A DNA stretch of 49,677 nucleotides from Chitinophagaceae bacterium (lineage in GTDB: Bacteria; Bacteroidota; Bacteroidia; Chitinophagales; Chitinophagaceae): assembly GCA_036005825.1 (NCBI GenBank), contig DASYQG010000691.1, positions 1 through 49,677 on the forward strand. The letters run 5' to 3'. Both the position numbers and the translations under genes were made by a program. This document shows positions 1 through 49,677 of this stretch, piece by piece (positions within the stretch are counted from its first letter, which is position 1; the number at the start of each line of letters is the position of its first letter). Below the pieces are notes generated by a model. It was given only the letters and a program-made list of their open reading frames with translations. It was not told where the DNA came from and did no database searches.

Positions 1-179
1 ATGCCGATAAAATGCCAGGGTATCTCAACTTTATTTGCCAACGCTTCATACCTGCTTTTCCCGCTAAGGATTTTATTAACGATAGGCTTTATTTCGGAAA
101 GTTTATCCAGGTTGATAACACAAGTATCAAAAAGACGCTGGTATTCCGCGACAGCCTGCGGTGTAAATGAAAATGCCAT
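1..179 (-). CDS. partial CDS (first 59 codons; continues past window start); weak resemblance to COG5526-type lysozyme-family N-termini
   Basis: A minus-strand ATG at 179 opens MAFSFTPQAVAEYQRLFDTCVINLDKLSEIKPIVNKILSGKSRYEALANKVEIPWHFIG, which stays open to base 1. It reads like real protein, unlike the listed 1..204 plus-strand ORF. Confidence 0.4.
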   Translation of the reverse strand, partial: MAFSFTPQAVAEYQRLFDTCVINLDKLSEIKPIVNKILSGKSRYEALANKVEIPWHFIG

Positions 180-371
180 AGACAATGTTTTAAATTGTAA
201 ATAATTAGTTTGAAAAGAAATTTACTTGCTACTAAAACAAAGTCGGACTGAAGCGTTTCAAGAGTGCAGGTATTATTGAAGGCCTTTAGCTGATCGCTTA
301 CTATTTTCTTACTCTATGCAATATATCATAAAAAAATTCCTATACCAAAATTTTTTATAGAACACAATTCT

Positions 372-812
372 ATGAAATACTTCAATAAAATATACATAAC
401 GTATTTTTATACAGTGAATAGTAACCCAGTAATTCTTTTTGATGGTGTTTGCAATCTTTGCAGTGGCAGTGTTCAGTTCATTCTAAAAAGAGATAAGGAA
501 AAAAGATTTTCATTCGCATCTCTCCAGTCCAATTATGGGCAAAGACTTTTAAAACAATTCGAGCTTCCTGGCGACACATTCAATTCATTTATTCTTTTTC
601 AAGACGGGCAGATATTTACCCGTTCAACGGCAGCTTTAAAAATGTTCTCGCAACTAAAAGGATGGGGATGGGTGAAAATCTTTTGGATCGTTCCAAAATT
701 TATTCGTGATGCCGTTTATAATTTAATTGCAAAAAATAGGTATAAATGGTTTGGCAAAAAAGACGAATGCTGGGTACCAACACCAGAATTAAAACAAAGG
801 TTTTTAGATTAA
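372..812 (+). CDS. DCC1-like thiol-disulfide oxidoreductase (DUF393 family)
   Basis: N-terminal FDGVCNLCSGSVQFILKRDKEKRFSFASLQS carries the CxxC motif and context typical of the DCC family. Size is 146 aa. Confidence 0.8.
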   Translation: MKYFNKIYITYFYTVNSNPVILFDGVCNLCSGSVQFILKRDKEKRFSFASLQSNYGQRLLKQFELPGDTFNSFILFQDGQIFTRSTAALKMFSQLKGWGWVKIFWIVPKFIRDAVYNLIAKNRYKWFGKKDECWVPTPELKQRFLD

Positions 813-836
813 AAAAGCCCCGGTAGAAACCGGGGC
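811..836 (-). terminator. rho-independent terminator for the 860..3571 gene
   Basis: Stem gccccgg (817-823), loop tagaaa, stem ccggggc (830-836). The A-run at 811-816 is the T-run on the minus strand. It overlaps the stop codon of the DCC gene. Confidence 0.7.
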
Positions 837-859
837 ATGTGTTAATTGCCTGCTTCTAT

Positions 860-3571
860 TTAATAAGGAAGTTTAACCAATTTTATTTCTTTATGATTTT
901 TTCCCTGGATTATTCGTACAACATAAGTTCCCGGGTTATACTTCTCACCAAATTGGATATTTGAATTTGCATTTACATTTCTTGTTTCGATCACTCTTCC
1001 ATACATATCCACTACATGCATTATAATTTTTTCTTTACCTGAGTTTGTTTTTACAATCATGGTAAAATTGTTTGGGCTTGGGTTAGGTAATGCAATTACA
1101 TCAAATCCATTTTTATTCCCGACTGAACCAACTTCCAATTCTGCTTTTTGATTTGCATTTGCCGTTGTAGCATTTGTGTTTGAGTTATTAATAACAACTG
1201 TACTACTTGATCCAACAGACTGAACGGGTAGATCAGCATCGCTTGCGCCGAATTGATTGTCATAAATTATTGAGCCATTATTCTTGTTATATATCTTCAT
1301 TCTTATTTTATCTACACCGCTTCCATCAACTTGTCCGTCGGATACTGTCATGGTGAAACCGATACCGCTCTGCCCTCCTATTATTTTTCCAGTGCCTTTG
1401 AATTGTGCTATTGCATTATTGATGACGAGATAATCAAAATTCAGTGCATTGAATTCAAAATCGCCGACTTTAAATTCAAATTGTGTTTCACCTTTGGGGT
1501 TTGTTGAGTTTTTAAAATAATTCATAGCAAACCCGTAACTGGCTTTACCCATTGCATTCTGGTTTGATCGCAATGCACCTGCAGGAGATTCAAAATAACC
1601 ACCACCATAAGTGTTACCACCATTCGGATCATAAATAACAATTATAGCGTCAAGATCATTATTTGTGTTGGCATAGGAAGTAATACCTGTTTGATCTGTT
1701 ACATTCATTTGCAATTTGTAAACACCCGGGCTATTGAATTTATAATTGCCAGATACTTTTCCATTCTGATTACCTGAAGGTTCAGTAACAGTTCCATTGG
1801 TAACTGCACTTCCATCTACCAACCACTTTGCTGTATGCTTATTACCTTGTTTATCCCAAAATACTCCATTGAACGGAACAGTAGAACCAACTTTAAATGG
1901 TTGACCCGTTTGTGGTCCAGTGATGTTATGAGCAACTACTACCGTAACTGAGGTATCAACCGGTGCATTACACCCATCCGTGATTGTGATCTTGATTGTA
2001 TAATAACGAGCCTGTCCGTTATTTGCTTTTTCAGCTCTTAATCTTACATGGTGTTCATCTATTACTTCCCAATCAGGCGACTGGTCGCCATCACTACCAC
2101 CATTAACCGGATCGCTGCTACTCACACTAAGCGTACTTGTTACTCCACAATTATCAGTTGCAGTATAATTGATCGTTACATCTCTCATCTTATGATTAGG
2201 CGGCCATAGAACAACTGGAGTTGCACTAACAGAAGTTACCTTTGGCGATTCACTATCATATACATTGATAACCTGTGTACGGCTTGCTGTATTACTACAT
2301 GCATCTGTAGCGATCCATTTTCTGGTCAATGTATACCTGTTCACACATTGCACATTTGTCTTCTCTTCTGAATAGGTGATCGCTGGTGTACCACAATTGT
2401 CATACGCCGTTTGAGTTGGAATAGCCGGAATATCATTTGTACATGAAACCGTAATACCGGTTATCGGCGGTGAGTTGTCAAATACAGGTGGCTTTGTATC
2501 ATTTACTTTAATTACCTGCGAAACACTTGATGTATTACCACATACATCGGTAGCGGTCCATGTACGTGTCAACGTAAATTTATTGGCGCATTGTTGATCA
2601 GATATTACTTCCTTGAATGAAACTGTAGGAAGAGTTGCAAGGTTATAACAATTATCTTCTGCTAATAAATAAGGAGCTTCTGGAATTTCTGATGCACAAT
2701 CAACTTCGATAAACGGAGCAGGTGGATGATTAAATGTCGGACCAGTTTTATCATCTACATTGATGACCTGGGTGTAAGTCGCAGTATTTCCACATGCATC
2801 AGTTAATGTCCACGTTCTTGTCAGTGTATATTTATTTTCACAAGAGCCATCTGTTCTTACTTGTGTAAAAGTTGCCGTAATATCTTCTAGATCAGTTGGT
2901 GAACTGCAATTATCTCTTCCAGTGAAAACCGGCGCCTCGGGCACATCAGAATAGCAAGAAACAGTAAGAGGCGAAGTCGGAGGAGGTTGAATAAAATATG
3001 GTTTTTCATCATCATTTACTGTAATGATCTGTGCACAGGTACTTGTATTACCAGCTCCATCTGTAGCTTTATATGTTCGTGTGATGGTGAATTTGTTCTC
3101 ACATATTTGATTAGATCTTACATCGCTTACAAATTGTGCAACGATGTTCCCATTGGCACATGCATCCATAGCAGTAAGATCTGTGGGTAATGGGATATCC
3201 TGTGCACATTTAACTGCTAAGTTTGTCGGACACTGCAACACCGGAGGTGTTTTATCTGCTACTGTTACGGTGAAGCTACAAGTGATCGTAGGATAATTAG
3301 TCAAAGAATATACAATGGTGGTTACCCCAACAGGAAACGTTTTGCCGCTCACGCTGCCGGTTGCACTCTCGCCTGTACCCACTATAAGATAGCTATATGA
3401 AGCTCCGGCTGGTGAAATGATCGGATCAATATTATTTACTACAGCATTACATGAATTTGCAGCGGCTGGAACTGTTTGATTTGCCGGGCAAGTAATGGAT
3501 GGCGTTTGTGCCAATAGATCTGTTTGTTGTAAAAGAGATATTGCAAGCAGCATCATTATTATCTTTTTCAT
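860..3571 (-). CDS. large secreted adhesin-like protein: HYR-like domain, four Cys-containing repeats, conserved stalk module, T9SS C-terminal sorting domain
   Basis: I chose the start at MKKIIMMLLAISLLQQTDLLAQ (signal peptide) rather than the ORF start at 3640. There are four repeated C.N.(F/Y)T.TRT(W/Y).ATD..GNT units. The C-terminus ALPNPSPNNFTMIV...GTYVVRIIQGKNHKEIKLVKL is typical of a Por/T9SS CTD. Confidence 0.85.
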   Translation of the reverse strand: MKKIIMMLLAISLLQQTDLLAQTPSITCPANQTVPAAANSCNAVVNNIDPIISPAGASYSYLIVGTGESATGSVSGKTFPVGVTTIVYSLTNYPTITCSFTVTVADKTPPVLQCPTNLAVKCAQDIPLPTDLTAMDACANGNIVAQFVSDVRSNQICENKFTITRTYKATDGAGNTSTCAQIITVNDDEKPYFIQPPPTSPLTVSCYSDVPEAPVFTGRDNCSSPTDLEDITATFTQVRTDGSCENKYTLTRTWTLTDACGNTATYTQVINVDDKTGPTFNHPPAPFIEVDCASEIPEAPYLLAEDNCYNLATLPTVSFKEVISDQQCANKFTLTRTWTATDVCGNTSSVSQVIKVNDTKPPVFDNSPPITGITVSCTNDIPAIPTQTAYDNCGTPAITYSEEKTNVQCVNRYTLTRKWIATDACSNTASRTQVINVYDSESPKVTSVSATPVVLWPPNHKMRDVTINYTATDNCGVTSTLSVSSSDPVNGGSDGDQSPDWEVIDEHHVRLRAEKANNGQARYYTIKITITDGCNAPVDTSVTVVVAHNITGPQTGQPFKVGSTVPFNGVFWDKQGNKHTAKWLVDGSAVTNGTVTEPSGNQNGKVSGNYKFNSPGVYKLQMNVTDQTGITSYANTNNDLDAIIVIYDPNGGNTYGGGYFESPAGALRSNQNAMGKASYGFAMNYFKNSTNPKGETQFEFKVGDFEFNALNFDYLVINNAIAQFKGTGKIIGGQSGIGFTMTVSDGQVDGSGVDKIRMKIYNKNNGSIIYDNQFGASDADLPVQSVGSSSTVVINNSNTNATTANANQKAELEVGSVGNKNGFDVIALPNPSPNNFTMIVKTNSGKEKIIMHVVDMYGRVIETRNVNANSNIQFGEKYNPGTYVVRIIQGKNHKEIKLVKLPY
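863..2233 (-). repeat. ~1.4 kb C-terminal coding module paralogous to 5541..6929
   Basis: Runs from PPNHKM.D.T.NYT..DNC through GVYKLQMNVTDQTG, GGNTYGGGYF.SP.GAL, GKASYGFAMNYFKNST.PKGETQFEFKVG.FEFNALNF and GSGVDKIRMKIYNK.NGSIIYDNQ to the CTD. The nucleotide alignment is visibly collinear. Confidence 0.85.
2243..3250 (-). repeat. four tandem ~85-codon repeats inside the 860..3571 CDS
   Basis: Each unit reads P(P/A)..V.C..(D/E)(I/V)P..P...A.DNC.........C.N.(F/Y)T(L/I)TR(T/K)(W/Y).ATD.(C/A)(G/S)NT.....Q.I.V.D...P. This spans roughly aa 131-466 of the listed ORF. Confidence 0.8.
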
Positions 3572-3805
3572 AAGCAAGGTTTGTATGGTTAATGTTTGTG
3601 ATACAAATATGTATCGATGCAATAAAAAATGAAAAGGCATTTTAGTGGAAACCCATTTACTTTGAGCATGAAGGCAACTATCATGATTCAGGCTTGAAAA
3701 ATGTCCCCGATGTCCGCGAGAATTTCATAGTCTCCACTTTATTAAAAACGAATAGAAAAGAACCTCCATGTTTACACATGAAGGTCTTTATGATTGAACC
3801 GTCCC

Positions 3806-5191
3806 CTATTTGAAAGTGATCCTTGCCTGCTCTGTGATTGTTCTGGAGAAAATATTGTCCGCGACTTTATTTCCCTGGTAAAAGCCAGCATTAATACTTT
3901 TTTTGTAGTGAATGCCGGCATAAAATCTTGAATCGCCAGCCTCAAGCGCAACATCGTAAATAGCAGGATATGTTCTTGGAGCATAGCCAAGATAATCATA
4001 GGTATGATCCGTAAAATTTTCAACATACCCGAACAATTTTTCTATTACAAGTGCTGCAGCCATTGAAAGTGATGAGTGCGCTGATGAATATTCCGGATGA
4101 GCTGGAGTGGTCAGGAATGAATTCCATGTTGAATAACCCATTACTTCGCGGATATAGGTAATAGGACGAACAACGCTATGAATATATTTTTCTGAAAAAC
4201 AAGTGATCAAAGCATCATTGATACCCCCACCTGTAAGAGCGTAGGCCAACGCAGCTTTTTCTAATGGTGTTTGAGTTTGTTTTATCACTTGTTGTAAAAT
4301 GCTCAACCAGTGACCGGGTGAAGATACTCCGGGCACATCTCTCCAAAAATTCGCCATTGCCTTTTGATCTTCAGTTAAAACAAGTGAAGCCTCATATACT
4401 TCCTTTACCTGGCCATAAAAATCCGAGCTGGGATTAATAGAATATTGCAATGGGTACTGAGCATAGGCGTCATATGTACTGCCTTTGATAATAGTTCTGT
4501 TATCACCCCAATAAGGTGTTGCAGGATTAGCAAAAGCTGGTGGCGTTGGTTTCCACTTTCCTTCACCGGTAGGAATTGCATAAGGTGAGTTTGCACTCTT
4601 ATATCCATCGGTTTCTGACCAATTGAATACTGCTGATGCAATCTCCTTTCCATATTGAGTTGACGTAGCAATCACTTCTGCAGATTGACTGCTTAGGAAT
4701 TCATTCTTCAACGCCAGTTCAAGTGAATCAACAGCAGCTTTATCAGCAACAGTTGCATTTGGGAACATAGCTTTATTGATAGCTGCCAATGCTGCGTTTA
4801 CATTCGCAGGCAAATAAAATCTCTTAGCCTGCAAATGGCCCGGCAAACCCGTTAAGCCATTCCATTTATCTGACCATTGAGCAGTTTGTTGGCTCATTCC
4901 GGGTTTTAGCGCTTCAAACGCTGCAATACTTGAATAAGCAAAAGGTCTTGAGAAACCATGGTTAGGAGTTCCTGTTGCGTTACGCATTAATCGCAATTGC
5001 ATCGTCATCCATTTGTCCAGCACCTCAGAAGAAAATTCGGCAGGTTTTCCTTTTTGAGCGCTGAGTGTTTGGTCTTCCTGACCAAGTGGAGCCGCGCCTT
5101 TATGGCAGGCGTTGAAAACGATCAAACTCGTGATCGTGATGAGAAAGAATGAGACAATAGATTGCCTCTTCATCTTACTAGATGTTGTCAT
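3806..5191 (-). CDS. PAP2-superfamily / vanadium-dependent haloperoxidase-like lipoprotein
   Basis: C-terminal motifs PAHPEYSSAHSS and DSRFYAGIHYKKS match the PAP2 / acid phosphatase / V-haloperoxidase signatures. SPGHW is present upstream. There is a lipoprotein-type signal ending in FNAC. An alternative start is at 5173 (MKRQSIV...). Confidence 0.75.
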   Translation of the reverse strand: MTTSSKMKRQSIVSFFLITITSLIVFNACHKGAAPLGQEDQTLSAQKGKPAEFSSEVLDKWMTMQLRLMRNATGTPNHGFSRPFAYSSIAAFEALKPGMSQQTAQWSDKWNGLTGLPGHLQAKRFYLPANVNAALAAINKAMFPNATVADKAAVDSLELALKNEFLSSQSAEVIATSTQYGKEIASAVFNWSETDGYKSANSPYAIPTGEGKWKPTPPAFANPATPYWGDNRTIIKGSTYDAYAQYPLQYSINPSSDFYGQVKEVYEASLVLTEDQKAMANFWRDVPGVSSPGHWLSILQQVIKQTQTPLEKAALAYALTGGGINDALITCFSEKYIHSVVRPITYIREVMGYSTWNSFLTTPAHPEYSSAHSSLSMAAALVIEKLFGYVENFTDHTYDYLGYAPRTYPAIYDVALEAGDSRFYAGIHYKKSINAGFYQGNKVADNIFSRTITEQARITFK

Positions 5192-5482
5192 GTTGATAGG
5201 TTTAATGATTAATGAAAAATTATTAATTGATCCTGATGAAACGATATACTGCTTTGTATTTCACGTCCACTGTTTGAGTTAAAGATATTGGTGGTGTAAG
5301 TGGAGCTTTTCCACCTTTTGTTGCTATACGTTGTATATAGTCAACATCTGCAAAATTCCTGTTGGTGAATACCAGCGTGGAGAAGGTGGTTTGGTTATTA
5401 TGACCGATAATGCTGAGATCGAAGTGAGCCGCAGGAAGAAAGAGTTTTTTATGAATAAAATGAAAGAGCTTTACAAATATTG

Positions 5483-5521
5483 AAAAAACAATGCCCCGGT
5501 TTCCAGCGGGGCATTGTTTTT
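5483..5521. terminator. bidirectional-looking hairpin terminator downstream of the 5538..8780 gene
   Basis: Stem caatgccccg (5489-5498), loop gtttccag, stem cggggcattg (5507-5516). It is flanked by an A-run at 5483-5488 and a T-run at 5517-5521. Confidence 0.7.
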
Positions 5522-5537
5522 AAATGATCGCCTCTAA

Positions 5538-8500
5538 TTAGTGAGAAAGTTTTACCAGCTTTATTTCTTTGTGTTCTTTGCCTTGTAATATTCTTACAAA
5601 ATATGTTCCCGGGTTGTATCGATCGCCAAACCTGATCAGTGAATTCGCATTTACGTTTCTTGTTTCTATTATTCTTCCATACATGTCTACCACCTGCATT
5701 GTTATTTTTTCAGCTTTATCATTTCCATTCAAACTCACTGTAAAATTGTTTGTACTTGGATTTGGAAAAGCAATCACTGCAAGACCGTTTGAAACTTCTG
5801 TTGCACTTGCTTCCATTTCTGTTTTCTGATTTGTATTAGCTGAAGTAAGACTTGAATTAGTACCACTGATTACAACAGTGCTATTTAGTCCTACCGACTG
5901 TGTCGGCAACGCGGCATCACTTGCACCCGGTTGATTATCGTAAATGATCGATCCATTACTTTTGTTATATATCTTCATTCTTATCTTATCTACTCCACTT
6001 CCATCAAGTTGTCCATCAACAACGGTCATAGTAAATCCAACACCGCTTTGTCCGCCAGTTATTTTTCCAGTTCCTTTGAACTGCGCCATTGAATTACTGA
6101 TAACGAGATATTCAAAATTCAAAGCATTGAACTCAAATGTGCCTACTTTAAATTCAAACTGTGTCTCCCCCTTTGGATAAGTTGAATTCTTGAAATAATT
6201 CATCGCAAATCCATAACTGGCTTTTCCAGTAGCTGAGGGATTTGATTTCAACGCGCCTGAAGGTGAGTTGAAATATCCGCCACCATAAGTATTACCACCA
6301 TTCGGATCAAAGATCACAACGATGGCTTCCAAATCACCAGCAGTATTTGTATAATGTGTAACTCCGGTTTGATCGGTAACATTCATTTGAAGCTTATAAA
6401 CTCCCGGTGCGGTGAATTTATAGCTACCTGAGACTTTTCCATTCTTATCACCTGAGGGCTCAGTCACGATTGCCTTTACAGTTGTGTTATCATCGATCAA
6501 CCATTTAGCTGTATGTTTATTAGCTGGCTTATCCCAAAATTCTCCTTCAAAATTAATTGTAGAACCAACGATGAATGGTTTTCCGGATTGAGGGTTATTA
6601 ATATTATGTACGACTCTTACTTCTATTGAGTCTTTAGTTATTGAATTACATCCGTCATCTGCGGTCACGAGAATTTTATAAATGCGACCATTGCCGTTTG
6701 CCGCACGTTCGGCCCTTAACCGGATGTGATGGTTGTCAATTATTTCAATGTCATTATTTGTATCACCATCTCCTGTACCGTTGTCAGGCTCATTACTTGT
6801 TACAGTAAAAGTGATACCTGGAGAACTAACACAATTATCGCTAATAGTGTAATTAACAGTTATATCCTGCATTTTATGATTGGGCGGCGTTAATATTTCT
6901 TTTGAAACAGATAATCCGGTTATTTGAGGAGAAACATCATCATTGACTGTTATTACCTGCGCACATGTTGCGGTGTTGTTGTGAGCATCAGTTGCTTTAT
7001 ATGTTCGTGTTAATGTAAAACGGTTTACACAGGTTTCATTGGTCTTTACATCGCCCATATGACTTATTGTTACATCTGAGCAATTATCAATTGCAGTTAC
7101 TGAAGTAATATCAGGTGCGGGCACATCGGCCGTACATGATACAGTAATATTTCCAGGAGAACTGATAATTACTGGCCGCTGGTTATCGGTTACGATCACG
7201 AGTTGAGAACCTGTTGCTACGTTGCCTGCTGCATCATTTGCAGTCCAGGTAATAATTGTAGTGCCGACGGGGAACACATTGCCTGTTGGAAAATCGCTGT
7301 GTGAACCACTAATTGGAACGAGGCATCCCTCCACCGTAGCCGAGCCAATTAGAAGATCCGATACAACTGCTGAACAAAGACCAGGTTCAGCATTTACTCT
7401 AACCGGTGCCCGTGGAATAATTGTAACAGTATTAGCACCATTAGATTTAATAATTATTGCGCCACCGATCGCACCCGTATGAAACAGATTGTAAAGTCCG
7501 CAAAAATCTATCAATGCCGGATTGTTTGTAATAGTAATTGTGCCGACCACTAACTGAAGAGCAGATAATCCATTAAGATTCGTTAATGCATTATTATTAG
7601 TAATTTCCAGCGTATGGATCTTCGCTAGCTTCAATAGTCCATCAATATTTGGCAACAGCAGGTTATTCTTAATACGCAGAGCCTCTTTTATCAGGGCCAG
7701 CTTCGATAAGCCGCTGATATCTATTAAGGCAGGATTGCCGTCAATGACAAGGTCGCCGGAGATGGCTACAAGGGACGATAATCCATTCAGATTAGTTAGC
7801 AAGACATTGTTTCTAATTTCCAGGTTATGTTCAGCATCAATATCTGTAAGACCGGTTATGCCAGATAAACCATCCACATTTGCAAGTGACGCATTATTTA
7901 TAATTTTCAAATCGGTACAGAATGGACCGACATGGCTAAGTCCTTCAATACTGATCAAACCAGGGTTGTTCTCAATAACGATTCCGCCGTACTTAGCATC
8001 CTCAAGATTTGATAGTCCATCGAGGTTTGTTAATGCGGCATTATTTCTTATCGCAAGTCCGCCGACAAATACGACTCCTGATAGTCCATTCACATTCGTC
8101 AATGCATCATTATTATCAATTATCAAATTATCACTTGCCAAATTACTGGACAATGAACTGATAGAAGTTAAATGTGACAAACCAGCAAGGCTTGTTAAAA
8201 GAGGATTGCTGCTGACAATGAAAGAATGCTCGACAAATGTGAGTGCAGACAGCCCGTTAAGATTTGTAAGTTTTGCATTCCCGCCAATGATGAATTTTGT
8301 GGCAAAGGTCAGGCTGAACAAACCATCAACATTAAGAAGCTCATCGTTATTGTCTATTGTTAGCACATCAGCAGGAAGATTCCCGACTGTGGTCAAATTT
8401 GAAAATCCAGTAATGTTAGTCAATGTACTGTTATTCCTTATGGTAAGATTGTGCTCAACTTCTCCAAGGTTTGCCAGTCCAATAACACTCGTCAGGATTG

Positions 8501-8780
8501 GATTGTTTGATACAACCAGGTTCTGGCATTTTGTAAGCTCGGATAAGCCATTTAAATTGGCAATGTCTGCTCCGGAAATAGTAATCGTTCCGTTAACCTG
8601 AGTAAAGTTGAAAGCATTAACCTGCGCCTGGGTGCTGAGGGTAATATCTCCATTAAGCACCTGTGCATCTAATTTTGAAAATGAGAACACGAACAGTGCG
8701 AGCTGAAACGCTACTACAAAACCAACTGTTCTTGCATAAGCATTCAAAAGTGATTGCAGATAAGAATATATTTTTCTCAT
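5538..8780 (-). CDS. giant secreted LRR + HYR-like adhesin-like protein with conserved stalk module and T9SS C-terminal sorting domain
   Basis: The N-terminal ~400 aa are leucine-rich repeats (..LTNLNGLS.L..I.G.L.I..N..L). These are followed by an HYR-like segment (FPVGTTIITWTANDAAGN), one C.N.FTLTRTYKATD repeat, and then the module shared with 860..3571. It ends FPNPSTNNFTVSL...GTYFVRILQGKEHKEIKLVKL. Confidence 0.85.
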   Translation of the reverse strand: MRKIYSYLQSLLNAYARTVGFVVAFQLALFVFSFSKLDAQVLNGDITLSTQAQVNAFNFTQVNGTITISGADIANLNGLSELTKCQNLVVSNNPILTSVIGLANLGEVEHNLTIRNNSTLTNITGFSNLTTVGNLPADVLTIDNNDELLNVDGLFSLTFATKFIIGGNAKLTNLNGLSALTFVEHSFIVSSNPLLTSLAGLSHLTSISSLSSNLASDNLIIDNNDALTNVNGLSGVVFVGGLAIRNNAALTNLDGLSNLEDAKYGGIVIENNPGLISIEGLSHVGPFCTDLKIINNASLANVDGLSGITGLTDIDAEHNLEIRNNVLLTNLNGLSSLVAISGDLVIDGNPALIDISGLSKLALIKEALRIKNNLLLPNIDGLLKLAKIHTLEITNNNALTNLNGLSALQLVVGTITITNNPALIDFCGLYNLFHTGAIGGAIIIKSNGANTVTIIPRAPVRVNAEPGLCSAVVSDLLIGSATVEGCLVPISGSHSDFPTGNVFPVGTTIITWTANDAAGNVATGSQLVIVTDNQRPVIISSPGNITVSCTADVPAPDITSVTAIDNCSDVTISHMGDVKTNETCVNRFTLTRTYKATDAHNNTATCAQVITVNDDVSPQITGLSVSKEILTPPNHKMQDITVNYTISDNCVSSPGITFTVTSNEPDNGTGDGDTNNDIEIIDNHHIRLRAERAANGNGRIYKILVTADDGCNSITKDSIEVRVVHNINNPQSGKPFIVGSTINFEGEFWDKPANKHTAKWLIDDNTTVKAIVTEPSGDKNGKVSGSYKFTAPGVYKLQMNVTDQTGVTHYTNTAGDLEAIVVIFDPNGGNTYGGGYFNSPSGALKSNPSATGKASYGFAMNYFKNSTYPKGETQFEFKVGTFEFNALNFEYLVISNSMAQFKGTGKITGGQSGVGFTMTVVDGQLDGSGVDKIRMKIYNKSNGSIIYDNQPGASDAALPTQSVGLNSTVVISGTNSSLTSANTNQKTEMEASATEVSNGLAVIAFPNPSTNNFTVSLNGNDKAEKITMQVVDMYGRIIETRNVNANSLIRFGDRYNPGTYFVRILQGKEHKEIKLVKLSH
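5541..6929 (-). repeat. ~1.4 kb C-terminal coding module paralogous to 863..2233
   Basis: Same conserved motif order as 863..2233. Similarity rises toward the 3' end of the gene. Confidence 0.85.
7431..8648 (-). repeat. leucine-rich repeat array (~22-24 codon periodicity) inside the 5538..8780 CDS
   Basis: Recurring N(L/V)(N/D)GLS.L..(I/V)...L.I..N..L(T/I) units span aa ~45-450. The periodic sequence also produces the spurious antisense ORF 7735..8601. Confidence 0.8.
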
Positions 8781-8829
8781 AAAAATGGTTTTAAGTATTT
8801 CAAAATAGATCTCGTGATTTATTAATAAA

Positions 8830-9288
8830 CTAAAAGTGCCACTCTATTCGGTCAAGTAACCACCAATCTCCCTGGCGAATGAATGACCATCGAACTGAAA
8901 ATTGCTTCAGGTGGTCATTATCGACCATTTCATTTTTAATTTTTGTATCTACTTTTATGATGGCCGTAAATCTGTCTGACTTATTATTTTTTGCGGGGTA
9001 TACTTCTATTACAGCTAATTCTTTGATAACAGGTTCTTTTATTCCAAAAACTTTATTGACATCGCCTGTCTGGTTCATTTCCCTTTGCAGTTTTTCAAAA
9101 CAGGATGCTGTCATGTATTTTTCAATCATATCAATATTCCCATTGATCAAAGCTTTTTGAACGAGATAAAAAATTATTCTTGCCTGCTCTGCCATACTTC
9201 CATGATCCCATATTTTATCTTTTTGAACCAGGTGACTAAGCTTTGCGCCTGCAATAGATATTTTTATGCTTGTCCAAAATAATTTCAT
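8830..9288 (-). CDS. hypothetical protein, possibly Tim44-like domain
   Basis: 152-aa ORF with coding-like composition. The C-terminal FSVRWSFIRQGDWWLLDRIE resembles the end of bacterial Tim44-like domains. The assignment is weak. Confidence 0.45.
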   Translation of the reverse strand: MKLFWTSIKISIAGAKLSHLVQKDKIWDHGSMAEQARIIFYLVQKALINGNIDMIEKYMTASCFEKLQREMNQTGDVNKVFGIKEPVIKELAVIEVYPAKNNKSDRFTAIIKVDTKIKNEMVDNDHLKQFSVRWSFIRQGDWWLLDRIEWHF

Positions 9289-9522
9289 TTGACAATGAAT
9301 TTAGAACGGTCGACAACCGATCTAGGGTCAATTTGCACTAACGGCGCTTGTATTCTCATATGCGGTAAACCAATGCAGCGAAAAAATCTTGTACTATTTA
9401 TTCATGTATGGCGGTGTTTAATGCATGAGCGGTAGCAGGAAATTCACGTATGGCACGATAAACGTTGAAACGTTATCGATAGAGTTATTTTTAACCACAA
9501 GGGTCTAACTTTAATAAGTATA

Positions 9523-12500
9523 ATGAACTATCGAATCATCAATATTATTCTAATTTGTATCGGTCTTACTAGTGAAGGCCAGGAAATTGATGAAAAGAAT
9601 TTTATTCTCTATACCACAAAAGATGGCCTTTCTCACAACTACACCAGCGTTATCACACAAGATCAATATGGATATATTTGGGTGGCCACTTATAAAGGAT
9701 TGAATCGGTTTGATGGAACTTCGTTCACACAGTTTTATTCTGATAGCGGTATTAACAGCTTACCTCAGAATTTATTATTAAAGCTAAAATGGCTTGATAA
9801 AAAACAATTAGCTGTTCCAACTTTTTCAGGTCTCCATATTATCAATGTTGAAAATCTGCAGGCCCGAAATCTGATCGTACCTCCAGACCCAATTCATAGG
9901 TCTTATATGGTCAACAACGTTCGCGACGTATCATCCGATAGAAACGGAAATATTTTCATTATAACCACGTCAGGCTTTTACCATTTTAACAAGGAGCAAT
10001 TGGTATTCCGGTTTGATTATTTCTCCAAAATTCAATCAACAAAAATTTCTGCATTCGGTTGGAACATAAATCGACTAGACGATAGCACCTTATTGTTATC
10101 TACTTTCGATGGGCCATACCTTTACAATAGTACCCGCAAAGATCTACACCCGGTCAATAATTCTGACAATCCCTTTTATCAAAAGATAGCTGAACAAAGA
10201 GCGTTAATGACGGGGTTAAAAGATATGGAATACGCCACGAATGTGATAGTCCCTGGTGAAAATTCATTTTCACTTTTTAATATTCCTGCAAAAAAAGACT
10301 ACTCTATAAAAGCTCCTTTTAAGATAGCAGACAATTTCGCAGGAGATGAAAGAGCAACTTTTATGCATCTCAATGATACTTCATACATCCTTAATACTAA
10401 AAAAAATGGTTTTTATCTGATTCATTATAGCAAGACAGAAAACAAATACGAGTTTATACCAAAACTTTTTTTTGATGGTTATGTATGCAATTCTTTTCTT
10501 AAAGACGCGAATAACCGCTTGTGGATAGCCACTAATAAAGGCTTGTTCAGAGAGAAAAGATCGACAGGAAAAATAGTTCAAACAAAACTTAACGAGAGTG
10601 ATCAGAAAGAATTATCAATACACTCAATGGTCCTTTCAAATAATAAACTATTTGCCGGTACGGATAATGGATTGTGGATCGTAGAAGCAGACAGCTTAAA
10701 AAAGATCAAAAGAATCGATCTTTCAAATGAAGGAGGATATGCTAATATATTTCTATGCGCAGCAGCCAGTAAAGATACTTTGTTCACCGGGGTGGGTGGT
10801 TTCTGGATTAACACAAAAAACTTTGCATATGGAAAAATTATTTCAAACCAGGTGGATACAGCATTTGATGGGATTGACCTTGTATTCCATGGTTTTCACA
10901 ATAATACATACTTAAAAAAGGAATTAAAAAATGTATTTTATTATCGGGGTGCTGATGGTCAATTCAAAATTTTAGACTATAGAAAACAATTAGCACGGGT
11001 AGGGCTGATCAATACCATGGCGGAGGACCCCCAGGGAAACATTTGGTTTGGAGGTTGGACGCTTATTCGTTACAATAGGAGACTTCAACAATTTGATACC
11101 ATGCTAAATTCGCTTCCCACAATCAACCGAGCTGGCATTTCACTCTCAAGCAATGTTGCATTTGATAAAAAAGGTTGCATCTATTTCGGCACTTCGGAAA
11201 ATGGATTAATTATTTATGACCAGGCTTCAAAAAAAATTACTCACCTCACCAGAAAAGAAGGCTTGCCTGATAATACGATCAGGGCCGTCTGCTATCATGA
11301 CAATAAAATTTGGCTGGGAACGGAAAGTGGCCTTGCTAACTATGATATCGCTACGAAAAGAATTTCATCATTCGGAATTGCCGATGGAATACCAACTGAT
11401 CCGATGGCTACCTATCTCCTTTCCTATGATTCTACCAGCCAACAATTATATGGCGCATTCAGAAATATAATTTATCATTTCAATCCTGATAAGTTGACAA
11501 AAAATGATTCTCCGCCTAAATTTCTTATTGAAAATCTTATAATAGCTGGAAAAGAAACAATTTATCATCCTATCGCAAGTATTGATCTTTCTTACAAAGA
11601 GAATAACGTAGTAGTCAATTTAAACTCGATTAATTTTGAAGATGCTTATCAGCAGCAATTTGCATATCGCTTGTTAAAAACAGGATCTGAGCCCTGGCAG
11701 GAAATAGGTTCGCAACGAAGTATTATTTTTAGTGATTTGTCACCGGGAACACATAAACTGCAAGTTAAAGTTTATACGAGAAGCCAAAATTGGCCTGAAC
11801 AATTAAAAGATATCTCCATTATTATCCACCCGCCTTTTTGGAAAACGACATGGTTTGGAACATTTGCAGCTATTTCATTATTTACTCTGTTATACTTGTT
11901 TTATCGTTTGCGTATTCGACATATCCGTCAGAAAGCAGAAGTCGACAAAGCATTGGCTCAAACCGAAATGAAGGCACTGCATGCACAAATGAATCCCCAC
12001 TTTATTTTTAATTGCCTGAATAGTATTCGTGAAATGATCCTCAACAATGAAAACAAACAAGCATCCCACTACCTGAACAAGTTCGCCCACTTGATACGTA
12101 TAACTTTAAATCAATCTTCAAAACCATTTGTCAGTTTACAGAATACGATCGATTACCTGCAACGCTATTTAGAAATGGAGAAGATCAGGGCTTCGAATTT
12201 TACTCATTCGATCGAAGTAGACAGATCATTGAACCAGGATGAAATCTTATTACCGCCAATGCTGATACAACCATTAATAGAAAATGCGATCTGGCATGGG
12301 GTCACCTCCCTTGATCAGCCTATGAAAATAGATATTCACTTTAAAAAAGATCAACAGCAATTACTTTGTGTAATTGAAGATGATGGCATTGGCATTGAAA
12401 GATCACTAAAGCAAAAAGAAGCTCAGCTAGGACACCAATCAGTAGGCATTGAAAATATAAAACAACGAATAAGAGTATTGAATGAAAAGTATAATCTGCA

Positions 12501-12600
12501 AAGCACTATTAGCATTGAAGATAAATCTGATTTGATCCCGCAGAATGGAACTGGTACGATTGTAAAACTTCGTTTACCAATTAAAAACGCCATTGTATGA
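9523..12600 (+). CDS. sensor histidine kinase: periplasmic two-component-regulator propeller repeats + Y_Y_Y domain, TM helix, LytS/YehU-type kinase core
   Basis: Repeated YGYIWVATYKGL / NRLWIATNKGL / NKIWLGTESGL propeller motifs. Y_Y_Y-like FAYRLLKTGSEPWQEIG...LSPGTHKLQVKV. TM segment TTWFGTFAAISLFTLLYLFY. His_kinase motif HAQMNPHFIFNCLNSI. ATPase block DDGIGI. Confidence 0.9.
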   Translation: MNYRIINIILICIGLTSEGQEIDEKNFILYTTKDGLSHNYTSVITQDQYGYIWVATYKGLNRFDGTSFTQFYSDSGINSLPQNLLLKLKWLDKKQLAVPTFSGLHIINVENLQARNLIVPPDPIHRSYMVNNVRDVSSDRNGNIFIITTSGFYHFNKEQLVFRFDYFSKIQSTKISAFGWNINRLDDSTLLLSTFDGPYLYNSTRKDLHPVNNSDNPFYQKIAEQRALMTGLKDMEYATNVIVPGENSFSLFNIPAKKDYSIKAPFKIADNFAGDERATFMHLNDTSYILNTKKNGFYLIHYSKTENKYEFIPKLFFDGYVCNSFLKDANNRLWIATNKGLFREKRSTGKIVQTKLNESDQKELSIHSMVLSNNKLFAGTDNGLWIVEADSLKKIKRIDLSNEGGYANIFLCAAASKDTLFTGVGGFWINTKNFAYGKIISNQVDTAFDGIDLVFHGFHNNTYLKKELKNVFYYRGADGQFKILDYRKQLARVGLINTMAEDPQGNIWFGGWTLIRYNRRLQQFDTMLNSLPTINRAGISLSSNVAFDKKGCIYFGTSENGLIIYDQASKKITHLTRKEGLPDNTIRAVCYHDNKIWLGTESGLANYDIATKRISSFGIADGIPTDPMATYLLSYDSTSQQLYGAFRNIIYHFNPDKLTKNDSPPKFLIENLIIAGKETIYHPIASIDLSYKENNVVVNLNSINFEDAYQQQFAYRLLKTGSEPWQEIGSQRSIIFSDLSPGTHKLQVKVYTRSQNWPEQLKDISIIIHPPFWKTTWFGTFAAISLFTLLYLFYRLRIRHIRQKAEVDKALAQTEMKALHAQMNPHFIFNCLNSIREMILNNENKQASHYLNKFAHLIRITLNQSSKPFVSLQNTIDYLQRYLEMEKIRASNFTHSIEVDRSLNQDEILLPPMLIQPLIENAIWHGVTSLDQPMKIDIHFKKDQQQLLCVIEDDGIGIERSLKQKEAQLGHQSVGIENIKQRIRVLNEKYNLQSTISIEDKSDLIPQNGTGTIVKLRLPIKNAIV

Positions 12601-13367
12601 TAACCTCAATTCGTACAATATTAGTTGACGATGAACCCCGCGGGCTTACGTCGATGGAAAAATTATTAGAAATGAATTGCCCCGATATTGCTATTGTTGC
12701 AAGCTGCAACAATGTTGATACGGCCATTGAAAAGATCACCGAACTTGATCCTGATCTTATCTTTTTAGATATAGCCATGCCGGTAAAGAATGGTTTTGAC
12801 CTGCTTAAAGAAATAAAGGAACCCCGGTTTGAAGTAATATTTATTACTGCCTACAATCAATTTACTATCGAAGCATTTCATTTCAGCGCTACAGATTATT
12901 TGGTAAAACCAGTAGATGATGAATTGTTGATAAACGCAGTGAACAGGGCGAAAAAAAGAATCGCGGAAAAATCGGGCAGCAAAAACATTGAGACCTTACT
13001 TCACAACCTGCAACAAAAACAAACACCCAGTAAGTTAAAGTTGTGTCTCCCATCGATGAAGGGTTTCCAGGTGGCCGAACTCAATGATATCCTTTATGCA
13101 GAATCTTCGGGCAACTATACCAATTTTCATTTTACGAATCAGCACCCCATCTGCACTTCAAAACCAATACACGAATATGAAGAATTATTGGCCGATGCGG
13201 GTTTTGTTCGTATTCATAAATCCTGTATTGTAAACCTTCTCCATGTAAAAGAATATTTGCGCGGGGATGGCGGAACAGTTATTCTTTCGAACGGCCATGA
13301 AGTAGAAGTGGCAAGAAGAAAAAAAGATATTTTCCTTAGCCGGATGAAGGAATTTTATAAATTCTGA
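12597..13367 (+). CDS. LytTR-family response regulator
   Basis: Receiver domain (ILVDDEP...DLIFLDIAMP) plus a C-terminal LytTR DNA-binding domain (FVRIHKSCIVNL). The start overlaps the kinase stop in an ATGA (12597-12600), which implies co-transcription. Confidence 0.9.
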   Translation: MITSIRTILVDDEPRGLTSMEKLLEMNCPDIAIVASCNNVDTAIEKITELDPDLIFLDIAMPVKNGFDLLKEIKEPRFEVIFITAYNQFTIEAFHFSATDYLVKPVDDELLINAVNRAKKRIAEKSGSKNIETLLHNLQQKQTPSKLKLCLPSMKGFQVAELNDILYAESSGNYTNFHFTNQHPICTSKPIHEYEELLADAGFVRIHKSCIVNLLHVKEYLRGDGGTVILSNGHEVEVARRKKDIFLSRMKEFYKF

Positions 13368-13369
13368 AT

Positions 13370-14164
13370 TCAAATACTTATCTCTCCCTGCATATAGAAC
13401 ACGCATTGCCCCGACATAGTTACTCTATCACCCCACCATTTACATTCAAGTTCTCCTCCTCTTTGTGAAAGTTGTTTTGCAAACATTTTCTTTTTATTTA
13501 GCTTCTCTGCCCAAAATGGAATTAGCTGTGAATGAGCTGAACCCGTTACAGGATCTTCATCTATGCCAGCAGTCGGCGCAAAAAATCTTGAAACAAAATC
13601 AACACCATTAGTTCCCGGCGCTGTAATGATCACTTTATAACCCGTTTCTTTTAACAATGAAAAATCGGGGGCGCATTTTTTTACCTGATCTTCGTTTTGC
13701 AGTTCGACTAAAATATCACGCTTCTTATAAACACCAACAACCTCATTGACCTTTAATGCTTTTAAGAGCTCATCCGGATAATCAATTAAACGTTCAGGCT
13801 TCCATGACGGAAAATCCATATGCAATACATCACCACGTTTTTCTACTGATAATTTCCCGCTCTTACAATTAAAATGTATTGTACCGTTCTTAAAATCCAT
13901 TTTATTAAAAATGATCCATGCAGTTCCCAAAGTAGCGTGGCCGCAAAGATTTACTTCGATGCCGGGTGTGAACCAACGAAGCTCAAAATCAATTCCCGAC
14001 TGTGTAGAGGGAACAAAAAAAGCTGTTTCACTTAAATTATTTTCCATTGCAATTGTCTGCATAAGTTCTGGATCGAGCCATTTTTCCAGTGGAATAACCG
14101 CGGCAGGATTACCCTGAAATAGTTTATTAGTAAAGGCGTCGAGCTGGTAAATGGTGAGTTGCAC
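13370..14164 (-). CDS. PhzF-family isomerase
   Basis: N-terminus LTIYQLDAFTNKLFQGNPAAVIPL and internal LCGHATLG and DPVTGSAH motifs are typical of the PhzF family. Confidence 0.85.
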   Translation of the reverse strand: MQLTIYQLDAFTNKLFQGNPAAVIPLEKWLDPELMQTIAMENNLSETAFFVPSTQSGIDFELRWFTPGIEVNLCGHATLGTAWIIFNKMDFKNGTIHFNCKSGKLSVEKRGDVLHMDFPSWKPERLIDYPDELLKALKVNEVVGVYKKRDILVELQNEDQVKKCAPDFSLLKETGYKVIITAPGTNGVDFVSRFFAPTAGIDEDPVTGSAHSQLIPFWAEKLNKKKMFAKQLSQRGGELECKWWGDRVTMSGQCVFYMQGEISI

Positions 14165-14170
14165 GGTCGT

Positions 14171-16438
14171 TTATTTTTTTCGTAAAACAATTTTGGCCTG
14201 GCTGAATTTATAGGCTGCCTCAAGAAAAGCAACATAATTTGGCCACATTTCTTTTTTATCAAAATTCTTTTTGTAAACTTTTTTGGTAGTGATGATCAAC
14301 TTTTCATTTTCCACTTTGCTATCAGCCACAAATGAACCGCTTTCATTGTCGATACTGAATTTCAGGTCCTGCAATCCATCCGCAGTATAGCCCGCAGGGA
14401 TATTTATCGTAATATTATTTTCGATCGTTCTTGCAAATGGCAACCAAATATCCGATTGCCTTGTTGTAAGCTCCGTTTGTTCCAATTTTATTTGCCCACC
14501 TAGCAATTTACCTACTTCAAACACATAATTCCTGCCAGCTTTTGACAATAATTTTTTTAACGTGAATCGCTCCTTGTACTGCAGCATAGCCGTATCACCA
14601 TAACGGCCATCTTTTAACAATTCAAAATTTTCGTATTTATCAAGATCAAATTCTCCTTTCACATCAGTTTCATACATTTCTGTTCTTTTCTTTTTCCTGT
14701 CCTCTTTATCAGGATCATCATACTTTGTATTGGCGCTGGTTATCTCTATTACTTCATCTTCCTTTTTCTTTTTGCCTTTATCTTTTTGCTGATCCACAAA
14801 ATATTTCTGGAAATCGACGTTCAAATAATCGCGGTCAAAATTTGCCTGGCTGATCCGATCAGTTTTTTCGTAACCTAAATAAGAACTTGTTCTTTCTACC
14901 TTTATCACTTCCATACTTTCTGGAAAATTTACAGTGTATTCCTGCCGATCAAGATTGTCATTAAAATTTGTAACAGGTCCGGGAGTACGATAATATTGAT
15001 TTGCTTCGGTATAACCAATGCTATATCCTTCCACTGCTTCCAAATATTCATAAGGTGCAGCGAATGCATCGAAATTGTTGAAGGCTTCAAAATAATAATT
15101 TCTTTTCCTGGTTTTTATTTTCATTACAAAATCCAATTCTTCAAGGAACAATGCATCTCTCCATGCTCCTAGTTTTCTTGGCATGTAAACAAACATTTCG
15201 GCAGGAATTCCCTGGGCACCTAATGCCATGCGAAATGCAGTTGCAAATACTACATTGTTCATCCTTATTTCATCTTCTCTCTCTTCTTTTTTTACTTCTC
15301 CCTTTTTTTCCTGCTCCAATACTTTCTTATAAAGCTTTTTTCCCGTCATCGCTTTTTCCAATTCCGAATGCACGGGCCCGCGATAATACATTTCAAGAAA
15401 AACTTTTCGCAGGCAATAATAAGTTTCACGAATGATATCATCATCTGTTTTTAATACGCCATCAGTTCTTTTTTTTGTGATATACTCCGTTGTATAAGCA
15501 ACCAATGAATTGCCGGTAGTTGTTTTATAAAATGCAGCTCCTGCAAATCGCTTATACATATCTTCGAGGTCAAGAAAAGAACGATCGACATAAGCCATGC
15601 CTAATGATTTTGAATCGGGATCATTATCAGCCAGCATGATAACACGAAACTTGATACTTGGCGTATTTCTCAATTCATAATTCCATCTTTCCTCAATTGT
15701 TTTTTCGCGGTCCTTATCTTGTAAATAGTAGGCCACATAAGAAAGGTCGTCTCCAAAGATCGAAGCCTTAGTATCCATCTTCAAATTTGGCGCCCCATTA
15801 AATGCTTTGAATCTTACTTTCATTCCATCGACCAATGTAAACCGGTATTGCTGGTAAAGTGTAGGATAATTATTTGCCAATGAGAAAATAAAGGGAGTAA
15901 AAGCAATCCCTTCTGACCGCATGTCCCAATCGAAGGTGCTTCGGATATTGTAATCAATAATATCCCCCACTTCAAGATCAGGGATGGCGATCTTTAAAAA
16001 TTTTATTCCCAGTTTATAGTAGATCGGCTTATAGATGGAAGGAATATCTTTTTCTTCTTCAATTGCACTCTTCATATCAATATCTACCTGCTTTCCATCA
16101 GCCTTTATCACTTTATATTCTGCTTTTCCGTCTTTTCCCATCGTGACATAATAAAAAGTGGAAAATTTCTCCAATGCATTTTTATCCTGCAGTTTAATTC
16201 TTTTGTGTATGTACTCACGAATGCGGACTATTGATGTAAATTTTCTTCCTGATACAAGACGACTAAATAGATATTCTGTTTTTTGCCCAACGATCACAGC
16301 ACTTTCATTCTTCCACTTATCGGGAATTGCGGTTACTTCAAATTCTTTTTCTATTTTATCACCCAAAACCGGCTGCTGCGAACAAACGCCTATAGAAATA
16401 AGTAAAAGTAGTCCTGCAAAACTCAGCTGTATGCTCAT
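14171..16438 (-). CDS. DUF3857/DUF3858-type secreted protein with a degenerate (apparently non-catalytic) transglutaminase-like core
   Basis: Signal peptide present. Overall architecture parallels the neighbouring 16473..18401 protein. The core region NNVVFATAFRMALGAQGIPAEMFVY lacks the Cys seen in the neighbour (GDCKGKANLLKEMLIVAGFDARL). There is a Lys/Glu-rich insert (KDKGKKKKEDE...KEDRKKKR). Confidence 0.7.
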   Translation of the reverse strand: MSIQLSFAGLLLLISIGVCSQQPVLGDKIEKEFEVTAIPDKWKNESAVIVGQKTEYLFSRLVSGRKFTSIVRIREYIHKRIKLQDKNALEKFSTFYYVTMGKDGKAEYKVIKADGKQVDIDMKSAIEEEKDIPSIYKPIYYKLGIKFLKIAIPDLEVGDIIDYNIRSTFDWDMRSEGIAFTPFIFSLANNYPTLYQQYRFTLVDGMKVRFKAFNGAPNLKMDTKASIFGDDLSYVAYYLQDKDREKTIEERWNYELRNTPSIKFRVIMLADNDPDSKSLGMAYVDRSFLDLEDMYKRFAGAAFYKTTTGNSLVAYTTEYITKKRTDGVLKTDDDIIRETYYCLRKVFLEMYYRGPVHSELEKAMTGKKLYKKVLEQEKKGEVKKEEREDEIRMNNVVFATAFRMALGAQGIPAEMFVYMPRKLGAWRDALFLEELDFVMKIKTRKRNYYFEAFNNFDAFAAPYEYLEAVEGYSIGYTEANQYYRTPGPVTNFNDNLDRQEYTVNFPESMEVIKVERTSSYLGYEKTDRISQANFDRDYLNVDFQKYFVDQQKDKGKKKKEDEVIEITSANTKYDDPDKEDRKKKRTEMYETDVKGEFDLDKYENFELLKDGRYGDTAMLQYKERFTLKKLLSKAGRNYVFEVGKLLGGQIKLEQTELTTRQSDIWLPFARTIENNITINIPAGYTADGLQDLKFSIDNESGSFVADSKVENEKLIITTKKVYKKNFDKKEMWPNYVAFLEAAYKFSQAKIVLRKK

Positions 16439-16472
16439 TAGAAAAAATTTTATTAGTAGCTTGTTAGAATAG

Positions 16473-18401
16473 TTATTTGTTTTTTACCAGTACTACCTGG
16501 TCATTATAAAATGTATTGATCTCTTTGATGAATTTATTCCAGGCTTCAAATTCTGATTTTAATAACACAGGTTTATTAATAACGATCAGTTTTTTATACA
16601 AAATGCTTTTCCCTTTGTTAGTATAAGATCCTTCAAAAGAATATTGAGAAGTGGATTTCTTAAAAGCAGCAGGCAAATAATCCACTTTATACCCTTCAGG
16701 GATCATCAGCTCAGTTTGTACATCAAGATAGTATTTGTTGTTGAATTCATAATCATTCTTACGTTTATCATCAAACTCAAGCGAAGAAAATTCTTTATTC
16801 CAATCCATAATTATATACAATTCATTGCCTGCTTTTGTCAGTTGATTGTTTGCTTTAAAATCAAAACTTACTTCCAACGGTTTTTGTCTTTCCTTAAAAT
16901 CAGGCTCTTTTACATTTGACAAAATAAGATTGTCATCACCGTGCCGGAGAAAAGATGATAATGCATCTTTCTTCTTGTCGTTACGAATAGATGTGTACAC
17001 ACCCTGTAACATTGCTTTTGATTCACCATTGTATTCTACATGAGTTGTCCCTTTTAAAGTGTCAGCACCAATACTGATAGTGGTAACTGTTTTCAATTTA
17101 TTTCTCTCTGCAGAAAAATCAGGTATCTTATCAATGATATAGTTTTTCCCATCCTCGATCAGTACTTGCTTGCCTTGTATGCGTTGCGCATAATCATTCA
17201 ATGCAATAAAATTTTCAGTGCCATCGAGGAAATATCTTTTACCTCCGGCGATCACCGTACATATCATATGATTGTCCACTGCTAATGAGGGGATGGTATA
17301 ATCATATGGGAGATCGGAAGTGCCTATCCATGTTAACCGGGCATCAAAGCCCGCTACTATTAGCATTTCTTTCAAAAGGTTTGCCTTGCCTTTGCAATCG
17401 CCATATTTTTTCTTTAAAACATTTTGTGCAGCATCGGGCTTAAATCCCATGATGCCGTCTTCAAAAGCGATATAGCGAATATTATCCTGCACCCAATAAA
17501 AAATAGATTCGATCTTTTCGAGATCTGTTTTCTTACCAGCCATCAATTCATTCACCTGTCCTTTTAATGTTGTTGCGTCATTACCTGTGCTATCACAAAT
17601 ACTGCGATACCATGCATACAGATCTTTTACTGATTCAAACAATACATGGCGTTGACCGTTTTCGGTATAAGCTTTACTTATAGTGATGACATGAGGATAA
17701 CTCAATGCATGATTTGGAGCTGAAGTTTCACTGGTGTATGCCTGTACATCTTTCAATTTATAGATAACCTTGCTGATGTCGCCATCTTTTGCCGTACTTT
17801 TTTCAATGCCATGATTTGAAAAATTAAACTCACGAAAATCCAGTTCCAACCAGGAAGGAATTCTGAATTCAACAATTCTTTCTACTGAGGGAAACGATTC
17901 ATGGAAATACTGCGAAGTAAGATATTTGACATCATGATAATTTTCCTCATAAGAATAAAGAAACGCTTTTCCTTTTTCTTCTGTTGCAAATTTTATGGTG
18001 CAAAGCTTTGAATCATCATGAAAAATGTCTTCGCTTTGATAAGAACCACAAAGTTTTTGCAATAGTACTTCCTTGCCTTTTGGGTTAACTGCTTTTACAT
18101 TATCGATCGAAACTTGCTGATTATAAAACAAACCATCGTCAAAAGCTTTGAAATCTTTGGTGGGCACAATAGTTATTTCATTCCTTACTAAAACACTTAC
18201 TTTGGCAAACCCGGGCTTTGGATTAGCATTTAATGCAAAGCTGATGATCGTTTTATAGTTTGCAGCGACAAACTCTTCTTCAGGAAATTTTGATTTCCAT
18301 GCACTGAGTTGGGATGAATAATCAGTTTGCGAAAAAGAAATAATGGAAATAAATGAAAATAAAGTAATTGTTAGTGTACGACCCATATTCTTTGTCCTCA
18401 T
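16473..18401 (-). CDS. DUF3857 + transglutaminase-like cysteine protease-fold protein
   Basis: Signal peptide present. A Cys-His-Asp type core is recognisable: YGDCKGKANLL, DNHMICTV, YFLDGTE. Confidence 0.8.
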   Translation of the reverse strand: MRTKNMGRTLTITLFSFISIISFSQTDYSSQLSAWKSKFPEEEFVAANYKTIISFALNANPKPGFAKVSVLVRNEITIVPTKDFKAFDDGLFYNQQVSIDNVKAVNPKGKEVLLQKLCGSYQSEDIFHDDSKLCTIKFATEEKGKAFLYSYEENYHDVKYLTSQYFHESFPSVERIVEFRIPSWLELDFREFNFSNHGIEKSTAKDGDISKVIYKLKDVQAYTSETSAPNHALSYPHVITISKAYTENGQRHVLFESVKDLYAWYRSICDSTGNDATTLKGQVNELMAGKKTDLEKIESIFYWVQDNIRYIAFEDGIMGFKPDAAQNVLKKKYGDCKGKANLLKEMLIVAGFDARLTWIGTSDLPYDYTIPSLAVDNHMICTVIAGGKRYFLDGTENFIALNDYAQRIQGKQVLIEDGKNYIIDKIPDFSAERNKLKTVTTISIGADTLKGTTHVEYNGESKAMLQGVYTSIRNDKKKDALSSFLRHGDDNLILSNVKEPDFKERQKPLEVSFDFKANNQLTKAGNELYIIMDWNKEFSSLEFDDKRKNDYEFNNKYYLDVQTELMIPEGYKVDYLPAAFKKSTSQYSFEGSYTNKGKSILYKKLIVINKPVLLKSEFEAWNKFIKEINTFYNDQVVLVKNK

Positions 18402-18487
18402 AAGCGGCTTGTTTGGTAATGGTAATTACTGCTAATCTAAAAAAACCCCTTCTTACTGCAAACTAATTGTGGAAACTTTTAACGACT

Positions 18488-20878
18488 TTATTCTCGCATC
18501 ATTTTTTTGATGGCGGTTTCAATCTCTTCAGCATTGGGTTTGCTGAAATAGTCGCCGTCGCTACCGTAAGACGGTCTGTGCTCCTTGCCTGTTAATGTTC
18601 TTGGCGCTACGTCAAGATAACGATAGCCCCCTTGTTCTTCCATTACCTTATTAAACATGAATGCTGCAGCTCCGCCAGGAACATCTTCATCGATAAATAT
18701 GATGCGGTTCGTCTTTTTTAAAGACTCAAGGATCCTATGATTGATATCAAAAGGCAGCAATGTTTGCACGTCAATTATTTCACAACTAATTCCCTGCGTT
18801 TCTAATACGTCAGCAGTTTCCTGTATGATTCGCAATACTGAACCATAAGAAACAACTGTTACCTCAGAACCTTGTTTTATCACTTCAGGAACACCAAGTG
18901 GAACAGTAAATTCAAGAAGATTGGAGATCAATTTTTCTTTTAAGCGATAACCATTCAGGCATTCGATAATAATTCCTGGATCATTACTTTTCAATAAAGT
19001 ATTGTACATCCCAACAGCCTGTGTCATATTCCTTGGCACACAAACATACATCCCTCTTAAAGAGTTTATGGCCATTCCCAATGGAGAACCGCTGTGCCAA
19101 ATACCTTCCAATCTATGACCACGGGTCCTTACTATCAGCGGACAGCTTTGTTTTCCTTTTGTGCGGAAATGTAATGTTGCTGCATCATCACTTAATGGCT
19201 CAAGGCCATATAATAAGTAATCGAGGTATTGAATTTCTGCAATAGGTTTTAAGCCACGCATTGCAATGCCAATACCCTGTCCCATTATTGTAAGTTCACG
19301 AATACCACAATCAAAAATTCTTGCTTCACCATATTTTGCCTGCAACCCACTGAAACCCTGGTTCACGTCACCGATCTTACCAACATCTTCTCCAAAAGCA
19401 ACAACAAGCGGGTTGCTTGCAAACAAAGTATCAAAATATCTATTCAATATTTCAAAACCATTTATCATTGGCGCATCAGCTGCGATCACAGCCTTTGTTT
19501 CAACAACTTTTAATGCACTTTTTTCACCAACATTATATAAATGAGAATTATAAAGACGTTCATTTTCTTTTAAAAGATCATTGTAATAATCTTTTGCCCA
19601 AAACGCGGCATCATTATCTCCTGCAGCATTTAGCATCGAATACAATGACCTCATTACATCACGACGCATTGGATCACGATTAGCAGTAAGCTCTTTGCTA
19701 ATTTGGGCAATAGTTTGAGCTTTATTAGGAATATTAGCCGCCAAGGATGTCGCCAATTCTTCGATCTTTTTTACTTGTTCTTTTATCGGCGACTGGTATT
19801 TCTCCCATGCTTTTGATCTTTCATCTTTCACATGGTTCTTGGCTTTTGATGCAAGTCTATTTATTTCTTCATCACTTGCTAACGAAGAATCAATGATCCA
19901 TTGACGCATTTTTTTAAGGCAATCATGTTCTCTTTCCCATTCAAGGCGTTCAGGTGTTTTATATCGTTCATGACTGCCAGAAGTTGAATGACCTTGTGGT
20001 TGTGTTAGTTCTTCAACATGAAATAATGCCGGAGTATGTGTTTCTCTTGCAAGGCGAATTCCTTCTTCAAATGCTTCGCACATGCCTGCATAATCCCAAC
20101 CTCTTATTTTATAGATATGAAATCCGTTTGAATCGTCTTTTTTCTGAAAGCCACTTAATGCTTCGGAGATAGATGCTTTTGTTGTTTGCAGTTTTTTTGG
20201 AACAGAGATCCCATACCCATCATCCCAAACAAACAAAGCCATTGGCACTTGCATTACACCCGCCGCATTTACCGTTTCCCAAAAATGCCCTTCGGATGTT
20301 GCAGCGTCACCAATTGTTACAAAACAAACTTCATTGCCATTATCTGAAAGATGATCAAATTGCTTTAATTCTCTTATCCCCCGAAAACATTTTGACGCTA
20401 AAGCAACACCCAGGCCTCTTGGCATTTGACCGGCGGTTGGAGCAAGATCTGCAATCGTATTTTTCCGATTGACAAGGTCGAGCCAATTGCCATTTTCATC
20501 GGTTAATGAAGTACAGAAGTGAGAGACCATTTGCCTGCCTGCACTATTCGGATCATTTTTTTCATCGGGATCGGCATACAATTGGGCAAAAAATTGTTCA
20601 ACAGTGGCTTGGCCAATAGCGAATTGAAAAGTTTGATCCCGATAATAGCCACTGCGAAAATCACCCTCTTTGAAAAACTTTGCCATTGCAACCTGTGCCA
20701 CTTCCTTGCCATCGCCAAAAATTCCAAATTTGGCTTTACCGGTCAAAACCTCCTTGCGGCCTAAAAGACTAGCCTCACGGCTTAAGCAAGCGACGTAAAA
20801 ATCGTTTAATACCTCGTTGCGGAAACTTTCGAAAGAAAGTTTATCAGCGGCAAGCATGGAAGGATGAGGGGTATCCAT
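18488..20878 (-). CDS. fused alpha/beta E1 component of a 2-oxoacid dehydrogenase (TPP-dependent)
   Basis: The alpha part has GDAATSEG and a TPP-binding region. The beta part has FGEDVG..G, GIRELTIMGQGIGIA and a C-terminal transketolase-like domain. I chose the start at MDTPHPSML (20878). The ORF extension to 20944 reads as non-coding. Confidence 0.85.
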   Translation of the reverse strand: MDTPHPSMLAADKLSFESFRNEVLNDFYVACLSREASLLGRKEVLTGKAKFGIFGDGKEVAQVAMAKFFKEGDFRSGYYRDQTFQFAIGQATVEQFFAQLYADPDEKNDPNSAGRQMVSHFCTSLTDENGNWLDLVNRKNTIADLAPTAGQMPRGLGVALASKCFRGIRELKQFDHLSDNGNEVCFVTIGDAATSEGHFWETVNAAGVMQVPMALFVWDDGYGISVPKKLQTTKASISEALSGFQKKDDSNGFHIYKIRGWDYAGMCEAFEEGIRLARETHTPALFHVEELTQPQGHSTSGSHERYKTPERLEWEREHDCLKKMRQWIIDSSLASDEEINRLASKAKNHVKDERSKAWEKYQSPIKEQVKKIEELATSLAANIPNKAQTIAQISKELTANRDPMRRDVMRSLYSMLNAAGDNDAAFWAKDYYNDLLKENERLYNSHLYNVGEKSALKVVETKAVIAADAPMINGFEILNRYFDTLFASNPLVVAFGEDVGKIGDVNQGFSGLQAKYGEARIFDCGIRELTIMGQGIGIAMRGLKPIAEIQYLDYLLYGLEPLSDDAATLHFRTKGKQSCPLIVRTRGHRLEGIWHSGSPLGMAINSLRGMYVCVPRNMTQAVGMYNTLLKSNDPGIIIECLNGYRLKEKLISNLLEFTVPLGVPEVIKQGSEVTVVSYGSVLRIIQETADVLETQGISCEIIDVQTLLPFDINHRILESLKKTNRIIFIDEDVPGGAAAFMFNKVMEEQGGYRYLDVAPRTLTGKEHRPSYGSDGDYFSKPNAEEIETAIKKMMRE

Positions 20879-20999
20879 GCGACAAAGATATAGGAAAGGG
20901 TATCCGCTTTTTGGGGTGTTAAAAAATACTGAATTTCTGTGCATTTAGCCTATGGTATTTGAAGTTGATGTCTTAAATTTGAAGTCTGAATAAAATAAA

Positions 21000-21437
21000 A
21001 TGAAAAAACTCTTTACTCTTTTTTCTGCAATTGCAATTGCAGTTGTATTAAATGCCCAGACAATAGCTTCACAAGAAGTGCTTTCAGTAAAAGAAACTGA
21101 ATTTAATTTTGGAACCATTCCACAAGGCAAACCTGTTTATCATTTCTTTGAAATTACTAACACGGGAAAAGATCCAATGGTAATTTCAAATGTGCAAACA
21201 AGCTGCGGATGCACAACACCAGAATGGAGTAAAGAACCAATTGCACCGGGTGGTACTGCAAAAGTCAGGGTAGGTTATAATGCAGCTGCTGAAGGTCATT
21301 TTGAGAAATCTATTACGATCCAATACAACCAAAATCTGTCAAAACAAGTCAAGATAACTGGAACTGTTTGGAAAGCTCCTGCAGGTTCAGCACCAGAAAA
21401 CTCATCAATCAGCTTATTAAAACAAAAAAACAATTAA
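21000..21437 (+). CDS. DUF1573 domain-containing secreted protein
   Basis: Signal peptide plus FNFGTIPQGKPVYHFFEITNTGKDPMVISNVQTSCGCTTPEWSKEPIAPG, the hallmark DUF1573 pattern. Confidence 0.85.
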   Translation: MKKLFTLFSAIAIAVVLNAQTIASQEVLSVKETEFNFGTIPQGKPVYHFFEITNTGKDPMVISNVQTSCGCTTPEWSKEPIAPGGTAKVRVGYNAAAEGHFEKSITIQYNQNLSKQVKITGTVWKAPAGSAPENSSISLLKQKNN

Positions 21438-21441
21438 GATC

Positions 21442-21936
21442 ATGAAGAAATTATTTTTTTTCGCCGCCGCATTTATAGTAACTGCCGGTGCAATGGCGCA
21501 AACAACAAAGCCGGATGATTTTGCCAAATTCAATACTGACAAATATGATTTTGGTAAAATAAAGCAAAATGTTCCTGCTATTTATACTTTTGAGTTCACC
21601 AACAAATCTGATAAGCCGTTAGTGATCGAAAATGCACATGCTACATGTGGTTGCACTGTTCCGGAATATCAAAAGGAGCCGATTGCGCCTGGTAAAACAG
21701 CAAAGATCAAAGTACAATACAATGCAGCTAACGGTGGACATTTTGATAAGACGGTTTTTGTAAAACTCGCAGGCGTTGATGAAGAAAAAGCTCTTGGCAT
21801 TACAGGTGAAGTATTACCAGCAGAAGCATTTGATACATGGACAAAAGAGGAAGCAGCAAAAGCAGATGCAGCCAAAGCAGCCGCAGAAAAAACTACAAAG
21901 TCAAAATCTAAAGGGAAAAATAAATCAGGCAAATAA
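21442..21936 (+). CDS. DUF1573 domain-containing secreted protein with Lys/Ala-rich tail
   Basis: YDFGKIKQNVPAIYTFEFTNKSDKPLVIENAHATCGCTVPEYQKEPIAPG. C-terminal low-complexity tail AKADAAKAAAEKTTKSKSKGKNKSGK. It is a tandem paralog of 21000..21437. Confidence 0.85.
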   Translation: MKKLFFFAAAFIVTAGAMAQTTKPDDFAKFNTDKYDFGKIKQNVPAIYTFEFTNKSDKPLVIENAHATCGCTVPEYQKEPIAPGKTAKIKVQYNAANGGHFDKTVFVKLAGVDEEKALGITGEVLPAEAFDTWTKEEAAKADAAKAAAEKTTKSKSKGKNKSGK

Positions 21937-21960
21937 TAAAATGCCTATAATATTCTTTGA

Positions 21961-21990
21961 ATCCCCGTCAATCGACGGGGATTTTTTTTT
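21961..21990 (+). terminator. rho-independent terminator after the DUF1573 pair
   Basis: Stem atccccgtc (21961-21969), loop aatc, stem gacggggat (21974-21982), followed by a T-run to 21990. Confidence 0.8.
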
Positions 21991-22030
21991 AATAGAAGTT
22001 TACTTAGGTAATGATAATTACCTTTGAGCC

Positions 22031-23257
22031 ATGCTAAACATTTCAAACCGCGGACAGCATATGCCGGCTTCACCAATTCGGAAGCTGGTGCCTTATGCCG
22101 AAGCTGCAAAGAAAAAAGGAATTAAAGTTTATCATCTTAATATCGGCCAGCCGGATATAGAAACTCCGCCAGCCATACTTGATGCTGTTCGCAATGCAGA
22201 TATTAAAGTTTTAGAATATAGCCACAGCGCAGGTAATGAAAGTTACCGCAGAAAACTTGTGCAGTATTATAAAAAAGTAGGCATTGATGTTACCCACGAG
22301 CAAATTATTATTACTACCGGTGGCAGTGAAGCGATCATGTTTGGTTTTTTTTGTTGCCTGAATGCAGGCGATGAAGTGGTTATTCCTGAACCATTTTATG
22401 CGAACTATAATGGCTTTGCCTGTGCGGCTGGTGTAAATGTTGTCCCGATCACTTCAAATATTGAAACTGGTTTTGCCCTGCCTCCTATTGAAGATTTCGA
22501 AAAAGTAATTACACCAAAGACAAAAGCGATCATTATTTGCAGTCCAAACAACCCAACCGGTTATTTATACAGTCGTCCTGAAATGGAAGCGCTAAAAAAA
22601 ATATGTATCAAGTATGATCTTTACTTATTCAGCGATGAAGCTTATCGTGAATTTTGTTATGATGGAGAATATGTAAGTGCCATGCATCTTTCAGGATTGG
22701 ATCAGCATGTAGTGCTGATGGATACTATTTCAAAAAGATATAGTGCATGCGGCGCAAGACTTGGGGCTTTCGTTACTAAGAACAAAGAAGTTTATAATAC
22801 TGCAATGAAATTTGCACAGGCAAGACTTTCCCCTCCCGGGCTTGCACAAATAATGGGTGAAGCGGCTGTTGATCTTCCCGATTCTTACTTTGATGCACCA
22901 AAAGCAGAATATTTATCAAGAAGGAATTTAATGGTAAGCAGGTTAAATAAAATGCCCGGTGTCTTTTGTCCAAATCCCGGCGGTGCATTTTATGCCATAG
23001 CTAAATTACCGATTGATGATTCAGATAAATTTTGCCAATGGCTGCTGGAAAGTTTTTCTTATAAAGATCAAACAGTGATGCTGGCACCAGCAACAGGATT
23101 TTATGGTACAGAAGGTCTGGGGAAAAATGAAGTAAGACTCGCTTATGTATTAAATCTTGATGCCCTTAATGCTGCAATGGATTGTTTGGAAAAAGCATTA
23201 GAAGAATATCCGGGAAAAACAATAGCAAAAAAATTAAGTACAGCAGAAGCAAAATAA
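22031..23257 (+). CDS. pyridoxal phosphate-dependent aminotransferase (class I, aspartate aminotransferase-like)
   Basis: MPASPIRKL..., NIGQPD, SPNNPTG, and SKRYSACGARLG (the PLP lysine context) are typical of class I aminotransferases. Confidence 0.9.
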   Translation: MLNISNRGQHMPASPIRKLVPYAEAAKKKGIKVYHLNIGQPDIETPPAILDAVRNADIKVLEYSHSAGNESYRRKLVQYYKKVGIDVTHEQIIITTGGSEAIMFGFFCCLNAGDEVVIPEPFYANYNGFACAAGVNVVPITSNIETGFALPPIEDFEKVITPKTKAIIICSPNNPTGYLYSRPEMEALKKICIKYDLYLFSDEAYREFCYDGEYVSAMHLSGLDQHVVLMDTISKRYSACGARLGAFVTKNKEVYNTAMKFAQARLSPPGLAQIMGEAAVDLPDSYFDAPKAEYLSRRNLMVSRLNKMPGVFCPNPGGAFYAIAKLPIDDSDKFCQWLLESFSYKDQTVMLAPATGFYGTEGLGKNEVRLAYVLNLDALNAAMDCLEKALEEYPGKTIAKKLSTAEAK

Positions 23258-25903
23258 CTATTGTACAAATAATTTCAACACGACATCTTTTTGATCTTTC
23301 CTGGTTATCCGCAACAGGTTTATTCCTTTGCTTAATCTTCCGGCAGGTAATTGATTACTGATATCATTTAAATTCATTTCATAAATTTTCTGCCCCTGCA
23401 TGTTGATCACCTGCAACGTTGCCGGCTCAAACTGGTTATCAGAAAGAATCGTTATGAGAGAATATTGAGATGCAGGATTTGGATACACTATAAACTCTGC
23501 ACCATTGAAGTAATAAACTGTTTCAACGGAAGAATAAATAACTCTGCCGCCTGCCAACTCAAGTTTAACCCGGTAAACATTTAAACCTTTCTTTAATGAT
23601 GCATCAATAAAATTCGCTGATAAAGAAGTAGGATTTACAATTTGTTGCAGCGTTACATACTCAGTGCCATTAAATTTTTCCAGAACAATCTTATTGATGT
23701 TATATAATGTGCCAAGTGAAATAGTGAGTTGCGCAGAATTCCCAACAAGCAAAGCAAGAAAAGAACGGAAATAACATTCAACCCCTTGCGTAATATAATT
23801 AAAAGTATAACTCTTCACTCCTTCTTTGCTTCCAATAATTGGCGCCACTGCATAATGCAATGAAGGATTTACAGCTTTTGAAAGTAGCATGAAACTATCT
23901 GTTGTTACAGCTATTGGTTCGAGATATTTACTTCCAAGTTTATAAACCCGGTAATTTGTAATACCGGGTAATTTATTCCAGTAAAATAAAAATGAGTCCG
24001 GGCAGTTGAAACCAACACCAGTAACAGTTCTGTTTGCAATGGTAAATGTATCGCTTGTAAAAACATTTGAGCCAATAGTCATGCGAAGTAAACCAATGCT
24101 TGTTACAGAAGGAACAGTCCAATTGTAATGGCCAGTATTCAGATCAACAGAATTCTGGATCGGTTGCCAGCTATTTCCACCTGTACTAAATTCAAGAATT
24201 CCATTTGCATTTGCAAAAGATGATTTCCACCTGATCGTATTGTTTGCCGATGGAAAAATAAAATCATTAGTTGTTGGAAATTGCCATTCAAATTTATCTA
24301 CTGAATCCAATTGCCATGCTATATGAAAATTTTGCGAAGCTGAAGTAACATTAAAACCAGTTACTTTAAGTTGATAACTACCGGCAGCAGGGTTATCAAT
24401 TGTTATTTGTTCGATATTATTCAGCGTATCTCTTTTTCTTTTTGCTAGCTGTACTAAAGAATCAATATGCGGAAAAGAGTTTAAAACCCAGGGCTGCCAT
24501 GTTTGACCAGATGAAATTTCTTTCAACTCAAGATCAAGGTCATTTATCAATGCTTTTGTTGCATTGGGAGCGGCTGGCGGGTCATTCCAAATCAATGTTG
24601 CTTTTAATTTTTTTACTCCAGCCGGTACAGAAATAGTAAATGATTGACTTGATGAATTAGAAACACTGCCAGCAAAAAATCTATTTGCCTGTAAAGTTTT
24701 CAGTGCATTATTAGCATTCAAACTTCCAAATCCATTTTTATAATCAATCTCAGCATTGCCAACATCGTCGGCGCTATTGATAAGAATTGCTTTTATCAAT
24801 GAATTTGGCGGCAAACTTCCGTTTACCTGTTTATATAAATGTTGAAGCAGTAGTGATGTTCCTGACACCAATGCTGCAGCACCTGAACTTCCATCTTCGC
24901 CAAAAGCAACTAATTCAGGTTTTACTCTTCCATCATGTGCTGGGCCTTTTGAACTTAATGCAGCCACGATGGAAAAAGAATCTGTTGCTCCAACTGTAAG
25001 AATATTTTTAGCCATCTTAAAACTGCCCGTAAGATTTGCAAAACCATTTATTCCGGTGTAAATGCCTGTACTTGCAGAAGAAGTTCCCGAATTACCGGAA
25101 GAAAAAATATGTAGCAATGATCCATTCGTGATCGCACTTGCATCATAAGCAGCTGCATCTGCTCCATAATAGCTTTCAACACCTACTCCATAAGAATGAT
25201 TTTGAACAGAAATATTGTATTGCTGGTAAGCACTATTTGCATCTGGCAATAAAACAGCAAAGCTCGATGAGCTAATAGTGCTTCCCCATGCAGCGCCTTT
25301 TCCCAAATGCCAGCTATTGGCTCCGCCTGCGATCATTGTTGACATAATAGAAGCATGAGAGCTAACAGTGTTTGATGAAAGATTGGTTGAAAGAAATCTT
25401 CCTTTGAAATCAATGTCTGTAGTATCGGGTTTATTTTCTTTTACAGATACTGTTATTCCATCACCATTTACCAACGGAAAATTCCTATGAGCAAGATTTA
25501 TTTTATTTACTGACAGATCAAGATTGCCAACCTGTATTTCCTCTTTAGGGATCCTGTTTCCTTTTTCAATAAAAATTATTCCAGGTAATGGCAAAAGATC
25601 AGAGTTTATTTCTTCTGCAGTTGCAACTAACCTATAAACTGAAAACGCCGAAGACTCAAATATTTTTTGAGTTTGATAAACAGATTTCCAATTCTCGTTG
25701 GGTACTTTATCATTTCTGATCGCAACCTCAAGTAAAAGCTTGCCTGTAATTTTGGTATCCCTTATTTCCCTTGATAAACCCGGGGAAAGTTTTGGGTTAT
25801 CAATTAATTGGGCAAAAGAACAATGCGTAATGAATACACTAGCTAAACCGATCACAAACCTCACAATATAAACATACATTTTCCGCCAACAGATAGTTTT
25901 CAT
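23258..25903 (-). CDS. S8-family (subtilisin-like) serine peptidase with T9SS C-terminal sorting domain
   Basis: His block SHASIMSTMIAG, oxyanion block VQNHSYG, Ser block DGSSGAAALVSG. C-terminus VYPNPASQYSLITIL...GINLLRITRKDQKDVVLKLFV. An alternative start is at 25879. Confidence 0.8.
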   Translation of the reverse strand: MKTICWRKMYVYIVRFVIGLASVFITHCSFAQLIDNPKLSPGLSREIRDTKITGKLLLEVAIRNDKVPNENWKSVYQTQKIFESSAFSVYRLVATAEEINSDLLPLPGIIFIEKGNRIPKEEIQVGNLDLSVNKINLAHRNFPLVNGDGITVSVKENKPDTTDIDFKGRFLSTNLSSNTVSSHASIMSTMIAGGANSWHLGKGAAWGSTISSSSFAVLLPDANSAYQQYNISVQNHSYGVGVESYYGADAAAYDASAITNGSLLHIFSSGNSGTSSASTGIYTGINGFANLTGSFKMAKNILTVGATDSFSIVAALSSKGPAHDGRVKPELVAFGEDGSSGAAALVSGTSLLLQHLYKQVNGSLPPNSLIKAILINSADDVGNAEIDYKNGFGSLNANNALKTLQANRFFAGSVSNSSSQSFTISVPAGVKKLKATLIWNDPPAAPNATKALINDLDLELKEISSGQTWQPWVLNSFPHIDSLVQLAKRKRDTLNNIEQITIDNPAAGSYQLKVTGFNVTSASQNFHIAWQLDSVDKFEWQFPTTNDFIFPSANNTIRWKSSFANANGILEFSTGGNSWQPIQNSVDLNTGHYNWTVPSVTSIGLLRMTIGSNVFTSDTFTIANRTVTGVGFNCPDSFLFYWNKLPGITNYRVYKLGSKYLEPIAVTTDSFMLLSKAVNPSLHYAVAPIIGSKEGVKSYTFNYITQGVECYFRSFLALLVGNSAQLTISLGTLYNINKIVLEKFNGTEYVTLQQIVNPTSLSANFIDASLKKGLNVYRVKLELAGGRVIYSSVETVYYFNGAEFIVYPNPASQYSLITILSDNQFEPATLQVINMQGQKIYEMNLNDISNQLPAGRLSKGINLLRITRKDQKDVVLKLFVQ

Positions 25904-26097
25904 TCCTTAAAAATATTGATTTCCTGATATTCGTTACAACCGGCGTTTAGCCTTCGTAAAAATCCCCATACTTATTTAAAAAAAGTGACAAAACATTTGT
26001 TAGTATTTAAAAAAAACATTTACCTTTTCAAACTGAAAATACCCCACCTGTATTTTTAATTAATCACCTTATTTAATAACACTAAAACAGACCCCAC

Positions 26098-26889
26098 ATG
26101 AGACAAATGTTGAAACCATTAGCCTTTCTGCTTATTGCCGGTTTTGCAATTACATCTTGCAAAAAGGAAGCGAAACAAACCGCACAAGATGAGATTTCGC
26201 AAGAAACACTAACCAAAATCAGTTCCCATGGTTTTGGAACATCCGAAGTTCAGAGAGTTGATGAGGGATATCTTGTAGAAGGAGATATTATTCTTACAGA
26301 AGACTTCCTGAATTCAACTCCAGGTGGAAATTTTCTTCGCATTGCGGAAAATGAACAGTACCGCACTACACTACTCGTTACAGGATTGCCAAGAAATATT
26401 ACAATTAGCAGCAGCGGCGCTGTAAGTGCTAACCTTTCTGCAGCAATTGATGCAGCTATTGCACGGTATAATGCAGAAAATTTACGGATAACAATGACGA
26501 GAGTTGCATCTGGTGGCGATATTGTCATTAGACTTATTAACGGTGGCAACTATATCGCTTCGTCAGGATTTCCGACCAGCACTGGCGCTCCATATGGTAC
26601 GGTAAAATACAATAAAATGTACCAGAATTACAGTCTCGGATTTATGACAACTGTTATTGCACATGAAGTCGGTCATTGCATCGGTTTCCGACATACGGAT
26701 TATATGGATAGAAGTTATAGCTGCGGAGGATCGCCAACCAATGAAGGAGCTTCAAATGTAGGCGCAATCCTTATTCCGGGTACACCATCCGGCCCTGATG
26801 CTAAGTCATGGATGTTATCATGCTTAAGTGCAACCACAGACCGTCCATTTAATAACAACGATAAAACAGCTTTGAATTATTTATATTAA
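26098..26889 (+). CDS. M57-family (HEIGH-type) zinc metallopeptidase lipoprotein
   Basis: Lipobox LLIAGFAITSC. Zinc motif HEVGHCIGFRHTD (HExxHxxGxxH). Confidence 0.75.
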   Translation: MRQMLKPLAFLLIAGFAITSCKKEAKQTAQDEISQETLTKISSHGFGTSEVQRVDEGYLVEGDIILTEDFLNSTPGGNFLRIAENEQYRTTLLVTGLPRNITISSSGAVSANLSAAIDAAIARYNAENLRITMTRVASGGDIVIRLINGGNYIASSGFPTSTGAPYGTVKYNKMYQNYSLGFMTTVIAHEVGHCIGFRHTDYMDRSYSCGGSPTNEGASNVGAILIPGTPSGPDAKSWMLSCLSATTDRPFNNNDKTALNYLY

Positions 26890-26909
26890 TAAAATTCTTG
26901 TTACTGTTA

Positions 26910-26940
26910 AAAACCGTCTGGTCTAAGACCAGACGGTTTT
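26910..26940. terminator. bidirectional hairpin between convergent genes
   Basis: Stem aaaaccgtctggtc (26910-26923), loop taa, stem gaccagacggtttt (26927-26940). The A/T runs are part of the stem on both strands. It overlaps the stop of the 26939..27886 gene. Confidence 0.75.
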
Positions 26941-27886
26941 ATTTTTCTAGAAGATAACAAACACGATTTATTCTTGCTTCAAAATCAAATGGAGTTGTTT
27001 GCTTGGTAATATCCTTTATCAGTGTAGATTGGATTGATGCCTTGTCCAAAACAAATTTTTTATAGTTAGTGCTGAAATAAATTTTTCCCCTGGTTTTTAA
27101 AACCCGCAAACAATCATTGATAAGCTTCACATGATCACGTTGAATATCCAGAATGTCTTCCATTCTTTTACTGTTACTGAATGTTGGCGGATCGAGAATG
27201 ATGATATCAAAATAATTCTCCGGAACAGTATTCAAATATTGCAATACGTCAATTTGTATGAATTTATATTTTGACAGTTCACTAAATCTATTAAGCTCCA
27301 TATTTCTCTTTGCCCAATCCAAATAGGTTTTTGAAAGATCAACTGTCACTACTTCATTGGCCTCGCCTGCAGCTGCATAAACGGAAAAAGAACCAGTATA
27401 AGAAAATAAGTTCAATACTCTTTTATCCTTAGCGTCTCCCCTAACTTTTTCTCTTGTTACCCGATGATCTAAGAACAAACCTGTATCAAGATAATCGCTG
27501 AGGTTAACTATAAATTTTAAACCATTTTCTTCTACAACAAATTCTGATCTCTTTTCTGCAGTTTTTTGATATTGGCCAAGACGGCCAGGTTTTTTCTGAC
27601 GAAGCTTGAGAAAAATATTTTCTTCATTAACTTTTAAGACTTCACAGATAACAATCATACTCCGGCTTATCCATTCGTCGTGTTTGTCCTCACCCATTCC
27701 ATGGCGTCGTTTATATTCGGCCACATAGACATTCTGTCCATATATCTCAATGCAAAACGGGAATTCTGGCAGATCATGATCATAAAGCCGGTAACAGGTA
27801 ACGGCCATCCGTTTTGCCTGTTTACTAAGATGCCGGTAAACCTTCTCCAGCCTGTTCCGAAACATTATAAATTTATCTTCTGTCAT
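26939..27886 (-). CDS. class I SAM-dependent RNA methyltransferase, RlmK (RlmL C-terminal half)-like
   Basis: VLNLFSYTGSFSVYAAAGEANEVVTVDLSKTYLDWAKRNMELN and IILDPPTFSNSK closely follow the m7G2069 methyltransferase half of E. coli RlmKL, as I remember it. Confidence 0.75.
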   Translation of the reverse strand: MTEDKFIMFRNRLEKVYRHLSKQAKRMAVTCYRLYDHDLPEFPFCIEIYGQNVYVAEYKRRHGMGEDKHDEWISRSMIVICEVLKVNEENIFLKLRQKKPGRLGQYQKTAEKRSEFVVEENGLKFIVNLSDYLDTGLFLDHRVTREKVRGDAKDKRVLNLFSYTGSFSVYAAAGEANEVVTVDLSKTYLDWAKRNMELNRFSELSKYKFIQIDVLQYLNTVPENYFDIIILDPPTFSNSKRMEDILDIQRDHVKLINDCLRVLKTRGKIYFSTNYKKFVLDKASIQSTLIKDITKQTTPFDFEARINRVCYLLEK

Positions 27887-27933
27887 ACCAAATATTTTGC
27901 GAACTTAGTCTGCTTTTTTGTAACCTGATCATA

Positions 27934-29355
27934 TTGGAAATAATCATGTACGCTATAGTTGACATAGAGACCACAGGAAGTTACGCATCGGCTAACGGAA
28001 TTACCGAAGTAGCCATTTATGTTTTTGATGGCAATAAGGTTGTGAAAAAATTTGAATCGCTGATCAATCCCTTGCAACCGATCCCGAGATATATACAATC
28101 TTTCACAGGTATTACTGATGAAATGGTGGCCAATGCCCCACAATTTGATGATGTGGCAGAAGATATTTTCGGTATTTTAAATGAAAATATTTTTATTGCC
28201 CATAATGTAAATTTTGATTACAGCTTTATAAAAAGTCATTTATTAAAAGCTGGGTTTGATCTGAAATCAAAAAAACTTTGTACAGTCAGGTTAAGCAGAA
28301 GAATATTTCCAGGTTTTCCATCTTATAGTCTTGGAAATCTTTGCCGTTCCCTTGAAATTGACATCAATAACCGGCATCGTGCCGGCGGAGATGCCGAAGC
28401 AACGGTAAAAGTTTTCAGCAAGCTTTTGGAAAATGATAAAGAAGATTTTATTTCAAAAAGTTTATTACGGAATTCAAAGGAACAATCGTTGCCTCCTAAT
28501 GTGCCCAAACAACATTTTGAAGTTTTGCCAACAACACCCGGCGTTTATTATTTTCATGATGTAAAAGGAAAAATAATTTATGTGGGAAAAGCGATCAATA
28601 TTCGTAGCCGTGTCAATAGTCATTTCAGCAACAACTCTGAAACAAGGCAAAAACAAAATTTTATTACGCATATTCATTCCATCAGTTTTAAAAGCTGTGC
28701 CACAGAATTGATGGCAAGTATTCTTGAATCTGTTGAAATAAAAAAATATTGGCCCAAATTCAACTACTCACAAAAGCATTGGGAAGATGTTTTTGGCATT
28801 TATACTTACGAGGACAGGAATGGCTTTCTTCGTCTAATCATTGAAAAAAATAAAAAGAACCTTAAACCTGTTCATAGTTTTCATAATTTATCGGAAGGAT
28901 ATAGCTGGCTGAGAACTGTTATTGAGGAGTACAAACTTTGCCGCAAATTATGTTTTTTGGAAAAAGGGAATGGTCAGTGTACAGGTATAGAAAATAAAAC
29001 ATGCAAAGGAGCCTGCATAAAAAAAGAAAGCAGATCATCTTATAATAAACGGGTAAAAAAAGCTATTTCCGAAATGAGTGATGATTCGTCTTATGTTATC
29101 GTTGACAAAGGTCTTGAGGAAGCTCAGTTATCCTGTATACTTGTTGATAATGGGAAATTTTTCGGAATGGGTTATTTGCCATCAGAATATAAATTGTCAA
29201 ATATTGATGATATCAAAGAATATTTAACATCTTACAGGGGAAATAACTACATCCGGAATCTCCTCACCGGTCATAAAGAAAAATTTCCTGCTGCGATCAT
29301 TGATTTTACCGGGAGAAATAATAAAAAACAGAAACAAAAAGACTTGAACTTATAA
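27934..29355 (+). CDS. DnaQ-like 3'-5' exonuclease fused to a GIY-YIG nuclease domain
   Basis: Exo motifs YAIVDIETTG, IAHNVNFDYSF, HRAGGDAEAT. GIY-YIG block PGVYYFHDVKGKIIYVGKAINIRSRVNSH. The start could be 27946 (MYAIVD). Confidence 0.8.
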   Translation: MEIIMYAIVDIETTGSYASANGITEVAIYVFDGNKVVKKFESLINPLQPIPRYIQSFTGITDEMVANAPQFDDVAEDIFGILNENIFIAHNVNFDYSFIKSHLLKAGFDLKSKKLCTVRLSRRIFPGFPSYSLGNLCRSLEIDINNRHRAGGDAEATVKVFSKLLENDKEDFISKSLLRNSKEQSLPPNVPKQHFEVLPTTPGVYYFHDVKGKIIYVGKAINIRSRVNSHFSNNSETRQKQNFITHIHSISFKSCATELMASILESVEIKKYWPKFNYSQKHWEDVFGIYTYEDRNGFLRLIIEKNKKNLKPVHSFHNLSEGYSWLRTVIEEYKLCRKLCFLEKGNGQCTGIENKTCKGACIKKESRSSYNKRVKKAISEMSDDSSYVIVDKGLEEAQLSCILVDNGKFFGMGYLPSEYKLSNIDDIKEYLTSYRGNNYIRNLLTGHKEKFPAAIIDFTGRNNKKQKQKDLNL

Positions 29356-29382
29356 ACTATATTTGCTTCCCAAAAATTTTTT

Positions 29383-30348
29383 ATGATAAGAATAATTTGT
29401 TCGATCACATTTTTATGTTTTTCAATTACGATATTCTCACAAAAACCAAAAACGGTTACAGTTAGCACTCAAAAGCCAACTGCACCAAAACCCGTAGCAC
29501 CCAAACTACTGAAAGACCTGCGTGATTCTGCAAGCTATACTGCAGGAATACATATAGTGAATAAATACCGCTCTCAGAATATTTACAATTTTAACGGCGC
29601 AGTTGTTGCAAAGGCGTGTAATGATCTGCAATCAAATAACCCGCAACTGATAACTAATTCTGATGCAGATAGTGCAGTAATGGCTTATCAAAGTCAATTA
29701 ATGGCGGATCCGAAAAAGACGGTGAAGCCACCTGTAACAGGTGTTGTTTTAAATGATATGAGAGATTCGGCGAGCTATGCAGCCGGTATTTATCTTATAA
29801 GCTTTTTTCGTGAATTTGATATTACCAATTTTAATCCTGCCATTATAACAACAGCTATTAACGATCTGCAAAGTCAAAAAAAACCTTTGCTGAATGACAG
29901 CCTTGCAAATATGGTTGCCATGAGGTACCAGTCAAAATTACAGGAAGTAAAAAATAAACCAAACATCGATGCTGGGAAAAAATTTTTAGCAGAAAATAAA
30001 AAAAGACCCGGTGTAAAAGTTACACCAAGTGGCTTGCAGTACGAGATCATTACAGTTGGAACGGGAAATAAGCCCACAAAAAAAGACAAAGTATCTTGTA
30101 ATTACACAGGTGCATTTATTGATGGCACTGAATTTAATAATTCCTATAAAATGGGAGGCCCTATTTCATTTGACGTAAATGGAGTAATCAAAGGCTGGAC
30201 CGAAGCCTTGCAGATGATGCCTGTAGGTTCAAAATGGAAGTTGTATGTTCCTTATAATTTGGCATATGGCCCGGGGCAATATCAAACAATACCCGGTGGA
30301 TCTGCATTGGTCTTTGAAATAGACCTGCTCGAGATCGTGAGTAAATGA
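29383..30348 (+). CDS. FKBP-type peptidyl-prolyl isomerase with duplicated N-terminal (FKBP_N-like) domain
   Basis: C-terminus VKVTPSGLQYEIITVGTGNKP...NGVIKGWTEALQMMPVGSKWKLYVP...ALVFEIDLLEI. Two N-terminal copies of L.D.RDSASY.AGI.......NFN.A......NDLQS. Confidence 0.85.
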   Translation: MIRIICSITFLCFSITIFSQKPKTVTVSTQKPTAPKPVAPKLLKDLRDSASYTAGIHIVNKYRSQNIYNFNGAVVAKACNDLQSNNPQLITNSDADSAVMAYQSQLMADPKKTVKPPVTGVVLNDMRDSASYAAGIYLISFFREFDITNFNPAIITTAINDLQSQKKPLLNDSLANMVAMRYQSKLQEVKNKPNIDAGKKFLAENKKRPGVKVTPSGLQYEIITVGTGNKPTKKDKVSCNYTGAFIDGTEFNNSYKMGGPISFDVNGVIKGWTEALQMMPVGSKWKLYVPYNLAYGPGQYQTIPGGSALVFEIDLLEIVSK

Positions 30349-31359
30349 TCAATCAAGATTATGTTTCATTTCAGCGATCTGTGAACGGGTACCAAACACA
30401 ATTACTTTGCAGCCTTCAGTTACCAGCGTTTCACCAGGTGGATTAATAATAAATTTACCTTCCTTGTTTTTTATTCCTAAACAATTCACTCCTGTTTTAT
30501 TCCATTCCATTACTATTTTAAGTGATTTATCTTTTATCGCTGGAGGTAATTGGTTATAAGGAACGGATTCCATATTTACTGATTCACCATCTTCACTTGA
30601 AAGAAAATCCATGAACTCGATCACATCAGGTTTTGATACAAGAGTTGCCATATGAGAACCGCCGATCTTATCAGGCATAATAACATTATCAGCACCCGCC
30701 TTTCTAAGTTTTGGATAAGAACTTTCCTCCGATGCTCTACTGATGATTTGTAGTTTTTGATTCAGCGCTCTTGCAGAAAGAACGATAAAAACATTATCTG
30801 CATCCACCGGCAATGCAGTTATTAAAGCAACAGCTTTTTCAATACCGGCTTTTTTCAAAAGGTCATCATCAGTTCCATCACCAACCAAATAAACAAGTTC
30901 AGGAAAAAAGGGCAATGCTTTTTCCATTGATCCTTCTTCTTTCTCAATTACCACAAAAGGCATGTTATGATTTTTTAATGTCCTTGCTGCCTGTTGCCCG
31001 TTTCTTCCAAAACCGCAAAGAATAACATGGTTATTTAGTTGAGTAATTGCTTTCATATTCTTTCTCGTTTTAAAATATTTGTTGATCTCACCAGTAATAA
31101 CAAATTGCGTAATGCGTGCAATGGCCCAGGCAAAAGTGATCCAGCTTGTGATCAATAAAAAAATAGTAAACAAACGGCCTGAATCACTCAGCGGTCTTAC
31201 TTCGCTAAACCCGACAGTAGTAATGGCGATCGTGGTCATGTACAACGCTTCCATAAATGTATATCCTTCGATAGCCATATAACCAAAGATGCCAATGAGG
31301 ATAATAAAATGCAGAACAAGGAATGGTTGAAGAAGCCTGTATGTCCAGTGTCCCGGCAT
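30349..31359 (-). CDS. two-TM pore potassium-channel-family protein with RCK (TrkA-N/TrkA-C) domains
   Basis: Pore helix and filter region YMTTIAITTVGFSEV. Rossmann motif VILCGFGRNGQ. There is a C-terminal TrkA-C-like segment. Confidence 0.8.
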   Translation of the reverse strand: MPGHWTYRLLQPFLVLHFIILIGIFGYMAIEGYTFMEALYMTTIAITTVGFSEVRPLSDSGRLFTIFLLITSWITFAWAIARITQFVITGEINKYFKTRKNMKAITQLNNHVILCGFGRNGQQAARTLKNHNMPFVVIEKEEGSMEKALPFFPELVYLVGDGTDDDLLKKAGIEKAVALITALPVDADNVFIVLSARALNQKLQIISRASEESSYPKLRKAGADNVIMPDKIGGSHMATLVSKPDVIEFMDFLSSEDGESVNMESVPYNQLPPAIKDKSLKIVMEWNKTGVNCLGIKNKEGKFIINPPGETLVTEGCKVIVFGTRSQIAEMKHNLD

Positions 31360-31457
31360 TTTTTACTTTCTATAAAAGTAAATTAGTATTGTGGTTTTTA
31401 GAAATGAGTTTGCCCATATCTGTCCATGGTTTTTTTATGAAATTTTCCTTATCGAAA

Positions 31458-31511
31458 TAAAAAAGGGGTGGCTCGAAGACCACCCCCGCCGTTGGTTAAA
31501 ACCTTGTAGTC
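31458..31511 (-). terminator. conserved 3' flank + terminator, copy A (after 31512..33059)
   Basis: Stem ggggtgg (31465-31471), loop ctcgaaga, stem ccacccc (31480-31486). The A-run on plus is the T-run on minus. This is followed toward the gene by cgccgttggttaaaaccttgtagtc, which abuts the stop codon. Confidence 0.85.
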
Positions 31512-33059
31512 TTAACGCTTTTTAACTACTATTTTTTCCACTGTTTGTTCTCCCGTTTCTGTGTCAATAATTCGAATAGTATAAAAACCTGCCGTTAGAT
31601 TATCTATTTGAATATTATTATTAGCAATGCCTTTCCATTGTTTCATAACACGGCCATTCATATCCATAAGTGATACATCCCGGATAGTATTTACATCTGC
31701 AAACACCACATTTACTCTACCATCATTGCTTGGATTTGGATAAATAATGGTTTTCCCTTTTTGCCCACCTGCTCTTACTGCACGTATTGGACTAAAAGCT
31801 TGTTTGCCATCAATATCAATTTGCCGCAAACGATACTGAGATATTCCTTTTGCATTATTAAGATCTGAATATTCATAGTTGAGAAGAGAGCTACTATTGC
31901 CATTCATCGCTTTAGTTGGAACAAACCCCAGGTTTTGCCAAACATTATTGCCAAGATTTCTTTCAATATAAAATCCCCTGCTGTTTACTTCAGTTGCTGT
32001 TTCCCATCGCAAAAGAACAGTAGAATTATTCCGTGAAGCCGTAAATGATCGCAAAGTAACAGGCAATGTAGAACATAGCGCCTCTACTACCGGGGTAACT
32101 AAAGTATTTGAAAACTCTTGTCCTGTAACCTCAACAAATAGTCCCCATTGTGAAAATGGTTCAGTGCAGCAATATGGCGCAGGCAAATTAACAGCACCCG
32201 ATGAATATGGAGTGGAAGAATTCAATGTAATAGTTCCCGAAGTAAATAAAAGTGGATCGTCACCACCCGGTTCTCTTACACCGTCCAAATCATCAGCATA
32301 TACTTTATACACTACATGTATGTCTACAGGACTTGATGATGTAAGACCTACAGAGTATTGAAGAGTTGGGCCGCATAGCTTTTGAAGAGCAATTGTTGGA
32401 TCGCCAAAAGATTGTCCTACACCACAAACATAACATTGCGCTTTCGGATCAGGAGCATTTGAATTAGATCCCCAAACATCTGTTTTGATTATTACAGGAG
32501 TACCGCATGAAGTATTAAGAACTATGGTGATGTTAGTAATCTCAAAATGTAAAGTGTCAGAATTATCTCTTTTGGTTACTATTGCGGTCAATCCTGGAGA
32601 GTTAGAAGGTTGAGTTAGTGCAACACTTGGATCATGCGGAAAAACAGTTGCAATGAAAGCCGTAACATCTAATGGTACATCGGGAGTAAACACAAGATCA
32701 TTCAACCCTTTAAATCCAAAATCAAAAAAAGATTTTCCCGGCTCACCAACCTGGGTCCCTAATTGCAAACTTGTTCCCGGATCGACTGCAGGTGTGTTGC
32801 CGCCGCAATTAAATATGGGAGGATTAGGATAGTCCGCCAACAGCCATGAATGCACAAAAAGATATTTGAAACCCGAATTAGTTATAATGTCAAATGATGC
32901 ATTAAATGTGTATTGACATTGATTAGGACCTAACGGAACCGGCGGCTGTGAGCCTGAGGTTGCCAGGTTAGCAAACGCAATATCGCATTGTGCTTTAAGA
33001 GAATTAAAAGAAAACAGAGCTCCGCTAATTAGAAAAAGAAAGAGTAAAAACTTTTTCAT
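31512..33059 (-). CDS. secreted protein of unknown function, long-head member A of the four-gene family, with T9SS C-terminal sorting domain
   Basis: Signal peptide MKKFLLFLFLISGALFSFNSLKA. Head homologous to 36012..37622. Shared C-terminal module LPVTLRSFTASRNNSTVLLRWETA...IIYPNPSNDGRVNVVF...GFYTIRIIDTETGEQTVEKIVVKKR. Confidence 0.85.
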   Translation of the reverse strand: MKKFLLFLFLISGALFSFNSLKAQCDIAFANLATSGSQPPVPLGPNQCQYTFNASFDIITNSGFKYLFVHSWLLADYPNPPIFNCGGNTPAVDPGTSLQLGTQVGEPGKSFFDFGFKGLNDLVFTPDVPLDVTAFIATVFPHDPSVALTQPSNSPGLTAIVTKRDNSDTLHFEITNITIVLNTSCGTPVIIKTDVWGSNSNAPDPKAQCYVCGVGQSFGDPTIALQKLCGPTLQYSVGLTSSSPVDIHVVYKVYADDLDGVREPGGDDPLLFTSGTITLNSSTPYSSGAVNLPAPYCCTEPFSQWGLFVEVTGQEFSNTLVTPVVEALCSTLPVTLRSFTASRNNSTVLLRWETATEVNSRGFYIERNLGNNVWQNLGFVPTKAMNGNSSSLLNYEYSDLNNAKGISQYRLRQIDIDGKQAFSPIRAVRAGGQKGKTIIYPNPSNDGRVNVVFADVNTIRDVSLMDMNGRVMKQWKGIANNNIQIDNLTAGFYTIRIIDTETGEQTVEKIVVKKR

Positions 33060-33061
33060 GG

Positions 33062-33072
33062 TACAAGGTTTT
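33062..33072. repeat. 5' arm of the inverted motif (tacaaggtttt), 2 nt after the start codon complement of gene A
   Basis: The plus strand reads cat-gg-tacaaggtttt. It is the reverse complement of the aaaaccttgta motif next to the stop codon at 31498-31508. Confidence 0.7.
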
Positions 33073-33366
33073 AAATGAATAAATATGAATAATGGTTACA
33101 AGGGACATGGAAGACAGTCGCATAAGCATAAAAAGTAAACCGTCCAAATGCCGGATGTACAAAAACCTAACCACTATTTTATTTAGGGATTTTCACTATT
33201 TAAATAAGTCATTTTGTGATATCTAAACCTTGAGCTGTGGAGAAATGAGTAACGGTGATTTTAAAAATTGGGGAATATTTTAAACATACTTAAATGTTCA
33301 AGAAAAATAATACCGCTCAGTAAAAGTAAATTTACTGTTCGTTTTTGTTTCAGTATCCATCAATAG

Positions 33367-33417
33367 AAAAGGGGCGGCACGAAAACCGCCCCCGCCGTTG
33401 GTTAAAACCTTGAAGCT
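33367..33417 (-). terminator. conserved 3' flank + terminator, copy B (after 33418..34371)
   Basis: Stem ggggcgg (33371-33377), loop cacgaaaa, stem ccgcccc (33386-33392), then cgccgttggttaaaaccttgaagct abutting the stop. Confidence 0.85.
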
Positions 33418-34371
33418 TTAACGCTTGTTTACAACGAACTTTTGTACTTCCTGTTCGCCGGTTTCATTATTTATTATTCTTGCAGTGTATATACCTGCTG
33501 TAAGATTATTAACCACAATATTATTAGTAATTATCCCTTTCATTTGCTTGATAACGCGGCCACTCATATCGCTAACTGATACATCACGAATACCGTCCAC
33601 ATCATCAAAAACGATGGTGACTTTACCATCGCTGCTTGGGTTAGGATAAATAATGGACTTACTTTTTTGACCCTCGCCTCGTACTGCACGAATTTCACTG
33701 AATTTGGATCTCCTGTCAATGTCAATTTGTTTAATGCGGTATTGACTGATACCTTTCGTTTGATTCAGATCAGCATAAGTATAAGTAAGATCGGATGCGC
33801 TATTACCGCCGGTTGCCTGGCTTGCAATAAACGAAAGAGTTTGCCAGCTGCCGCTGCCGATCAATCGCTGAATTTCAAAACCAAGATTGTTGCTTTCTGT
33901 AGCCGTTGTCCATTTCAAAGCAACTACACTGTTGCTCCGTGAAGCGGTGAACGTGCCGAAGGCAACAGGAAGAGTTCCCTGCTCACCGCATGGAGTTCCA
34001 TTATAAGAAATAAGAAATCTAAAGAGTTCATTATGGCCCTGGAGATTATTATTTCTGTTTGGCCCTGCGTAGTAGCAATATTTTACATCTCCGTTATTTA
34101 GCAATGTTCCCGGACCAAAATTAATGTCTGTCAGTAATTGCTGATTAAGAGGATCAGTAATATCGAAAATGCTGATAATCGCGGGTATACTAAGCGGATC
34201 AATTAACCCATCAAATGATAAAGTTATAGTTCCCGTCGCAGAAGCTCCGTTTACATCCGGGCAGCTACCACCTCCGTTGTTAATTTTATAATCACCGACA
34301 CATGGTGTTTGGGAAGAAACAAGGCTTGCTATTGACACCATCACTAAAGATAAAAGTAGATTCTTTTTCAT
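33418..34371 (-). CDS. secreted protein of unknown function, short-head member B of the four-gene family, with T9SS C-terminal sorting domain
   Basis: Signal peptide. Head QTPCVGDYKINNGGGSCPDVNGASATGTITLSFDG.... The C-terminal ~190 aa are nearly identical to 34721..35674. Confidence 0.85.
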   Translation of the reverse strand: MKKNLLLSLVMVSIASLVSSQTPCVGDYKINNGGGSCPDVNGASATGTITLSFDGLIDPLSIPAIISIFDITDPLNQQLLTDINFGPGTLLNNGDVKYCYYAGPNRNNNLQGHNELFRFLISYNGTPCGEQGTLPVAFGTFTASRSNSVVALKWTTATESNNLGFEIQRLIGSGSWQTLSFIASQATGGNSASDLTYTYADLNQTKGISQYRIKQIDIDRRSKFSEIRAVRGEGQKSKSIIYPNPSSDGKVTIVFDDVDGIRDVSVSDMSGRVIKQMKGIITNNIVVNNLTAGIYTARIINNETGEQEVQKFVVNKR

Positions 34372-34384
34372 ACTACAAGGTTTT
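34372..34384. repeat. 5' arm of the inverted motif (actacaaggtttt), abutting the start codon of gene B
   Basis: The plus strand reads cat-actacaaggtttt. Confidence 0.7.
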
Positions 34385-34669
34385 ATGGTTTAAAAAATAA
34401 TTTCCGGTAATCAGAAATAAAGATTAAAAGCCTTGCTGATGATTAAATACAGATAAATTTCAAGTCAATGCCTTTTGGCTTTTCAGAAAAAATATTTGCC
34501 AGACATTGGAGCGGTGCCCATCATAGGTTATGCCTTCAGAAGTTACTAGTCAGAGATTTTGAGAATGAGAATACAAGTCCGGTATCTTCATAAGAGAATG
34601 GAGAGATGAAAATTTTGCATCTTCAAGTTACAAAAAAATAAAAGTGATAAAAAATATTTTATCCAAATA

Positions 34670-34720
34670 AAAAGGGGCGGCTCGAAGACCGCCCCCGCCG
34701 TTGGTTAAAACCTTGAAGCT
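34670..34720 (-). terminator. conserved 3' flank + terminator, copy C (after 34721..35674)
   Basis: Stem ggggcgg (34674-34680), loop ctcgaaga, stem ccgcccc (34689-34695), then cgccgttggttaaaaccttgaagct abutting the stop. Confidence 0.85.
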
Positions 34721-35674
34721 TTAACGCTTGTTTACAACGAACTTTTGTACTTCCTGTTCGCCGGTTTCATTATTTATTATTCTTGCAGTGTATATACCTG
34801 CCGTAAGATTATTAACCACAATATTATTAGTAATTATCCCTTTCATTTGCTTGATAACGCGGCCACTCATATCGCTAACTGATACATCACGAATACCGTC
34901 CACATCTTCAAAAACGATAGTGACTTTACCATCGCTGCTTGGGTTAGGATAAATAATGGACTTACTTTTTTGACCCTCGCCTCGTACTGCACGAATTTCA
35001 CTGAATTTGGATCTTCTGTCAATGTCAATTTGTTTAATGCGGTATTGACTGATACCTTTCGTTTGATTCAGATCAGAATAACTATAAGTAAGATCGGATG
35101 CGCTATTACCGCCGGTTGCCTGGCTTGCAATAAACGAAAGAGTTTGCCAGCTACCGCTGCCGATCAATCGCTGAATTTCAAAACCAAGATTGTTGCTTTC
35201 TGTAGCCGTTGTCCATTTCAAAGCAACTACGCTGTTGCTCCGTGAAGCGGTGAAGGTGCCGAAGGCAACAGGAAGAGCTCCCTGCTCAACACATAAAGCT
35301 CCACCAGCATAAGTAATAAGGAATCTGAACTTTGAATTATGTCCTGCAAGATTATTGTTATTAGCTGGCCCGACGTAGTAGCAAAATTTTACATCGCCGC
35401 TATTAAGCAATAATCCCGGACCATAGGTTATGTCCGTCACTAAAAACTGGTTAAGAGGATCAGTGATATCGAAAACACTGACAATTGTGGGTATATTGAG
35501 CGGATCAACAGGCCCATCGAATGTTAAGGTTATAGTGCCAGTCGCCGAAGTTCCGTTTACATCAGGGCAGCTACCACCACCATTGTTAATTTGGTAATCA
35601 AGAACACAAGGTGTTTGCGAAAAACCAATTACCGATGATACCATCAATAAAAATAAAAGTAGATTCTTTTTCAT
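34721..35674 (-). CDS. secreted protein of unknown function, short-head member C of the four-gene family, with T9SS C-terminal sorting domain
   Basis: Signal peptide. Head QTPCVLDYQINNGGGSCPDVNGTSATGTITLTFDG.... Shared C-terminal module and CTD. Confidence 0.85.
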   Translation of the reverse strand: MKKNLLLFLLMVSSVIGFSQTPCVLDYQINNGGGSCPDVNGTSATGTITLTFDGPVDPLNIPTIVSVFDITDPLNQFLVTDITYGPGLLLNSGDVKFCYYVGPANNNNLAGHNSKFRFLITYAGGALCVEQGALPVAFGTFTASRSNSVVALKWTTATESNNLGFEIQRLIGSGSWQTLSFIASQATGGNSASDLTYSYSDLNQTKGISQYRIKQIDIDRRSKFSEIRAVRGEGQKSKSIIYPNPSSDGKVTIVFEDVDGIRDVSVSDMSGRVIKQMKGIITNNIVVNNLTAGIYTARIINNETGEQEVQKFVVNKR

Positions 35675-35687
35675 GCTTCAAGGTTTT
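35675..35687. repeat. 5' arm of the inverted motif (gcttcaaggtttt), abutting the start codon of gene C
   Basis: The plus strand reads cat-gcttcaaggtttt. It is a perfect 13-nt reverse complement of aaaaccttgaagc at 34707-34719, next to the same gene's stop codon. Confidence 0.75.
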
Positions 35688-35961
35688 ATTAATTAATAAA
35701 AAGATTTACCAGGATCCAGATAAAAACATCCGGGCCGAAGAATAAATATTTTAATCTTTAGACAGCGCCGTTTGGCTTTTCAGGAAAAAGCTCTTGATAG
35801 GATCTTGAAGTCGCAGGATCACAGGTTACGATTAAAGAATTTACTGGTCAGAATGTTTGGCGGAGATAAAATCAATCCCGGGTTTCTCAATGGAGAGTAA
35901 AGTAGTGTAAATTATAGATTTAAGGTAGCAAAAATTTTAACTGATAAAAAAAATTATTTAA

Positions 35962-36011
35962 AAAAGGGGTGGCTCGAAGACCACCCCCGCCGTTGGTTAA
36001 AACCTTGAGCT
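35962..36011 (-). terminator. conserved 3' flank + terminator, copy D (after 36012..37622)
   Basis: Stem ggggtgg (35966-35972), loop ctcgaaga, stem ccacccc (35981-35987), then cgccgttggttaaaaccttgagct abutting the stop. Confidence 0.85.
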
Positions 36012-37622
36012 TTAACGCTTGTTTACAATGAATTTCTCTACTACCTGTTCCCCTGTTTCTACATTCACAATTCGTACAGTGTAAAATCCTGAATTGAGGT
36101 TATCAACCTGGATCGTGTTATTAGTAACTCCTTTCCATTGTTTTATTGTTTTTCCGCTTACATCCATCAAAGACACATCGCGAGGACTATCTGCATCTTC
36201 AAACACAATATTTACTTTGCCATCTCCACTTGGGTTAGGGTAAATAATTGTTTTGGCTTTTTGTCCCTCACCACGAACCGAGCGGATCAAACTGTAAGCA
36301 TTTTTTCCGTCAATATCAAATTGCCTGAGTCTGTATTGAGAAATTCCTTTTGCATTATTGAAATCACTAAACTCATAAGTAAGAGTTGAGGTGCTGTTAC
36401 CGTTAAGTGCTTTTGATTCAACAAAGTCAATATTTTGCCATGCTCCATTTGATAATTTGCGCTGAACATAGAACCCTTTGTTATTTTGTTCTTGCTCTGT
36501 TTCCCATTTTAAATCAACGTAAGAAGTGTTTTTGCGAACAGCATTGAATGATTTCAAATTTATCGGAAGTGTTTCGCAAGATTGATCTGCTGTCCTTGAT
36601 ATGGCATTGTCATAAAGACCAGGTACCGTTACATCTAGCCTAATTGATGCATAATTTGCCGCTCCACTCGCATAAAAAGCACTGTAAGTAGCATAGTCAA
36701 GCGTTATAGTTCCAGAAGAAAAACTAGAAGGAGGAACATCTGCAGAATTTGCACTTAGCATTACATCTCCTTCGTACACGAGGTACTCGTCAAATGGCGG
36801 CAATACGTCCACAAAATATACTTTGTAGTGATAGGTATATGCCGCAGATATCGCAGTACTGATTGAAAAAGAAAATTGACGAGGAGCGCCACATAAAGAA
36901 CTTAACGCCAAAGTTGGATCGTTAACTGATGTACTTTGACCACATATATAGCATTGAGCACCAATTTTAGATTTAGAAGGCTGACCGCCGCTTCCTTGAG
37001 CATTTGTTCCCCAAACATCCGTAATAACAGTAAGTGGTTGGCAAGGGCCTAATACTTCCACTACTATTCCGGTTATTATGAAATGCAAAGTATCGGTGGC
37101 AGTTCTTGTAATTGTGGCATTTGTTGCAGTATTTAAGGCAACCAATTGGCCATTATTATTGTCGTTGTTTGGATATTCCCCAGTCACCGCTATTTTATTG
37201 GTTACATCTACTGTCGTGTTAAGTGGAAACGTCACAGTATTTAGACCAATAAATCCCAAATCTAATATCGAGGCTCCTGCCTCAAAAATAGTGTCTCCCA
37301 ATTGTGTTACATTACCTGGAGAAATGTTAGGTGTGTGCCCACCAATAGGGGCATTGGGGTCACAATTGAATACATTTGGATAATTGCTTTGCAACCATGA
37401 GTGAAAAAACAAATATTTAAATCCTGAATTAGTCTTGATATCGAATTCAGCATTGAAAGTGACTCGGCATCTGACAGGGTCAGTTGCGCTTCCGGTTCCA
37501 ATTTGTTGGCCGGGCTGTGCGTCAATTTTCACATTACTAAGTCCAAGGTCACATTGCGCTTTTGCAGTGTTAACAATCGCAAAACTGCAGATTGTCAAGA
37601 AGAAAAGTAAAATCTTTTTCAT
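36012..37622 (-). CDS. secreted protein of unknown function, long-head member D of the four-gene family, with T9SS C-terminal sorting domain
   Basis: Signal peptide MKKILLFFLTICSFAIVNTAKA. Head KAQCDLGLSN...FNAEFDIKTNSGFKYLFFHSWLQSNYPNVFNC is homologous to member A. Shared module LPINLKSFNAVRKN...IIYPNPSGDGKVNIVF...GFYTVRIVNVETGEQVVEKFIVNKR. Confidence 0.85.
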   Translation of the reverse strand: MKKILLFFLTICSFAIVNTAKAQCDLGLSNVKIDAQPGQQIGTGSATDPVRCRVTFNAEFDIKTNSGFKYLFFHSWLQSNYPNVFNCDPNAPIGGHTPNISPGNVTQLGDTIFEAGASILDLGFIGLNTVTFPLNTTVDVTNKIAVTGEYPNNDNNNGQLVALNTATNATITRTATDTLHFIITGIVVEVLGPCQPLTVITDVWGTNAQGSGGQPSKSKIGAQCYICGQSTSVNDPTLALSSLCGAPRQFSFSISTAISAAYTYHYKVYFVDVLPPFDEYLVYEGDVMLSANSADVPPSSFSSGTITLDYATYSAFYASGAANYASIRLDVTVPGLYDNAISRTADQSCETLPINLKSFNAVRKNTSYVDLKWETEQEQNNKGFYVQRKLSNGAWQNIDFVESKALNGNSTSTLTYEFSDFNNAKGISQYRLRQFDIDGKNAYSLIRSVRGEGQKAKTIIYPNPSGDGKVNIVFEDADSPRDVSLMDVSGKTIKQWKGVTNNTIQVDNLNSGFYTVRIVNVETGEQVVEKFIVNKR

Positions 37623-37635
37623 GCTTCAAGGTTTT
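37623..37635. repeat. 5' arm of the inverted motif (gcttcaaggtttt), abutting the start codon of gene D
   Basis: The plus strand reads cat-gcttcaaggtttt. Confidence 0.7.
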
Positions 37636-38282
37636 TTGTCCCAATGTATCGGGACGATTTTAATAAATAGTTTTTACAGTTAACGAATACTACCCTTCGG
37701 CTTTATTTTTCGGGGTAGTGTATATGATGATTTAATTCATCCACTTGTTAGTGGTGATTCATCAGGAGGTTGGAAACCTTGGCATTCAGAATAGGAAGGG
37801 ACTTATCATGCCTGCGGCAGACATGGGCTTGGGTTAGCTCAATAGATAATTGGGACTGATAGTTCAGAAGTATTGGAGAATTCTTTGTACTATAATGATC
37901 ATTGCAAAAAGCAACAAACATTGCAGCTACACAGTAGAGTTCAAACGAAATGGATTTTTTTAACCAACGGCTTTTTAGATAGGAGAGTGAAATTTCGGGA
38001 GGATCGATTTCTCAATCAGGATGCTAAAATAAAGCATAGATTTTAGAACTGCAAATAGATCGCGAAAATTTCTTTTATAAATTAAAAACTATTCTGTCGT
38101 TAAACCCCTACACCCCAGTGCTGGAAAGCCTGTTCAGTCCAAGACATACCACCTTATTCGCACTCAAATGCATGGTTAAAGCATATCAAAGACATGGCAA
38201 AAGCGTTCGAATTGGCATAATCACTACCCTCGCGTCCATCCTGACTAACCGAGAACTCATGCCCGTTTCTTGAAATAGCAGA

Positions 38283-38966
38283 TCAGGCACCAATGATTTT
38301 CTTTGCCAGCTTTTCCACCTTCTGAATGGTCTCCTTAGCAGTCAGGTTGGTATTATCCACTAAGATCGCATCATCAGCTTTTCGCAGAGGACTTTCTTCG
38401 CGGTTACTGTCAATATAATCCCGCATTTCAAGATTTGCTTTTATTTCTTCGATCGTAACGTTAGGATTTTTTTCAAACAGCTCTTTAAATCTTCTTTCCA
38501 CTCTCACCGCATTATCAGCTGTCAAAAAGATCTTTAATTCGGCTTTGGGAAAAACAACAGTACCAATATCACGGCCGTCCATTATCACCCCTTTCTTTTT
38601 GCCCATTAGTTGTTGTTGCTCGACTGCAAATTTTCTTACTTCTTTAATGGCAGCCACGTCACTTACTTTCTCCGCCACTACAAGGTCGCGGATCACATAT
38701 TCCACATTTTCGCCGTTCAAATGCATTTCGCTTTGCTGGCTTTTATCATTGTAAATAAATTCAAGTGAAATTTCTTTCAATGCGCTTTTTACTTCATTCT
38801 TATCTGTCCAGTCCACATGATTACGCAAAAAATAAAGTGTAATGGCACGGTACATAGCACCACTATCGACATACAGATAGCCTAATTCTTTTGCAAGCTC
38901 TTTGGCCAAAGTGCTTTTGCCACAGCTACTCCATCCATCAATTGCTATGATAATTTTTTTCGCCAT
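38283..38966 (-). CDS. cmk: (d)CMP kinase
   Basis: IIAIDGWSSCGKSTLAKELAKELGYLYVDSGAMYRA (P-loop and cytidylate kinase N-terminal signature). Also GRDIGTVVFP. Size is 227 aa. Confidence 0.9.
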   Translation of the reverse strand: MAKKIIIAIDGWSSCGKSTLAKELAKELGYLYVDSGAMYRAITLYFLRNHVDWTDKNEVKSALKEISLEFIYNDKSQQSEMHLNGENVEYVIRDLVVAEKVSDVAAIKEVRKFAVEQQQLMGKKKGVIMDGRDIGTVVFPKAELKIFLTADNAVRVERRFKELFEKNPNVTIEEIKANLEMRDYIDSNREESPLRKADDAILVDNTNLTAKETIQKVEKLAKKIIGA

Positions 38967-38972
38967 GTATTT

Positions 38973-39005
38973 GCAAAAATAAATTACCGCCGGTGAAGGC
39001 GGTAA
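38973..39005 (-). terminator. rho-independent terminator after the prolyl oligopeptidase gene
   Basis: Stem ttaccgcc (38984-38991), loop ggtgaa, stem ggcggtaa (38998-39005). The A-rich run 38973-38983 is the T-run on the minus strand. Confidence 0.7.
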
Positions 39006-39032
39006 CTTGTGAGAAAATATGTGACAAATATA

Positions 39033-41180
39033 CTAGAAAGGTTTTTTTGCGTCCTGGAATTTTACTCCATCAAATTTTGGCGTCAGCTTCATGTTATAAA
39101 AAATAAATGAATAAATATCGGCTGTCGTTTCCAACGCTTTTCTAAGATTGCTGGCACCATGCCCGGAGTTTACATCTATTCTGATCAAAGCGGGGTTGCT
39201 TCCTTTATATTTTTCCTGCAATGTTGCCGCATACTTAAATGAATGGGCAGGCACTACCCTATCATCATGATCAGCAGTTGTAATTAAAGTAGCCGGATAA
39301 TTCAATCCTTGTTTAATATTATGGATCGGTGAATAAGCATAAAGGTTTTTAAAATCGCTTGCATTGTCACTGCTGCCGTACTCTGCGATCCAGTTCCAGC
39401 CAATTGTGAACTTATGAAAACGCAGCATGTCCATTACACCTACCTGTGGTATTGCCACTTTACACAAATCAGGCCGCTGATTAATAACTGCGCCAACTAA
39501 TAATCCTCCATTTGATCCGCCCTGCAATGCGAGATAATCTTTTGAAGTATACTTTTCTTTTATTAAAAATTCTCCGGCTGAAATAAAATCGTCGAACACC
39601 GTTTGCTTTTTCAATCGCATACCTGCCTCATGCCATGTTTCACCGTACTCACTGCCGCCTCTTAGGTTGGCTATGCAAAAAATTCCTCCTTGTTCAAGCC
39701 ATGCAATTCTTGTTGAAGAAAAAGATGGGTTGCTGCTGATATTGAATCCACCATATCCATAAAGTATCGTTGGATTCATACCATTCTTTTTTGTTCCTTT
39801 TTTATATACAATGAACATCGGAACTTTTGTTCCATCCTTGCTTGGATAAAACACTTGCTCTGTTACATACTCTTCGGGATTAAATTTCACTTCAGGTTTT
39901 CTAAAAACTGTACTTTTCGCACTGGCAATATCGTAGCGATAAATAGTGGGTGGGAATGTTATTGATGTAAATGTGTAGAAAACAAACTTATCATCTTTTT
40001 CTCCGCCAAAACCACCAGCAGTCCCTAATGCAGGCAGCTTTACTTCTTTTTCAAGTTTACCATTATAATCATACACATATACTCTGCTTGTTACATCTTT
40101 TAAATAAGTAATAAATAATTTACCCCCTGATGAAGTTGCTGAAGAAATATTTTCCGGCTTTTCAGCAATAACTGTTTTCCAATTTGATGGATCTGGGTTT
40201 TGGGGATCAATAGAAACTATGCGTTGGTTCAATGCGCCATCATTTGTAAGAATAAGAAATCTGCCATTTGATTCTTCCAAAAAATCATAATTATAATCTC
40301 CTGCTTCCTTAATAATTGGTTTAAAAGTTTTGTCATCACTTTTACTGTCAAAATACCAAAGTGCATTCCCATCTTTTGCTTTTCCCCTGTCAGATATATT
40401 CAAAAACACATAACGTTCATCTTCACTTGTAAAGACGCCATGAAAACGTTGAGGATTTGCAGCATCTTCATAAACTAATTCGTCCTGAGTTTGTGAAGTA
40501 CCCACTTTGTGAAAGTACACCTGGTGATTTTCATTTTTGGTTGAGAGCTCTGTTCCTTTTTCAGGTGTTGGGTAACGGCTATAATAAAAACCATTTCCCT
40601 TCCATGATGCACCTGAAACTTTTACCCACGCCAGTGAATCTGGTAAATATTTAAGTGTTGTCATATCCATCACAAAAAAAGTACGCCAATCACTGCCACC
40701 CTTTGATTTTCCCACCACTGCATATTTACCATCTTTTGAAAGAGCAAAAGTCGCGAGACCACTCGTTCCATCGGCAGAAAATTTATTAGGATCCAGGACC
40801 AATTCTGGTTCACCATCCAATCCTTTCTGGCGATATAGCACACTTTGATTTTGCAAACCATCATTTTTTGAAAAATAGAAATATTCATTTTTTTTTGACG
40901 GCGAACTATACTTAGGATAGTTATTTATTTCCTCTAATCTTTTTAACCATTGTGCACGGTATGGGATTTTGTCAAGAAAACCGAATGTCACCTTGTTCTC
41001 CTCCGTCACCCATTGTTTAGTCTCTTCACTTCGGTCATCTTCCAGCCAACGATAAGGATCGGCAACCATTGTCCCATAATAATTAGTTACTGTATCCACT
41101 TTTTTTGTAGCCGGGTAATTGAACTGTGCAAACAAAAAAGCCGGCAAAAAAAAGATCAGCGATAAAAAAACTCTTTTCAT
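39033..41180 (-). CDS. prolyl oligopeptidase (S9A family serine peptidase)
   Basis: N-terminus YPATKKVDTVTNYYGTMVADPYRWLEDDRSEETKQWV. Catalytic serine block LALQGGSNGGLLVGA. C-terminal DDRV and SGHG blocks. Signal peptide present. Confidence 0.9.
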   Translation of the reverse strand: MKRVFLSLIFFLPAFLFAQFNYPATKKVDTVTNYYGTMVADPYRWLEDDRSEETKQWVTEENKVTFGFLDKIPYRAQWLKRLEEINNYPKYSSPSKKNEYFYFSKNDGLQNQSVLYRQKGLDGEPELVLDPNKFSADGTSGLATFALSKDGKYAVVGKSKGGSDWRTFFVMDMTTLKYLPDSLAWVKVSGASWKGNGFYYSRYPTPEKGTELSTKNENHQVYFHKVGTSQTQDELVYEDAANPQRFHGVFTSEDERYVFLNISDRGKAKDGNALWYFDSKSDDKTFKPIIKEAGDYNYDFLEESNGRFLILTNDGALNQRIVSIDPQNPDPSNWKTVIAEKPENISSATSSGGKLFITYLKDVTSRVYVYDYNGKLEKEVKLPALGTAGGFGGEKDDKFVFYTFTSITFPPTIYRYDIASAKSTVFRKPEVKFNPEEYVTEQVFYPSKDGTKVPMFIVYKKGTKKNGMNPTILYGYGGFNISSNPSFSSTRIAWLEQGGIFCIANLRGGSEYGETWHEAGMRLKKQTVFDDFISAGEFLIKEKYTSKDYLALQGGSNGGLLVGAVINQRPDLCKVAIPQVGVMDMLRFHKFTIGWNWIAEYGSSDNASDFKNLYAYSPIHNIKQGLNYPATLITTADHDDRVVPAHSFKYAATLQEKYKGSNPALIRIDVNSGHGASNLRKALETTADIYSFIFYNMKLTPKFDGVKFQDAKKPF

Positions 41181-41373
41181 ATGTATATTTTTAGTGTTTT
41201 TGGCAAAATGGAATCATTAGAAATTTTTGTTTAGTAAATAAAATTAGGGATTACCCGATTGCAAAAAATCGATTTACTGATAAAGGGTAAACAGTGGTAA
41301 TAAGTGGCTTGTGTGAAAAAAACACGATAAAAAAACAAAACATTATTTTTGGCGGCCGGTTAACCTAATAAAA

Positions 41374-41390
41374 TTCAAACAGTTGTTTGT
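41374..41390 (+). promoter_or_regulatory. 17-nt motif ttcaaacagttgtttgt, 26 nt upstream of the pfkA ATG; an exact copy lies at 48086-48102
   Basis: An exact 17-mer is shared by two promoter/leader regions of carbohydrate-metabolism genes. Its function is unknown. Confidence 0.3.
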
Positions 41391-41416
41391 TTTTTCGTTT
41401 AACCTTTAAAACTGAT

Positions 41417-42400
41417 ATGGCAAATAAAGTAACAAAAATTGGTGTTCTTACTTCGGGCGGCGACGCACCTGGTATGAATGCAGCTATTCGTGCTGTTGTA
41501 AGAACAGGGATTTATCACGGGCTGGAAGTATATGGGATCTTGCGTGGCTACCAAGGAATGATCGATGACGATATCATTAAGATGGAAACAAGATCGGTCG
41601 CAAATATTATTCAGCGGGGAGGTACTATTTTAAAGACTGCCCGTTGCAAAGAATTTTTTGACTACGAAGGAAGGCAAAGAGCATACGACAATTTAAAGGA
41701 CCGTGGCATAAATGGTCTTATAATTATTGGTGGAGATGGTTCCTTTCGTGGTGCAGTAAAATTTAGCCAGGAGTTTGATATCCCCTGTATTGGTATTGCA
41801 GGTACAATTGATAAAGACATCTATGGAACTGATTTTACGATCGGGTTTGATACAGCAGTGAATACCGCCGTAGAAGCGATCGATAAGGTAAGAGATACGA
41901 TGGATGCGCATGATCGCATTTTTATTATTGAAGTAATGGGACGTGATGCAGGGTACATTGCTTTACACAGTGGAATCGCCACAGGTGCTGAAAATATTTT
42001 GATACCGGAAAGAAAAACAGATATCAATGATATAGTGGCATCATTGCAGGAAAAAGAAAGAAGAAAAAAATTAGTGAACCTGATCGTGGTTGCAGAAGGT
42101 GATGAATACGGCGGCGCTAATGAAGTGCATAAGATCCTGAAAGAAAAATTGCCACTTGCTGAAATAAGAGTTTGCATACTTGGCCATATTCAAAGAGGTG
42201 GTTCACCTTCATGTCTCGACAGGCTTATAGCCAGTCGTATGGGCTTTCATGCAGTAGAATCTTTAATAGAGGGACGCCATAATGTCTTTGTAGGAATTAT
42301 GAATAACAAAATGCATTACATACCGCTGGAGAATGCTGTTAAAAACAAAGCAAAAATCAGTGAAGAGTGGTTGAAGATCGTAAAGATATTAGCGAGCTAA
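41417..42400 (+). CDS. pfkA: ATP-dependent 6-phosphofructokinase
   Basis: KIGVLTSGGDAPGMNAAIRAVVR, IGGDGS, GIAGTIDKD, MGRDAGYIAL, LGHIQRGG. I chose the ATG at 41417. The listed ORF starts at a TTG at 41387. Confidence 0.9.
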   Translation: MANKVTKIGVLTSGGDAPGMNAAIRAVVRTGIYHGLEVYGILRGYQGMIDDDIIKMETRSVANIIQRGGTILKTARCKEFFDYEGRQRAYDNLKDRGINGLIIIGGDGSFRGAVKFSQEFDIPCIGIAGTIDKDIYGTDFTIGFDTAVNTAVEAIDKVRDTMDAHDRIFIIEVMGRDAGYIALHSGIATGAENILIPERKTDINDIVASLQEKERRKKLVNLIVVAEGDEYGGANEVHKILKEKLPLAEIRVCILGHIQRGGSPSCLDRLIASRMGFHAVESLIEGRHNVFVGIMNNKMHYIPLENAVKNKAKISEEWLKIVKILAS

Positions 42401-42582
42401 GCATGTAGCCGTCTAAGCTGAAGAGTTTAGATCGATTAGTATAAACTGTTTGAGTATTTTTTAGATGAAAGTGATAATTGTGTAACCAACTTTTGTAATT
42501 CTATTCAACTTCTGTTGCGTCGCACACGTTAGCTTTCGGTTTTCTAATCAACAATTAATAACAAGTAACCATCAATAATACA

Positions 42583-44073
42583 ATGAGCAAAAAAGTAGAA
42601 AAATATTTTCAGAAATCAATGAACAAAGAAGCCGGTGTTCAGCATACGACCCATCGAACAAAGATCGTAGCCACTGTCGGTCCGGCTTGTGATACCTACG
42701 ATAAATTACTTGATCTTGTAAGAGCAGGAGTAAATGTGTTTCGATTGAATTTCTCTCATGGTTCGCATGAAGACAAAGGAAAAATAATTGAACATATCCG
42801 GCAGATAAATAAGAAAGAACCTTACAATATTGCGATACTTGGCGATCTGCAGGGACCTAAATTGAGAGTAGGTGAAATTGAAAATGGAGTAATTGAGGTT
42901 GTCGAAGGCGACATTCTCACATTTACAAATGAAAAAGTAATTGGTAACAAAGAAAAAATTTACATCTCATATCCGAATTTCCATAGTGATGTTAAGATAG
43001 GTAATACTATTTTAATTGATGACGGGAAATTAGAAGTCAGGGTGCTAAGCATTGAAAAAAACAATGATGTAAAAGTCGTGGTAACATTAGGAGGAGATCT
43101 CTCTTCGAAAAAAGGCATCAATTTACCCGATACAAAGATCACCTTACCGGCATTAACTGATAAAGATCTTACCGATCTTGATTTTATCATCGAACAAAAA
43201 TTAGATTGGGTAGCCCTTTCGTTTGTAAGAAATGTAAAAGACCTCATCATTCTTCGTAATAAACTGGAAGAAAAGAAAAGTAAAACAAAGATCATCGCCA
43301 AAATTGAAAAGCCGGAAGCGATTGAAAATATCCGCGACATCATTGTGGAATCAGACGGTATCATGGTTGCCCGCGGCGATCTTGGGGTAGAATTACCAAT
43401 AGAAAAAGTTCCATTGATCCAAAAGCAAATTATCAAAAAATGTCTTCATCGTGCTAAGCCAGTTATCGTTGCTACACAAATGATGGAAAGTATGATCGAG
43501 AGAACAAAGCCAAATCGTAGTGAGATAACCGATGTAGCGAATGCTGTATTGGAAGGTGCAGATGCTGTAATGCTGAGTGGCGAAACGGCAACAGGTGCAC
43601 ATCCTACATTGGTAGTAGAAACTATGAAAAAGATCATTGAAGAAGTTGAAAGGACCGATTATCATTATAGCCTCGAAGATGAATTAGCGCCACAACCACA
43701 TTCACCATCCTTTTTAAGTGATGCAATTTGTTATAATGCATGCAAGCTTGCAAAAGATGTAGAATCACAAGCGTTAATTGGAATGACTCAAAGTGGATAT
43801 ACTGCATTTATGCTTAGCAGCTATCGTCCTAAAGCACCATTATTTATTTTTACAAAGGAAAGAACTCTTGTAAATCAGCTTAGTCTTAGTTGGGGTGTAA
43901 GAGCATTTTTCTATGATGAAGAAGAAAGTCTTGATGATATCATCTTTGACCAAATAGAAATACTTAAAGAAAGAGGATTTTTAAAAAGTGGTGATGTAGC
44001 TGTTAGTACCGGAAGCACTCCCGTACATCTTCATTTACCAACCAATACACTTAAGATAACAAAACTTGATTAA
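42583..44073 (+). CDS. pyk: pyruvate kinase
   Basis: RTKIVATVGPA, NVFRLNFSHG, LGDLQGPKLR, MVARGDLGVE, ATQMMESM, and a C-terminal regulatory domain. Confidence 0.9.
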   Translation: MSKKVEKYFQKSMNKEAGVQHTTHRTKIVATVGPACDTYDKLLDLVRAGVNVFRLNFSHGSHEDKGKIIEHIRQINKKEPYNIAILGDLQGPKLRVGEIENGVIEVVEGDILTFTNEKVIGNKEKIYISYPNFHSDVKIGNTILIDDGKLEVRVLSIEKNNDVKVVVTLGGDLSSKKGINLPDTKITLPALTDKDLTDLDFIIEQKLDWVALSFVRNVKDLIILRNKLEEKKSKTKIIAKIEKPEAIENIRDIIVESDGIMVARGDLGVELPIEKVPLIQKQIIKKCLHRAKPVIVATQMMESMIERTKPNRSEITDVANAVLEGADAVMLSGETATGAHPTLVVETMKKIIEEVERTDYHYSLEDELAPQPHSPSFLSDAICYNACKLAKDVESQALIGMTQSGYTAFMLSSYRPKAPLFIFTKERTLVNQLSLSWGVRAFFYDEEESLDDIIFDQIEILKERGFLKSGDVAVSTGSTPVHLHLPTNTLKITKLD

Positions 44074-44074
44074 A

Positions 44075-44108
44075 TAAAAAAGCATCACTTTTCAGTGATG
44101 CTTTTTTA
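44075..44108. terminator. hairpin terminator after pyk (A-run and T-run on both sides)
   Basis: Stem agcatcact (44081-44089), loop tttc, stem agtgatgct (44094-44102), T-run 44103-44108, A-run 44075-44080. Confidence 0.8.
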
Positions 44109-44123
44109 TTTATATTTTCATTC

Positions 44124-44549
44124 TTATCGCCACATAACAATAATAGTTGCAGCCAGGATATGACCAAGCACATGATAGCCGCCATTGATCAGGTATAAAT
44201 TTGTCGGTTTATTTTCATACACATAGTTTATGCTTACTGCCGTGGTAGCAAAAGCAAAGCCGGTAAGCAATCCGAGTTTTATTCCATATAAATAATTGTC
44301 CTCAAAATTGATCATGTGAATGATTAGCGAGAGACCAAAGCAAACAATCAAAATGAGTATGAAGGTTGAAGCCATCATTTTGCCCATTCCTTTTTTCAGG
44401 TCGGGATTATTCATATCAAGTTTAATAAGTTGGGCCCATTTAGTTCCGAAAAGTGCTTTCGAATACCATAAAGCGCCAAGTATAAAATAGGCAATTGCAG
44501 CTACTAAAATTGCCCACCAGTTGAGGTGTGAAAAAATTGTAGAATTCAT
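44124..44549 (-). CDS. DUF1761-like small membrane protein
   Basis: MNSTIFSHLNWWAILVAAIAYFILGALWYSKALFGTKW plus three more hydrophobic helices. I chose the start at 44549. The upstream ORF extension would run into the neighbouring terminator. Confidence 0.6.
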   Translation of the reverse strand: MNSTIFSHLNWWAILVAAIAYFILGALWYSKALFGTKWAQLIKLDMNNPDLKKGMGKMMASTFILILIVCFGLSLIIHMINFEDNYLYGIKLGLLTGFAFATTAVSINYVYENKPTNLYLINGGYHVLGHILAATIIVMWR

Positions 44550-44623
44550 AATAGTTGATTTGGTTTGGATGTAAAAGCTATAAACAATAAACGGTTTTAC
44601 AAAAATTGCTTTTTTAAACAACA

Positions 44624-44647
44624 AAGCCCCGCCGGATGACGGGGCTT
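44624..44647 (-). terminator. hairpin terminator ending the Gfo/Idh/MocA - DUF1080 operon
   Basis: Stem aagccccg (44624-44631), loop ccggatga, stem cggggctt (44640-44647). It lies 19 nt after the DUF1080 stop. Confidence 0.65.
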
Positions 44648-44665
44648 CAAGCTCTTTGATTCTGT

Positions 44666-45418
44666 TTACAACTTTTTGATTTTAATATTTCTGAACCATA
44701 CATTACAATCGTGATCCTGCAAACATATCCTTCCTTTTTTAAAAGTACCGAACCCCGGCCATTGTTTGAATTTACTTGCTGCGATCATTTTATTCCAGTT
44801 ATCATCCCACATAGTTGTAGAAACTACATTCTCTCCATTTAAGAAAAAATCAAGTTTGCCATTCAAACTTTTTATCTCTACCTGGTTCCATTCCAAAGCA
44901 GGCTTTACTGTTTCTTTACTGCAACTGATAAGATCATAAAGATCACCGGCACGATGCTTTGGATATTTTCTATCCTCATGTCTTTCATTATCGAGTATCT
45001 GCATTTCAGGTCCTGTCCAGTATGGTTTAGGATGTGCAGCATCTTCCTGCACATAAAACATGATACCGCTATTTCCAGCTGTATCGATCTTCCACTCAAG
45101 TTTCAGATCAAAATTTTCATACTCTTCATCAGTAACTATATCTTGTCCTGTTGTATCTTTTTTTTCCGAGCCGGCAAACTTAAGAGTGCCATTTTCAACT
45201 TTCCAGGCATTACCAACAGGACCTCCGCCATAGTTATGCCAGCCAGCTATAGTAATACCGTCAAATAATAAGTGCCATCCATCTTTTTGCTCTTCAGAAG
45301 TAAGTAAAGGATTATCGTTTGTCACGGGCTCAGTTTTTGTTTCTTCTTTTTTCTCAGATGAATTATCGTTGCAGGCAATTAAAGAAATTGCTATCGCAAA
45401 AGCAAAAATCAGTCTCAT
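44666..45418 (-). CDS. DUF1080 (3-keto-disaccharide hydrolase family) lipoprotein
   Basis: Lipobox ISLIAC. GWHLLFDG..IAGWHNYG, W.VENGTL, NSGIMFYV, EMQILDN, GDLYDLI, GRICLQDH...VWFRNIKIK. Confidence 0.8.
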   Translation of the reverse strand: MRLIFAFAIAISLIACNDNSSEKKEETKTEPVTNDNPLLTSEEQKDGWHLLFDGITIAGWHNYGGGPVGNAWKVENGTLKFAGSEKKDTTGQDIVTDEEYENFDLKLEWKIDTAGNSGIMFYVQEDAAHPKPYWTGPEMQILDNERHEDRKYPKHRAGDLYDLISCSKETVKPALEWNQVEIKSLNGKLDFFLNGENVVSTTMWDDNWNKMIAASKFKQWPGFGTFKKGRICLQDHDCNVWFRNIKIKKL

Positions 45419-45423
45419 TGTAG

Positions 45424-45792
45424 TTATTTATTTTTTAATAGTAAAACAAATTTAGCCAAAGCCTCGGCATCTTCCTGCGGCATAGTTGGATGTGCCGCCA
45501 TTGGCACTTGTCCCCATACACCGGAACCACCATTTATAATTTTATGCGACAAATATTGCACAGCAGTATCTACCCCTGCATATTTATTAGCTACATCTCT
45601 CCATGCGGGACCGATATTTTTTTCTTCAATTAAATGGCATGTCCGGCAATCACTTTTTTCTACAATTTCCATTCCCTTTTTGTAAACAGGATCTTCACTA
45701 ATATCAACCACTTTAGGTTTTTCGCTGTCACCGCCACCGCCACATGCAGCGAACAAGCCCATCGTAGCAATCATAATAAATGTTTTTTTCAT
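45424..45792 (-). CDS. small c-type cytochrome lipoprotein
   Basis: Lipobox LFAAC. A single CRTCH haem-binding motif. A distal Met context (VPMAAHPTM). Size is 122 aa. Confidence 0.8.
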   Translation of the reverse strand: MKKTFIMIATMGLFAACGGGGDSEKPKVVDISEDPVYKKGMEIVEKSDCRTCHLIEEKNIGPAWRDVANKYAGVDTAVQYLSHKIINGGSGVWGQVPMAAHPTMPQEDAEALAKFVLLLKNK

Positions 45793-45828
45793 ATCGTTGA
45801 TTTTTTTTAAGGTGCGTAAAGGTATTTA

Positions 45829-46884
45829 TTATTCTAATCCTAAAACTCTTCTGTTAAATTTTTCATCGCTTGCTTGTCCTGCAAAATCATCAAATGCTTT
45901 TTCTGTAACACGAATGATATTCTTTTTGATAAAATGTGCCCCTTCCCTTGCCCCATCTTCGGGATGTTTGATACAACACTCCCACTCCATCACTGCCCAA
46001 CCACTGTAATCGTATTGGGTCAATTTGCTAAAGATAGTTTTGAAATCAACTTGTCCATCACCTAATGAACGGAAACGGCCTGCCCGATCGACCCAACCCT
46101 GGAAACCTCCATATACACCTTGTTTACCTGTGGGATTAAATTCAGCATCTTTTACATGAAACGCTTTTATACGTTCATGGTAAATATCGATGTATGATTT
46201 ATAATCCAGACATTGTAAAACAAAATGTGAAGGGTCATAAAGCAGGCAAGCTCTTTTATGGTTATTTACTTTTTCTAAAAACATTTCATACGAAATACCG
46301 TCATGCAGATCCTCTCCGGGATGAATTTCATAACAAACATCAACACCACATTCATCGAAATAATTCAATATCGGCATCCATCGATTTGCTAATTCTTTAA
46401 ATCCTGATTCAACCAAACCAGATGGTCGTTGCGGCCATGGGTAAACAGTTGGCCACAACAATGCGCCGCTAAATGTTGCGTGTGCACTTAATCCTAAATT
46501 TTGTGAAGCTTTACCTGCATATTTTAATTGTTGAACAGCCCATTCAGTTCTTGCTTTTGGTTTTCCTTTTACATTATCAGGAGCAAATCCATCAAACAAG
46601 TTATCATAAGCAGGATGTACAGCAACCAGTTGACCTTGCAAGTGTGTTGATAGCTCAGTTATTTCAACACCGCATTCATTTATCATTCCTTTTAATTCAT
46701 CTGCATAAGTTTTACTCTCTGCTGCTTTTTGCAGATCAATACAACGAGGGTCCCATGTAGGAATTTGCACGCCAACAAAACCAAGGCTCTTTGCCCATTG
46801 GCAAATTGTTTTCATATTATTGAACGGCAGCTTATCACCCATAAACTGGGCAAGAAAAATTGCAGGGCCTTTAATGGTTTTCAT
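45829..46884 (-). CDS. sugar phosphate isomerase/epimerase (xylose isomerase-like TIM barrel)
   Basis: MKTIKGPAIFLAQFMGD...FVGVQIPTWD...VCYEIHPGEDLHDG...GWAVMEWEC is typical of AP endonuclease 2 / xylose isomerase-like barrels. I chose the start at 46884 to avoid overlap with the upstream gene. Confidence 0.8.
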   Translation of the reverse strand: MKTIKGPAIFLAQFMGDKLPFNNMKTICQWAKSLGFVGVQIPTWDPRCIDLQKAAESKTYADELKGMINECGVEITELSTHLQGQLVAVHPAYDNLFDGFAPDNVKGKPKARTEWAVQQLKYAGKASQNLGLSAHATFSGALLWPTVYPWPQRPSGLVESGFKELANRWMPILNYFDECGVDVCYEIHPGEDLHDGISYEMFLEKVNNHKRACLLYDPSHFVLQCLDYKSYIDIYHERIKAFHVKDAEFNPTGKQGVYGGFQGWVDRAGRFRSLGDGQVDFKTIFSKLTQYDYSGWAVMEWECCIKHPEDGAREGAHFIKKNIIRVTEKAFDDFAGQASDEKFNRRVLGLE

Positions 46885-46922
46885 CCTGAAATATTTTTGA
46901 ATTTTTGCTTTTAAATTTTGAC

Positions 46923-48083
46923 TTACACAACAAAGTTCGTCCACTTCTTATCAGATTTTCCTGATGCAACAACATTTTCAATAAATGCCATTCCTCTTAT
47001 TCCTTCCTCCACACCTGGAAAATCAAGCCATTCATCTTTTGGTTTTTCTCCGTTTGCCTTTGCACGAACGGTCAAAGAAAAGTTTCTATACAAATTTGCA
47101 AATGCTTCGAGATATCCTTCCGGATGACCTGCAGGTGTTCTTGAATTATGCGAAGCATAAGAACTTACATAACCAGTACCTGCACGATAGATCTCTGTTG
47201 GCTTATCAAGCCATTTAACTAATAATGTGTTTGCATCTTCCTGTTTCCATTCCAATCCACCTTTTTCACCATACACTCTTATCTTAATACAATTTTCTTC
47301 CCCAGCTGCGATTTGTGTTGCCATCAATACACCGGTTGCACCATTATTGAATTTCATAAAAGTAGCTCCATCGTCATCAAGCATTCTTCCATCAACAACA
47401 ATATTCAAATTAGAACATAAATGAGTAACCTGTAAACCCGTAACATATTCTGCCATATTAAATGCATGTGTTCCTATATCTCCCATTGCGCCAGCAATAC
47501 CGCTGCGTTTAGGGTCTGTACGCCATGAAGCTTGAGCATTTCCTTCGCTTTCTTTTAATGTACTTAGCCATCCTTGCGGATATTCAACATATATCTTTCT
47601 TATTTTACCAAGCGTTCCATTTTTCAGCATCTGCTTTGCTTGCTTTATCATTGGATAACCAGTATAGGTATGAGTAAGTAGCAGGGTCAATCCAGTCTGC
47701 GCTACTTTTTCTTTTAATTGTTTTGCCTGCTCCAAAGAAAAAGTGATCGGCTTTTCGATCACAACATTAAAACCCTTATCAAGAGCCATCATTGCAGGAT
47801 CAAAATGAACAAAGTTTGGAGTAACGATGCTAACAAAATCAATTCGTTTATCTTTTGGCATTGCAGCTTCTTTTTCCAGCATCACTTTATAATCAGTATA
47901 AATGCGGGATTCATCAAGAAATAAACTTTTTCCTGAATCAACCGCGATCTCCGGATTTATACTTAATGCGCCGGCAACAAGTTCAACTTGTGCATCCATA
48001 TTAAAAGCAAAACGATGAATGGCGCCGATGAATGCATCCTTGCCACCACCGATCATTGCCATTCTGAGTTTCCTGTTTTCCAT
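46923..48083 (-). CDS. Gfo/Idh/MocA-family NAD(P)-dependent oxidoreductase
   Basis: LRMAMIGGGKDAFIGAIHR Rossmann N-terminus and EKPIT motif. No signal peptide is evident. Confidence 0.9.
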   Translation of the reverse strand: MENRKLRMAMIGGGKDAFIGAIHRFAFNMDAQVELVAGALSINPEIAVDSGKSLFLDESRIYTDYKVMLEKEAAMPKDKRIDFVSIVTPNFVHFDPAMMALDKGFNVVIEKPITFSLEQAKQLKEKVAQTGLTLLLTHTYTGYPMIKQAKQMLKNGTLGKIRKIYVEYPQGWLSTLKESEGNAQASWRTDPKRSGIAGAMGDIGTHAFNMAEYVTGLQVTHLCSNLNIVVDGRMLDDDGATFMKFNNGATGVLMATQIAAGEENCIKIRVYGEKGGLEWKQEDANTLLVKWLDKPTEIYRAGTGYVSSYASHNSRTPAGHPEGYLEAFANLYRNFSLTVRAKANGEKPKDEWLDFPGVEEGIRGMAFIENVVASGKSDKKWTNFVV

Positions 48084-48085
48084 AT

Positions 48086-48102
48086 TTCAAACAGTTGTTT
48101 GT
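48086..48102 (+). promoter_or_regulatory. second exact copy of ttcaaacagttgtttgt, in the divergent promoter region between the oxidoreductase operon and the MFS transporter
   Basis: It starts 3 nt from the oxidoreductase start codon complement (48081-48083) and ends 99 nt upstream of the MFS ATG. Confidence 0.3.
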
Positions 48103-48201
48103 GGTTTGATATAAATTAAATTCGCGAACATTGAAGGTAAATGTGTTTTTAAAAATAGTACATTTAGCCTTTCCAAAAATTTTTTCATCAAAACCAACGA
48201 T

Positions 48202-49491
48202 ATGCAAGCCGTAAACAAAAACCAACTATTTGTTGCCAGTTGTTTAGCACTCTTAGTTACCTCGCTTTCTTTTGGTATTCGTGCCGGGATACTTGGTCGA
48301 CTGGGTGTAGAATTTAATTTAGATAAAGCTGAGCTTGGCACTATCGCTGCAACAGCGTTTTGGGGATTTCCTCTGGCCGTCGTAATAGGCGGGATGGTTG
48401 TAGATATAATCGGGATGAAACGTTTGCTGGTACTGGCATTTGTATTTCACATGGCAGGAATATTATTGACAATTTTTGCTAGCAGTTTCTCCAATCCTTT
48501 TTGGGCTTTGTTCATTTCAACATTATGCATTGGCATTGCTAATGGAACTGTTGAAGCCGCCTGCAATCCATTAGTAGCATCATTATATACTAATAATAAA
48601 ACTACCAAACTGAATCATTTCCATTTATGGTTTCCGGGTGGTATCGTGATCGGAACATTATTAGTTTATTTTCTTGATAAGGCAGGTGTTGGTTGGCAAA
48701 TACAAATGGCACTAATGATCATTCCAGCAATTCTTTATGGTCTTTTGTTTATCAGGCAATCTTTTCCTGTTACTGAAAGAGTCGCCAGCGGCATTTCGAC
48801 AGGCGAAATGTACAGATCACTTGTTAATCCTTTATTTATATTCATGATCATCTGCATGTTTGGTACAGCGATAACAGAATTATTTACGGGGCAATGGATT
48901 GGATTGCTGCTTAAGAATGTAACAGAAAACGCATTATTGATCTTAACAGTAACGACAGGTGTAATGGTGGTTGGGCGAGCCTTTGCTGGTCCTGTTGTTC
49001 ATAAATTATCTCCACAAGGTGTTTTACTTTGTTCAGCAATTCTAGCAACATTAGGTCTTTACATGCTTGGTCATACTTCAGGAAACATGCTATTTGTCGG
49101 TGCACTGGTTTTTGGGGCAGGTGTATGTTATTTTTGGCCATGTATGCTTGGCTTTGTTTCAGAATATCTTCCAAAAACCGGGGCAGTAGGTATAAACCTC
49201 ATGGGTGGAGCCGGCATGTTTGCAGTGTCATTGTATACAATGGTGATGGGTGGTGTATATGATAATTTGATCTTAAAACAACTTCCTCCCGGCGCCGATC
49301 TGAAAGCATACAACGCAGATGCAGCCAGCCAACAAATGAAAGATGCATTGGCGGCAGCAAATAAAGCAGCTGGACCTGAAGTGATCAATACAACTCTTAT
49401 AATTCCAATTATACTTATTGTAGCATTTACCGGGTTGGTTTTATATATGCGTAATAAACAAAAACCTTTTTTGCAAGTTGCTATACATTGA
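48202..49491 (+). CDS. MFS transporter (probable sugar/glycoside importer)
   Basis: 429 aa with about 12 hydrophobic helices and a two-halves organisation. It is divergent from a sugar-modifying operon. Confidence 0.8.
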   Translation: MQAVNKNQLFVASCLALLVTSLSFGIRAGILGRLGVEFNLDKAELGTIAATAFWGFPLAVVIGGMVVDIIGMKRLLVLAFVFHMAGILLTIFASSFSNPFWALFISTLCIGIANGTVEAACNPLVASLYTNNKTTKLNHFHLWFPGGIVIGTLLVYFLDKAGVGWQIQMALMIIPAILYGLLFIRQSFPVTERVASGISTGEMYRSLVNPLFIFMIICMFGTAITELFTGQWIGLLLKNVTENALLILTVTTGVMVVGRAFAGPVVHKLSPQGVLLCSAILATLGLYMLGHTSGNMLFVGALVFGAGVCYFWPCMLGFVSEYLPKTGAVGINLMGGAGMFAVSLYTMVMGGVYDNLILKQLPPGADLKAYNADAASQQMKDALAAANKAAGPEVINTTLIIPIILIVAFTGLVLYMRNKQKPFLQVAIH

Positions 49492-49514
49492 TATAATTAT
49501 TTATTGAACACCAT

Positions 49515-49677
49515 ATGAAATCTACCACAGGCGTCAAGCTTTCAATAATGATGTTTCTCCAGTATTTTATCTGGGGCTCATTGTATGTAACAATGGTAAC
49601 CTACATGGGAGAGCATTTTAAAGAATCGGGAATTGATAAAAGCATAGGACAAGCCTACTCCGCACTTGCTATCGCAA
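49515..49677 (+). CDS. partial CDS: nucleoside:H+ symporter (NupG/XapB/YegT)-family MFS transporter, N-terminus
   Basis: ATG at 49515. [31 protein letters not shown] matches the characteristic N-terminal [12 protein letters not shown](S/A)W pattern of this family. It is open to the window end. Confidence 0.65.

Follow-up and report, generated by a model that had tools for sequence, protein, structure and literature searches.

Background

Cargo proteins of the T9SS with a type A C-terminal sorting domain (CTD) are released from the cell or become anchored to its surface. They consist of a Sec signal, an N-terminal functional part and an Ig/FN3-like sandwich in front of a CTD of about 75-80 amino acids, and in RgpB of P. 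gingivalis, for example, the order is functional domain, Ig-like domain and CTD. The fold of the T9SS CTD has been described (PMC11285876), and the exposure of an N-terminal Gln after signal peptide cleavage is the Q-rule of Bacteroidetes (PMC5837995). Base pairing between the 5'-UTR and the 3'-UTR is known from the icaR mRNA of Staphylococcus aureus (PMC3868564), and a 5'/3'-UTR interaction from the hbs mRNA of B. subtilis (PMC5737220). Bacteroidia do not use Shine-Dalgarno sequences (PMC6847099, PMC7797042).

The locus described here is an array of four intact genes in tandem on the minus strand of contig DASYQG010000691.1 (assembly GCA_036005825.1) from an uncultured Chitinophagaceae bacterium. 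The whole stretch of DNA analysed, 49,677 nucleotides, is referred to as the window. The encoded proteins have the domain order of RgpB and share the motifs YPNP...GxY...K(I/V)(I/V)V with type A cargo, and NCBI names their relatives, which are Chitinophagaceae proteins, 'T9SS type A sorting domain-containing protein'. The proteins are of an ordinary kind, with two types of tip that are uncharacterised and mutually unrelated; it is the RNA signals around each gene and the leader in front of the array that set the locus apart. We read the array as a set of modular, T9SS-exported display-protein cassettes of Chitinophagaceae, residing in a long-lived hotspot next to cmk and carrying heads that are most likely ligand-binding. 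The probability of this reading as a whole is put at roughly 0.7.

Organisation of the array

All four genes are ORFs with matches to PF18962 and TIGR04183, and their coordinates agree exactly with the ORF list of the initial annotation. The genes, their parts and the spacers between them are as follows.

36012..37622, minus strand: gene A, 536 aa; signal peptide aa 1-22 (37557-37622), long Cys-rich head aa 23-350 (36573-37556), FN3-like stalk aa 351-455 (36258-36572), type A T9SS CTD aa 456-536 (36015-36257)
34721..35674, minus strand: gene B, 317 aa; signal peptide aa 1-19, short 4-Cys head aa 20-132 (35279-35617), stalk aa 133-237 (34964-35278), CTD aa 238-317 (34724-34963)
33418..34371, minus strand: gene C, 317 aa, paralog of B; head aa 21-132 (33976-34311), stalk 33661-33975, CTD 33421-33660
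31512..33059, minus strand: gene D, 515 aa; signal peptide aa 1-23, long head aa 24-330 (32070-32990), stalk 31755-32069, CTD 31515-31754
35675-36011, minus strand: spacer upstream of B, 337 nt
34372-34720, minus strand: spacer upstream of C, 349 nt
33060..33417, minus strand: spacer upstream of D, 358 nt

Four tandem ORFs with MKK signal peptides and spacers of 337-358 nt, each ORF with its own hairpin terminator, had been proposed initially, and this layout was recovered in full. Homologs of gene A number 92-212, and their architecture is identical in all cases.

Sorting domain and stalk

The type A CTD proposed initially was confirmed by HMM searches, in which all four proteins scored above the cut-offs of TIGR04183 (44.8, 47.4, 47.3 and 47.9 bits; cut-off 23) and PF18962 (41.3-44.5 bits, E 2e-10 to 2e-11; cut-off 27). 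The domain covers the last ~80 amino acids, the matches stopping 2-3 residues short of the C-terminus in each protein. The sole PDB sequence match of the array proteins is 8glk_D, a solved T9SS CTD. By inspection, each of the four signal peptides has MKK, a hydrophobic core and a small-x-small motif followed by Gln, and the predicted signal-peptidase I sites (AKA|Q, FS|Q, SS|Q and KA|Q) would expose this Gln. Two further CTD-bearing cargo genes were found in the window, in keeping with T9SS use by the organism, and a CTD-bearing S8 peptidase is encoded 6 kb from the array. Since the 49.7-kb window holds no gene of the T9SS machinery, T9SS dependence of the array proteins rests on the CTD model and the lineage.

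These matches support the assignment of the four genes to one family of T9SS type A cargo, and we infer the export route and a surface location from it. The pre-protein would cross the inner membrane via Sec, after which signal peptidase I would expose the N-terminal Gln and the Cys-rich, all-beta head would fold in the periplasm. The type A sorting domain would then carry the protein through the T9SS for release or cell-surface anchoring, and the FN3-like stalk would act as a spacer between the sorting/anchor end and the head, which would be the functional part and most likely bind a ligand.

The C-terminal module of ~190 amino acids (stalk of ~105 amino acids plus CTD) can be aligned across all four genes. 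Its nucleotide identity is 98% between B and C and 65-66% between the head types, so that the 'one shared module' of the initial annotation holds as homology and fails as identity. AF2 models are all-beta (pLDDT 83.7 for gene A) and confident for stalk and CTD (pLDDT 80-93), and Foldseek matches these parts to tandem FN3 pairs, PorU and PorZ. For the short protein, whose model has a pLDDT of 81-93 in the stalk and which was searched as a whole, the best matches are tandem FN3 pairs over ~200 columns. At the sequence level, one of ten stalk members reaches fn3 (PF00041; E 3.4e-5) and the other nine do not. The stalks of the window stay short of the PF00041 threshold, their best match (E 0.027) being to an unrelated family; a stalk profile found no match among PDB sequences. 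The models thus favour an FN3-like beta-sandwich in front of the CTD, in line with the beta-sandwich spacer suggested earlier.

Head domains

The long heads of A and D are homologous to each other (57% nucleotide identity), and so are the short heads of B and C (79%). Long and short heads are unrelated, with an HHalign probability of at most 1%, and neither has a family match in Pfam, NCBIfam or PDB sequences, nor did Foldseek assign a family. The earlier description of two unrelated heads outside any named family is therefore upheld. The long head has eight invariant or near-invariant Cys; most of its invariant residues are Cys, Gly, Asn/Asp or aromatic. The short head has four Cys and an AF2 model of low confidence. 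Both are predicted to be Ig-like beta-sandwiches, for the short head at that low confidence. Foldseek matches to adhesins score a TM of just ~0.15-0.25 and are explained by generic Ig/FN3 beads.

The short-head family comprises 23 representative clusters among 1.84 billion proteins. The head (NNGGGxCP...YCYYxGP) is also found embedded among HYR_4C (PF23237) repeats in three proteins (P0112-P0114), an indirect pointer to a plausible binding or adhesin role of the heads; a structural or enzymatic role would be less likely. HYR_4C proteins of 926 aa and 1080 aa are also encoded in the window. Head swapping on a common frame, as proposed initially, is real and extends further than claimed: the same stalk and CTD carry other heads of ~35 to ~1590 aa, among them LTD-like, Ice_binding-like and several unknown ones.

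History of the locus

The array is syntenic and adjoins cmk in many Chitinophagaceae. Across the loci compared (L001-L017) the flanks are constant (cmk; K-channel, FKBP and GIY-YIG) and the content of the array varies, with at least five head types among cassettes that were gained, lost and recombined at this hotspot. Seventeen fossil cassettes are reduced to the tail of the CTD and the 3' UTR. The long-short-short-long order recurs in L002 with a head protein identity of only ~52%. In L002, L004 and L008 the array ends with an ortholog of gene D.

Modules cluster by array position and not by genome (A-A 77-83%, D-D 77-91%, A-D within the window 66%). The paralogs predate the divergence of the sampled genomes, and the local amplification suggested initially is not supported as a recent event; the array is old. 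Genes B and C, in contrast, share a gene-conversion tract.

34670..35288, minus strand: B copy of the tract, covering stalk, CTD, 3' UTR and terminator
33367-33985, minus strand: C copy of the tract

Over ~610 nt the two copies are ~98% identical, against 58-88% on either side, and the edges are sharp. The B and C orthologs of L002 share 79% identity in the module. The conversion between B and C of the window is the only recent event in the array. One conserved frame, with 5' arm and signal peptide at one end and stalk, CTD, 3' UTR and terminator at the other, holds the different heads, and cassettes would be gained, deleted and recombined via homologous frame sequences. Recombination of this kind is the probable mechanism of head swapping.

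Terminators and spacers

Each gene is followed by an intrinsic terminator, starting 23-24 nt after the stop codon and made of a 9-bp GC-rich stem with 6-7 GC pairs and a T-run.

35965..35988, minus strand: terminator hairpin of A
34673-34696, minus strand: terminator hairpin of B
33370-33393, minus strand: terminator hairpin of C
31464-31487, minus strand: terminator hairpin of D

Between inner and outer genes the stem shows a compensatory change of C:G to T:A, and across genomes covariation was found as C-G/U-A and G-C/A-U. The spacers carry blocks conserved across genomes, for example CTTTTCCTGAAAAGCCAAACGGC, and have a mean column identity of 69% (nine spacers from seven genomes). As no promoter was recognised in the spacers, and no TAnnTTTG box on their coding strand, it is the terminators together with the conserved spacers that point to separate transcription, in which each cassette would form its own transcription unit.

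Complementary arms and leader

In all four genes the 13 nt before the ATG are the reverse complement of 13-14 nt after the stop codon. The arms abut the ATG and the stop codon, respectively, and the 3' arm is followed by an invariant linker, AACCAACGGC.

37623..37635, minus strand: 5' arm of A, AAAACCTTGAAGC
35675-35687, minus strand: 5' arm of B
34372-34384, minus strand: 5' arm of C, AAAACCTTGTAGT
33060-33072, minus strand: 5' arm of D, AAAACCTTGTACC
35999..36011, minus strand: 3' arm of A, AGCTCAAGGTTTT
34707-34720, minus strand: 3' arm of B
33404-33417, minus strand: 3' arm of C
31498-31511, minus strand: 3' arm of D, GACTACAAGGTTTT
35989-35998, 34697-34706, 33394-33403 and 31488-31497, minus strand: linkers of A, B, C and D

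Family genes account for 61 of 62 occurrences of the 3' arm at stop codons, and 46 copies of the linker 10-mer were found in 3' UTRs of the family. The duplex energy of the arms is -14.5 to -21.1 kcal/mol in the four window genes, and a duplex of -12 kcal/mol or stronger is formed by 48% of family genes against 1.7% of other ORFs. Arm cells are paired in 85% of cases in register and in 25-57% when slid. Where the arms vary, G·U is commoner than A·C (38 against 5 cells, yet 8 against 5 variant classes), a preference that would make sense only for sense-strand RNA. A U·U mismatch persists in C-type genes, the 5' arms of some D-type genes are degenerate and pair weakly, and in a distant clade the pairing is kept with a different 3' sequence and extends into the AUG. 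The arm framing is family-specific and appears to tolerate G·U changes.

Upstream of gene A, the first in the array, lies a leader of ~460 nt.

37623..38085, minus strand: leader
37962-37971, minus strand: leader segment GCCGTTGGTT, complement of the 3' UTR linker
37774-37782, minus strand: leader segment CCAAGGTTT, complement of the 5' arm
~37689-37719, minus strand: leader helix CUACCCC/GGGUAG
37638-37655, minus strand: terminal hairpin of the leader

Complementarity of the leader thus extends to the 5' arm and to the 3' UTRs of all four genes. Of its 45 homologs, 30 are complete copies, which are 74-91% identical (lowest 69%) and all end in the 5' arm and ATG. Covariation in the leader helices amounts to 44 double-change cells against 15.9 +/- 3.0 in shuffles, a value reached by none of 500. 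Rfam cmscan of 31000-38400, with E up to 1, returned only a chance snoRNA match within gene B. The leader would be a structured RNA that has not been described previously, and arms and leader together suggest post-transcriptional control of the array genes. Arms and leader were absent from the initial annotation.

Alternative explanations

The heads could be enzymes that the cell secretes, for instance glycoside hydrolases, proteases or lyases of unrecognised type, and the array would then encode isozymes exported via the T9SS. Many type A cargoes are hydrolases, the S8 peptidase is close by and the heads are uncharacterised. However, neither the sequence nor the fold of the predicted Ig-like sandwiches matches a catalytic family, no catalytic constellation can be recognised among the invariant residues of the long head and the short head doubles as an insert in HYR_4C repeat proteins, and we regard enzymes as improbable. 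Far less credible still is that the repeats around genes and spacers are DNA recombination sites, which would make the locus an inverton (of promoters) or a shufflon (of cassettes) serving phase or antigenic variation. Invertible promoters are common in Bacteroidota, and here inverted repeats of 13-14 bp flank spacers of ~340 bp just upstream of surface-protein genes. Nevertheless, 45 of 45 homologous spacers are oriented as their genes, and 143 3' UTR elements in 92 metagenome stretches are all co-directional within their contig. Flipping would deprive the upstream gene of its terminator, singleton genes have both arms, the preference for G·U fits RNA, and at the locus no recombinase is found among the immediate neighbours (cmk, S9 peptidase, K-channel, FKBP and a GIY-YIG/RNase_T protein).

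It is also conceivable, if doubtful, that the 5'/3' complementarity and the leader are functionless and merely result from shared ancestry and recurrent gene conversion of the frame. The B/C conversion does reach through the 3' UTR and terminator, the weakly pairing D-type genes would fit, and only 14 arm cells show a true double compensatory change, a number reached in 19 of 500 shuffles. Against this, arms and linker are near-invariant across genomes and paralog types next to coding DNA of only ~65% identity, and conversion within a genome does not explain conservation between genomes. The distant clade, moreover, retains the pairing despite its different 3' sequence, and the leader covariation is statistically supported.

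Comparison with known systems

Compared to typical T9SS cargo, the display-protein cassettes have heads that fit no described family and stand in a syntenic, variable array, where the ~105-aa stalk travels with the CTD and the non-coding flanks as one frame. The short head links them to the HYR_4C repeat proteins of Bacteroidota, but in the short-head genes of the window there is no HYR repeat and the head sits directly on stalk and CTD.

As in icaR and hbs, a 3' UTR segment would pair with the translation-initiation region of the same gene, and from pairing of that type an effect on translation and/or decay is expected. The target in the array is the 13 nt abutting the AUG and not a Shine-Dalgarno sequence, and the 3' arm abuts the stop codon. 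Furthermore, the feature spans a whole gene family with differing heads in many genomes, and an upstream leader adds further complementary segments.

The invertible promoters and shufflons of Bacteroidota likewise have short inverted repeats a few hundred bp apart, upstream of surface-protein genes, and arrayed variable repertoires. The array differs in having no flipped copy (45 spacers, 143 elements) and no adjacent recombinase, and in that one repeat sits between stop codon and terminator. With integrons it shares an array of co-directional cassettes of varying content, each with a conserved imperfect-palindrome element at its 3' end. It has no integrase, however; each cassette has a conserved upstream spacer of ~340 nt and its own terminator, and the conserved frame includes coding sequence for signal peptide, stalk and CTD.

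Gene array and domain layout

The initial annotation described four minus-strand ORFs in tandem, and we found these ORFs and their spacers (337, 349 and 358 nt) at exactly the same coordinates. They are referred to as A, B, C and D, where A and D carry a long head and B and C a short head.

Genes of the array and its flanks (window coordinates)
36012-37622, minus strand: gene A, ORF, 536 aa
34721-35674, minus strand: gene B, ORF, 317 aa
33418-34371, minus strand: gene C, ORF, 317 aa
31512-33059, minus strand: gene D, ORF, 515 aa
38283-38966: cmk, flank on one side of the array
30349-31359: TrkA-type K-channel gene, flank on the other side
29383-30348: FKBP isomerase gene, same side as the K-channel gene

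The alignment of A-D gives a layout of signal peptide, head, stalk of approximately 105 aa and C-terminal domain (CTD) of approximately 80 aa. All four proteins start with MKK and a hydrophobic stretch, and the predicted signal-peptidase I site exposes Gln, consistent with the Q-rule of Bacteroidetes (PMC5837995). Each gene has an intrinsic terminator, a 9-bp GC-rich hairpin with a T-run, 23-24 nt past the stop codon. One compensatory change, C:G to T:A, separates the terminator stems of the inner genes from those of the outer genes, and the stem covaries across genomes. Signal peptides and individual hairpins are thus present in all four genes, as first described. The proposed type A T9SS sorting domain was checked by HMM search, and all four C-termini passed both PF18962 (E 2e-10 to 2e-11) and TIGR04183 (44.8-47.9 bits; cut-off 23). 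No match besides the T9SS type A CTD models was found for A-D in Pfam or NCBIfam. A PDB sequence search with the full proteins returned a solved T9SS CTD, 8glk_D, as sole match, and the stalk profile found no relative in PDB.

The AF2 model of A is all-beta (pLDDT 83.7), with two beta-sandwich regions in the head (approximately residues 23-195 and 196-350) preceding stalk and CTD. For B, the model has a confident stalk and CTD (pLDDT 80-93) and a low-confidence head (45-75). Foldseek against PDB with both models gave generic Ig/FN3 bead chains only, at TM 0.1-0.3, among them FN3 pairs of sDscam and contactin, PorU, PorZ, Bap, SdrD and SiiE. As these matches are Ig/FN3 bead chains, the stalk is probably FN3-like by predicted fold, which agrees with the beta-sandwich spacer suggested earlier; by sequence, one of ten stalks reached fn3 (E 3e-5).

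Head domains

Among the motifs of the long head are FDIxTNSGFKYLFFHSW and AQCYICG, and eight of its Cys are invariant or near-invariant. The short head contains four Cys, and its motif is NNGGGxCP...YCYYxGP. MAFFT aligned some motifs of the two, and we therefore considered the short head as a trimmed long head. HHalign did not bear this out: the probability never exceeded 1%, whether the short head was compared with the whole long head or with either half, and the idea was rejected. The two heads are mutually unrelated and, with no match in Pfam, NCBIfam or PDB, fall outside named families, as the initial annotation had it.

Long-head relatives numbered 92 by single query and 212 by profile, and the best 120 were all approximately 510-530 aa with the same head-stalk-CTD layout. 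Those carrying a name came from MAGs of Chitinophagaceae or Flavitalea and were annotated as 'T9SS type A sorting domain-containing protein' or 'hypothetical protein'. The 212 relatives, found with a profile of the long head only, revealed no new architecture and no informative name. The short head is rare, with 23 representative clusters among 1.84 billion proteins. In a word-indexed search its 11 relatives were all truncated at or before the shared module (stalk plus CTD). The database relatives of the short-head proteins, P0093-P0103, all break off close to the head/module junction, and P0103 is chimeric, with a short-head N-terminus joined to a long-type CTD. The truncations and the chimera fit assemblies breaking or collapsing on multi-copy, near-identical module DNA.

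Three of the representatives have the short head inserted between HYR_4C repeats, which indicates an autonomous domain of adhesin-like repeat proteins. This embedding is the only functional hint for either head. The window itself encodes a 926-aa protein with four HYR_4C repeats (860-3640, minus strand) and another of 1080 aa that has a T9SS CTD besides HYR_4C, PKD-like and LRR-like hits (5538-8780, minus strand).

Judged as proteins, A-D are very likely T9SS cargo on a modular frame. The fold of the type A CTD has been reviewed (PMC11285876), and by what is known of such cargo the proteins would be exported by Sec, fold in the periplasm with disulfides, be translocated by the T9SS and finally be released or anchored at the surface. 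The stalk would serve as spacer and the head as ligand-binding tip. We assign this overall reading, modular-frame T9SS cargo with a ligand-binding head tip, a probability of roughly 0.7. For the heads taken separately, a role as binder or adhesin has about even odds, and the main rival at the protein level, enzymatic heads, seems unlikely. The proteins belong to a known class, type A T9SS cargo, and what is new are the two head domains and the defined FN3-like stalk. The T9SS cargo pool of soil Bacteroidota is very large, and two uncharacterised heads and one stalk+CTD 'display frame' are added to it here.

Arms framing each gene

The spacer alignment showed that each ATG is preceded by 13 nt (5' arm) whose reverse complement, 13-14 nt long, begins immediately after each stop codon (3' arm). 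The 3' arm is followed by an invariant linker, AACCAACGGC, and then by the terminator.

Arms of the four genes
37623-37635, minus strand: 5' arm of A, AAAACCTTGAAGC
35675-35687, minus strand: 5' arm of B, AAAACCTTGAAGC
34372-34384, minus strand: 5' arm of C, variant ...GTAGT
33060-33072, minus strand: 5' arm of D, variant ...GTACC
35999-36011, minus strand: 3' arm of A, AGCT(T)CAAGGTTTT
34707-34720, minus strand: 3' arm of B, AGCT(T)CAAGGTTTT
33404-33417, minus strand: 3' arm of C, AGCT(T)CAAGGTTTT
31498-31511, minus strand: 3' arm of D, GACTACAAGGTTTT

Arms and linker are conserved better than coding DNA, both between paralog types and between genomes. They are also family-specific. Family genes account for 50 of the 52 start-associated and 61 of the 62 stop-associated occurrences within 1.17 Mb, and the remainder are family members truncated at contig ends. 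The elements are absent from neighbouring genes for S8-peptidase T9SS cargo. The one in the window (23258-25903, minus strand; 881 aa), which is syntenic in many related loci, has a T9SS CTD and no arms, and the frame is therefore not a general feature of T9SS cargo.

The predicted 5'/3' duplexes of the four window genes have energies of -14.5 to -21.1 kcal/mol, and a duplex of -12 kcal/mol or stronger is formed by 48% of family genes versus 1.7% of other ORFs. In a 48-sequence alignment 85% of the arm cells were paired, against 25-57% with the register slid. A distant clade has a different 3' sequence, (A)TGCTCAGGGTTTT, which still pairs via G·U, with pairing extending into the AUG, and D-type genes have a GUA/UAC swap relative to GAAGC/GCUUC. 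Non-Watson-Crick core cells were G·U in 38 cases and A·C in 5 (as variant classes only 8 versus 5). True double changes in the arms are few (14 cells, a count reached by 19 of 500 shuffles), a U·U mismatch persists in C-type genes, and the 5' arm is degenerate in some D-type genes. From these sequence comparisons, sense-strand RNA pairing of the arms is favoured but not proven.

Structured leader

The first framed gene is preceded by a conserved leader, which has homologs at 45 loci.

Leader features
37623-38085, minus strand: leader, approximately 460 nt
37962-37971, minus strand: invariant GCCGTTGGTT, exactly complementary to the linker AACCAACGGC that all four 3' UTRs contain
37774-37782, minus strand: invariant CCAAGGTTT, complementary to the 5' arm

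Thirty complete leader copies are mostly 74-91% identical (lowest 69%), and every copy terminates in the 5' arm and ATG. The leader is conserved whichever head follows: long, LTD-like or an unknown head of approximately 680 aa. A consensus fold of the 30 full-length leaders has several helices, and the formal covariation count covers the two 3' helices. Here 94.4% of the cells were paired versus 23-50% when slid, 44 double-change cells were observed versus 15.9 +/- 3.0 in shuffles (0/500 reaching the observed count), and the covariation score was 0.443 versus 0.228 (0/500). The frequent A-U/G-U and C-G/U-G alternations place the leader RNA on the strand of the genes.

Each locus has one copy of the segment GCCGTTGGTT, which in 14 of 15 occurrences lies 304-384 nt ahead of the first framed ATG, and AACCAACGGC occurs 46 times in family 3' UTRs. 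At one locus (L003) the linker of the first gene has two C-to-T changes, and pairing with the leader is still possible by G·U. Together, GCCGTTGGTT and CCAAGGTTT suggest alternative RNA-RNA pairings. No complementary leader was found in the distant clade, where AT-rich linkers give the test little power.

Leader, arms and spacers matched no Rfam family. A small ORF in the leader was rejected as well, since inspection of the leader copies showed its tiny ORFs to be unconserved. The spacers (35675-36011, 34372-34720 and 33060-33417) contain blocks that are conserved between genomes, among them the palindrome CTTTTCCTGAAAAG with CCAAACGGC after it. Scans of spacers and leader for sigma-70-type and Bacteroidota-type (TAnnTTTG) promoters gave none convincing, the TAnnTTTG box being absent from the coding strand of the spacers.

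Locus history and cassette turnover

On related contigs, arrays of stalk+CTD genes lie between cmk and K-channel/FKBP/GIY-YIG genes, and the window has these flanks too. One contig (L001) is without the K-channel gene, and its array adjoins FKBP directly.

Arrays at related loci
L002: 221-542-318-317-518 aa, long-short-short-long plus a divergent head-less gene
L004: long-short-long-long
L001: LTD-like head, long, long
L012 and L017: unknown head of approximately 685 aa, short, long; in L012 a further long

Other head combinations also occur. The long-short-short-long order, for which conservation in related genomes had been considered, recurs in L002; L001, L004, L012 and L017 have other orders. 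The 221-aa 'head-less' gene is located between cmk and the leader (L002:8813-9478 and L022:8782-9447) and consists of signal peptide, divergent stalk and CTD, with a different terminator and no 5'/3' arms. At 78 genome loci, almost all of them in uncultured Chitinophagaceae, the heads on the module range from approximately 35 to 1590 aa; one is Ice_binding-like, some are weakly LTD-like and most have no Pfam match. A related module gene is also present in Chitinophagaceae bacterium IBVUCB2.

Between genomes, module DNA identity is 77-83% for A-A, 77-91% for D-D and 73-92% for short-short pairs, versus 65-66% for A against D or B within the window. Module DNA clusters by array position and not by genome, which means that the paralogs predate the divergence of the sampled genomes. 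The proposed local amplification is therefore not supported as a recent event, and the locus is old and variable. The position-wise identities also led us to reject general within-genome concerted evolution of the module, except for the B/C pair. B and C are 98% identical in the module and 79% in the heads, versus 79% and 77% for the orthologous pair in L002.

Conversion tract, approximately 610 nt, 98% identity, sharp edges
34670-35288, minus strand: B copy
33367-33985, minus strand: C copy

In B the tract runs from the head/stalk junction (approximately 35288) to just beyond the terminator (approximately 34670), covering stalk, CTD, 3' UTR and terminator, and identity outside it is 58-88%. 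Judging by the DNA identity pattern, it arose by recent gene conversion.

Scanning metagenomes with the invariant 22-mer of the 3' UTR gave 143 elements in 92 stretches. Complete module genes precede 81 of these (47 long, 16 short and 18 other heads), and 17 follow fossils, i.e. tiny ORFs with the CTD tail only and an intact 3' UTR. Cassettes are therefore lost as well as gained. In the fossil cassettes (L095:2837-2945, L116:4907-5021, L125, L131:3641-3755, L137, L141, L142, L164 and L166) only the final CTD residues are left, with 3' arm, linker and terminator intact behind them, approximately 290-400 nt past the element of the previous gene.

Inverted repeats around each gene could also be read as an inverton or shufflon. 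This reading was rejected, as no flipped copy was found: 45 of 45 homologous spacers have the orientation of the genes, all 143 metagenome elements are co-directional within their contig, and there is no recombinase gene among the immediate neighbours. An integron-like reading was likewise rejected, as there is no integrase and the cassettes are not promoterless. The repertoire diversifies at a fixed chromosomal hotspot, with head exchange on a conserved frame, deletion fossils and gene conversion. The observation in the initial annotation is confirmed, and its interpretation is partly supported.

Proposed RNA control and comparison with known systems

Post-transcriptional control in Bacteroidia is poorly understood. 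Their ribosomes are SD-blind and use no Shine-Dalgarno pairing (PMC7797042), and both mRNA structure and the nucleotides that precede the start codon tune initiation (PMC6847099). We tentatively propose, and consider it rather doubtful, that the array is run by an undescribed RNA-level control circuit belonging to the cassette frame. The complementary arm abutting the stop could close the 13 nt before the AUG in every mRNA, which would bring start and stop side by side. The leader of the first gene holds a putative second anti-arm copy (CCAAGGUUU) and a 10-14-nt segment (GCCGUUGGUU) that could pair with the invariant linker beside the anti-arm in every 3' UTR of the array. With these two segments, joint opening or closing of all cassettes could be brought about by the leader itself or by an RNA processed out of it.

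The protein family alone is of modest interest, which is raised by the conserved RNA frame and the leader, and the non-coding findings matter more than the proteins. Pairing of start-abutting and stop-abutting arms would give a directly testable model of translation or decay control in the phylum. The same would hold for a covariation-supported leader of approximately 460 nt with complementarity to the 5' arm as well as to the 3' UTRs, and the two would be candidate new RNA families. If true, the circuit would be a family-wide 5'/3' UTR switch, coupled with a new cis/trans-acting RNA motif governing T9SS surface proteins.

The closest described analogues of these RNA features are the 5'/3' UTR pairing of icaR (PMC3868564) and the 5'/3' interaction of hbs (PMC5737220). 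In contrast to these, the target here would be the initiation region of a Bacteroidia mRNA that has no SD, and the two arms directly adjoin the start codon and the stop codon. The feature is also family-wide and accompanied by a structured leader with matching segments.

What the first reader, a model, noticed from the sequence alone, without database searches (positions are those of the whole stretch)
31498..37635. Every family member is bracketed by a 9-13 nt inverted motif that abuts both its start codon and its stop codon
Seen, in gene sense: each gene begins ...AAAACCTTG(A/T)A(G/C)(C/T)-ATG and ends TAA-(A)G(C/A)(T)(T)(C/A)CAAGGTTTT. Plus-strand coordinates of the 3' arms are 31498-31508, 33404-33416, 34707-34719 and 35999-36010. 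The 5' arms are 33062-33072, 34372-34384, 35675-35687 and 37623-37635. The core CAAGGTTTT/AAAACCTTG is invariant in all eight positions. For gene C the two arms are a perfect 13-nt reverse complement (aaaaccttgaagc / gcttcaaggtttt). The 5' arm of B (actacaaggtttt) matches the 3' arm of A (gactacaaggtttt). Because the genes are tandem, the same arms also bracket each ~320 nt spacer, which holds the terminator and the presumed promoter. Degenerate extra copies lie at 33224-33234 (aaaccttgagc) and 37774-37783 (gaaaccttgg). Three hypotheses, all inference. (1) In read-through transcripts the 3' arm of the upstream gene pairs with the start region of the next gene and masks its ATG. Only transcripts from the gene's own promoter would then be translated. 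(2) The arms are recombination or gene-conversion boundaries for cassette exchange between paralogs. (3) The spacers are invertible promoter segments (phase variation), although no recombinase gene is present in this window.
Basis: partly seen in the sequence, partly recalled or inferred. Interest (0 to 1): 0.65.

Follow-up and report, generated by a model that had tools for sequence, protein, structure and literature searches.

The report
Complementary start/stop flanks of secreted-protein genes
Four tandem secreted-protein genes of an uncultured soil Chitinophagaceae bacterium each carry a short sequence over their ribosome-loading site and its exact reverse complement just after their stop codon; this pair is kept across the genus and most likely lets the RNA mask its own translation start, which has not yet been shown.

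Summary
AAAACCTTG occurs exactly 8 times in the window (0.9 expected). Every copy lies 4 nt before an ATG or 3-5 nt after a TAA of four minus-strand T9SS-cargo paralogs.

It is not a generic start context. Only the AAAA part matches this genome's A-rich signal at -13..-10.

The 3' arm is part of a longer element: CGT-TAA, the arm, AACCAACGGC, then an intrinsic terminator whose stem covaries. Its 24-nt core is letter-perfect in 16 of 21 genus genomes, although the proteins are only 47-59% identical.

Both arms recur in further metagenomic clades where the rest of the 3' element differs.

Folding naked RNA pairs the two arms in all four mRNAs (P 0.8-1.0). It also pairs them in all three hypothetical read-through spacers.

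The first gene has a roughly 450-nt conserved leader. It carries its own anti-start segment (AAUGCCAAGGUUUC) and an inverted half of the 3' element.

Best reading (about 0.45): the arms are an RNA-level pair, start region and anti-start sequence, comparable to icaR or hbs 5'/3'-UTR pairing.

Against this, there is no covariation beyond shared conservation, a local stop-codon hairpin competes for the 3' arm, and the last gene often loses its 5' arm.

Invertible spacers are not supported. Recombination at the arms did happen once, probably as a by-product.

The scan has not noted this element on other DNA.

The parts
31512..33059 (-). gene A (515 aa), last member of the array; T9SS cargo with C-terminal sorting domain
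33418..34371 (-). gene B (317 aa); C-like coding sequence sitting in the slot (upstream spacer and 5' arm) of the 515-aa 'Bp' paralog type of related species
34721..35674 (-). gene C (317 aa)
36012..37622 (-). gene D (536 aa), first member of the array
33062..33072 (-). 5' arm of A (AAAACCTTGTA, then CC-ATG); covers positions -13..-5 of the translation initiation region
34372..34384 (-). 5' arm of B (AAAACCTTGTAGT-ATG)
35675..35687 (-). 5' arm of C (AAAACCTTGAAGC-ATG)
37623..37635 (-). 5' arm of D (AAAACCTTGAAGC-ATG)
31460..31517 (-). 3' element of A: CGT-TAA, 3' arm (31498-31508), AACCAACGGC linker, terminator hairpin and U-tract
33367..33423 (-). 3' element of B (3' arm 33404-33416)
34669..34726 (-). 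3' element of C (3' arm 34707-34719)
35960..36017 (-). 3' element of D (3' arm 35999-36010)
37638..37655 (-). hairpin immediately upstream of D's 5' arm; its stem covaries among species
37773..37786 (-). anti-start segment inside the D leader (gene sense AATGCCAAGGTTTC), predicted to pair with AAACCUUGAAGCAU including the AU of the start codon
37958..37971 (+). inverted half of the 3' element (TTTTAACCAACGGC on the + strand; GCCGTTGGTTAAAA in gene sense), about 340 nt upstream of D's ATG and conserved in the genus
37623..38080 (-). roughly 450-nt conserved non-coding leader region of D; the upstream boundary is approximate

Best explanation
The two arms are a start-region / anti-start pair that acts in RNA.

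The 5' arm AAAACCUUG lies at -13..-5 of the start codon. Ribosomes of Bacteroidota do not use Shine-Dalgarno sequences and need an open, A-rich stretch there. The 3' arm CAAGGUUUU, placed 3-5 nt after the stop codon, is its complement. When the two pair, the start region is closed and translation initiation is blocked, or the mRNA ends are clamped and its decay is altered.

Because the 3' arm lies within the footprint of a ribosome sitting on the stop codon, a terminating ribosome would melt the helix. This would couple opening of a start region to ongoing translation.

The first gene, which has no upstream paralog, carries an equivalent anti-start segment inside its long leader.

Shown here: the sequences, their conservation, their specificity to this family, and the predicted pairing. 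Inferred: that the pairing forms in the cell, which partner is used, and what it does to expression.
For: Position and specificity.
- There are eight exact copies, only at the gene ends.
- No other gene in the genome has both arms.
- The four genes are among the top roughly 15 of 3,437 crude gene calls for complementarity between 5' and 3' flanks.
- The arm is the information peak of the upstream region, at -13..-5. It overlies the genome's A-rich initiation signal.

Conservation.
- The 24-nt 3' core is exact in 16/21 genus genomes, while the proteins are 47-59% identical.
- The 5' arm is kept in most orthologs.
- Both arms persist in metagenomic clades in which the rest of the 3' element is replaced. 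Distant paralogs lack both.

Changes that keep RNA pairing.
- The 3' variant CAGGG (A to G) faces an unchanged U.
- The 5' variants AAAAUCUUG and AAAAUUUUG (C to U) face G.

Folding.
- Full-length naked mRNAs pair the arms in the minimum-energy structure, with P 0.8-1.0 per base pair in all four genes.
- The read-through spacers do the same.

First-gene leader.
- RNAalifold pairs AUGCCAAGGUUU with AAACCUUGAAGCAU.
- That segment is the best complement of the start region in about 14 of 19 canonical first genes. In another clade an extra A in the start region (GCAAUG) goes with an extra U in the leader (AAUUGCC).

Second example. An unrelated OmpA-like gene of the same genome has a 15-nt 5'UTR/3'UTR complement between its stop codon and its terminator. 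About 9 of 16 genus members show complementarity there.

Precedents are icaR (PMC3868564) and hbs (PMC5737220).
Against: - There is no covariation proof. Among genes that have a 3' arm, cognate 5'/3' duplexes are not more stable than permuted ones (-14.0 vs -13.8 kcal/mol, about 15% of permutations reach it). The cores are nearly invariant, so the test has little power.
- The last gene of the array often has a decayed 5' arm (AAACTAG, AAATTTAG, AAACATTG and others) while its 3' element stays intact. The 3' element therefore has a role that does not need the gene's own 5' arm.
- The 3' arm can also form a local 9-bp hairpin with the stop codon, at -6.6 to -7.5 kcal/mol. This is the minimum-energy fold of the isolated 3' region in nearly all copies, and it would form first during transcription.
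- Equilibrium folding of naked RNAs of 1-1.7 kb ignores ribosomes and folding kinetics.
- No transcript ends or read data could be examined, so it is not shown that the 5' arm is transcribed in genes A-C.
Confidence: 0.45

Rival explanations
1. The 3' arm is only one strand and the loop of a local stop-codon hairpin. This hairpin belongs to a two-hairpin 3'-end module that serves stability and termination. The 5' arm is an independent family-specific initiation context. On this reading the complementarity is a leftover of how the family arose and has no function.
For: - The hairpin GUUAAAGCU-(U)CAA-GGUUUUAAC is the minimum-energy fold of 54 distinct 3' regions. 92.9% of its cells pair, and all stem variants are A/G changes opposite U or similar.
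- The synonymous position of the last codon is fixed: CGT in 40/40 genes.
- The 3' element is retained where the 5' arm has decayed, and also after loss of the gene.
Against: - The hairpin's pairing is not above shuffled controls (76/500 shuffles reach it; one compensatory cell).
- Two independently constrained motifs being 9-14 nt exact reverse complements is very unlikely by chance.
- The loop CAA is invariant in genes D, C and Bp. A structural hairpin alone does not require that.
- The clade with CAGGG lacks the hairpin but keeps complementarity to the start region.
Confidence: 0.2
2. The motifs are DNA sites for an unidentified regulator. AAAACCTTG would be an operator next to each start, with a second copy about 320 bp upstream that allows looping of each control region. 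AACCAACGGC would be a further site about 320-350 bp upstream of every gene, in either orientation.
For: - The same 9-bp site flanks each roughly 320-bp spacer.
- AACCAACGGC lies 315-380 nt upstream of all four ATGs. For the first gene it is inverted, which a DNA-binding protein tolerates but an RNA-binding protein does not.
Against: - No regulator gene is adjacent.
- The complementarity extends asymmetrically to 13-14 nt.
- The tolerated variants are those that preserve G.U pairs.
- The last gene's 3' site has no family gene to control.
- The arms track the start and stop codons rather than any promoter.
Confidence: 0.12
3. The arms exist as homology patches that let paralogs exchange whole coding cassettes by recombination or gene conversion.
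For: - Gene B has the upstream spacer and 5' arm of the 'Bp' type (76-92% identity to the spacer in a related species). From the ATG onward it is C-like.
- B and C are 96-100% identical from mid-gene through the terminator.
Against: - The recent conversion tract starts in mid-gene, not at an arm.
- Direct rather than inverted repeats would serve exchange between tandem copies.
- Exchange within a genome cannot explain identity of the element across 16 species whose coding sequences have diverged to about 50%.
Confidence: 0.08
4. Each spacer is an invertible promoter segment flanked by the inverted arms (phase variation; first reader's hypothesis 3).
For: Inverted 9-14-bp repeats flank each roughly 320-bp spacer.
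Against: - All cross-species spacer homology is in one orientation: 838 matches against 1 marginal inverted match.
- The arms overlap the start context and the stop-codon hairpin, both of which an inversion would destroy.
- No promoter box was found inside the spacers.
- None of the neighbouring genes I annotated is a recombinase.
Confidence: 0.02

Closest known systems
icaR mRNA of Staphylococcus aureus (5'-UTR/3'-UTR pairing; PMC3868564)
   Same: A short 3'-UTR motif is complementary to the ribosome-loading region of the same mRNA. Pairing is proposed to block initiation.
   Different: In icaR the target is a Shine-Dalgarno sequence and the effect was shown with compensatory mutants and RNase III. 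Here the target is the A-rich, SD-less start region of a Bacteroidota mRNA. The motif abuts the stop codon, it is shared by a whole tandem family, and nothing has been tested experimentally.
hbs mRNA of Bacillus subtilis (5'/3'-UTR interaction that protects against RNase Y; PMC5737220)
   Same: Pairing of the mRNA ends next to the terminator, linked to translation and stability. This may also fit the OmpA-like gene seen in passing.
   Different: In hbs the pairing protects a cleavage site in a structured 5' UTR rather than covering the start region. It is a single gene, not a paralog family.
Long-distance translational coupling by RNA structure (polycistronic mRNAs and RNA phages; from my own knowledge, not checked in a paper here)
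   Same: A distant complementary sequence masks a start region, and a ribosome translating or terminating over that sequence opens it. The 3' arm lies within reach of a ribosome at the stop codon.
   Different: Here an intrinsic terminator and about 320 nt lie between the partners. Co-transcription of the genes is not shown.
3'-UTR-derived small RNAs (seed upstream of the mRNA's own terminator; from my own knowledge)
   Same: An invariant stretch of about 19 nt directly precedes a terminator hairpin. Complementary sites lie in start regions and in the leader of the first gene.
   Different: No evidence of a separate short RNA. No targets outside the locus. In the full-length RNA the seed would be partly held in the local hairpin.
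Invertible promoters (invertons) of Bacteroidota
   Same: Inverted repeats flank a short intergenic segment upstream of surface-protein genes.
   Different: Only one orientation is seen in about 16 species. There is no recombinase among the annotated neighbours, and the repeats coincide with the start and stop contexts.

Membership tests
5'-UTR/3'-UTR pairing that controls translation (icaR type) | 3'-UTR segment complementary to the ribosome-loading region of the same mRNA | tested here: met
   9-14 nt of exact complementarity cover -13..-5. The pairing is predicted with P 0.8-1.0 in full-length RNA.
5'-UTR/3'-UTR pairing that controls translation (icaR type) | Pairing maintained in evolution by compensating changes | tested here: inconclusive
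   Only wobble-compatible variants and register shifts were seen. Cognate versus permuted duplex energies are not significant among arm-bearing genes.
5'-UTR/3'-UTR pairing that controls translation (icaR type) | Both arms lie inside the transcript, and arm mutations change translation or decay | not testable with these tools
All members are uncultured MAGs.
Intrinsic (factor-independent) terminator | G+C-rich stem followed by a U-tract, with the stem kept by compensating changes | tested here: met
   Stem variants CGG/CCG, TGG/CCA, CAG/CTG and TGA/TCA all pair, and a T-run follows.
Invertible promoter (inverton) | Both orientations of the segment occur | tested here: not met
   838 same-orientation matches against 1 marginal inverted match among 29 spacers of about 16 species. 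Reads were not available.
Invertible promoter (inverton) | Site-specific recombinase nearby and a promoter inside the segment | tested here: not met
   The annotated neighbours are cytidylate kinase, prolyl oligopeptidase, a K+ channel, an FKBP isomerase and an exonuclease. There is no TAnnTTTG box in the spacers. The rest of the window was not scanned for recombinases.
Integron attC site | RYYYAAC ... GTTRRRY polarity of the paired core sites | tested here: not met
   Read from the sequence: the hairpin reads GTTAAAG ... TTTTAAC on both strands, which is the opposite polarity, and both cores miss the consensus at one position. All 'cassettes' are one gene family.
Rfam RNA families | Match to a curated covariance model | tested here: not met
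   There is no relevant hit at E <= 1 over 31000-38500 on either strand.
Generic translation-initiation context of the genome | Motif common before start codons of unrelated genes | tested here: not met
   AAAA at -13..-10 is generic, but CCTTG is not enriched near starts (14 near vs 24 far). ACCTTG occurs 8 times near starts, 4 of them in this family.

The most novel reading that the evidence does not exclude
The locus may be a self-contained RNA circuit. The invariant stretch CAAGGUUUUAACCAACGGC in front of each terminator would act as one seed, either as part of the mRNA or as a released 3'-UTR fragment. This seed would pair with the SD-less start regions of all paralogs. It would also pair with the two halves of a split, collinear complement in the 450-nt leader of the first gene (GCCGUUGGUUAAAA ... 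335 nt ... AAAACCUUGAAGC-AUG). The result would be cross-paralog translational control of a T9SS cargo family. To my knowledge no 5'/3'-UTR or 3'-UTR-RNA regulon of this kind has been described in Bacteroidota.
Probability: 0.2. Interest if true: 0.75.

Novelty: new variant of a known kind. Interest (0 to 1): 0.55.

Why it matters
Bacteroidota do not use Shine-Dalgarno pairing, and little is known about how individual mRNAs are switched on or off at initiation in this phylum.

A family-specific anti-start sequence placed at the stop codon and kept letter-perfect across a genus would be a compact, testable example of structure-based translational control in these organisms. It could couple termination to initiation. 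It concerns surface or secreted T9SS cargo that comes in exchangeable paralogs.

A second, unrelated envelope-protein gene in the same genome shows the same layout. This hints that pairing of mRNA ends may be used more widely in this lineage.

If it turns out to be only a structural 3' end, the finding is still a clean case of a 3' UTR conserved far better than its coding sequence.

Tried and rejected
- Generic start context: rejected. Genome-wide counts and position-specific composition do not support it.
- Known RNA family: none found.
- Invertible spacer: rejected on orientation across species.
- Integron attC or mobile-element ends: rejected. The polarity is wrong, all 'cassettes' are one gene family, and the 24-mer occurs only in these arrays.
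- Read-through coding of the 3' element: rejected. A 1-nt indel between copies shifts the frame.
- Pseudogene origin of the inverted 14-mer in the leader: no protein-level remnant, all E > 0.2.
- Other targets of the 3' element in the genome: none beyond chance.
- Complement of clade-specific 3' sequences in the leaders of other clades: not found, but most metagenome contigs lack the leader.
- 5' arm as a -7 promoter box: two mismatches to TAnnTTTG, and it would put the transcript start inside the ATG. Rejected by reading the sequence.
- Pairing of the 5' arm with the 16S rRNA 3' region: only 6-7 nt, in a region not free to pair. This rests on my own knowledge and was not pursued.
- Covariation tests of both candidate helices gave no significant signal.

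Full report
WHAT IS THERE

The stretch holds four tandem minus-strand genes: A 31512-33059, B 33418-34371, C 34721-35674 and D 36012-37622. All four end in a T9SS C-terminal sorting domain (PF18962, E about 1e-10). The neighbouring genes are housekeeping genes: cytidylate kinase, prolyl oligopeptidase, a K+ channel, an FKBP isomerase and an exonuclease.

The genome is a fragmented MAG: 706 contigs, 4.6 Mb, 37.6% G+C, 82% complete. Its relatives are uncultured soil Chitinophagaceae.

- AAAACCTTG occurs exactly eight times in the window, against 0.91 expected from shuffles.
- Four copies lie 4 nt before the four ATGs. Four lie as reverse complements 3-5 nt after the four TAAs.
- Complementarity between a gene's own flanks reaches 14 nt (C), 13 nt (A) and 10 nt (B and D).
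- In a scan of 3,437 crude gene calls, cognate flank complementarity equals that of shuffled pairs except for a small tail that contains these four genes.

IT IS NOT A GENERIC START CONTEXT

- The genome has 96 copies against about 56 expected. Apart from the family, only a few precede an ATG.
- Start regions in this genome are A-rich at -13..-9. The AAAA of the arm falls exactly there, and AAAACC is enriched near starts (101 near vs 31 far). CCTTG is not enriched (14 vs 24).
- No other gene combines a 5' arm with a 3' arm.
The arm does sit on the part of the mRNA that matters for initiation in this phylum, where initiation is tuned by secondary structure and upstream A residues (PMC6847099).

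THE 3' ARM IS PART OF A LARGER, EXTREMELY CONSERVED ELEMENT

In gene sense every copy reads:

CGT-TAA-(A/G)(G/A)CT(T/A)-CAAGGTTTTAACCAACGGCGGGGG-stem-loop-stem-TTTTT

- The terminator stem varies with matching changes on both sides (CGG/CCG, TGG/CCA, CAG/CTG, TGA/TCA), so it is a real hairpin.
- The 24-mer CAAGGTTTTAACCAACGGCGGGGG is exact in 16 of 21 genomes of the genus, at 2-5 copies each, always behind a family gene.
- The proteins themselves are only 47-59% identical.
- In a scan of one genome per prokaryote species, the exact sequence occurs only in this group of MAGs.
- The constraint starts inside the coding sequence. The last codon is CGT in 40/40 genes, although CGT is only 24% of the other Arg codons in these genes. 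The stop is TAA in 40/40.
- A 1-nt indel between copies excludes a coding role for the element.
- Where the third gene has been deleted in five species, its 3' element survives as an orphan but carries more changes: 0, 1, 0, 3 and 3, against 39 of 45 attached copies with none. The sample is small and the species are related. It hints at a function tied to the gene.

THE 5' ARM IS CONSERVED TOO, BUT LESS EVENLY

- Across 90 distinct family genes, information content peaks at -13..-5 and is low on both sides.
- In the first, second and third gene types the arm is nearly invariant.
- In the last gene type (A) it is intact in one subclade. In another it has decayed in many different ways (AAACTAG, AAATTTAG, AAACATTG, AAATTTTG) while the 3' element stays intact.
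- The only core variants of the 3' arm inside the genus (CATGG, CATG) are also in A-type genes.

WIDER SAMPLING

From 79 metagenome contigs I extracted 113 family genes. Several clades replace the AACCAACGGC-terminator part by unrelated sequence but keep CGTTAAAGCTCAAGGTTT(T)AAC at the 3' end and TTAAAACCTTGAAGC before the ATG. Distant paralogs lack both arms.

Variants seen:
- CUCAGGGUUUU, an A-to-G change opposite an unchanged U.
- AAAAUCUUG, a C-to-U change opposite G.
- A clade whose start region reads AACCUUGAGUU and which keeps 8-9 nt of complementarity to its 3' CUCAAGGUU.

These fit RNA pairing. They are few, they are transitions, and they are not independent.

A permutation test gives cognate duplexes -13.5 kcal/mol against -12.8 for permuted ones (0/200 permutations reach it) when arm-less paralogs are included. 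Among genes that have a 3' arm it gives only -14.0 against -13.8 (about 15% of permutations reach it). There is thus co-occurrence but no demonstrable co-evolution.

COMPETING AND SUPPORTING STRUCTURES

- Folded alone, the 3' region forms a 9-bp hairpin, GUUAAAGCU-(U)CAA-GGUUUUAAC, in nearly all of 54 distinct copies. The stop codon is in the 5' strand. The '3' arm' is the loop plus the 3' strand. The terminator follows.
- 92.9% of the hairpin's cells pair, but this is not above shuffled controls (76/500).
- The hairpin is worth about -7 kcal/mol. The arm-arm duplex is worth -14 to -20 kcal/mol.
- In equilibrium folding of whole naked mRNAs (from -25 to the terminator), the arms pair with each other in the minimum-energy structure. 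The probability is 0.8-1.0 per base pair in all four genes, and the local hairpin falls to 0.08 or less.
- In hypothetical read-through RNAs from one stop codon to the next ATG, the upstream 3' arm pairs with the next 5' arm in all three spacers.
- These are predictions for naked RNA at equilibrium and nothing more.

THE FIRST GENE ADDS TWO PIECES

Upstream of D lies a non-coding region of about 450 nt, conserved across the genus, with several hairpins. The hairpin that abuts the arm shows compensating changes. There is no Rfam match.

1. RNAalifold pairs a leader segment about 150 nt upstream, AUGCCAAGGUUU (window 37773-37786), with AAACCUUGAAGCAU. This covers the arm and the AU of the start codon. 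The segment is the best complement of the start region in about 14 of 19 canonical first genes. One variant is wobble-compatible. In another clade an extra A in the start region (GCAAUG) goes with an extra U in the leader (AAUUGCC). A few species have lost the AAGGUUU part.

2. It is an inverted copy of the second half of the 3' element. It is conserved 315-380 nt upstream of the first gene in eight genomes, and the core GCCGTTGGTT is present in all ten leaders aligned.

Read in gene sense, the leader carries GCCGTTGGTTAAAA ... about 335 nt ... AAAACCTTGAAGC-ATG. This is the collinear complement of GCTTCAAGGTTTTAACCAACGGC, split in two. There is no protein-level remnant of a family gene there. 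No other copy of that complement exists in the genome beyond chance. I cannot explain this arrangement with confidence. RNA pairing between the leader and 3' elements, or a DNA site used in both orientations, would both fit.

PROMOTERS

TAnnTTTG, the Bacteroidota -7 box, is clearly enriched 0-30 nt upstream of ATGs in this genome. None is present in the three spacers. The only conserved one-mismatch box lies about 320 nt upstream of D, next to the inverted half-site. The downstream genes may therefore depend on read-through or on another sigma factor. This is open.

Inversion. Among 29 spacers from about 16 species, all cross-species similarity is in the same orientation: 838 matches against one marginal inverted match. 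Inversion would also destroy the start context.

Recombination.
- B is a recombinant. Its upstream spacer and 5' arm are those of the 515-aa third-gene type of related species (76-92% identity).
- From the ATG onward it is C-like, at about 80% identity.
- From mid-gene through the terminator B and C are 96-100% identical.
- The conserved flanks have therefore served as junctions at least once.
- This does not explain conservation across species, and the recent tract does not start at an arm.

A SECOND GENE WITH THE SAME LAYOUT

An energy-based scan of all genes finds 22 cognate flank pairs at or below -18 kcal/mol, against 6 for shuffled pairs. Besides the family, the scans single out one unrelated gene.

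An OmpA-like outer-membrane protein gene on another contig has 15 nt of its 5' UTR (-25..-11) exactly complementary to the 3' UTR between its stop codon and its terminator. About 9 of 16 genus orthologs show 9-16 nt of complementarity there, at shifting positions. Pairing of mRNA ends may thus be used more than once in this lineage.

VERDICT

- The most economical reading is an RNA-level start-region / anti-start pair. The terminating ribosome is a plausible opener.
- The partner (own 3' UTR, upstream 3' UTR, or a 3'-UTR fragment acting in trans) is unresolved.
- The 3' element clearly has an additional role independent of the gene's own 5' arm.
- Nothing here is experimental.
- I rate it a new variant of a known kind (5'/3'-UTR pairing), of moderate to good interest.

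Noticed in passing
window 37623-38080 (minus strand): A non-coding region of about 450 nt upstream of gene D is highly conserved across the genus. It has several hairpins, some with compensating changes, and no Rfam match. It looks like a long structured leader or a separate RNA. In one relative (L041) a module of about 70 nt that contains the anti-start segment is duplicated.
   Followed up: partly
window 37958-37971: This is an inverted 14-nt copy of the second half of the family's 3' element. It is conserved about 315-380 nt upstream of the first gene in eight genomes. Together with the 5' arm it forms a split, collinear complement of the 3' element. A conserved one-mismatch -7-like box (TTCGTTTG) follows it.
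   Followed up: partly
own genome, contig C475 (locus L170); orthologs L171-L184: An OmpA-like outer-membrane protein gene has 15 nt of its 5' UTR (TTTATCAAAAACTAA, -25..-11) exactly complementary to its 3' UTR between stop codon and terminator. About 9 of 16 genus orthologs keep 9-16 nt of such complementarity.
   Followed up: partly
own genome, contigs C310, C54, C535, C249 and about 7 more: GTTAGCGGC ... GCCGCTAAC inverted pairs, 380-1270 bp apart, bracket small ORFs; the four inspected are mostly lipoprotein-like or hypothetical. There are 11 adjacent pairs against roughly 1-2 expected from the site density (my own rough estimate). Their nature is unknown (repeat element, cassette ends or RNA stems). 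One lone copy lies in the window at about 21723.
   Followed up: no
window 33367-35687: Gene B is a recombinant. It is a C-like coding sequence placed behind the spacer and 5' arm that in related species belong to a 515-aa paralog. A very recent conversion tract with C (96-100% identity) runs from mid-gene through the terminator.
   Followed up: yes
loci L043, L047, L048, L049, L054 (genomes G001, G007, G004, G011, G010): These are orphan 3' elements with only a few C-terminal codons left where the third family gene has been deleted. They carry somewhat more mutations than gene-attached copies.
   Followed up: partly
window 33060-33417, 34372-34720, 35675-36011: None of the three inter-gene spacers contains the TAnnTTTG box, which is enriched 0-30 nt upstream of ATGs elsewhere in this genome. 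How genes C, B and A are transcribed is unclear.
   Followed up: partly
loci L137, L141, L143, L150 (metagenome contigs): Distant paralogs (N-terminus MKTPLR...) lack both arms. However, they have (A)AGGTTTT(T), a sequence like the 3' arm, directly before their ATG.
   Followed up: no
own genome, contigs C256 and C593: Two small four-helix-bundle-type proteins, which look like 23S rRNA intervening-sequence proteins (recognised by eye, not tested), have strongly complementary 5' and 3' flanks (-27 and -23 kcal/mol).
   Followed up: no
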